Below, in pieces: positions 1 to 64,000 of a stretch of 64,000 bases of DNA. The notes under the pieces are model-generated. The model worked only from the letters and a program-made list of their open reading frames with translations. It searched no databases and was not told the origin of the DNA. The stretch is taken from contig NIVC01000119.1 of the NCBI GenBank assembly GCA_002269645.1, forward strand, positions 235,323 through 299,322, written 5' to 3'. The position numbers and the translations under genes are program-made. The DNA comes from Macrostomum lignano (taxonomy: Eukaryota). Within the stretch, counting starts at the first letter, position 1. Every line of letters starts with the position of its first letter.

Positions 1-1278
1 ATAGCATACCAGGACGATTTTTTTAGAGGTTCCAGAGGGGCACAGTTTTATTCTGTAATCCCATCCATACTCAAACATTAGACATTGGAAGCCAAGACCA
101 AGCGATACTCGGTCGATAAACAACACTCACCGTCGGCAACGACTACATCGACACCAAGAATGCCGGACATTCGGCTGTACTGCGACTGCGGCGCCAGCTG
201 TTTCCGACGGCCCATGACTGTCGTTACTGCCTGAGAATCCCCAACTGGGAGCAACCAATGTGGAATTGGGAAATTCCTAATATCTATATTCTATATAAAT
301 ACAGATGAAGCTGCGGCTCCAGGCGATGGGGGAGGAGGGGTGGCTGTGTTTGGGGAGGGCGGCTGCGGCGGGCACGGGGGCTCTCAATTCATCCAAATCC
401 CATTGGGGAATTCCGAGCGGCCTCAGCTCCATTCTCCATTCAGGCGGTGGGGAGTTTCGGGTTGGGGCAGATGAAATAGGCTGGGGCCGACCGACCCACC
501 CCCCCCCCCCGAAAGCTTTTGGCGACGGCCCCGGGGGACCCTTGTAAACGCGGGGATGAGAACCGACTTTAGGGATGATGGGAACTGGGGGGAGCTGAGC
601 CTTCCAAGATCCCTAGGGAACCATGGGCTTCCCCTTCCAGGCCGGAACCAATCCGCCGCAGCCTCGCAGAGCCCCCCACAGAATCCGAGAAAATATATAT
701 TAAAAAGGCAGCCGAACTGGCTTGGGATGGGCGAGGCGTCCCTGGGGATCGCAGGAGAGAAAGAGGGAACGGCAGGGAGATGGAGATGGGAAAAGGAGAA
801 AGGCCAACAGAGAGAGAGGATATTGCAAGGGTCGTCGGCGCGGCAACCCGCCACCCATCTTCATCTTCGCCTCGACTGTGTCCCGCGCGTGGGGCGACCC
901 TTGGCAAGCAGGGAAATAGCGATCGGGACTCTGGGAGCTGCATGGGTTCTTCATTTGTTAGAAGGTCGGTGCAGTTAATTCCATGCATGCTACCTGCAGT
1001 CGCTGTGAGATCAATAATTCAAGCTGGATGTGACAGTCAGCTGCTACAGCAGCGTGATTAAGACCAGTTTCTGAGCTGACGCCATGAGTTCGTGCTCCGC
1101 TTCGAGAGAGCTGCCTTGAAAACTGCATGTGGTGCGAGCAATTTCACCCCGATCAACCGGATCCAGCGTTTCCATATAGCAAGGATTTGGATTATCTTAT
1201 TCTTACTAGTAAGCGACAGCGAGAATGACGCAAACCCAGAGACCTTGATGCGAAATCAAACAATTATTGAATTCCTTA

Positions 1279-2402
1279 TTGCATGAAATCAATTAGTAGC
1301 TGAAATACCCCGTTGCATGAAATTAATAGTAGCTGAAATAACCCGTTGCATGAAATCAATAGTTAGCGTAAATACCCCGTTGCATGAAATCAATATCTAG
1401 CTGAAATACCCCGTTGCATGAAATCAATATCTAGCGTAAATACCCCGTTGCATGAAATCAATATCTAGCTGAAATACCCCGTTGCATGAAATCAATATCT
1501 AGCGTAAATACCTCGTTGCATGAAATCAATTTCTAGCGTAAATACCCCGTTGCATGAAATCAATATCTAGCGTAAATACCCCGTTGCATGAAATCAATAT
1601 CTAGCTGAAATACCCCGTTGCATGAAATCAATCGTAGCTGAAATACCCCGTTGCATGAAATCAATAGTAGCTGAAATACCCCGTTGCATGAAATCAATAG
1701 TAGCTGAAATACCCCGTTGCATGAAATCAATAGTAGCTTAAATAACCCGTTGCATGAAATCAATAGTAGCTTAAAAATACCCCGTTGCATGAAATCAATA
1801 TCTAGCTGAAATACCCCGTTGCATGAAATCAATAGTAGCTTAAATAACCCGTTGCATGAATTCAATATCTAGCGTAAATACCCCGTTGCATGAAATCAAT
1901 ATCTAGCGTAAATACCCCGTTGCATGGTATCAGTATCTAGCGCAAATACCCCGTTGCATGAAATCAATATCTAGCGTAAATACCCCGTTGCATGAAATCA
2001 ATATCTAGCGTAAATACCCCGTTGCATGAAATCAATATCTAGCGTAAATACCCCGTTGCATGAAATCAATATCTAGCTGAAATACCCCGTTGCATGAAAT
2101 CAATATCTAGCTGAAATACCCCGTTGCATGAAATCAATATCTAGCGTAAATACCTCGTTGCATGAAATCAATATCTAGCGTAAATACCCCGTTGCATGAA
2201 ATCAATATCTAGCGTAAATACCTCGTTGCATGAAATCAATATCTAGCGTAAATACCTCGTTGCATGAAATCAATATCTAGCGTAAATACCCCGTTGCAAG
2301 AAATCAATATCTAGCGTAAATACCCCGTTGCATGAAATCAATATCTAGCGTAAATACCCCGTTGCATGAAATCAATACCTAGCTTAAATACCCGTTGCAT
2401 GA
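1279..2402. repeat. 33/34-bp minisatellite (aaataccccgttgcatgaaatcaatatctagcgt), about 33 copies
   Basis: Direct tandem repetition with no spacers; lies just beyond the POLR3B 3' UTR. Confidence 0.95.
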
Positions 2403-2451
2403 TTTTTTTCCAACTGTCAAAAGTAAACAAATCATAACAACAAAATAACTC

Positions 2452-2545
2452 TTTATTAAAGTGCATACCATCAGCCAAAAGTTCACACCAAATAGAATGA
2501 AACAAAATAACATACACCGGTGAATTTCTACAGTTGGCCTTTATT
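2452..2545 (-). promoter_or_regulatory. Candidate polyadenylation signals of POLR3B (AATAAA at 2457-2452 and 2545-2540)
   Basis: tttatt on + at 2452-2457 and 2540-2545, 200-300 nt downstream of the stop codon. Confidence 0.5.
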
Positions 2546-2752
2546 CACTGAAAAGGGTATTATAAATCCCCCCAGTCTTGACAAGTTATGCACTAATCCA
2601 AACTTTAAAACAAGCTGATTTTACAATTACAAGAAACAAGCAGCATAACAAACAACAAAGGAGAGTCATATGATGAACACGTATTCATTCTAGCGAATTT
2701 GAAACCATGATCCATGATAAATAAAATGCAACTCAAAACGTCAAGAAGCTTA

Positions 2753-5700
2753 TTAAATCTTGTTGCAGTCCTGCAGAGTCAGCCGGGGCGCAATATTCAT
2801 GCTCTGCAACTCCTGGAACAGCAGTTTGCAGGCGTATGGCATGCGAACGGAGCACACGGCGGTGCTGCTGCGGCAGTACTGGCACCAGGCCCGGCCGCAG
2901 AGCAGGCCGCAGGCTGAGCACACCTTAGTATCGAAGGCATCAGACGAGAGCATCAAACGTTCAACCAGCAGCATGGAGGCTCCATAGCCGATCAGACAGT
3001 CGCGCTCCATCTCGCCTAGGCGTAGCCCGCCGTCCCGAGCTCGACCCTCAGTCGGCTGTCTGGTGATAAGAGTACAGGGACCCCTAGCCCTGGCGTGAAT
3101 CTTATCCAGCACCATGTGCTTCAGCTTCTGATAGTAGATCGGTCCGGAGTACACGTAGGCTTCCATGGTCTCGCCAGTCACGCCGGAGGTCAGCACGTCC
3201 TTGCCGAGACTGTTGAATCCGTGCTCGCGCAGAATGGCTCCAAGCTGCTCAGCGCCGTCGCCTCCGAATGCGGTGCCGTCTTTGAACGCGCCGTCCAGTA
3301 CAGCCGCTTTGCTGCCCAACAGTTCAAGCAGTTTGCCGACTGTCATCCGACTCGGGTAGCCGTGCGGATTCATTATGATATCCGGGACGACTCCGTCACG
3401 AGAGAACGGCATGTCAGCCTGATCGACAATCAATCCGCAGACGCCTTTCTGACCGTGTCGGGAGCTGAACTTGTCGCCAATTTCTGGTCTGCGAGTTTGA
3501 CGCAGCTGCAGTTTCACCAGGCCGTGATTGTCCTCGGTGTTGGCCACCATCACTTTCTCTACGTAGGCCGGCTCCATGCCCTGGATTGGGGTGTAGGTTG
3601 AGCCATTTCCTATTTAGCTGGCCACACGAATTCAGATTCCAACTGCGACATGCTAATCCCCAACTCCCGACATTCTAATCCAAACTCCGACATTCTAATC
3701 CCAACTTCGACACCATAATTCCTAACTCCCGACATGCTAATCCCCAACTCTCGACATTCTAATCCCAACTCCCGACATTCTAATCCCAACTCCCGACATT
3801 CTAATCCAAGCTCCGACATTCTAATCCCAACTCTGAAATTCTAATTCCAACTCCCGACATTCTAATCATAACTCCCGACATTCTAATCCCAACTTCGACA
3901 CCATAATTCCTAACTCCCGACATGCTAATCCCCAACTCTCGACATTCTAATCCCAACTCCCGACATTTTAATCCCAACTCCCGACATTCTAATCCAAACT
4001 CCGACATTATAATCCCAACTCTGAAATTCTAATCCCAACTCCGACATTCTAATCTCTAACTCCGACATTCTAATCCCCAACTCCGACATTCTAATTCCAA
4101 CTCCCGACATTCTAATCATAACTCCCGACATTCTAATCCCAACTTCGACACCATAATCCCATCTACGACATTCTAATCCCCAACTCCCGACATTCTAATC
4201 CCAACTCCCGACATTCTAATCCCAACTCCCGACATTCTAATCCGAACTCCTGAATCATAATTTCAACTCTGACGTCAAAACCTAAACTTCCAACATTCTA
4301 ATTCCAACTCATCAGAATTGTGAGCCTAAATTTTAATCCCGACAATGAGAGTTCAATCCCGACTACGACATGATCTAATCTGACCAATGAGAGTTCGACC
4401 AATCCGACATAACTATGCTAGATTACCTTGTAGTCCTGCGGCACACTCTTGTACTCAACATTACTATTCACGGCTGCCGACATTGTAGCGGACACAATCG
4501 GCATCTCTTTATTAACCAGAACCTGTCGATCCGAGACCCTAGCTCCAACGTAGGCTACACCGTCCGCTTCAAGGACTTCGTGGCCACGTCTGGGCAGTCC
4601 GGTGTTGATGTCCACCATGGGCCCCATCAGCCTGTCTGTGGACTGGTTGGCGTCGGCGTAGCGCTTCATCTGGACTGACTGCCGCCTGTTTGAGTTCGGG
4701 AAAATTTTTTTGGACTAAGAATTAAAAAAGAGTAAAAATCCACTAAGAATTTTTACAGCGTATAAAATACCCTACTGTTGAAACAATGCTGAAATCCCGC
4801 ATTAAGATCTCAACACTTAAAATCCTACAGTCAGAACCCCATCCCTAAAATCCCAGTCAGAACCCCATCCCTAAAATCCCACAGTCAGAACCCCATCCCT
4901 AAAATACCACAGTCAGAACCCCATCCCTAAAATCCCACAGTCAGATCCCCATCCCTAAAATACCACAGTCAGAACCCCATCCCTAAAATACCACAGTCAG
5001 AACCCCATCCCTAAAATCCCAAATTCAGATCCCAATCCCTAAAATACCAAATTCAGATCGTCTTTCCTAAAATCCAAAATTCAGATCTCATCCCTAAAAT
5101 CCCAAATCCAGATCCCAAATTCAGATCGTCTTTCCTAAAATCCAAAATTCAGATCTCATCCCTAAAATCCCAAATCCAGATCCCAAATTCAGATCGTCTT
5201 TCCTAAAATCCAAAATTCAGATCCTCATCCCTAAAATCCCAAATTCAGATCCCAATCCCTAAAATCCAAAATTCAGATCGTCTTTCCTAAAATCCAAAAT
5301 TCAGATCTCATCCCTAAAATCCAAAATTCAGATCCTCATCCCTAAAATCCCAAATTCAGATCCTCATCCCTAAAATCCCAAATTCAGATCCTCATCCCAA
5401 AAATCCCAAATTCAGATCCTCATCCCTAAAATCCCAAATTCAGATCCTCATCCCTAAAATCCCAAATTCAGATCCTCATCCCAAAAATCCCAAATTCAGA
5501 TCCTCATCCCAAAAATCCCAAATTCAGATCCTCATCCCAAAAATCCCAAATTCAGATCCTCATCCCAAAAATCCCAAATTCAGATCCTCATCCCAAAAAT
5601 CCCAAATTCAGATCCTCATCCCTAAAATCCCAAATTCAGATCCTCATCCCTAAAATCAAAAATTCAGATCCTCATCTCTAAAATCCCAAATTCAGATCCT

Positions 5701-8700
5701 CATCCCTAAAATCCCAAATTCAGATCCTCATCCCTAAAATCCCAAATTCAGATCCTCATCCCTAAAATCCCAAATTCAGATCCTCATCCCTAAAATCAAA
5801 AATTCAGATCCTCATCCCAAAAATCTAGTCAGATCCCCATTCCAAAAATCCCATTCAGATCCCCATCTTTAAAATCCCAGTCAGACCCCCATCTTGAAAT
5901 CCCAAATTCAGATCTCAATCCCTAAAATCCCAAACTCAGATCCTCATCCCTAAAGTTCCACAGTCAAATCCCAATCCTTAAAATCCCCACACAGCCATAT
6001 CCTCTCCACCTATAGTAGAAGCAGCGACCAAAGCCGCGGTCAAGCGACGCCTTATTGACAACCAGAGCGTCCTCGATGTCGTAGCCCGAATAGGACATGA
6101 CAGCAACGCATGCATTTTGACCAGCCGGCAGCTCGTGATAGCCGATCAGTTCCAGCGGCTTAGTCTGCACCAGCGGCCTCTGCGGATACACGAGCAAGTA
6201 CTGCACAGTGTCGAATCGTTCGTTCTGATTATAGGCCAGAGTGCCCATGGCCTGCTTGCCCATGGCGCACTGGTAGGTGTTGCGCGGGCTCTGGTTGTGA
6301 TGCGGGTAGGGAATTATACCAGCGCACACGCCTGAGGACGGACAGGTTTTTTGAAGGGGCGATTCTTTAGAAATGTATAAACCAAAAACCGCAATTTCAT
6401 AAATCATAATTCATAAGCTAAAAACCCGAAAAACCCGAAAACATAAAACCCGGAAATTCATAAATCAAAACCCAGGAATTTACCAACTAAAAAGCCAATC
6501 ATTCATACAAAAAGCTGAAAATTAGTAAACAATCAACCCAAAACTTATAAACCGAAAAACTTGGAAATTTATAAACAATAAACCCGGAACTTTTTATAAG
6601 CGAAAACCCAGAAATTCATAAACAATAAACCCGGAAGTTCGTAAACAATAAACCCGGAACTTTTTATAAGCGAAAAAGTTGGAAGTTCATAAACAACAAA
6701 CCCGGAACGTTTTGTAAGCGAAAAACCCGGAAATTCATAAACAATAAACCCGGAAGTTCGTAAACAATAAACTCGGAAAATCGTAAACAATAAACCCGTA
6801 AATTTATAAGCTAAAAAACCGGATACTCTAAAACCCTGGAACTTCATAAATAAAAACCCGGGAATTTACCAACTTAAAAGCCGAAAATTTATAAGCCAAA
6901 AAGCCAGTAATTCATAGAACATAAAACTTCATAGGCTTGTGAAAATGGGTTGAAAACTTTGTCACGCAGTTTTTATAATAAACAAAACTAACCCAGCAAA
7001 GTGAACGGCTCAATCTCCAAGTGAGTAGTATCATCGGTGATGTCCTTTACGTACACGGCAATCCTACAATCGTTCTCCTCGTTAACGTCCAAATACTCGA
7101 TCAGCCCTTCGTGTAGGAAATCTTCCCAATCGCGCAGGCCGCTAGCCAGTTCGTCCAGATGGCGCCGAGCTACCAGAGGTCGCCCAGCCTCTACGATGAT
7201 GTACGGCCGACAGAGTCTGCCCCCATCCGAGGCGACGTGAACCGCTTTATGAGCGGCGTGACTGTGCACCGAGACGAACTGGTGAAGGCGACCGGCACGG
7301 CGGAGTCGGCGAAGATGCCGGACTAGCCGGGGCCACTGCCGACAAGAGCCGACTAGCAGGCCTGGTTGGGGCAGAGAGATTGGGATATTGCCTGTTTAAA
7401 AAATCGCCCTAAACTCAGACACCCGATTCGCTCACCGGAGTGCTAGATTCTTGATACAGGAGAATCCCAGATCCCTAACACAGGGAAATCCCAGATCCCT
7501 AACACAGGGAAATCCAAGATCCCCAACACAGGAGAATCCCTGATCCCTAACACAGGGGAATCCCAGATCCCTAACACAGGGAAATCCCAGATCCCTAACA
7601 CAGGAGAATCCCTGATCCCTAACACAGGGGAATCCCAGATCCCTAACACAGGGAAATCCCAGATCCCTGACACAGGAGAATCCCAGATCCCAAACACAGG
7701 GAAATCCCAGATCCCTAACACAGAGAAATCCCAGATCCCTAACACAGGGGGATCTCAGATCCCTAAAAAAGGAGGATCCCTAACAAGGAGAATCCTTGAT
7801 CCCTAACACAGAGAAATCCCAGATCCCTAACACAGGGAAATCCCAGATCCCTAAAAAAGGAGGATCCCTTACAAGGAGAATCCCTGATCCCTAACACAGG
7901 GGAATCTCAGATCCATAACACAGGGGAATCTCAGATCCCTAACAAAGGGGAATCAAAGTCCCTAACACAGGGGAATCCCAGATCCCCAACATGCGGGAAT
8001 CTCAGATCCCCAACAAAGGGGAATCCCAGATCCCTAACACAGGGGAATCTCAGATCCCCAACACAGGGGAATCCCAAATCCCTAGTATCGGGGAATCCAA
8101 GATCCCTAACCAAAGGTAAATCCCAGATCAATAACAAAGGTAAATCCCAGATCAATAACAAAGGTAAATCCCAGATCAATAACAAAGGTAAATCCCAGAT
8201 CAATAACAAAGGTAAATCCCAATCAATAACAAAGGTAAATCCCAGATCAATAACAAAGGTAAATCCCAGATCAATAACAAAGGTAAATCCCAAATCAATA
8301 ACAAAGGTAAATCCCAGATCAATAACAAAGGTAAATCCCAGATCAATAACAAAGGTAAATTCCATATCAATAACAAAGGTAAATCCCACATCAATAACAA
8401 AGGGGAATCCCAGATCAACAACAAAGGGGAATCCCAGGTCCTTAATCCAGCCATATCTAAAAAACAATCACCGTTAAGAAAGACTAAAAAGCTGTGCTCA
8501 GCGTGCAGCTGCTGACCCCGCAGACTGTCCACGGGTTCAACGCCCAGATCGAGTATGAGGCGAAGCAGCGGCGCGTCGTCAACGTCCATAGTCACGTGAC
8601 TCATCAGAGCGAGGTTCTTGACTAATCCGCAGCTCTCGCCCTCGGGCGTGTCGCTAGGACAGAGCATGCCCCATTGGCTGGGCTGCAGCGACCGGGGACC

Positions 8701-11664
8701 GCTGACTTTGCGGGTCTTCTCGAACTGAGAATTGATGCGAGTCATGTGACCCAGGGCCGAGATGTAGGACAGACGGGTTAGCACCTGAAATTGATGAGCG
8801 ATAGCTTACTTTAAGTAGGCAAGTTAATATTGCAATTAACTTTTTTCGGTGCTAGAAATGCTGGATATATTTTTAATCCATTTCTAATCCAATCACAAAA
8901 AAATCTGACATCACGATGACCAATCGGACACGTCATTAATTTAAAAAATCGACTTTTTCTAAATCAATCGGAAAAATCTATGAACGAATAGACAAACTAA
9001 TGACCAAACCAGAGACCTAATGACCAAACTAACTAGAGATCTAATGGCCGAATCAGAGACCTAATTATTGAATTAGAGACCTAATTATTGAATTAGAGAC
9101 CTAATTATTGAATTAGAGACCTAATTACCGAACTAGAGACCCAAAGACCAAACCAGAGACTTAATGACCGAATATAAAGAAACTAATGACCGAGTTTACA
9201 AATTAATTACCGAACTAGAGACCTAATGGCCGAATTCGAGACCTAATGACCAAACTAGAGACCTAATGGCCGAATTAGAGACCCAATGAGCGAACTAGTA
9301 ATGGCCGAACTAGAGACCTAATGACCGAACTAGAGAGCTAATGACCGATCTGAAAAGTTAATGACCGAACTAGAGACCTAATGCCAGAATTGAAAAATTG
9401 ATGACCAAATAGATAAACTTATGACCGTTTCTACATGACCAAATTGCATAAACTTAAAATGAACCTACCCTACAAAATAAAACACAAACCTGAGTGACTC
9501 CCTGACGTTCCATTCGGAATCGTTTGATATTCCAATTGCCAGACGAGATGGCGGCAACCAAGCCGTTAGTGATCAGATCCTGCCGGATGTGCTTGTGAAT
9601 GTCAAAGGCGGTCGCTTGATTTTTAGGCAGCATCTCGTTGGCAACGAAACGCAAATTATCGTTAAACTTTTTGAAATGATCTTCGAACAGCAGAGCTAAC
9701 AGAGAGCCCGCCAATTCAAGCCTTTTATTGCCGTAGTAGTCGCGATCGTCTGGAGGGATCAGGCCGGCTTGGGCCAGGATCAGCTTGCGCAACATCAGGC
9801 ACAGGTAGACGCACTTCTGATGGAAATTCCAATGTTCGACTGGCACGTGGGCTAGGACTATGTCCTGAGGGATTCGAATGGTAGCGTAGATAGGAGGGGG
9901 AACGATTTAAAAGTGCAAATATATTTCATAAGTACAAAAAGAAAGGCGCTACTAAAAGTACATATAAGGGCAATTCTAAAAGTTCAAAGTCTATTCGAAA
10001 AGTACAAAGACAATTCGAAAAGTGCAAAGAAGGGCCATTCCAAAAGTTCGAGGGAGGGCGACTTAAAATTGCAAGAAGGGTGATTCTAAAAGTGCAGTCT
10101 ATTCTGAAAGTACATAGACAGTTTTAAAAGTGCAAATTTCGAGGAAGGGCGAATCTAAAAGTACAAAGTCGATTCTAAAAGTGCAAAGGGCTAATAAAAA
10201 ATGCAAAGGAGGGCGATTCTAAAAATTCAAAGGACTATTCCAAAATTGCAAGGAAGGGAGATTCTAAAAGTGCAAAGAAGGGCTATTACAAAAGTGCAAG
10301 AAAGGGCGATTATAAAAGCGCAAAGATGGGGATATAGTAGATAGGAAGTAGATAGGGGATATTAAGGAAAGCTAAAAGGATATTATCATCTGTAAGAACA
10401 ATTCTTTAAAAACTTTCACATCATCTTCGCTGTGCCAATACAAACCTTCAAAGTCTGCCTACAATCGTCAATACGACCTTCGGCGTCTTTGCGTTCTCGA
10501 CTGGCTTTCCAAGCCGGGCCGTAGGTCTTCGCAACTCGGATCTTGTTAGATAGCCAGGCTAGGGCCTGATTCTGAGTGAACAGCTTCAGCTTGTGACACT
10601 GCTCTAGACAGGGCAATAGCGCTGATAGAACCTCATCCTCTGTACCAATAGTCTGTACAATCTCTTGATCGCAAATCATGCCCATAGCTTTTAGTACAAC
10701 AACAGCTGGCACTAGTTCGCCAAACGAATTGTGCTCGACGTGGAAAATGCCTTTCTTGGCTACTAGGCCGGTTTTAGATTTGCGCTGATGTGTACTGGAT
10801 GTGACGCTGCACATTATGTGGCCTGTGGGAGATGGGGGAATAATTGGAAATATTATCCCCCATAACGATTTTGCGGACAAAAGTGACGATGTGGGAGTGT
10901 GACAAGAGTGACGATGTGGGAGAGTGACAAGAGTGATAAAAAGAAATGTGCCTACAAGAAGAATGCCGATTTTTATTTGAGAGTGACGAGAGAGCGACGA
11001 TGCTGAGAGGCTGACAAGACTGGAGTGAGGAAGTTAGACAGAATCACAAGAGAAAAATGACACAAATGACAAGAGATCCTTCGAGAGTCTAGAACCAAAC
11101 GTACAAACCTTTATTATCATCCTCAACAATAATCCGATTCTTAGACAGCTGTTCCTGCAGTAGAATGACCTTCTCTGTGCCGCGAATAATAAAATAGCCG
11201 CCAGGATCAAGGGGACACTCGCGTAATCTAGTCAATTCGTTAGGCGTCTTGCCAGTTAACAGACAGTTGGAACTTCGCAGCATGATAGGTATGGATCCAA
11301 TTGGCACACGGTCCATGTTGACTCTCTGATCGCCTCGTATATAAGCGATATCCACTAGTAAGGGAGCAGCGTAGGTCAAATCCCTAAGACGGCACTCGTG
11401 CGGGCTAATCTCTTTAACAATGGGCCCCTCTTCAACGGATGGCCTGCCAACGTAAATATTTTTATATTCCAAATACCAGCGCTGGTCTGCGTCGCACACG
11501 ACTCTCTGATTGGCTAGCATGATAGCTCGAACTTCGGTGTTAACAAAATGATTAAACGATTCGATGTGCTGTTTAACTAGGCCGCGAACTTTTAAAAAAG
11601 CCGGCACTAATTTCCATTTGTCTTCGAGGCTTTTTATCGATTTGTTTAAATTATCGACGTCCAT
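2753..11664 (-). CDS. POLR3B: DNA-directed RNA polymerase III second-largest subunit (RPC2), complete 8-exon gene, 1132 aa
   Basis: Exons 11664-11109, 10822-10446, 9864-9490, 8784-8472, 7361-6993, 6331-6010, 4685-4427, 3580-2753. All introns GT-AG, phases consistent, total 3399 nt. Motifs: [81 protein letters not shown] and C-terminal zinc ribbon. [15 protein letters not shown] and [13 protein letters not shown] are RPC2-type rather than RPB2-type. Confidence 0.97.
3636..4310. repeat. About 21-bp minisatellite (ccaactcccgacattctaatc) filling POLR3B intron 7
   Basis: Tandem repetition seen directly; the ORFs here have a 7-aa period. Confidence 0.9.
4825..5965. repeat. 28-bp minisatellite (cctaaaatcccaaattcagatcctcatc) filling POLR3B intron 6
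   Basis: Tandem repetition seen directly, with variant blocks. Confidence 0.92.
6395..6910. repeat. Degenerate 23-bp minisatellite (cccggaaattcataaacaataaa), POLR3B intron 5
   Basis: Recurring cccggaa...taaacaataaa units. Confidence 0.8.
7445..8455. repeat. Two abutting 24-bp minisatellites (cccagatccctaacacaggggaat; cccagatcaataacaaaggtaaat), POLR3B intron 4
   Basis: Tandem repetition; the ORFs have an 8-aa period; the unit switches near 8105. Confidence 0.92.
8990..9445. repeat. 20-bp minisatellite (gagacctaatgaccgaacta), POLR3B intron 3
   Basis: Tandem repetition seen directly. Confidence 0.85.
9900..10330. repeat. Highly degenerate about 24-bp repeat (gggcgattctaaaagtgcaaagaa), POLR3B intron 2
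   Basis: Recurring ttctaaaagt(g/a)caaa motif. Confidence 0.65.
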
Positions 11665-11859
11665 TGTTTTAGGGAATGCGCATTGACGGCCAACTGAAGT
11701 AAAGTTTTATGAATTCATTTTCAACGTCTTTATCTGTACGAGATGTATCGCGAATTTTTTTCTACTAGATGCTATTAGTAGGGTGCTAAGTGAAAGCTTA
11801 GTGGTATTGTGTGTTGATTTGTTCCTTCCTTCCTTTACAAGCCGTCAAAACATCCAGCT

Positions 11860-12815
11860 TATCCCACCTCTAAAACCAGGCAATCTGAGTTTCTATTTGC
11901 TCTCAAAGATCCATAAGGATCTCAAATTGTGGCTGATTCCCACAGTCCCACCCGAGCAGCCGACAGTCTCTGACTGCAGCGCCAAATTTATCAAACCTCT
12001 TTCTACAACCAATTCCTAAAGAACAAGACTCATTCATCTACGACACTGATTGCTTTCAAGCTGTCATTGATGGTCTGAACTTTGCTAAGGAGGAAAGTGC
12101 TCTCTTGGTTACAATGGACATATGGGCCATATGCAGAAAGCTCTGTCTAGGGTACTCCAGTCTTGAAAAGCTAGTCTAGACTTGGATTTGGTATGCAGAA
12201 ACACAAAGTTAGACCAGTTTACTATAGCAGAACTAGGCTAGCTAGACCATAGACTATAGACTGAACTACCCAAGTCCAGACTAGCTAGTCTGGACTAGGC
12301 TTTCTGCATATGGCCCTTTGAGTCCATTTACATAAACATTCCAATAGACAAAGGTCTGGGTGTAGTAAGGCATGCCTTTGAAAGTCCCAAGAGTCGGTAA
12401 GGCCAGACTAACACATACTTGACTGCTTAGATATTAACCTTAACCAGAATGACTTTATCTTCAGCAACAAGGGGTATTTGCAGATATAAGGCACTGGCAT
12501 GGGGAAAGCCTTTGTGCATTCTTATGCCAACATCTTTATGTTAGACTGGGAGCCTAGGGCCCTAGAAACCACATCTTTTGCTCCCTAACTGTATTTAAAT
12601 GCTATATTTATGTCATCTTCATGGTCAGCTCACATTGATTTTCACAGTAATATTCAGCTCACATTGAACAATAGCCAGATTACTGCTCAAATTTTTATAG
12701 CTATGTCTAGCTATGACTTGCTCAATCTACTCTGACCCAGACTTTTCATTTTGCCAAGTACTGGATCAAACTTTCTTCATCCTAAACACACCTTCAAAGG
12801 GATCATGAAATCCTT
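11860..12815 (+). mobile_element. Decayed Penelope-like retroelement reverse transcriptase
   Basis: Translated fragments FYLLSKIHKDLKLWLIPTVPPEQPTVSDCS, LLVTMD..ESIYINIP, NQNDFIFSNKGYLQI*GTGMGKAFVHSYANIFM and FLHPKHTFKGIMKS match PLE RT motifs (FYLLPKIHK..PPGRPIVSDC, DVESLYTNIP, GTAMG..FAPSYANIFM, HPKHTFKGI). Stops and frameshifts present. Confidence 0.8.
12124..12316. mobile_element. 193-bp MITE with perfect 18-bp TIR (gggccatatgcagaaagc), PIF/Harbinger-like ends
   Basis: TIRs at 12124-12141 and 12299-12316 are exact reverse complements. It splits the RT D-x-E-S codons. TSD imperfect (tat/ttt). Confidence 0.8.
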
Positions 12816-14310
12816 TGAATAAATTATTCTATATACTAAAATTGGATCTAAAACTATATATTATATATAAATTGATAACAAGAAAAGATAGAGCTAGGTT
12901 CATAAACTGTTATCAAGCTTTAAAAAGGCTCATCTTATGACATATTTGCATATGCATCTTGTGTACAATAAAAAATCTAGCACTACCATTGCCTGTTTGC
13001 CATCCCTATGATTTGGCCATTGGCATTTGCTATTTTTTTGCCAAAATAATAGCTTATATCATACATGATATACCATTGCCATTGCAATGTGTTTAATAAA
13101 TAACTTTTAATGTAACATAAGTCTTAAAGCTCTAAATTTAATGTTACATTGGTGACTTGGTCAATTGGATAGAATAGAAGCTCTTCTATATCTTAGAAAG
13201 CTATTTATCAATATTTGCCTATTTGCTCTAGGCCTAATGTGGTAATGGTATGAATTTCTATAATACAAATTGCATATGTGATATATGACTGCAGTGTCAG
13301 ACTTATTTTGGCAACTTCTTTTTGGTCATATAATTGGTTAGAAAATAATTGCTTCAATTTTTTAAAAATATCAAGTTCAATAACTTTGGGCCTACTGGCT
13401 ATGAAAATAATGTCTCTTGGTATGATACAATGACAGTCTTATAATTGGTGTTAACATTATAAAGTACTTTTTTATCTAGAATTTAATCATTTTGCTTAGT
13501 CTATATACTAAAAATCTTAACCTAACAGTGCTAATAGTAATGACTTTGGATTCATGCAATTGCAAATTAATATAGAACTAAAGCATTAAATATGATATAA
13601 CAATGTAAGCAAATTTATGTAATCTCATAATTTTGCTTCTAGCATCTAGCATTCTAATTAATGTATGCCAATCTGAAAGACAAAGATTTCATTCAATTTT
13701 CATATAAATACACTATACTCTATGATATATTATATTTTACATGTCCTAACATTGTATACATTACTGGTTATTAGCTAGTGAGCAAATATAACTAAACAAT
13801 CACATTTTCTTCAACAACAGGTTTTTCTGGACCACTTGGATGCAATGTGGCTAGATGCATAGGCCAATATCATAGCACAAATGGCAACAAAGTGACCTGC
13901 TACTAGCAAGCCTATTGGGCACCCTCCTACCCAGTTTTTTAAGCCATCAGTGCCCCTTGCTAGCCAAAGTAGGGTGACAATACTAGACTATCACTTTTGC
14001 CTTGGTTGCCAAAAAAAGTAGCTTAGATCCTAAAAAGTGCAAAATCTTTCAAAATGATGCCATCTCATGTAATAAGCCACTTCCAAGTAAGGATAACTGA
14101 ACTCAATAATGCTTATAAATTAAAAATCTGGCATATTTAGGTAGTGGCACAAGCAGAAATTTTAGGTAGATAGATTTTAGGTAAAATTTTGGAAAAAAGA
14201 AAGCTGTTCCAGTTGGATTTTCTGGAATTTTTCACCTGGAACACTACTGAATTCTGGGTGTAGACCTGAATTCCAGTCCCCTACAGTTCCAAGCTTACTG
14301 CTATTTACAG

Positions 14311-17300
14311 AAGTCGAATATCACACCCCTTTCGGCACAATGGATCACAACGAAGGCTCTGTGTTGCTGGATGTAAAGAAGAAAATAGCCGACGTACTTG
14401 CTAGCATCAATGCTATCTTACTGTACCCAGCACATCGGGGCTGTCCAGCGCCTTGTGTGCGTATTGAGAGTGTAGTGACATCTTACCGACGCTTACTAGG
14501 AGCAGAAATCCCACTCGCTGACTGCAGATGTGGCAGCGTTGGCGAGTTGGTAGGCAGTTACAGTCAAAGAATCGGCACAGACAGCGTGTGGCTTTGACTC
14601 GCGGATTCTGTGGCCGGAGCCGGCGTCACTAGTCAATCGGATTTGCCAGGCAGGGCCAAAGCCGGCGGCGTGGCGCAACTGACAGTGGCCAGATGCTAAT
14701 GTCGACGCCGTTCTGAAGCAGTGGCAGTGGTACCTAACATCATCTTGTAAATTGCCCCTCAAAAAGCCGCCGCATTGGTCGCCTGTGAATTCTGGACCGG
14801 AAATATATGTCACCGCTAATCAGTCGAAACACTTGGCAGCGCAGTTGAGTTTTGAAAGCCACCAGCACGAGGCGGCGGCTTCCAGTCAGTGCGGCTGCAG
14901 TGCAATCAGCACTGTACAGCAATGGCCTCTGCGGATGCTCCGCGACGTCCTCGGTCTCCTCACGACCGCCGTAGAATGTTCAAACGAATCTCAGCATGGC
15001 TCCGGCTGCTGTGCTGGAGCGGCTCGTTGTCGTTCAAGTCGGCTTATGGGACGTTCTCCAGCGTGGTTGCGGCCTTAACTGTTGCTTCCACCTGATCAGA
15101 TGTTGGGCTCGGGAACTGGATATGGGCCTGCGCTCGTCAGAAAAAAAGCGGGAATAGGAAAACCCACCATTATGGGCACGGAGCCCTTGGCTGACTGAGC
15201 GGACGCTCTGATAGCACTACTCCGTCAGGAGGCGGGCAGATTCCATGTGGCCTTCCAGCGCGGAAGTGGTCGGAAAGACCTCATTGGCTTCCTGCTCCAG
15301 ATGCTGCTGAAGGAGGGCATTCCCCGTGGCTACTGCACAATGGATAATATCGCCGTTGTGTGGAGGTAAGATACTGTAGCTTTAGTGCGCAATCAATGGT
15401 CCGCAACTCAGCACTACTGACAGTGTCTAGCACAGGCCTTACCTCGCGGGGGCTCATTTTTTACCCTGATGAGCCGATGCCCGACATGGCGGCTGGCGTT
15501 GCGAGCACCACGGCCAGCCTCGAACTGCAGCCGGATTCCGAGCTGAACACCGCAAGGGCGAAAGGGTGTATTAAACTGACAATAAAAACTCAGGCAAGAA
15601 GAAACACTATTGTATATCATTGTTTGAAACTGCGACTTGCCTTGTATGCCTTGTATACTCAAGATCCAAGATACCTTGTATCCAGGTTTCCCTTGACTGT
15701 TGCGGTTGCCAATATAAACTGCGGCACCTTGTGCTCCACCATATGTTTCACAGACTCCGTTCATATGCGCGCTTTTTGTGTTAGACTTTGATTAATTTAT
15801 ACATTAATCAGACAGACAGACAGACAGACAAACAGAGAAACAGACAAACACTAAGACAGACAGACAGACAGACAGACAGGCAGGCAGGGAAACAGGTAGA
15901 CAACAGGCAATTCCCGCAATAATTCCAGCCCGGAAAGCATGTCCAGCTGGTTTTCAAAGCCACAAAACCTAGACCAACTTGTGGACCGCATCAACATGCT
16001 ACTGCTAGAAAATTGCTGTATACGGCGACTGCTAAGTCATGTCTCGTCATATTCGACTTCTTGGGACGACAATGGCCTTGCTTCAAAGTGACTCGTAGCT
16101 TAACCAAAGACATCGGTCGGAATCCCACAATGTATGCACTCAAGGACGATCGCAACAAAGAGAATAAGCAGTGGGCAATGGGATACATAAGGGTCCTTGA
16201 AGCCAAAAATGGTCAACTTCGTACTGACCTCCCGTATTGGAATCTCATTGAACTGTATGCCAGTTCAACTCGATTCCAGTCGAAACCGTGGCCCTATGTG
16301 CAGCTGGTTAGCCAAGCACTGCATACTTCCAATGCCATCATCCACAAGCGGAAGCCGGCGCCATTATCTGCGAAAGAGTGCAGGGAAGGCTGGCTTGTCA
16401 TCAGTGACTTTAATTTTGACGCCGACGACTTAGAATGGCTAAAAAGGAGGCACAGAGAACTACATGGCCGGAAAGAAGGCAGTGTCAGATCTGGTGCAAC
16501 TCAGAGACCAGTCACCCTTTCGCCAGCAGAAATTTAGTCCCGCAGATGTGGATGGCACTGGATGCGCCGGAAATTCGCCAACATTTGGGTGACAGTTGCA
16601 TGGTAAACAACAACAGCTGGAATTCCGGCGGGATCAATTGCATTAGGTGCTGATGCCTCCAACTGTCCATAAGTTGAAATTGACGTTTTTAATTGCGGCT
16701 ACCATATAATTGTACTTTCAATTTGCATAATCTGTAATCTTACTCATGATTCTGAGTTCTTACACTACACAATGCTGACCACTGTCTATTTGATGTTGTT
16801 CATTAAAGCAATACCACATGTTCAATATTATGACTAACCTGACAAACATGACCGCACTAAAGAGCCGAAAATCAGCTGAAGGAACTTCGATTTTGGAAGT
16901 ATCTTCCCTTCCGCATTGACTCATTTGATTGTTTCTTGTGTAAGTAGTATGGTATGGCAGGATCGCATCAAAACACTATCCAATTAATTAACTAAGTGAC
17001 ATAGTTTGCACCTTTATGCACCTAATGTTGTATTTTCTAACATTTTACCTAACAGACGCATGCTACTAGATTATTTACTTGAGTGTTCTTGCAGATTTGG
17101 GCAGTTGTATGGGAATTTTAACAAGCGCATGTCTTTTAACACAATGTGTCCTTCACTGAAACCATTTCAGCCATGGGCTCTCCATCTGACAAGTAATGAC
17201 ATCAAAAAGCCACTCTTTGGGGACATCAGGAGTTGGTGCAAAGAAGACTTCCAAGACTTGCAAGAAACAACAGGAACTCCCTGCTGAGTTTAAAGCATAC

Positions 17301-18207
17301 TCAGGTGCTGTCAATCGCTATTGGAGTGTACAATATACCCTTGATTCTTAGAGCAGTGTACAGTACAGTGTTGTGCAGGACGCTTCTATTGTAGCAATTT
17401 TGCATGCGGATGAGGAGCCCACCTGGAAGTGCTGTGTCCTTGTTGTCACAGCTGCTAACAAGAGTACCGGATCCCAGTATTCCGCCACTATCTGGAAGAG
17501 GCCTTTCGAAAGAAAGGCATAAGCGATTGAAGCAACTGCTTTGGCGCGTGTGCAATTGCAGCAACCGCAGCCATCACGATGCCTGTCATACGCTACAATG
17601 ATGGATCAGATTCAGGCCCAAGGCGAAGTTGAGGACGAACTGCGTAAGTTTTTAAGCATATATTAGAAGACGTTAGCAGCCTTGTATATGTATAAGTGTT
17701 GTCGATTAGTTACTTTGCATCTGCCTCGCCACTCTCCTCATTTTTATGTACTTAATAGGCCATCAATTGAGTGGAGTTTGCAAAAAGCTGTCAGAGGCTC
17801 AAGCCGAAAATTGTCAGCTGAAAGCGGAAGTTCTTTGGTTGGAAGCTATCTCCGCTACGTGCTCGTTGGAATCCGACACAACCGTGGCAAGAAGGCAGGC
17901 AGTGCATGTACTGGGTTGCGTCGCAAAGTGACAGGAGCAGTTGCTTGTACTGATCAATGAAGTGTGCAATATTCTGGGTGGCTCCAATATGCACCCTTCA
18001 TCTGAAAATGGTCCGAATTTGGATGATGAGTGCAACCATCAGGCTCCACAATCAGGCCTAAGCGCATCTTCCGCTTTTTTCATACAAGGGCCTATTAGCA
18101 CCAGTCAAAGCACTCAACTGCACCACAGCATGCAATTGGTATTGGCTATGCATTCGTCTAGCGCCCAGCAAGGCGGTTTTGGAGTCGCTATTTGTAAGCC
18201 TAGCTAG
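14311..18207 (+). pseudogene. Disrupted multi-exon gene; N-terminus LOTUS(OST-HTH)-like, a later segment extended-Tudor-like
   Basis: Acceptor tttacag|14311 and cacaATGG at 14340. Codon-like CpG-rich blocks with GT-AG boundaries (e.g. GAG|gtaag near 15367, ttgcag|ATTT near 17096). In-frame stops and frameshifts. DVKKKIADVLAS...YRRLLGAEIPL..GSVGELV resembles LOTUS; PYVQLVSQAL..PAPLSAKECREGWLVISDF..DDLEWLK resembles Tudor. Domain calls are by eye only. Confidence 0.4.
15810..15892. repeat. (caga)n microsatellite, imperfect
   Basis: Seen directly. Confidence 0.85.
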
Positions 18208-18412
18208 GGATTGCAACTTTTTCTTTGACTGGCCTGACCCCTGTGAAATATTGACTATAAAAGTAATGACAATTGTATAGGCCTTTTGCTAAGGAGTAGT
18301 AGGAACAAAATATAGATAAAAAATTTATTAGCATATTTTTGTGACACAAATAAAATTTCTTTGTGTACATTGGTATACAAGAGCTTGGAAAGTGAATTTT
18401 TGTTTCATACAT

Positions 18413-18565
18413 GCGCAATCTTGGGATTCACTTGGCTGTTTCTATTGGCAACATATATGTGTAAGTTGCTATTGGCTGAGAGCAGTCACATGACTACTAT
18501 TCCATCTAATAGCAACTTATATGTGTGTTGACAAAAAATTGGTCAAGCAAATCCCAAGGTTGCAC
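18413..18565. mobile_element. Small foldback element/MITE with arms of about 60 bp
   Basis: 18413-18436 pairs with 18542-18565 (19/24) and 18462-18475 pairs with 18506-18519 (13/14). Confidence 0.7.
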
Positions 18566-20486
18566 CTAAGCATGTTTTGTTTTGGTATATACTATGAGTA
18601 GTACACAATCCCAACATTGGAATATTTAAGACAATAGCAAATAAGTGCCTATAATAGCCTATTATTAGCCTTCAACTCTTATATGAAAAGATTTTCATCT
18701 CTAATAATAAACTAATAAATTATGGGAAGCTACACTTAATAGTCTATAATAAAAAATGGTATAGCCATATAGTCAGAATCATGGCAGAATCATAGAAAAA
18801 ATCCTATTAAAAATTGATATAGTACAGTCTTGCTATTCTATAATATAGTTTATTATATCATTATAGTGTATTTGATATAGTGCATTTCTACATTTCTATT
18901 CTAGCCTTGTTTTTCTTAGAAAATTATCACATTTGAACTCTTAGTGCTGTTGCATCATTAATCAATAAAACTTATACTTTGATTATTGATCAGTAGAATA
19001 ATATAATTAGCTATTGATAAGATTATAATAAAAATATTCTTATTTTATAATAAAAATTTATATAATATTGCAGAATAAATGAAAAAAATATAATTCATAA
19101 ATTCAGCCTTCTTGTTTTTCTGGTTTTTTCCAGGGCGATTTCCATTTTGAACTTGAAATGTATCACAAAATAATGCTATTTTTAGCAAGCTTTGAATGAG
19201 GCTATCCATTAGGCCATAATTGGATATTGAAAAAAACAGCAGAGACTGTTAAAGACTTTCTTTTGATACATGGTGTCCCTGTGCATATGGCAGTGGAGTT
19301 GCTACTAGTAAAATTATTTTTTGCATTTTTAATTTTTGTTGCATAAACTGCTGGTACCTCAACCCTGAACTTTTGTGCTATCACCTGGCTTATATTGTCA
19401 CTCTTCCCCATTATTGTCCTTGCTATGGTGCCTCCTTGCCCCCTTATGGCAAAGAAAAAGAGTACAAATTGGCTTACTTCCTTTTTCTTTCTCTTTTTAA
19501 GCTTAATCTTGTTTATTTTAACTTCTGTTTGATATTGATTAATTAATGACTATTTGTTAAACTTAAACTACTAGCTAACTAACTTATCTATTTCATACCA
19601 TGGCTTTGCTAGGAGTTTTGCTCGTGGTAGCTTAATCTGAATTTAACTTAAATCCAAAATACGCCAATAATATTTAAGCGTATTTATTTTTTAATCAATA
19701 AGCCTAGCCTATTTTGAGTAATTTGCCCATGAGACATAAAGTAATCAATTAATCTCATCTCCAAATGAGCTGAGAATCTATAATATATAAATTATGGTAA
19801 GGCCTAATGGCAATGTGGTAGGGGGATACCACTAAGACTAAATTGGTAAATTTGAACTTTTGTGCACATAATTTTGTATGAACAAGCCCTATGAATTTTG
19901 CTCTAAACCCAGGCAAACTTTGCATCATTTTTCCAGTCCCAGAAGTGTTTTGTTCCCTTCCTGTTCCTGGTCCTCTAGCATCTCTTTGTTGTAATTTTGT
20001 TTTTCCCTATTTATTTCTGTGGTTTTTCTGTGTCCATCTACTGTGTCTGTCCCCTATCCTGGTTTGTGCAAGCATTGCCACCATGCCTTGGAATGTTTTG
20101 TTCTACTCAATATTTATATTGTGTGAATTTTTGTGGTCTTCATACGCATTCCTTCTTTGCTTTTTTGCTTATTTACACCATTTATTTTGCCTATTTGTGA
20201 ATTAAAATTAACTAGCTCATTACTTATTGACTAGCATTTGACTTTTAAGCTTAGCCTCATACCTCAGCACCTGCAACTCATTTTGTCAATAACTAACCTA
20301 ATAACATTTAGCCTGCTGCTTTAACTTCTTTAATAATAATAATAATAATAATATCAGCACCAAACACAATAATTTGTTTTTCAATAATAACATACATGCG
20401 CAACCCCTCTGATTTACACTGGCCATGCAACTTACTTTTTGACCAAAAATGCGACTTACCTGTGAAAGAAACCCTAACGCAATTTT

Positions 20487-20550
20487 GGGTAAACGGCAGG
20501 AGTAACTATGACTGTCTTAATAGGGCTAAATGCCTCATTATCTAATTAGT
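20487..20550 (+). rRNA. Isolated 64-nt 28S (LSU) rRNA fragment spanning the R2/I-PpoI target; non-functional pseudo-fragment, not an rRNA gene
   Basis: 55/64 identity to the conserved GGGTAAACGGCGGGAGTAACTATGACTCTCTTAAGGTAGCCAAATGCCTCGTCATCTAATTAGT; the flanks are not rDNA. Confidence 0.88.
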
Positions 20551-20699
20551 ACTATGTCTGTATTCTTTAGGCTGGGCATTTTTGCGACTTACCCCTGGTC
20601 TAGCACAATTTATGGTGGCCAGATCGGCCAGGTTGGCCAGCAGTTGTGCATGTATGAATAATAATTAGGCCTAACTTAAGCCATAGCCTATCCTGATTT

Positions 20700-20795
20700 A
20701 TTTCCTGTGGGGCGTAAAACAACCAAAGTTCTCATCTCAAAGAAAGCTCTAAGACTTATTTGTTCTATAATACATAAATTATGGTAGTGGCAGCT
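20700..20795 (+). repeat. Unclassified dispersed repeat; paralogous copies at about 19715-19800 and 26995-27092
   Basis: Gap-free 88-nt alignment of 20707-20794 with 27005-27092 (75/88 identical); a more decayed third copy lies at about 19715-19800. Confidence 0.85.
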
Positions 20796-21073
20796 CTACC
20801 TTGCTGGAAGTAATCAGGTCAACAAATAAATGCATTAATTGTACCAGAATCTTTAGTGTCTACTATTTGAATGACTGCGCCACTATATAACCACTCTGCT
20901 ACAATTACAACTACCCTCCCCCCCCCAGAATTTGAGGACCACCCGGGAAAAAAAAACATACTAAACTTTCCAAGTCAACCATGTACTTGGATGACATTGT
21001 TGACTTACCAAGTTTGCAAAGTATCATTGTCGTGTACTTAAAAAGTATGCAATGTTTTTACCCAACTTCAATC

Positions 21074-21912
21074 GACTTTCCAAGTTTGCAAAGTACACTT
21101 CCGATGTCTACATCCAAGTACTTAGAAAGTATCCAAAGTAGAGCCTACTTGGTTCGACTTTCCAAGTTTGCAAAGTACACTTCCGATGTCTGCATCCAAG
21201 TACTTAGAAAGTATCCAAAGTAGAGCCTACTTGGTTCGACTTTCCAAGTTTGCAAAGTACACTTCCGATGTCTACATCCAAGTACTTAGAAAGTATCCAA
21301 AGTAGAGCCTACTTGGTTCGACTTTCCAAGTTTGCAAAGTACACTTCCGATGTCTACATCCAAGTACTTGGAAAGTATCCAAAGTAGAGCCTACTTGGTT
21401 CGACTTTCCAAGTTTGCAAAGTACACTTCCGATGTCTACATCCAAGTACTTGGAAAGTATCCAAAGTAGAGCCTACTTGGTTCGACTTTCCAAGTTTGCA
21501 AAGTACACTTCCGATGTCTACATCCAAGTACTTAGAAAGTATCCAAAGTAGAGCCTACTTGGTTCGACTTTCCAAGTTTGCAAAGTACACTTCCGATGTC
21601 TACATCCAAGTACTTGGAAAGTATCCAAAGTAGAGCCTACTTGGTTCGACTTTCCAAGTTTGCAAAGTACACTTCCGATGTCTACATCCAAGTACTTAGA
21701 AAGTATCCAAAGTAGAGCTTACTTGGTTCGACTTTCCAAGTTTGCAAAGTACACTTCCGATGTCTACATCCAAGTACTTAGAAAGTATCCAAAGTAGAGC
21801 CTACTTGGTTCGACTTTCCAAGTTTGCAAAGTACACTTCCGATGTCTACATCCAAGTACTTGGAAAGTATCCAAAGTAGAGCCTACTTGGTTCGACTTTC
21901 CAAGTTTGCAAA
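21074..21912. repeat. 82-bp tandem array, about 10 near-identical copies
   Basis: gactttccaagtttgc recurs at 21074, 21156, 21238 and onward. Confidence 0.95.
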
Positions 21913-22983
21913 ATCCGTACATACACATTTTTTACCAGCAGGATAACAGCTTTTATTTAGCTGACATCGCTCCCGCTCACAAAAAATGATTATTTGGCTA
22001 TTCCTCGGAATTTTTGTATTCCTGAATACAGCTGAATACAGCTACAGCAATACATCCCGAAGCTATAGGTGTCTGTATTTTTCTTTGGGAAGATTTATGA
22101 GCTTGGCTAGCTGCATCATCAAAGCTAGTTTTCCGTAAAAGGCAAACATTCTTTTGGATTGCATAATTACATGAAAAGACTCTATAAATACATTTATACA
22201 ATTGCACATTGCAAGACTTTAATTCTTTTACTAATCTATTATGATAAAAATTTTAGGAAGTTTTGCTAAAATATCAGTATTTACTGATTCTTGAGTGTTT
22301 GTTTCATTAACAAATGAAATAAATATTACATCTTATATTGTTTGAGGCAAATGATTATTATCTAATTTGTTTAAACTGTCAAAATTCGAAACGAAAATTC
22401 TAATTTTCGCTTTCGCATAGGTTTGTGTAAAATTGTCCTTTTATCTTTTTTTTCAAACTTAGGCTTTAGTTAGATAGGCCTTTTAGCAATTATTTGTTGC
22501 CTTTTTTTAATTTCATATAGTAGTTGATATACCTTGTCGCTCAACAATTGGCTGACTATAGTTATTGTAATTGACATTTTATATGGCCCAGTAGGCCAGC
22601 CTACCCACTATGCCCTATAGGCATAGGCCTGCCTTCTTGGCTTCTTTAACTAGATCTAGAAGCTTTTTTAGAAGGCTAATATTATAGTCATATGGGCTTA
22701 GTATAATACTGATACTGACTCAGAATATAAATATAGATAAAATTTTAAAACTGACTTTTGTGAGTTGTGACTTAAGAATTATTGTCTTGATCTGCATAGT
22801 GGTTAGTATATATATAGGAAAAATCATCTGGCCTCCCTTATCTAACCTTGACCTTGTTTACAGTTTTGCCTTTTAGCTTCTGTTTTTAATCTTCAGTTTC
22901 AGATTTAATGTCATTGTAAAAAGTACAAGAAATGCTTCAGAGTAAAAATACTTTGTTTTTTTTTAATTTTAGACAGCTGGACT

Positions 22984-23382
22984 TAGAGGTCGGATGGGAT
23001 TGAAATCTTCGGGCGGGATTGGGATCGGGAATAATTTTTTTCTCGGGATCGGGATCAGGATCGGGATTTGGGAATCGGGATCAGGTCTTTTAGTGTATTG
23101 TCCATGTAAAGTTAAACAAAATTGAGAAAAGATTGTCAAGATCAAGAAGTAAAACACAACGAAATTGATATGAAGTTTTGTAACCAACAAAGTAAATAAT
23201 GTAACAAGTACAAGTTAAAGCAAAATACCTTCAAGTAATCACTAATTCTATAAATTATTAATCGAAAGACCTGTTCCCAAATCTCGAGTTTTTTAGGGTC
23301 GGGATTCTGGTCCCGCGGGAATTCAATTTTCCTTGGGATCCCGAGATTTCGGGATCGGGATCGGGATCCCGTCCGACCTCTA
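22984..23382. mobile_element. 399-bp hAT-type MITE with (gggatc)n subterminal repeats
   Basis: 16-bp TIR tagaggtcgga(t/c)ggga; perfect 8-bp TSD gctggact at 22976-22983 and 23383-23390. Confidence 0.92.
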
Positions 23383-24481
23383 GCTGGACTAGAATTATCC
23401 AGGCTATGTTATTAATTTTGATTGCAAATTTTTTACTTTTATTGATAATAGATTAGTAGTAATAATACTGTTTTATATTAAGTCTTAGGACATTTGTTGA
23501 TTAGGCCCAATTATAATTATAATCATTCTAATAAATTGTCTTTAGCTTATTAGAAATATAATATAAGCCTAGTTAGTTTTTAATTATAAGCCTAGAAGTA
23601 TTTAGACTTAAAATTTTATTTTTAGTTTATAGAATATTTTTATTTTTAGTATATTTGATGATTTAGATTTTAAGATCAGAAAATTAAGCAATTTATAATA
23701 AAAAATATTTAAGTATATTTATAAACTATGTTATATTATTGGTCTATTAAGGACAAGGCCTAAATTAATTTTTATTTAAAAGCAAAGTAATATTTTTGTT
23801 TGGAATATATTTAGATTTCAATACTTTCTATATTTTATAATATCTCTATAAAAATATTTAAAGACTTATTTATTACATTAAAAAAAGACTGCTATTAGTC
23901 TCAAAATAGTAATTATATTATAAAGTGCATTTACTTAGCATTTCTTTAGATTAAGAACTATTACCTGGGTAAAATTTACATGGTTTAATTTTTTTGTGAA
24001 ATATAATTATTCATATTCATTTAAATTTCCATTTCAACTACCATCTACAAATGTCATCATCTACATTTAAAAAACCTGCTGAAAACAATAAAGATTTGTT
24101 AGCTATATAATTGTCCATTTTTATGCTGCTTTTTTTTCTTTGTCTTGCATTTTTTCTGCCTGTGATCATCTGAATAATTTGTTAAGTTGCAACTTTTATG
24201 TGCATCAATACTTTGAATACAATATAACAGTACACTTTACAATTATTTTGAAGCTCCTTATTGCTTGTTGAATTTTTTCTTTAACAAGTGAAATTCTGTA
24301 TGATGGAATTATTTTTTGTTCTTTGTAACTTTTGCAAGTCCATGGTATGAGTATCAACATTTTGCCAAGTGCTCTATAGATAAATTATATATTTAATAGG
24401 TTCACACTTGGAACCATATACTTTCTCGTAAATAAGTCACCTAAATCACTTTAAAATGTGATAAGTATTTATAGCTCTTGT

Positions 24482-25225
24482 GAACATTGCATACTTGGAA
24501 GGTACCTGAAAAGTGATTTAAGAAAACATTGCATACTTGGAAAGTACTTGAGAAGTGACTTGAGAAAACATTGCATACTTGGAAAGTACTTGAGAAGTGA
24601 CTTGAGAAAACATTGCATACTTGGAAATTACTTGAGAAGTGACTTGAGAAAACATTGCATACTTGGAAAGTACTTGAGAAGTGACTTGAGAAAACATTGC
24701 ATACTTGGAAAGTACTTGAGAAGTGACTTGAGAAAACATTGCATACTTGGAAAGTACTTGAGAAGTGACTTGAGAAAACATTTCATACTTGGAAAGTACT
24801 TGAGAAGTGACTTGAGAAAACATTGCATACTTGGAAAGTACTTGAGAAGTGACTTGAGAAAACATTGCATACTTGGAAAGTACTTGAGAAGTGACTGGAG
24901 AAAACATTGCATACTTGGAAAGTACTTGAGATGTGACTTAAGAAAACATTGCATACTTGGAAAGTACTTGAGAAGTGACTGGAGAAAACATTGCATACTT
25001 GGAAAGTACTTGAGAAGTGACTGGAGAAAACATTGCATACTTGGAAAGTACTTGAGAAGTGACTGGAGAAAACATTACATACTTGGAAAGTACTTGAGAA
25101 GTGACTGGAGAAAACATTGCATACTTGGAAAGTACTTGAGAAGTGACTTGAGAAAACATTGCATACTTGGAAAGTACTTGAGAAGTGACTGGAGAAAACA
25201 TTGCATACTTGGAAAGTACTTATTG
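24482..25225. repeat. 42-bp tandem array (gaaaacattgcatacttggaaagtacttgagaagtgacttga), about 18 copies
   Basis: Seen directly; the ORF has a 14-aa period (KHCILGKYLRSDLR). Confidence 0.95.
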
Positions 25226-27118
25226 AGTGTACTTGGAAAACTTAGAAAGTACTTAGGCGGTACTTGCCACGAGGTTGCATTGTTGACTTACCAAGTACTT
25301 AGCAAGTTTGGTTTGTTTTTTTTTCTCGGGCATGGCAGTCAAAGTAAAATAGGAGAAAGAACTTCGCTGTGATTTGTCTGCAATATTTCTGGATTTATTC
25401 GTGTAACTGCAATGCCAGTGAAAATTCAAATGTTCAACTGCCCCAATTGGTAAAAAAGAACAGAATTATTTTTTCTTTGCCCCTACCTCAGCAGCACTAT
25501 GCTCTATTCTTAGTAAGCATCAAATGAATATTAATGTACATTGAGTTTATAGTGTCAAAGGACCCCAAGTTTTGAACAACTATGTCTAATAAAGACCACT
25601 CCACTATGATTACAACTAGGCCTATCCTCCTTGGAACTGAGGACCCAGAAGACAGAGTACATAGGAGAAAATTTGTTGAGATTTGTGATATGTGATTTTT
25701 TAGCTTAATTTGTGCAAACTTAATCATCTTAATGCAAATAGCATTTCAAATTCGGATTAGGCCCTATAGTCATTTTGCTGACAAGACATTTTAGTGACAG
25801 TTCTTTTGGTGACAAGCAAAAGTCATTTCAATGACAAAAAGAATTACAATTTTAGTTATAGCCATTCTGTTTTTAAATAGAAAATTACTTTTAAAAAATC
25901 TAGGGATATTTAGCCTAAAATTTTATTATTTTTCAAACAGATAAGTATTGCTATATTTAAATTTGTTTATTAACAATTATATAGTTGCAGTCTTTTGAAT
26001 TATGTTTTCCAATTTAAACCTACAACAGTGTTGAATAAATATCTCTGAGTTATTACTGCTTTTTTTGCAGGGTTCTACATTTCACAAGGATTCTCTATAG
26101 GTTTATGGTTTGTGTCTGAATACTCTAGGACAATTCAATGTCTGCACAAAAAGAAAAGAATCTAAGTAGTTTAATTTCTTTTTTAAATATTATATATTCT
26201 TTTGACAAAATTTTTTAAATATATTTCAAAACATTCCTGCCGTAGCCATAGCTATGGCTACAGGATCCTAGGGCAAATACGGAAAAATAGGTGCCTACGG
26301 CAGCTATGGATACGCCTACGGTTGCTAGCTGCTCTTACGGCTACGACTACGGAAATATGGTAGTTGCTGTCACATTCCGTAGATTCCCATAGCCATAAAT
26401 ATTGTGGCAGGCGAGTTGCCACGTATAAACTTGAACTTGACATTTGGAATATTTTTGCATGAGCGTGGTTCATGCGGTGTTTCCCAAATTTTTGGAGTGT
26501 TATCACTCCCGTTGCAGGATTTGATTATACCCATTTCATGTGTTTACTCATACGCAGCTAGATGTGTTTAACAATTTTGTTTATTTCACGTATTTAATGC
26601 CGCCCTGCATCATGTCCTTTTGCATGTTTTTCTCCCTCCAGTGCATGCCCACCTGGTGTCCCTGTTGCGTGACCAATATCTTTTCTGCATATATATATCA
26701 CAATGATTTTTATATGACTTCTTAACCTTGCTACCCCCCCCTTTTTCTTGTTAACTATATTACTTGCTAACTCTCTTTCTTGCTTACTTTATAACTTGCT
26801 ACTTGCATTTTCTGGTTGTCTCCATTGTTAGTTTTCTAGTTGTTTTAGTTTGTTTTGTTTAGTCGCCTCCTCCATCTTGAATCTGAGTAGTGTTGAGTCA
26901 TATTTATCTTTAATGTTGAGCCTGCTTAATAAACTTTAATAAACTTCATTAACTAATATTTATTCACTAATCCAAAGCCATAGTATTTCTTGAGTCATTT
27001 GCCCATGGGGCATAAAATAACCAAAGATCTTATCTCAAAGAAAGCTCTGAGACTCATTCGTTCCATAGTACGTAAATTACGGTGGTGGCAGCAACTACCC
27101 TACTAAAAGTGGGATAGC

Positions 27119-27410
27119 AACGTTTGCCTGCGGGATGTTTGCCAGCCGACGTTTGCCTGCGGGACGTTTGCCAGCCGACGTTTGCCAGCCGACGTTTGCC
27201 AGCCGACGTTTGCCTGCGTGACGTTTGCCTGCCGAAGTTTGCCTGCCGGACGTTTGCCTGCGGGACGTTTGCCAGCCGAAGTTTGCCAGCCGACATTTGC
27301 CAGCCGACATTTGCCAGCCGACGTTTGCCTGCGAGACGTTTGCCAGCCGAAGTTTGCCAGCCAACGTTTGCCTGCTGGAAGTTTGCCAGCAAAAATTTGC
27401 TAGCCAATTT
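27119..27410. repeat. 14/15-bp minisatellite (cgtttgccagccga / cgtttgcctgcggga)
   Basis: Seen directly; CpG-rich. Confidence 0.9.
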
Positions 27411-27569
27411 AAAGCCAGTTAGTGAAAAATTTGATACTGAAATATTCGCAGTTTAACGGTTTGACAAAAACCGTTTTTACTCAAACTTTTTGACGGTTAT
27501 TTGCATATATACAAGTTCGAAAGCAAAATCTATATAAACTATGCAGTTCATTAGTCTAACGTCTAATAT

Positions 27570-27745
27570 CTAGTTCCCAGTGAGCTCCGCGAAACCCACA
27601 AACCCAAGGACACGCGCGAAGCGCGTGTCCTTGGGTTTGTGGGGTGAGCGGAGCGAACGCGCGAGGCACAAAGTGCCGAGCATGAGGAACAAACAGCCAG
27701 CCAATGCGCGAAGCGCATTGGGTGGTCTGGCTTGTGACGAATATA
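27570..27745. other. Cluster of GCGAAGC/GAA-loop hairpins, probably a non-autonomous mobile element of unknown class
   Basis: Perfect 23-bp stem with GAA loop at 27595-27643; 9-bp stem with GAA loop at 27701-27721; ggcac-aaa-gtgcc at about 27665-27677. Confidence 0.6.
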
Positions 27746-30350
27746 CCCAGTGAAAAATGATTTATGGATTCCACGTGGGTTCCACGTGGCCATGTGGAAT
27801 TTAAATGTTTCTTTAATTTTTGCAAATTAATGACTTAAAGATGACATAATGGTATGCAAAGTATTTTTTATGCATTATTTTTTTATTTTTACTGTCCTAA
27901 TGTTGATGTGGATTTTACAAGGAATTCAAGAGAAATAAGCGTATATTGATTCAACATGGAATCCACTTCGATAAAAAACTGTGATACACCACATTCAGAC
28001 GTTTTTATGAAATTACTATAATAAATTATTATATTTATATGCTTTTAAGTAAAAATTAATATCTGAAAGCTAAATTATAATCGGACAATAAGACACTGTT
28101 TGTTAAAATAGACAAAATAGAAGTGAACAATAAAAAACGTTTCGTGCTTTTTAAAATGAAATTAATTTTATTTTATATTTGTCAATGTCTTGGTTCAAGG
28201 CCTTGAAACATAAATTGCCTTGTTTATGGCTATTTAAGCACCTTAAAAATTTTAGTAGACCTAGCCTATAGGCAATAACTTATAAGGCCATGGCCTCCAT
28301 GGGATTAGAAATTAGATAAATCAGTATTTTATCATAGATAGGCCTAATACTTTTGGTAAAATCCATGACCATGATAAATTTATTTAGGCCTATCCAATTT
28401 CTAGGAATCCCATGGCCATGTCCATAGAATGGCTACTCATTTTTTAACTTAAATAGGCCTTTAGAAGTTCATAATTTCCTCTTAGTCCTACCTATCTATT
28501 TATATGTATGCTTATTAGGCCTATTTTAAGCTAGGCCTATAACTATCAATTTAGCCTAAAATTTAGGTCCTTCTATTTTAATTAAGGTTAGGACTAGCTT
28601 GACTTTGTGAATTGTGACTAGTCAATCTAGTTAGTCTGTTAAAAATCTATTAATTTATGATTTTCTTCAAAAAAGCCTGTTAGCATCTTTTGGACTTGTT
28701 GCATTTTTAAAAAACAATTTTTCTCTAATCAATTGCATACAAACAAGCAAGATTTTCATTTTTAGTATATGGATATTATGGATATTATTAATTATAATAA
28801 ATAATTCTTTGCAATTACACTTGCAACTTGCTTTTGGCATAGCTAGCCTAGTAGACCCCTAAGGTTGCTATTATAAATAAGTATTAAATTATTGTAAATT
28901 TGATCTGATTTAGGCCAAGACCAGAATTTAATAGCCATAGGGCATAGCTATTTAGGCTTAGGCCGCTTAGGCCTAATGTTTAATCATACTAGGCCAGCAA
29001 ATATAAAAACATGCATTGCTTTGCTTAAATACTTTATAGTCTAAAATCAATTTTAAAATAAAAAATTAAATTTATAGAAACATTTATTAATTCTTTTTGT
29101 ACTTATTATTTTTTGGTAATTTTATTGATTGACTTAGGTAGAGTTTTCTTTTTTGCTAGAGACAAGGTGCAAAATCATACCTTATGCTTACTTTCAGGGT
29201 TTTATAATTTTAAGGCTTAGAATGCAGTTTCTCTTTTTTCTTATATAAAGGCAGTGCAAATAAGGCTTCAACAAAAAAATAGGTAATGAGATTGCACCTA
29301 AACTGTATCCACTTTTTAATTTCAATTTATAAGGTGGGATTTTAAAATTTAGGGTGCATATGCATACTTTGCGCATAAAAAATAAACCTAGGACTTAGGC
29401 CTAGTTAATTTTAAAATAAACTTTATTAAGTATTCATCCTTAAATTAGTTGTATGAATTATATCAATATAATCTATCAATCTTAATTGGCAACAATTATT
29501 TTTCTATTTCATTTCAGCCTAACATTACATGGCCCATCCTCAAACTTGGATGTCACCTTGGTCTTGCTTTTGAAGAAGCATGCAAAGCTACTTGGAATTT
29601 GAATTTAATATCTAGAATGCTACCTTTTGTGAAGCAATGGTAAGTTTTAGTTATAAACTGATTTTTTTCTGTCATCAAAATCTGTTATAAGATCAAAATC
29701 TATTACAATATTTGTCATCAATCTGTTATAAAATTCTGTAATTTAACCCCTTTCTTTTCTAAGGTTGCTCACCTGACCTGAAGAAGCAGCATTCTGGAAA
29801 TTGGCAGCAGCATGTTTCTGACTGTTCTAATTCTGGTTCATTATATTATTGTTAATTAATTAATGCTATTGACAATGTCAATTTCAAATTATATATTAAA
29901 TCATATGCATAGCGCAACTCAATATATCAATATCTACATCAGTGTGTTTATTCTTTGTGTGCCAGTGACTCACTACTGTACATAAATACACCTTACTTAT
30001 TGAGACATCCTTTTTGAATATATTTTTGTGCAGAAATATTTTTGGCTATAGCTAGTGTTTTTATCGGTGTTTCAGTTTCTTTTATATGGTATTGAGATCT
30101 GGGGTTCATATGAAATTTTGAGATCTGGTATTATTTTGAGATTTAGGATGCAACAATTTATTATGGCAACCAGTATAATGGCTGCTTGCTCAATGACAAT
30201 GTGGATTCTATGTGAAATACATAATTACTTCCATGTGGATCTTCCATGTGGAATCCATATCTTGATTCCACATGGATGGACGGAGACAAATGCACATATG
30301 GATTTCATATGAAAAATCCACATGGAATCCATATCATTTTTTTCACTGGG
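27746..30350. mobile_element. 2.6-kb non-autonomous EnSpm/CACTA-like DNA transposon
   Basis: Inverted ends cccagtgaaaaa..tgat..atggattcca(c/t)gtgg; 2-bp TA TSD; subterminal CCACGTGG-type repeats at both ends. Superfamily is inferred from the CCCAG terminus and 2-bp TSD. Confidence 0.7.
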
Positions 30351-31078
30351 TAATAATATGAGACGTGTGCATCGAAAAAATGACAAGAAAAATCTCACAA
30401 AAACTGCTGTAACTTCAAAACTACAAGTGCGAATTTCACAAGTGAGGTGTCATTTTAAAGAGAAGAATCTGATCTATTTAACGAGTATAGTTTTGTATGG
30501 ATTCACTGCGGAGAAAAGGAACAGGCTTCAGTTGAAATGTTTGTCTTAAGATTATGTCTTTACAAAAGTGCATTTCCTCATGCACATTAAAACTCGAGCT
30601 AAAAATGTTCGAGGGTTATAGGTGCGCCTTACTAAGATGCATAACATTATTGGGTTGTTTTTTTCAATTGTATCAAAAAGTTGGCACTTTGGTTGCAAAA
30701 AATGCAAAAATTGAAAATGTACTTTTACAGTTTTTTGCATTTTTTTCTATACTGCTAATAGTTAAGCATACATACTATGCACCAATTGATGCGCAATTCA
30801 AAGATACACAAGTGTGGAAGTTTTCAATTCTTAAACATTTGAAATCAGAAAGTTATCGACGAAAGACTAAAAATCATGATCTCAAACTGATTTGAGGAAA
30901 AGTGCTCATTATAATTTTTGGAATATGGAAGAAACAATTCAACGCCGTCATCTAATTCCAAACTAACTGTACTTTAAGGTACTGCGATGATTTTTTTATT
31001 GAAAGAGCGAAACCTGTTTAAATATTTGAAAAAATGGAAAAAAAAGTACCTTTTTTCATAGAAATACTCTCTTTTGAC

Positions 31079-32026
31079 TAGGGATTCCAAAATCCCGACA
31101 TTTTACAATCCCGGGATTGAATAGTCCCGAAATCCCGATGCTGTTGAAATCCCGGGATTCAAAATCCCGGAATCCCGGTGCTTTTGCAATCCCGGGATTA
31201 AAAATCCCGGGATTCGATTCCCAAAAAAATCCCGGGATTCAAATCCCGGATTTTTGGCCCCAATCCCGGGATCCCGGGATCCCGGGATTGGAATCCCTAA
31301 ATTGCTAGACGGACTGTGCGGCGTGCCGCGTGCAGTAGTCATGGTCTCGCGACTCTCAGAGTCTCAGGGCCTTTTCATATTACCAATTCCAGAACCAGAA
31401 TCGGTTCGGAATTCCAAGAAAAACAGCAGTATAACTATTAAACTCTGTTAATATTTGACTGCCTTAACAGCCTCACTTAGCACAATTTTTCACTTTCTTG
31501 TTGGCGACTGTCATTCAATAATAAAAACTTTATAGCACGTATCTCCCTCTAGTTATGGAGACAAAATTACAAAAAGTTTATACTTCACAAATTGGTTCTT
31601 GTTCTGGAACCAGAGCAAGCAATATGAAAAGGCCCTCAGTCTCGTCTCGTGGTAGAAAACGAAAAAAAGTTAAAATTATCTATAATTTACAGTTCACATT
31701 AACAATTTTTAGCTCAATTAGGACAGGAGCTTTGCAAATGTTTAACGTTTCATTGAGAAACAGCAAAAACAAATAAATGTTTTATTATTCAAATAAACGT
31801 TTAGACTTTAAATTATCTAATTTAGGCATTGAAAGGTCGTTCTAATCCCGGACCAATCCCGGGATTAAGGCCTTGAAATCCCGGGATCCCGATCCCGGTC
31901 TTTTGCAATCCCGGGATTAAAAATCCCGGGATTCGATTCCCAAAAAAATCCCGGGATTCAAATCCCGGATTTTTGGCCCCAATCCCGGGATCCCGGGATC
32001 CCGGGATCCCGGGATTGGAATCCCTA
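31079..32026. mobile_element. Composite hAT-type element (TIR tagggattcca) with an internal extra right end at 31299
   Basis: 8-bp TSD cttttgac at 31071-31078 and 32027-32034; (atcccgggat) subterminal palindromes; 31181-31299 duplicated at 31900-32026. Confidence 0.88.
31367..31635. mobile_element. 269-bp PIF/Harbinger-type MITE
   Basis: 15-bp TIR gggccttttcatatt and 3-bp TSD tca. Confidence 0.88.
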
Positions 32027-33935
32027 CTTTTGACTGCTTAATCCGATTTCCAACAACAAAATAGTTGCTTTCCTGCTGGTGCAAACCGTTATTAGGGTGA
32101 ATTTTCAAAATTGCATACTGTGCCAAAAGTAAACTGAAGCTTAATATTTATAAACATTAGAAACGGGACCACTAATGGGTATTTTACTTTGGTTACTTAC
32201 TATGGACTAAACTGGCACTGGCAGAGACAGATTTGAGAGAAACTAATTGCTCCATTGTATTTGTATTTGGCTCCAGCGTTACAAATTACAATAGCTATTT
32301 CGGGGTCTAACCGGCTAAGTTATCAAAAAAGCTAGATACCAATCACCAGTTTCATCATCAGCTATACCTACCACGATTTTATAGTCACATGCAACAGTAA
32401 TACCCTCCTTTAAAAGTTTTCAATATCTAAAATGATGTGTTAAATTTTATAAAATTTCATAAACAGTGAAATTTTAGCTGTTTACGTGCTGGTGGTTTGA
32501 ACGTAGCTACTTTGTGCGAAAATACACTGTCATTAATACCGTACCTATTATTGTATTTATTGTATTGAAAGTTGATGTGTAAATTGTACTTTTCTATTTT
32601 TTTGTCATTCGTTATCGCACTCGGGCCGGCCTGCCTGCCTTGTGGGGTGTGGTGGCCTTGGCCACTTTCTCCCCCTTCTGCTAGGATCCAAAGCAAGCTT
32701 TCAAGTGTACATTTAATATTATCGATCGATTATTTAAAACAAGCCTCTAGTGGCTGGTGTTGAGAGTGAGTGGCCTTGAGTGTACGCGAAAGCAAGAGGA
32801 AGCCCATGGGCGGACTATATGAACCTTCCTTTAGTGGAAAGTTGGGCCTTGTGCATTGGATAGTGTACGCTACACAAGACAGAAGGTAAAGAGAAAGAGA
32901 ACGACAGGCTAGCCAATAGCGATAGCATGTGCTTCTTTCTCTCCAGTCCACTATGGTAGGGGGGGGGGGGAGGGGGTGTCAGACGGCCCAACTCTAACCC
33001 CCATACCCAAAACAGCGTACATGTAGAATAAGAAGGGATTGGGTCCAGATAAGTCTTCCCAAATGTACATGTATGTACAAAGACAAACACAGACAAGAAA
33101 AATGGCTCTAAAAACCATTGTTATTGTTACACTGTGTGTCTATTTTTATTAACTTGACTTTGACTTGTCTTTACTCTAGCATGGTCAAGGATAATTACTG
33201 TTACTTCATACCTAATTTACAATTAATTGCATAAGATTAAGAAGGAATAATACAATCGAGGTCGAACCCATGATCACTTGACCCACCCACCCATGATCAC
33301 TTCTGATTCTGACCTACATGTATCTACTATATCCTGCCAGTTTCTCCAGTTTTATGGGTCTTGGTGTCGGTGATTCGAGCAATTCCATTACATTTTATCG
33401 GTGCAGTGCGTCTATTAATGCTTAGCTACTTGTATATGTGTTGCAGAACTTATGCTCGTAGTTTCCCTTCTAGGGATGTTGACCCCGGGAGTGCTCCCCG
33501 GGGAGCTTGTCGGGGAATACTCTCCGGGGAATTTAACCGGGGACCCTGGGGAGAAACTGATGAGCTTCGTCTGATGAGCTTCTTTGGTACCGCAGTATCC
33601 AAGCTGGGATTCTTTGGGACTGTCGTCTGCTCGACTGAATCGATTGGCCGCTTTCAGGCATCGTTTATAGCCGTCGAGACGTTGAAGACTGCATGGTCGC
33701 GTTTTCTTCCTAGGTAGCGCCGCACGGTTCGCTCAGTCGTCGACAGGAAGATTTTTTCAATTAATAAGCGCGGCTGTTTGACGAGATGCACTATAGCCAT
33801 AGTTATGGTCAAACTAAGCCACACAACTCAGTCGTCTATGGGTAAAACAACTCTTAAAACAGCCAATTGAAGCATGATAAAAAGTGTGGAATAATGACTG
33901 AGCGCTGAGTGAAAGTATAAATACAATGGATAAAT

Positions 33936-34032
33936 AATCAGCGGTCCCAGTGCGTGACAACGATTGTCTGGCGAGCGCCGGTAGGGGCGCGAGCCATAGA
34001 CAAATCGTTGTCACGCACTGCGACGGCTGATT
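33936..34032. other. 97-nt imperfect hairpin (pre-miRNA-like or micro-MITE)
   Basis: cagtgcgtgacaacgatt (33948-33965) pairs perfectly with 34003-34020; outer aatcagc/gctgatt pairing extends the stem. Confidence 0.6.
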
Positions 34033-34556
34033 CTTTGCATTGTTTTTCTGTTTGACGATCCTACAGACAATGCATTGTTTATAGTAATGGATTGTTCTGC
34101 ATTAAAAATGTGAATAATTATCGTCAAATTGCTAAACAATGCACTTGTATAGTATGCAACTTCGTTGAATTCTATCCGCAATGAGAGCTACGCGCACTCG
34201 AGTTTTGGCCATTATTCAACTCAGTTGCATACTATAAAATCTACCATTGTGGATAGAAATAAGCCATATCGATGCTCGTATGAGAAATGCTATACTGCTT
34301 TGCTGCCTGCATGGTTTATAGATGAACCTTTATCGCTATTAAAACATACGATGTCTTTGTCTCTAAAATTCTGAAATTCTATAAACTTCTTTGAGCTTCC
34401 AAAACAACGCCGGCATTTCCACGGATTTTCCGCAGAGATGGAGAAGAATAGAGAGCATAGAGAGAGTTTAGAGTATTTATAAACCGAAAAATTTTCTTTA
34501 AAAAAAGCTTGCCCAGAAAAAAAGAGAATAACGCGCAAACAATATCTAGCTACACA

Positions 34557-35288
34557 ATGGCTCCCAGCCTGAAAGTTCAAACGCGATTGAAAATGTACGC
34601 AGAAAATTTCCACGCCAAGCAAGAATGTCCAAACAGCCGCGCGAAAGATGGCTACGATCAGGTGTTCAACATCCTCAGCCTGCTGCAATTAGAGTCGGTA
34701 TTTCGCTTCCTATTCGGCGACAATCTAAGCATTCCTAGAGGAGACATTTTTGGCCCAGCCCTGGCAACTAGGATTCGTCCCATGATCGACGCCAGACGAC
34801 AGCAGCCATTGGACGAGCCGTGTGGTTCCAACTCTGCTTCCCGCACGATGCCCTGCGGATGCGGCTACAAGCGCAGTAGCGTAGAAATTCAGAACAATTT
34901 GCGACAAATTTTCTCGCGCTGCAACAGCATGATCAACCAGAAGAGTAGCATGAGCACTGACAACAAGTTCCGGGAGGGCGCTAAATTTCTGAAAAGCTAC
35001 GTAGACTTGATGCCAGAATGCGACATCGAACTGATTGTCGCTGAATTGCTCACTTCACTGTTGCTGATGCGTCTTGGTGCAATTGCAGTGCCGCTCTGCT
35101 ACGGGCTGACCAACGACAACAACGGCATCAGAGCGAGTGCCTTCCGGCTTGTCAGGACGCCGTCTGTGCGCTCCGTCGCCACCACTGCTCGGATAGGCGG
35201 CAGTTCCCCATCGACTATTAGGCAGCTGGCGTTGGACCTGCAAACTGCTGCCTCAAGAACGAGGGTCCAACTGTGGGAAAGGGTATAG
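34557..35288 (+). CDS. Orphan single-exon ORF, 243 aa, function unknown
   Basis: cacaATGG start, TATTTATAAA at 34474-34483, non-repetitive globular-looking sequence, CpG intact; no family recognised. Confidence 0.45.
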   Translation: MAPSLKVQTRLKMYAENFHAKQECPNSRAKDGYDQVFNILSLLQLESVFRFLFGDNLSIPRGDIFGPALATRIRPMIDARRQQPLDEPCGSNSASRTMPCGCGYKRSSVEIQNNLRQIFSRCNSMINQKSSMSTDNKFREGAKFLKSYVDLMPECDIELIVAELLTSLLLMRLGAIAVPLCYGLTNDNNGIRASAFRLVRTPSVRSVATTARIGGSSPSTIRQLALDLQTAASRTRVQLWERV

Positions 35289-35294
35289 AGACGC

Positions 35295-37504
35295 TGATGT
35301 AACCGCCCTTGTCGCCTGTCCGCTCCGTAGAGAGACGAACGCATGACTAGAGGGGCCAATGACCGTAGGCTGCCTATGACCGGGCAATGACCTGACGGAC
35401 CTCCAGCACCAGACTGTCCCGCCCACATGATTGATAGCTTTGGTAGCGCTTCGTGACCAGAGGGCCAAGGACCCACATGGACCCCACCTGTAGCCAAGGT
35501 GCAATAGTTGGTCACTCGGTCATAGTATGACCGAGTGGCTGCCACCACTCTATGTGACCTGGCGCACCTGGATCTTTCTACCAGACCTCTCGAGGCTAGA
35601 GCCCCGCCTGGGATGGTTACCAGGGGATTTAGGCTAACAGGGGAGACGCATGCAGCCGAGTACAGGGACTCTGCTTGGGGCATGATCGGGAACTCTGGGC
35701 TCAATCTGGAGGATTTCTCAGCAGGGGATTCTTTGTGGCTGTGAGCGAGGCTGACTTGCGACTTTGATTACTAAGAGTAGTATGAGGCGAACATGTACTG
35801 TCTATAGTTTAGATTGCTCAGGGCGAAGGGACGCGTCAGCATGGGGTTGCAACCTTCCTACTGCCATTCTGTGCCAAGACTCGCTAATCCCTCTACTGCA
35901 CGCACACACGGCCCCGCAGCACGCACTCACAGGCAAGCTTTGCACGGGGAGAGGCCATTAGCTTTCCCAAACTTCCCTATGCTTTGCCACCCCGGGAGAA
36001 AGGCTTAGCAAGCCATGAGTGAAATGATGGTGAAAGAGTGAATAATGATGAGGTTAGTTAATAGTTAATAATTATGCCCTTAGGCGAATAATCAGGCAAT
36101 TGGGCGGCTTCACTATTAAGTAAAAATACAGCAAAGGGTACGGTATCACAACTGGCTCAGTTCTCTAGTCAGACAATGGAAAAATAGGCGAACTCCGGAT
36201 AAGCAAAGGCAATTAGAGCACAAATTAGTAACAGGAACTTACCGGCAGCTGCACAGAGAGAGAGAGAGGCGGAGTGACCGAAGGCGGCTGTAGGCTGCAG
36301 TCAGGCAGACAGTGAAGCGGCGATGCGCTGAAGCGACGAGGCGCTGGTGTGGATCAGGCGAAGGCTGATGATGCTGGGCGGTGTCAGACCGCTGGCCGAT
36401 AGGCGAGCTCACTTGGGGAGCTGAAGATAACTTGGCGGTAACAGACCGCGGGCCGGCAGGGATTCGTCTTATAGACGAATGGGTCAGAACTCAATCTGAC
36501 TGCAAGTCCAAAGAAGGACGAGGAGAGGAAGAAAGGTTGAGGATTCTCATGCCGAAATCGCTTCCTTTTATAGACCTCACAGCCGCCTCCTCAAGGTCGT
36601 TACCATGGCTCCCTCTCTCTGATTGGCTGCCGGCAGAATGACGTCAGAATGAGTCATGATGAGAAGCATGAGACCGGCATAGCAACATGAGAAATAGAGA
36701 AATTGCGCAATCCGGAGGCGGGGTGGGGGATAATTGGCGCAGCGGGAGGTCGCGGGAGTGTTGCGCAAGCAAACATTGAGAACAATGGGGCTGGGGTCGA
36801 GAACAAAGGAATTGGAAATCGGGGATAATTGGGGAGAATCAAGAACAATGGAAAAGTAAACATTGGGGAAAAGGTGATAATTAGGTGCGAAAACGAGAAC
36901 AAAAGAAAGAGAAAATCGGAGAAAATGTGATAATTGGTGGGGGTCGAGAGAACAAAAGAATCAAAAACGAGAACAATAGAAGCGGAGGTGGGGTGGGTGT
37001 CGCATGAGAAATTTGGGGGGGAGAACAATGGCGTGAGAAAAGGTTGCGCAAGAGAGGGGGATGAGTCATCGATGAGTCACCGAGGGGGAGAAGGGGTCAC
37101 ACGACTTGCGTCACCGTTTGGGAGTTTGAGAGGGGATGGGGAGGCGGTGAGCACACAAAATACTGTAAGTAGACACAGAGAAAGAGGGGACAGCGCAGGA
37201 AAAGAGTGCAGAGGGAGACAAAAAGAGGGGAGATAGGGAGAGTACAAGAAAACTAGGGTGGAGCACAGGGGAGATAAGGTAGAGGGGGAGGTACAGAGAG
37301 GGATAGGGGGCTCCGGAAAGGCAGGTGTGGCGGCAGGGGAGACGGAACCAAGGCAGCAGGGGGGTGCAGCAGAGCGGGAGTCTCCAGGCCTGGTCGGAGA
37401 CCTGGCCGAGTCTCGACAGCTCTGTGCAGGGGGGTGCACGGGATAGGAGGCACCTTCGAAAAAGTTCCCATGCCCTATCCCGCGACCAGAGCGTGGTTAC
37501 ATCA
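35295..37504. mobile_element. 2210-bp solo LTR (Gypsy-like termini)
   Basis: Starts TGATGTAACC and ends GGTTACATCA (perfect 10-bp inverted termini); 4-bp TSD acgc at 35291-35294 and 37505-37508; no gag/pol inside. Confidence 0.8.
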
Positions 37505-38838
37505 ACGCTATGTTTGATATTGCTCTGTATACTGTTTACTGGTTAATTTGCGTTTTAAACTCAGGCAGTCTTGACTTACTTTAACTTAGCTGCAGGGTTA
37601 TTTTGCTAACCCGCCCCCGGCCCCCCCTGGCTGAGCTGAAGTGCTCCGCATTCTCGACACCGGAGAGGCAGAAAGGGCATTCCTAGCTACGGATTTTTCC
37701 CTGGGGTGACAATGCCTGGCAAAACAGTTATGAACCGAGAGAGCCATATCACCGCCCTGATGCCCTGCGGTTGAGTCCAAGAAAGGCCACAAATGAGCAG
37801 TCAGAGCGGCACGTAATTTTGCGCGTTTGATTTAAAAAAACTTAATGTACTATTGCTAATGCTATTTTGTATAAAATTACCGTACAAGCTATACGGTCGT
37901 AGATGAAAGTTTTATCTACGTATCTAAAGTATCTCTGTTGGAAGTATTAAAAGTGTTCCTTTAAGTTTTTGAAAATATTTCTAGATATTCAAATCAAAAC
38001 CATGTACATACAGGTGAGTTTAATTCAATATACAGTCATATACGCCACAGATTACCACGATCTTGTAATTTGACTTAAAAAATTGAAATGTCGTAATTTA
38101 ATTTACGGAATAGTGTCTGTGTGCTTCTATAAACGTGTATGAATATATGTGCTTACTGTAGTTACTGGTGCAGTATGCTTTCTGTTGATTTAATTATACT
38201 TTTTTTCACCAGCGTTGTGTTAGCTGGTGGTTTAATCAAATGACAAGTCTTTTCAAGAGTTTTTAAAGTCATTTTTAATTTTTTGAATGTATTACAAAGT
38301 CATACATATTAGTATGTTATTACATGAAGGTCTGAAATGAATTGCAGAAATTTCAATTCATAGTCAGGAGTATGAATATGAATTCTATGATTTTAGGAGA
38401 TTCATGGTCAGGTTCATATTCAGTGCAATCTCAATTGGAACTGCAATTCAGTCAGTCGAGATTTTTTATCTTTCTAGCCTCCCGTTGAAAGCATTGGAAG
38501 AAATTCGTTTTTCAAATATTTAATACCTTTAGAACTTAAGCAGACTAAGAAATTTGCTAGTACAAGTATGTTACAGATACTTTCAGGCGTTGGAATATAA
38601 ATATAGACCCAAGTCTGTGTAGCTACAGGTCTGACGACCCAAGAAAGGAGCAACACCAACGACAGCCTGCTTAATTTGCTGCTAAATTGCTTCTTTTAAG
38701 CTGCTGAATCTATAATTTTGTCTCTGTCTGGTCTATATTTATATTCTCGGTCTTAGTTCGTTTTAGACGGAGTTCGTTTTTTACGTTTTGCTTTTGTAGT
38801 TTTGCGGTTTAACAAAAATAGGACTACAATCGCAGCAG

Positions 38839-38875
<37 letters not shown>

Positions 38876-40221
38876 AGGCAAAGTGAGATGCTTGAAACGT
38901 AAACACCGCCAAGCCGGCTTGGGTAGAGAGAACACTGCAGTGAGCGACGGAGAGGCTAATGGGAGCCGCCCAGCGAAGCTACGTAAAACAGCTTGGGCCG
39001 GGCTTAAGCCAGGGGCCGGACTACTACCTCAAAAAAGAATAAAACTGTACCCAGACAAGTGTGGTAGAAGGGCAAAAAAACAAGTGCTGAATATGCACTA
39101 TACTACATTTATTGGTACGATGGTCGGACCATTTGCAATGTTTTGCAGAAAACGCGATTATTGAGGCATTCGACCTATGAAGTAAAATTTTACAGACAGA
39201 CAGAGACAGACTTGCAAACTTTAGAGACTTAGTATTTAGTATAATGTGATAGTATGGGAGGATCCATAGGAAGTACCGAGAACTACTTAAGTCGGACGGG
39301 AAACCTCGTTTTCTTGGAAAATTTCTTGTAAAATTACCATGGGATTATGTTTATTTTTTATTCTATGTACAATTGTACATTTTGTACTTAAAAACCATTA
39401 AAATAGCTCGGCTCGGCTCATTGGTTTTATAAATCTATTTTTATCATTCTTAGTTCACTGTGTAACAATGCGTGTTACAGAGATGAAAAAATTATCCTCA
39501 TAAAACCAAACAGTCGAGCTGTGCCATGCATTTTAAAGATTTTTAGGTACAGGGAATGAACGTAAAATAAAAATTTAAGTTTAACATATAGAATCCTTAT
39601 TTTCTAAACGAAAAGCTTTATGAATATCAATGGAGCTATAAGAAAGGCACAACATATCAAAAGATGAACATTGGGTCTGCCTCCTATCAAAAGCAATAAC
39701 AATTTTTGTCCTGAAAAAAATGAAAACTTCCTATCTCCGTAGTGTATTTTGTTCGGAAAATCCTGCCCTCAATTTTTTTTTCCAAGAAACGATAGGTTTC
39801 CCGTCCTACTTGAGTTGTCCTTGGGATTCGCGGGGAAGTACTCGTAGAAAAAGGAATGCAAGTTGAAAATGTCACAAAACTCCAAACTCGCAACCGCAAG
39901 CGGAGGTTTTGGTCGATAAGAGGAACTGATAATGGTCGGATTGCAGGGAATTTTATAACAAATGTGGGCTCTAAGAGGTGGAATAAATCTACATAAGCCA
40001 ATTTGTACACTTCCTGTCCCCTGATTGTACAACCTTCGATCCCCTTTGAGGGGTTCGGGCCCAGGCCTCACCTCAACAGTGGCATTGATTGATTTGCAAA
40101 AGCAGGCAATTTGCTCGATACTTGAACCGCGCGCCCCTACCTCCGCACCGTCTGTTAACGTTCAACTAACTTGTCCTGCGTTTGCATCACCGTCACCGTA
40201 AGTCGTGATAAAATTCACTCA

Positions 40222-40634
40222 TTCACTCATTTTAGCGCCGCAGACACTCATTTTAGCGCCGTAGGCACTCATTTTAGCGCCACAGGCACTCATTTTAGCG
40301 CCATAGGCACTCATTTTAGCGCCGCAGACACTCATTTTAGCGCCGTAGGCACTCATTTTAGCGCCGCAGGCACTCATTTTAGCGCCGCAGGCACTCATTT
40401 TAGCGCCGTAGGCACTCATTTTAGCGCCGCAGGCACTCATTTTAGCGCGGCAGGCACTCATTTTAGCGCCGCAGGCACTCATTTTAGCGCCGCAGGCACT
40501 CATTTTAGCTCCGCAGAGACTCACTCCACAGGTCACAAGGTGGGGTGGGGGGACAAAGCATTGGCATGTCCCCGCCAGAGCTTTTACTGGGGGGGACATG
40601 TCCCCCTGTCCCCCACCCGTTGGCGATGCCCCTG
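40222..40634. mobile_element. 21-bp minisatellite (cactcattttagcgccgcagg) next to a hAT-like end (tggcgatgcccctg)
   Basis: About 14 tandem units at 40222-40520; end motif at 40621-40634; same family occurs at 58135-58594. The second TIR was not found. Confidence 0.7.
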
Positions 40635-40697
40635 GCCGGCTGTCCCTTGTCAGTCAAGGGCGTTTATTACACAAGCAGACCGAAGCCGAGAAGCCGA

Positions 40698-40815
<118 letters not shown>

Positions 40816-41050
40816 CTGTCTGCTGCACCAACAGCAAAGAAAACAAAGTCAACCAATTTCTCTGTGGATGAACGAGCACGTGTATGCTTTGGTGTTCTAA
40901 AATTTATTTAGCCAAAAAAGGTGAATCATGTTTGTTATAATTGATTAGGCTAAGAGTTTCTGCCTCATATTGGTGAAAAACAAAAGAATGAAATGATGCA
41001 ATATGGCTTCATGAGCTGAGTCATTAGGAAGAAGTTCAAGCAACAGGTGT

Positions 41051-57473
<16,423 letters not shown>

Positions 57474-58134
57474 TTCGTCAGTAAAACTGTCAATTATTTG
57501 CGAAAGTGTCAAGTGTCAATCTACGGCTCTCTTTATCGCTATATATTCTGTCTTACAGCCATGATGAAGCTTCAAGCTCTATAAGAGTTTAGGAAAAAGC
57601 TGCTAGCTAAATGTGCCCGACTTCTTGTCGTCATTCTCCCAACTCCAGACTATTTGAGACCCCAAGGGCCAATCAGGAGGCTGTACGACAAGAATGAAAG
57701 GTTTGATTAAAAAGAGCTGCGTATAACACCTGATTGGTTTGCAGGCAAACTGCGAGTGTGTTGAAAAGTTAGCTAGAGTAATACCCTGAGCTTTCTTCTA
57801 CAGAAGAGAAGAACAGAGAACTCAATTGCTATAAAATGCATTTTCTGTTTCTGAAAAAAACTGTTGAAGTGCATCTGTCTTGTTGAGTATTATACGAGTT
57901 CTCAGGTATTGTTAAACTGCGTAATTGTTAAACTGCCTTTTTGAATGCTTTCTACCGAGAGCTCCAAGTTGAGTGGAATCTTTTAATAATGCTTTCTCAA
58001 TTTTAGTCACACCATAGCTGCTAGGTAATTCAATTGATTGTTTATAAAAGTGGGTGTACATGCTACACACGTACATACTGTAACATGTGAAAACTGCAAC
58101 AATTCTGATCTGCACGTTTACTAACACGCCAAAA

Positions 58135-58594
58135 AAAATGAGTGCCTGTGGCGCTAAAATGAGTGCCTGCGGTGCTAAAATGAGTGCCTGCGGTGCTAAA
58201 ATGAGTGCCTGTGGTGCTAAAGTGAGTGCCTGCGGTGCTAAAATGAGTGCCTGTGGTGCTAAAATGAGTGCCTGCGGTGCTAAAATGAGTGCCTGCGGTG
58301 CTAAAATGAGTGCCTGCGGTGCTAAAATGAGTGCCTGCGGTGCTAAAATGAGTGCCTGCGGTGCTAAAATGAGTGCCTGCGGTGCTAAAATGAGTGCCTG
58401 CGGCGCTAAAATGAGTGCCTGCGGTGCTAAAATGAGTGCCTGCGGTGCTAAAATGAGTGCCTGCGGCGCTAAAATAAGCGCTGACAACACCGATTCTCAA
58501 AATAATGTACATGTAGGAATTTAGTCATGTACATGTACACGTAGAATTATATTGGCTTTGACCCCCCACCATAAAATCCATGGCGACGCCCCTG
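58135..58594. mobile_element. 21-bp minisatellite (aaaatgagtgcctgcggtgct) next to a hAT-like end (tggcgacgcccctg)
   Basis: Reverse complement of the 40.2-kb array; end motif at 58581-58594. Confidence 0.7.
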
Positions 58595-58823
58595 TGTAAA
58601 TAGCATAGCATACGTGTACGTGACATGTAACTTGAATTTTAGACAACACATGCAGAAATGTTCACACGCGGGTATACTGCGCAGTACGGGTATAATCCTC
58701 AAGTTTAGTTTGTACCTAACATGTAGTTTCGGCCCAAAGAAGAGGCCAAGCTCTGATTGGTGTCATCAGCTAAATAAATAAATTTATAGGCAACCACTGC
58801 ACCTAAAGAGTAGCTAACTGATA

Positions 58824-60481
58824 TTGACCCGAAGCGTGCCCTCTGGACAGGACATGGTGTCGGCCAACACCAGATTCCGCAAGTCACCGGGCAGGCTCGC
58901 GACCTTCGTAGGCTGCAAGCGGAGGCGGCGGAACGCGCGCGGCCGGAACGCTACGCGGAGGCTGGCACAGCTCGACCACGTGCTTGTGCGCTTTCGTGAG
59001 CGCCGCCGCGTCACCAACTGCCGCACCATTACGCCGCTGGCTCTGCGGTCCGACCATCGGCTGCTCATCTGCGACCTTCGGCTTCGGGACCCGCTCTACC
59101 GTCCGCCAAAGCGGCCACCGCGGCGCTACTACCGCGCGCTCAGGGACGCCGAGACGCGACGTCGCTTTGCCGGTGCCTTTGTCACTGCGCTGGGCGACAA
59201 GCGTGGAGCAGCCGAGTACGCGGAGGTGAGCGCTGCAGTTCGAGCCGCTGCGGAGCAAGCAGTCCCGCTGATGCGACCGGCCCAGCGCGGGCAGCCGGTC
59301 TGGCAGGACGACCCCGCGATCGACGAAGCGAGGGAAGATCTGGAGAGGCTCCGTCTGAGTGGGCGGCAAACTCGCGAGGCGGAGGAGGCTCTGGCGGCTG
59401 TCTACCTGCAGCGGCAGCAGTCCGCTGTCGATGACGCCATCCAAGCCGTCTCTGCCGCAGGGCCCGATGCCAGAGGGCGCGTGGCCTGGTCCGTCATCAA
59501 CACTCTGACGGGGCGAAAGCGGCGCATCGCGCTCAACCTGGCAGGCGACACTCCGGATGAGCGCAGGAACGAGCTGCGCGAGTTCTTCGCCGCCATTGTC
59601 AACGCGCCGCCCCCTCCGCTTCCAGAAAATCTGAGGCTGCCGCTAGAGACGCCGTTGCCGGCGGAGGAGAGCTTCAACGTTGCCTCAAGCACAGCCGACG
59701 TTGCGAAGTTCGCTCGGCAGTCGCCGGGCGGCAAAGCGCTTGGTCCGGACGAGGTGCACACTGAGGCGCTGCGGATCCACTGCGTGGCCACTGAGGTCGC
59801 CAGAGTGATGAACCGCGTGCTTTCCGGTGAGGTGACGCCAAACGAATGGACCACGGCGCACATCGTCGCCATTCCAAAAAAGCCGGGCACCACCAAGCTC
59901 GAGGAGCATCGAGGCATCTGCCTACAGTCCTGCGCCGCGAAGCTGTTCAACCGCATGCTGCTATCGCGGTTACAGCCTGTGCTGGACCCGTACCTGCGGC
60001 CTGAGCAGAACGGATTCCGGCCCCATCGCGGCACAGTGACGCAGATCCTGGCTCTTCGGCGAGTCATCGAGGAGGCGCGCATCCGCCACTTGACCCTGAT
60101 CCTGATCTTCGTCGATTTCAGGAAGGCCTTTGGCTCGGTCGTGAGGGACGCGCTCCCAGAGGTGCTCCGTGCGTACAACGTGCCAGAGCTGCTGATTTCT
60201 GCTGTCATGGCGCTGTACCACGGCACGACGGCTGCTGTCTCAACACCGGACGGCCTATCGGACTTCTTCGAGACATCCTCCGGGGTGCTCCAGGGAGATA
60301 CGCTAGCGCCGTTCCTGTTTATTCTGGTGCTTGACTGGGTGCTACGGACTGCTCTGCCTTCCAACGACGACGGCTTCCTGCTGCGGTGACGCGTGGGTCG
60401 ACGCCAACCGGAGAGACGGCTCAGCGTGCTTAACTACGCCGATGACCTCGCCCTGCTGTCCTCGAGGGCGCCCAACGACAG
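58824..60481 (+). mobile_element. RTE-like non-LTR retrotransposon fragment (APE C-terminus plus RT), 5'-truncated and interrupted
   Basis: QLDHVLV..SDHRLL (APE end), IPKKPG, EQNGFRPHRG, FVDFRKAF, GVLQGDTLAPFLF, YADDLAL. Premature TGA at 60387-60389 and a frameshift after LLSS. Clade assignment is by motif resemblance. Confidence 0.92.

Positions 60482-64000
<3,519 letters not shown>

Follow-up and report, generated by a model that had tools for sequence, protein, structure and literature searches.

The CpG dinucleotide stands at a rho of about 0.2 in vertebrate bulk DNA, and repeat-induced point mutation (RIP) in fungi depends on a RID-type cytosine methyltransferase homologue. Transposon-targeted methylation has been described in cnidarians and in some other invertebrates (PMC8857917), and a TpCpG hypermutation of transposons is known from the basidiomycete fungi of the genus Microbotryum (PMC5381629). 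According to three reviews, all of which cite Wasik et al. 2015 (PMC11292947, PMC9246332, PMC10658182), DNMT1 and DNMT3 are retained in Macrostomum lignano, and the level of 5mC is low. Here, we describe a group of tracts almost devoid of CpG in a window of 64,000 nucleotides of nuclear DNA from this flatworm, which are probably the product of ordinary methylation-driven decay of CpG to TpG or CpA in old transposon DNA, carried to unusual completeness.

The preliminary description had reported nearly CpG-free blocks between 12 and 30 kb, and these are borne out: seven CpG-depleted stretches in this interval, 9,005 bp when pooled (GC 0.30), hold 12 CpGs against ~205 expected, which corresponds to a CpG rho of 0.06. 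The coordinates given for the blocks were roughly correct, except that the fourth is CpG-free only to 26240, the DNA at 26241–26668 being CpG-normal. The tracts, with the block that separates the first two, are as follows:

12042–14314, no strand: T1, CpG-free tract, 1 CpG where ~67 are expected in 2,273 bp, GC 0.34, CpG rho 0.01
14315–18186, no strand: CpG-normal block between T1 and T2, CpG o/e 0.74, GC 0.48
18187–20398, no strand: T2, CpG-poor tract, CpG rho 0.11
22139–22983, no strand: T3a, CpG-poor tract, 4 CpGs clustered at 22387–22414
23391–24482, no strand: T3b, CpG-free tract, GC 0.23
25401–26240, no strand: T4, CpG-free tract
28144–29912, no strand: T5, CpG-free tract, 2 CpGs, GC 0.29

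T1 consists of the CpG-free runs 12042–12394 and 12396–14314; further runs lie at 18415–19135, 19137–19622, 19680–20144, 22539–22990, 23375–24426, 25401–25752, 25754–26240, 28144–28963, 28965–29371 and 29373–29912. The single CpGs that survive in or beside the tracts include those at 12395, 18414, 19136, 28964 and 29372, and the depletion of T2 tapers off between 20.4 and 20.9 kb. Among non-array windows of 400 bp, CpG o/e is bimodal, with 24 windows below 0.1 and a main mode at 0.6–1.2, and every such window below 0.15 falls within 12–30 kb. AT-rich DNA with a normal CpG content (GC 0.37, CpG rho 0.90) is also present in the window; thus, AT-richness alone is not the cause of the loss, and this candidate was dropped. 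CpG-less tandem arrays were likewise set aside, as they account for CpG-free runs outside 12–30 kb, not inside it. The CpG-normal block at 14315–18186 contains possible exons with GT..AG introns near 17.6–18.2 kb, and Pfam scans of the ORFs in this block and in T2 found no family.

The richness in surviving GGCC and in CTAG that had been noted earlier also holds, with 36 GGCC against 12.9 +/- 3.5 and 54 CTAG against 30.4 +/- 5.7 expected under a first-order Markov model. Fifteen AGGCCT sites were counted in the tracts, seven of them in T5. TAGGCCTA is enriched in the tracts, an enrichment of which the methylation-decay model gives no account.

Between 12 and 30 kb lies an intergenic stretch of nested transposon remains, located upstream of RPC2, and the tracts are the interiors and remnants of old transposons. 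The relevant elements are:

2753–11664, minus strand: RPC2 gene, RNA polymerase III subunit, whose 5' end abuts T1
11783–12800, plus strand: degenerate RT-like remnant with frameshifts and stops, from six-frame reading
12124–12316, no strand: palindromic, CpG-free MITE inserted in the RT remnant, with 27-nt terminal inverted repeats (GGGCCATATGCAGAAAGC...)
20942–25330, no strand: transposon-like unit with a CpG-free interior and 34-nt inverted repeats at 20942–20975 and 25297–25330
22984–23382, no strand: hAT-like, CpG-rich MITE with 20 CpGs and an o/e of 1.26 (measured over 22984–23388)
27744–30352, no strand: transposon-like unit with 38-nt inverted repeats at 27744–27781 and 30315–30352 and the subterminal motif GGATTCCACGTGGAATCC

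CpG is normal in the exons of genes and in the young retrotransposons of the window, RPC2 exons with an o/e of 0.96 and 1.24 included. In agreement with the species of origin, the nAChR-like exons match a Macrostomum lignano protein in UniRef at 100% identity. The stitched RT remnant gives a weak RVT_1 match (E = 0.022), which is sub-threshold for the Pfam cut-off, and carries four CpGs in its first 259 bp, on the side of the RPC2 promoter, and one in the other 759 bp. The unit at 20942–25330 possesses inverted, related subterminal arrays, with 82-nt units at 21072–21912 and 42-nt units at 24483–25221. The CpG-rich MITE, with a terminal inverted repeat TAGAGGTCGGAYGGGAT (16/17 match) and a perfect 8-bp target-site duplication GCTGGACT at 22976–22983 and 23383–23390, is a later insertion into a CpG-free tract.

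The abrupt ends ascribed to the blocks are confirmed by CpG counts in the 400 bp on each side of 14315 (0 vs 28), 18187 (16 vs 1) and 26241 (0 vs 17) and at the two ends of the MITE (0 vs 20 and 20 vs 0, the right end being measured at 23389 for an element that ends at 23382); however, at least one of these edges is the junction of a later insertion and not the limit of a mutational tract. Another boundary adjoins the RPC2 promoter. The tracts would look sharp-edged because younger elements and arrays that contain CpG entered them afterwards, because DNA close to genes, e.g., the RPC2 promoter, retained its CpGs, and because transposon ends bear CpG-containing motifs, the conservation of which in active copies is probable. 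Against methylation as the cause stand blocks of normal CpG content, up to 3.9 kb long, inside the interval; either methylation is not domain-wide or these blocks are very young.

The loss of CpG can be followed directly at ~10 sites with an ancestral state that is either known or deduced from a CpG-retaining copy, for which the following features are needed:

20462–20550, plus strand: stray 28S (LSU) rRNA fragment over the R2/R1 target stretch, from alignment to the conserved LSU core
20659–20811, plus strand: repeat copy with paralogs at 26954–27110 (78%) and 19681–19778
26954–27110, plus strand: paralog of 20659–20811 that retains 3 CpGs, each having TpG or CpA as its counterpart there

The 28S fragment, which has a local alignment score of 93 vs 28 for the best other match and was not detected by Rfam searches at gathering and E-value thresholds, has lost two of its three CpGs. 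At the ends of the unit 27744–30352, the left retains two CCACGTGG motifs and the right has none, carrying instead two CCATGTGG and two CCACATGG, to which CCACGTGG has decayed. Copy-versus-consensus spectra cover repeats within the window; self-BLAST of the window, masked and run at high sensitivity, yielded no further usable paralog pairs in the tracts, and a search for further copies reached a best identity of 72% (RPC2 search) and 42% (RT search).

The composition of the tracts carries the reciprocal of this loss. CpA and TpG together number 1,095 against ~949 expected (rho 1.15), a surplus of ~146, whereas TpA shows none (1,029 against ~1,097 expected); the tracts had been called rich in TA, which is true through base composition only, since TpA, at a rho of 0.94, lies slightly under expectation. 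AG/CT is raised, with a rho of 1.14 against 0.99 in the controls, which is reported as a second-order signature of methylated-CpG decay (2026 preprint). In addition, TpC and ApC have a low rho of 0.79 and GpC has a high one of 1.73. APOBEC-type editing of retroelements would leave strand-clustered C-to-T (or G-to-A) changes at TpC or CpC in reverse-transcribed copies; in the tracts, 584 TG stand beside 511 CA, which is nearly symmetric, and DNA-transposon interiors make up part of the sequence. A forward simulation, based on a toy model whose rates and starting composition are assumed and that begins from the window's own CpG-normal DNA, was run to GC 0.30 with CpG mutating at 40x and no CpA term; it gave CpG 0.05, TpA 0.92, AG 1.11 and a composite RIP index of -0.31. 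The model fails to reproduce the GpC rho.

Under methylation-driven decay, the oldest parts of the interval, i.e., AT-rich transposon interiors and remnants, would have been methylated at CpG in the germline, and deamination of 5-methylcytosine would then have converted CpG to TpG or CpA. Methylation is the putative cause of the loss, and it would still be at work or have ceased only recently; a fossil of long-ceased methylation was rejected as an explanation, since a CpG rho of 0.06 implies no regeneration.

The first alternative is that selected transposon DNA is actively hypermutated at CpG only, by a process that exceeds passive 5mC decay in strength and is effected, for example, by enzyme-driven deamination or by missing T:G repair, with an outcome like that of the TpCpG hypermutation in Microbotryum. 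It draws on the extreme depth of the depletion, on the all-or-none, bimodal CpG status and on the simulations, in which the observed depth requires CpG transitions at ~40x (range about 25–100x) the rate of other C-to-T changes, while a 15x rate plateaus at a CpG rho of 0.12–0.15, above the 0.06 observed in the pooled tracts and the 0.01 of T1; passive decay must therefore be unusually efficient. However, the rate estimate hangs on the toy model and is based on 9 kb only, young repeats within the interval are untouched, and a 5' T preference is absent, with T preceding ~1/10 of the polarised CpG losses (mostly 5' A, as read off the alignments). We consider this alternative unlikely. An extension of the methylation reading itself, that dense germline CpG methylation is aimed at selected old transposons, not gene bodies, and that methylated CpGs mutate several times faster than in vertebrates, driving their substrate to extinction, is speculative and rather unlikely; if true, it would mean that an animal arrives at a RIP-like outcome confined to CpG, and it would also explain the low global 5mC despite intact DNMT1 and DNMT3.

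It is also quite unlikely that the tracts were CpG-poor on arrival, in which case they would have decayed little in place and would owe their composition to transposon lineages with a long history of methylation or to a CpG-poor source of foreign origin. Such an origin would suit the CpG-free parts being interiors of inverted-repeat-bounded units whose ends retain CpG motifs, and the single compositional flavour common to all tracts, TAGGCCTA enrichment included. However, one element's two ends differ in their CpG loss, as do paralogous copies, which argues for decay after copying; a CpG gradient runs inside one RT remnant beside a promoter; and the 28S fragment, of host origin and with a known ancestral sequence, has itself lost CpGs.

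The preliminary description had favoured a RIP-like, repeat-directed defence that deaminates C at both CpG and CpA. Its hand counts are correct: the pair 20707–20794 and 27005–27092, whose homology extends over 20659–20811 and 26954–27110 with a third copy at 19681–19778, differs at 13 positions, 12 of them transitions, and the 28S fragment carries two CpG and two CpA C-to-T changes. The CpA excess is roughly 2-fold and non-significant, with C-to-T changes at CpA 2/4 vs CpC+CpT 1/18 in the 28S fragment (p = 0.07) and transitions at YpA 10/49 vs YpC+YpT 9/87 in the paralogs (p = 0.13), the paralog rates being unpolarised; parsimony polarisation of the three copies was set aside because it is biased at CpG sites, where parallel losses mimic T-to-C gains. 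One ancestral CpG appearing as TpA in the copy at 19681–19778, and the position of all Cs of the enriched palindrome AGGCCT in CpC or CpT context, also lean toward such a defence. The indices, however, run against it: the composite RIP index, positive values of which denote RIP by definition (PMC7781603), is -0.48 when pooled and below zero in six of the seven tracts; the substrate index, calculated as (CpA+TpG)/(ApC+GpT), which RIP would lower, is 1.47 against 1.14 in the AT-rich CpG-normal controls; and TpA/ApT equals the control value (0.99 vs 0.96). The simulations fit best at zero extra CpA mutability and steadily more poorly as the CpA term rises, and CpA C-to-T at 3x background or more gives a positive composite index and a TpA rho of at least 1.1, unlike the data. 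None of the five decayed CCACGTGG motifs is the exact double TpA product. Duplicated DNA also lacks the effect: in 21 tandem arrays, the CpGs are retained and C-to-T is in excess at neither CpA nor CpG (C-to-T per site-copy: CpG 0.042, CpA 0.032, CpC 0.055, CpT 0.028), and the CpG-rich MITE within the tract and two non-LTR RT ORFs (o/e 0.95–1.12) are unmutated, though all of these copies may be of too recent an origin for the effect to be visible. Localised cytosine methylation and deamination thus survives as the best explanation for CpG, shorn of its distinctive CpA and repeat-directed parts; nothing points to a special attack on CpA, and the more exciting claim of RIP in an animal, which we judge very improbable, was removed as unsupported.

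The locus is a sequence-only footprint suggesting where germline methylation falls in M. lignano, namely on the DNA of old transposons but not on the adjoining housekeeping gene body, and also suggesting an unusually complete decay; it yields a prediction that can be tested cheaply with existing bisulfite or nanopore data.

Compared with methylation-driven CpG depletion in other animals, the tracts share the loss of CpG with a reciprocal TpG/CpA surplus and raised AG/CT, its concentration in transposon DNA with promoters and exons spared, and a host for which DNMT1 and DNMT3 are reported. They differ in being far more deeply depleted than would be expected of vertebrate bulk DNA and in an all-or-none loss in a genome that otherwise has normal CpG; the housekeeping gene body of RPC2 is undepleted, in contrast to classic invertebrate gene-body methylation. 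With Neurospora-type RIP, they have in common AT-richness, a predominance of transitions, sharp boundaries and a location in repeat-derived DNA, whereas the CpA/TpG surplus, the negative composite index and the unmutated duplicated DNA of the window set them apart. The TpCpG hypermutation of Microbotryum is likewise a CpG-directed C-to-T loss in transposons; however, the M. lignano tracts have no 5' T requirement, and their host is an animal.

The list of all CpG positions revealed a run at 12042-14314 (the tract T1) with 1 CpG against about 67 expected, together with the runs listed below. When the whole window was scanned, non-trivial CpG-free runs were confined to 12-30 kb, those elsewhere being tandem arrays with a repeat unit that has no CpG.

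CpG-free runs from the CpG position list (window-relative coordinates, no strand assigned)
18415-20144: three CpG-free runs
22539-22990: CpG-free run
23375-24426: CpG-free run
25401-26240: CpG-free run
28144-29912: CpG-free run

The pooled tracts comprise seven segments (9,005 bp) with a GC content of 0.30 and a strand-symmetrised observed/expected ratio (rho) of 0.06 for CpG. In 400-bp windows outside arrays, CpG observed/expected is bimodal, with 24 windows below 0.1 and a broad mode at 0.6-1.2, and every window below 0.15 lies within 12-30 kb. Sliding-window composition and the position list thus bear out the CpG-poor blocks of the preliminary description, as well as their abrupt ends; for example, around 14315 the 400 bp to the left contain 0 CpGs and the 400 bp to the right contain 28. 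All results refer to a single 64-kb window of M. lignano, and the repeats were taken from within that window.

From the RPC2 exons and from receptor exons identical to an M. lignano protein, it follows that 12-30 kb is an intergenic region of a free-living flatworm genome, situated upstream of RPC2.

Coding features of the window
2753-3577, minus strand: last large exon of RPC2 (RNA polymerase III subunit), open reading frame
11089-11664, minus strand: first large exon of RPC2, open reading frame
45482-46198 and 46362-46724, minus strand: exons of a nicotinic-receptor-like subunit, 100 % identity to a Macrostomum lignano UniRef protein
58824-60389, plus strand: jockey-like non-LTR reverse transcriptase (RT) ORF, GC-rich, normal CpG
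61066-61950, minus strand: jockey-like non-LTR RT ORF, GC-rich, normal CpG

The two RT ORFs, which lie in opposite orientation, have best database relatives that are only 42 % identical. Within the RPC2 gene (1279-10330), seven different minisatellites with periods of 34, 21, 28, 23, 24, 20, and 24 nt separate the coding stretches, and CpGs are kept in most of them. A 21-nt minisatellite is present at 40224-40523 and, inverted, at 58135-58475 (~91 % identity), on either side of the nicotinic-receptor-like gene; the two occurrences could represent the ends, or separate copies, of a single large element. A purine-rich array of 2.1 kb with the unit AGGAAGAGAGAG is located at 41427-43578, and a perfect (AGT)132 microsatellite (46751-47147) adjoins the ligand-binding-domain exon of the receptor gene. 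Near-perfect hairpins are found at 27584-27654 (GC-rich, with 34-nt arms) and at 50609-50684 (76 nt, 97 % self-complementary), the latter matching miRNA models only below threshold (43 bits vs a gathering score of 95). An unannotated gene on the plus strand may begin at the right end of a CpG-normal block (17579-18200), where candidate first exons combine a coiled-coil-like reading frame with an ATG at ~17579 and a GT...AG intron at ~17646-17758; no family match was obtained.

The tracts are interiors or remnants of old transposons, since they coincide with an RT remnant and with units bounded by inverted repeats. T1 starts inside a degenerate RT-like remnant (11783-12800) containing frameshifts and stops, which matches RVT_1 only below threshold and is interrupted by a palindromic miniature element (MITE) at 12124-12316. 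Both segments of the tract T3 (22139-22983 and 23391-24482) are enclosed by a unit between 34-nt inverted repeats (20942-20975 and 25297-25330), the subterminal arrays of which consist of related, mutually inverted 82-nt and 42-nt units, while the tract T5 (28144-29912) lies in a unit between 38-nt inverted repeats (27744-27781 and 30315-30352).

The sharp edges of the tracts would be due to insertion junctions and to a boundary at the promoter. Inside T3, a hAT-like MITE of 399 bp (22984-23382), whose terminal repeats match at 16 of 17 positions, is bordered on both sides by the perfect 8-bp target-site duplication GCTGGACT and contains 20 CpGs (CpG observed/expected of 1.26, measured over 22984-23388). 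This element is a later insertion into T3, and its pair of sharp CpG edges is therefore an insertion junction. The left boundary of T1 is positional and independent of element limits, since the CpG content changes within one RT remnant: its 259 bp closest to the RPC2 promoter contain 4 CpGs, the 759 bp that follow contain 1. In the unit at 27744-30352, the left end is situated in CpG-normal DNA, and its subterminal palindrome GGATTCCACGTGGAATCC retains CCACGTGG twice; the counterparts at the right end all read either CCATGTGG (twice) or CCACATGG (twice).

Judging from composition, methylation-driven decay of CpGs in old transposon DNA most likely produced the tracts. CpG is reduced to 12 occurrences against ~205 expected, CpA+TpG amounts to 1,095 against ~949, and TpA shows no surplus (1,029 against ~1,097); the lost CpGs are thus largely balanced by the TpG/CpA surplus. 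In addition, the rho of AG/CT is 1.14 in the tracts vs 0.99 in AT-rich, CpG-normal control DNA of the same window, a raised AG/CT being described in a 2026 preprint as a second-order signature of methylated-CpG decay.

The depth of CpG loss is the one feature that may exceed routine 5mC decay. In forward simulations, a toy model with assumed rates in which the window's own CpG-normal DNA was evolved until GC reached 0.30, a 15-fold CpG rate plateaus at a rho of 0.12-0.15, and ~40-fold is needed for 0.06; T1 alone would require more than ~40-fold, an estimate with a large sampling error given its 1 observed CpG. Such rates would suit a CpG-specific process in the tracts, either active or left unrepaired to an unusual degree, which we regard as improbable. 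The loss itself is probably ongoing or only recently ended, since no regeneration of CpGs is evident.

Repeat-induced point mutation (RIP) turns CpA into TpA, and three indices measure it: TpA/ApT, (CpA+TpG)/(ApC+GpT), and a composite index obtained by subtracting the second from the first, which points to RIP when positive (PMC7781603).

RIP indices of tracts and controls
TpA/ApT: tracts 0.99, controls 0.96
(CpA+TpG)/(ApC+GpT): tracts 1.47, controls 1.14
Composite RIP index: tracts -0.48, controls -0.18

These values do not point to RIP, and the composite index is below zero in 6 of 7 tracts. The simulation with a 40-fold CpG rate and no extra CpA mutation came near the data (CpG 0.05, TpA 0.92, AG 1.11, composite -0.31); adding a CpA term steadily worsened the fit, and CpA rates of at least 3-fold gave a positive composite index and a TpA rho of at least 1.1, unlike the data. 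The direction of this modeled outcome is robust, its numbers are not. Given the negative composite index, the CpA/TpG surplus, the lack of a TpA surplus, and the best fit without a CpA term, the RIP-like CpA hypermutation originally proposed is not borne out.

That proposal also held the process to be repeat-directed, on which copy-versus-consensus spectra from 21 tandem arrays within the window bear.

C-to-T changes per site-copy in 21 tandem arrays
CpG: 0.042
CpA: 0.032
CpC: 0.055
CpT: 0.028

The CpA rate is not above that of CpC, and splitting the arrays by location gave the same picture. Arrays within 12-30 kb retain CpGs (in the 82-nt array, essentially all copies of the unit carry 2), and CpG observed/expected is 0.95-1.12 in the two jockey-like RT ORFs. 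Repetition as such is thus not the trigger, though the copies concerned may just be too young to show an effect.

The small counts behind the proposed strong CpA activity were reproduced. Realignment of 20707-20794 with 27005-27092 confirmed 13 differences in 88 nt, 12 of them transitions; the similarity reaches 20659-20811 and 26954-27110, and in a third copy (19681-19778) one ancestral CpG is now TpA. Local alignment with a conserved LSU core based on yeast and human rRNA located the stray 28S fragment at 20462-20550 (score 93 vs 28 for the next best match), where Rfam detected none; the fragment spans precisely the part of the conserved LSU that is the target of R2 and R1 retrotransposons. 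Among its C-to-T changes are two of the CpG type and two of the CpA type, as counted earlier. The CpA activity, however, shrinks to a non-significant trend of ~2-fold (28S fragment: CpA 2/4 vs CpC+CpT 1/18, Fisher p = 0.07; transition differences of the paralog pairs: YpA 10/49 vs YpC+YpT 9/87, p = 0.13), which agrees with the compositional bound of less than ~2-fold but not with strong CpA activity.

The tracts also display low ApC and TpC (0.79) and a GpC excess (rho 1.73 vs 1.26 in controls), the latter not reproduced by the simulations of tract decay. In the 9 kb of tracts, 15 copies of the palindrome AGGCCT were counted vs 2.1 +/- 1.4 (first-order Markov) or 3.9 +/- 1.8 (second-order) expected, and 8 of TAGGCCTA vs 0.2-0.6 under the Markov models. 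The 16 AGGCCT sites of the 12-30 kb interval (15 within tract segments) are scattered over 13230-29397 with AT-rich flanks. Each C of AGGCCT is followed by C or T, never by G or A, as would fit a RIP-like process, but the overall CpA surplus of the tracts contradicts such a reading. AT-richness as the cause of CpG loss is ruled out, since the window contains AT-rich DNA with normal CpG (controls: 6.8 kb, GC 0.37, CpG rho 0.90).

Passages of reviews (PMC11292947, PMC9246332, PMC10658182) describe M. lignano as having kept DNMT1 and DNMT3, with low-level 5mC. The tracts most likely reflect methylated-CpG decay in a flatworm with methylation machinery, and a likeness to the CpA attack of RIP is not supported.
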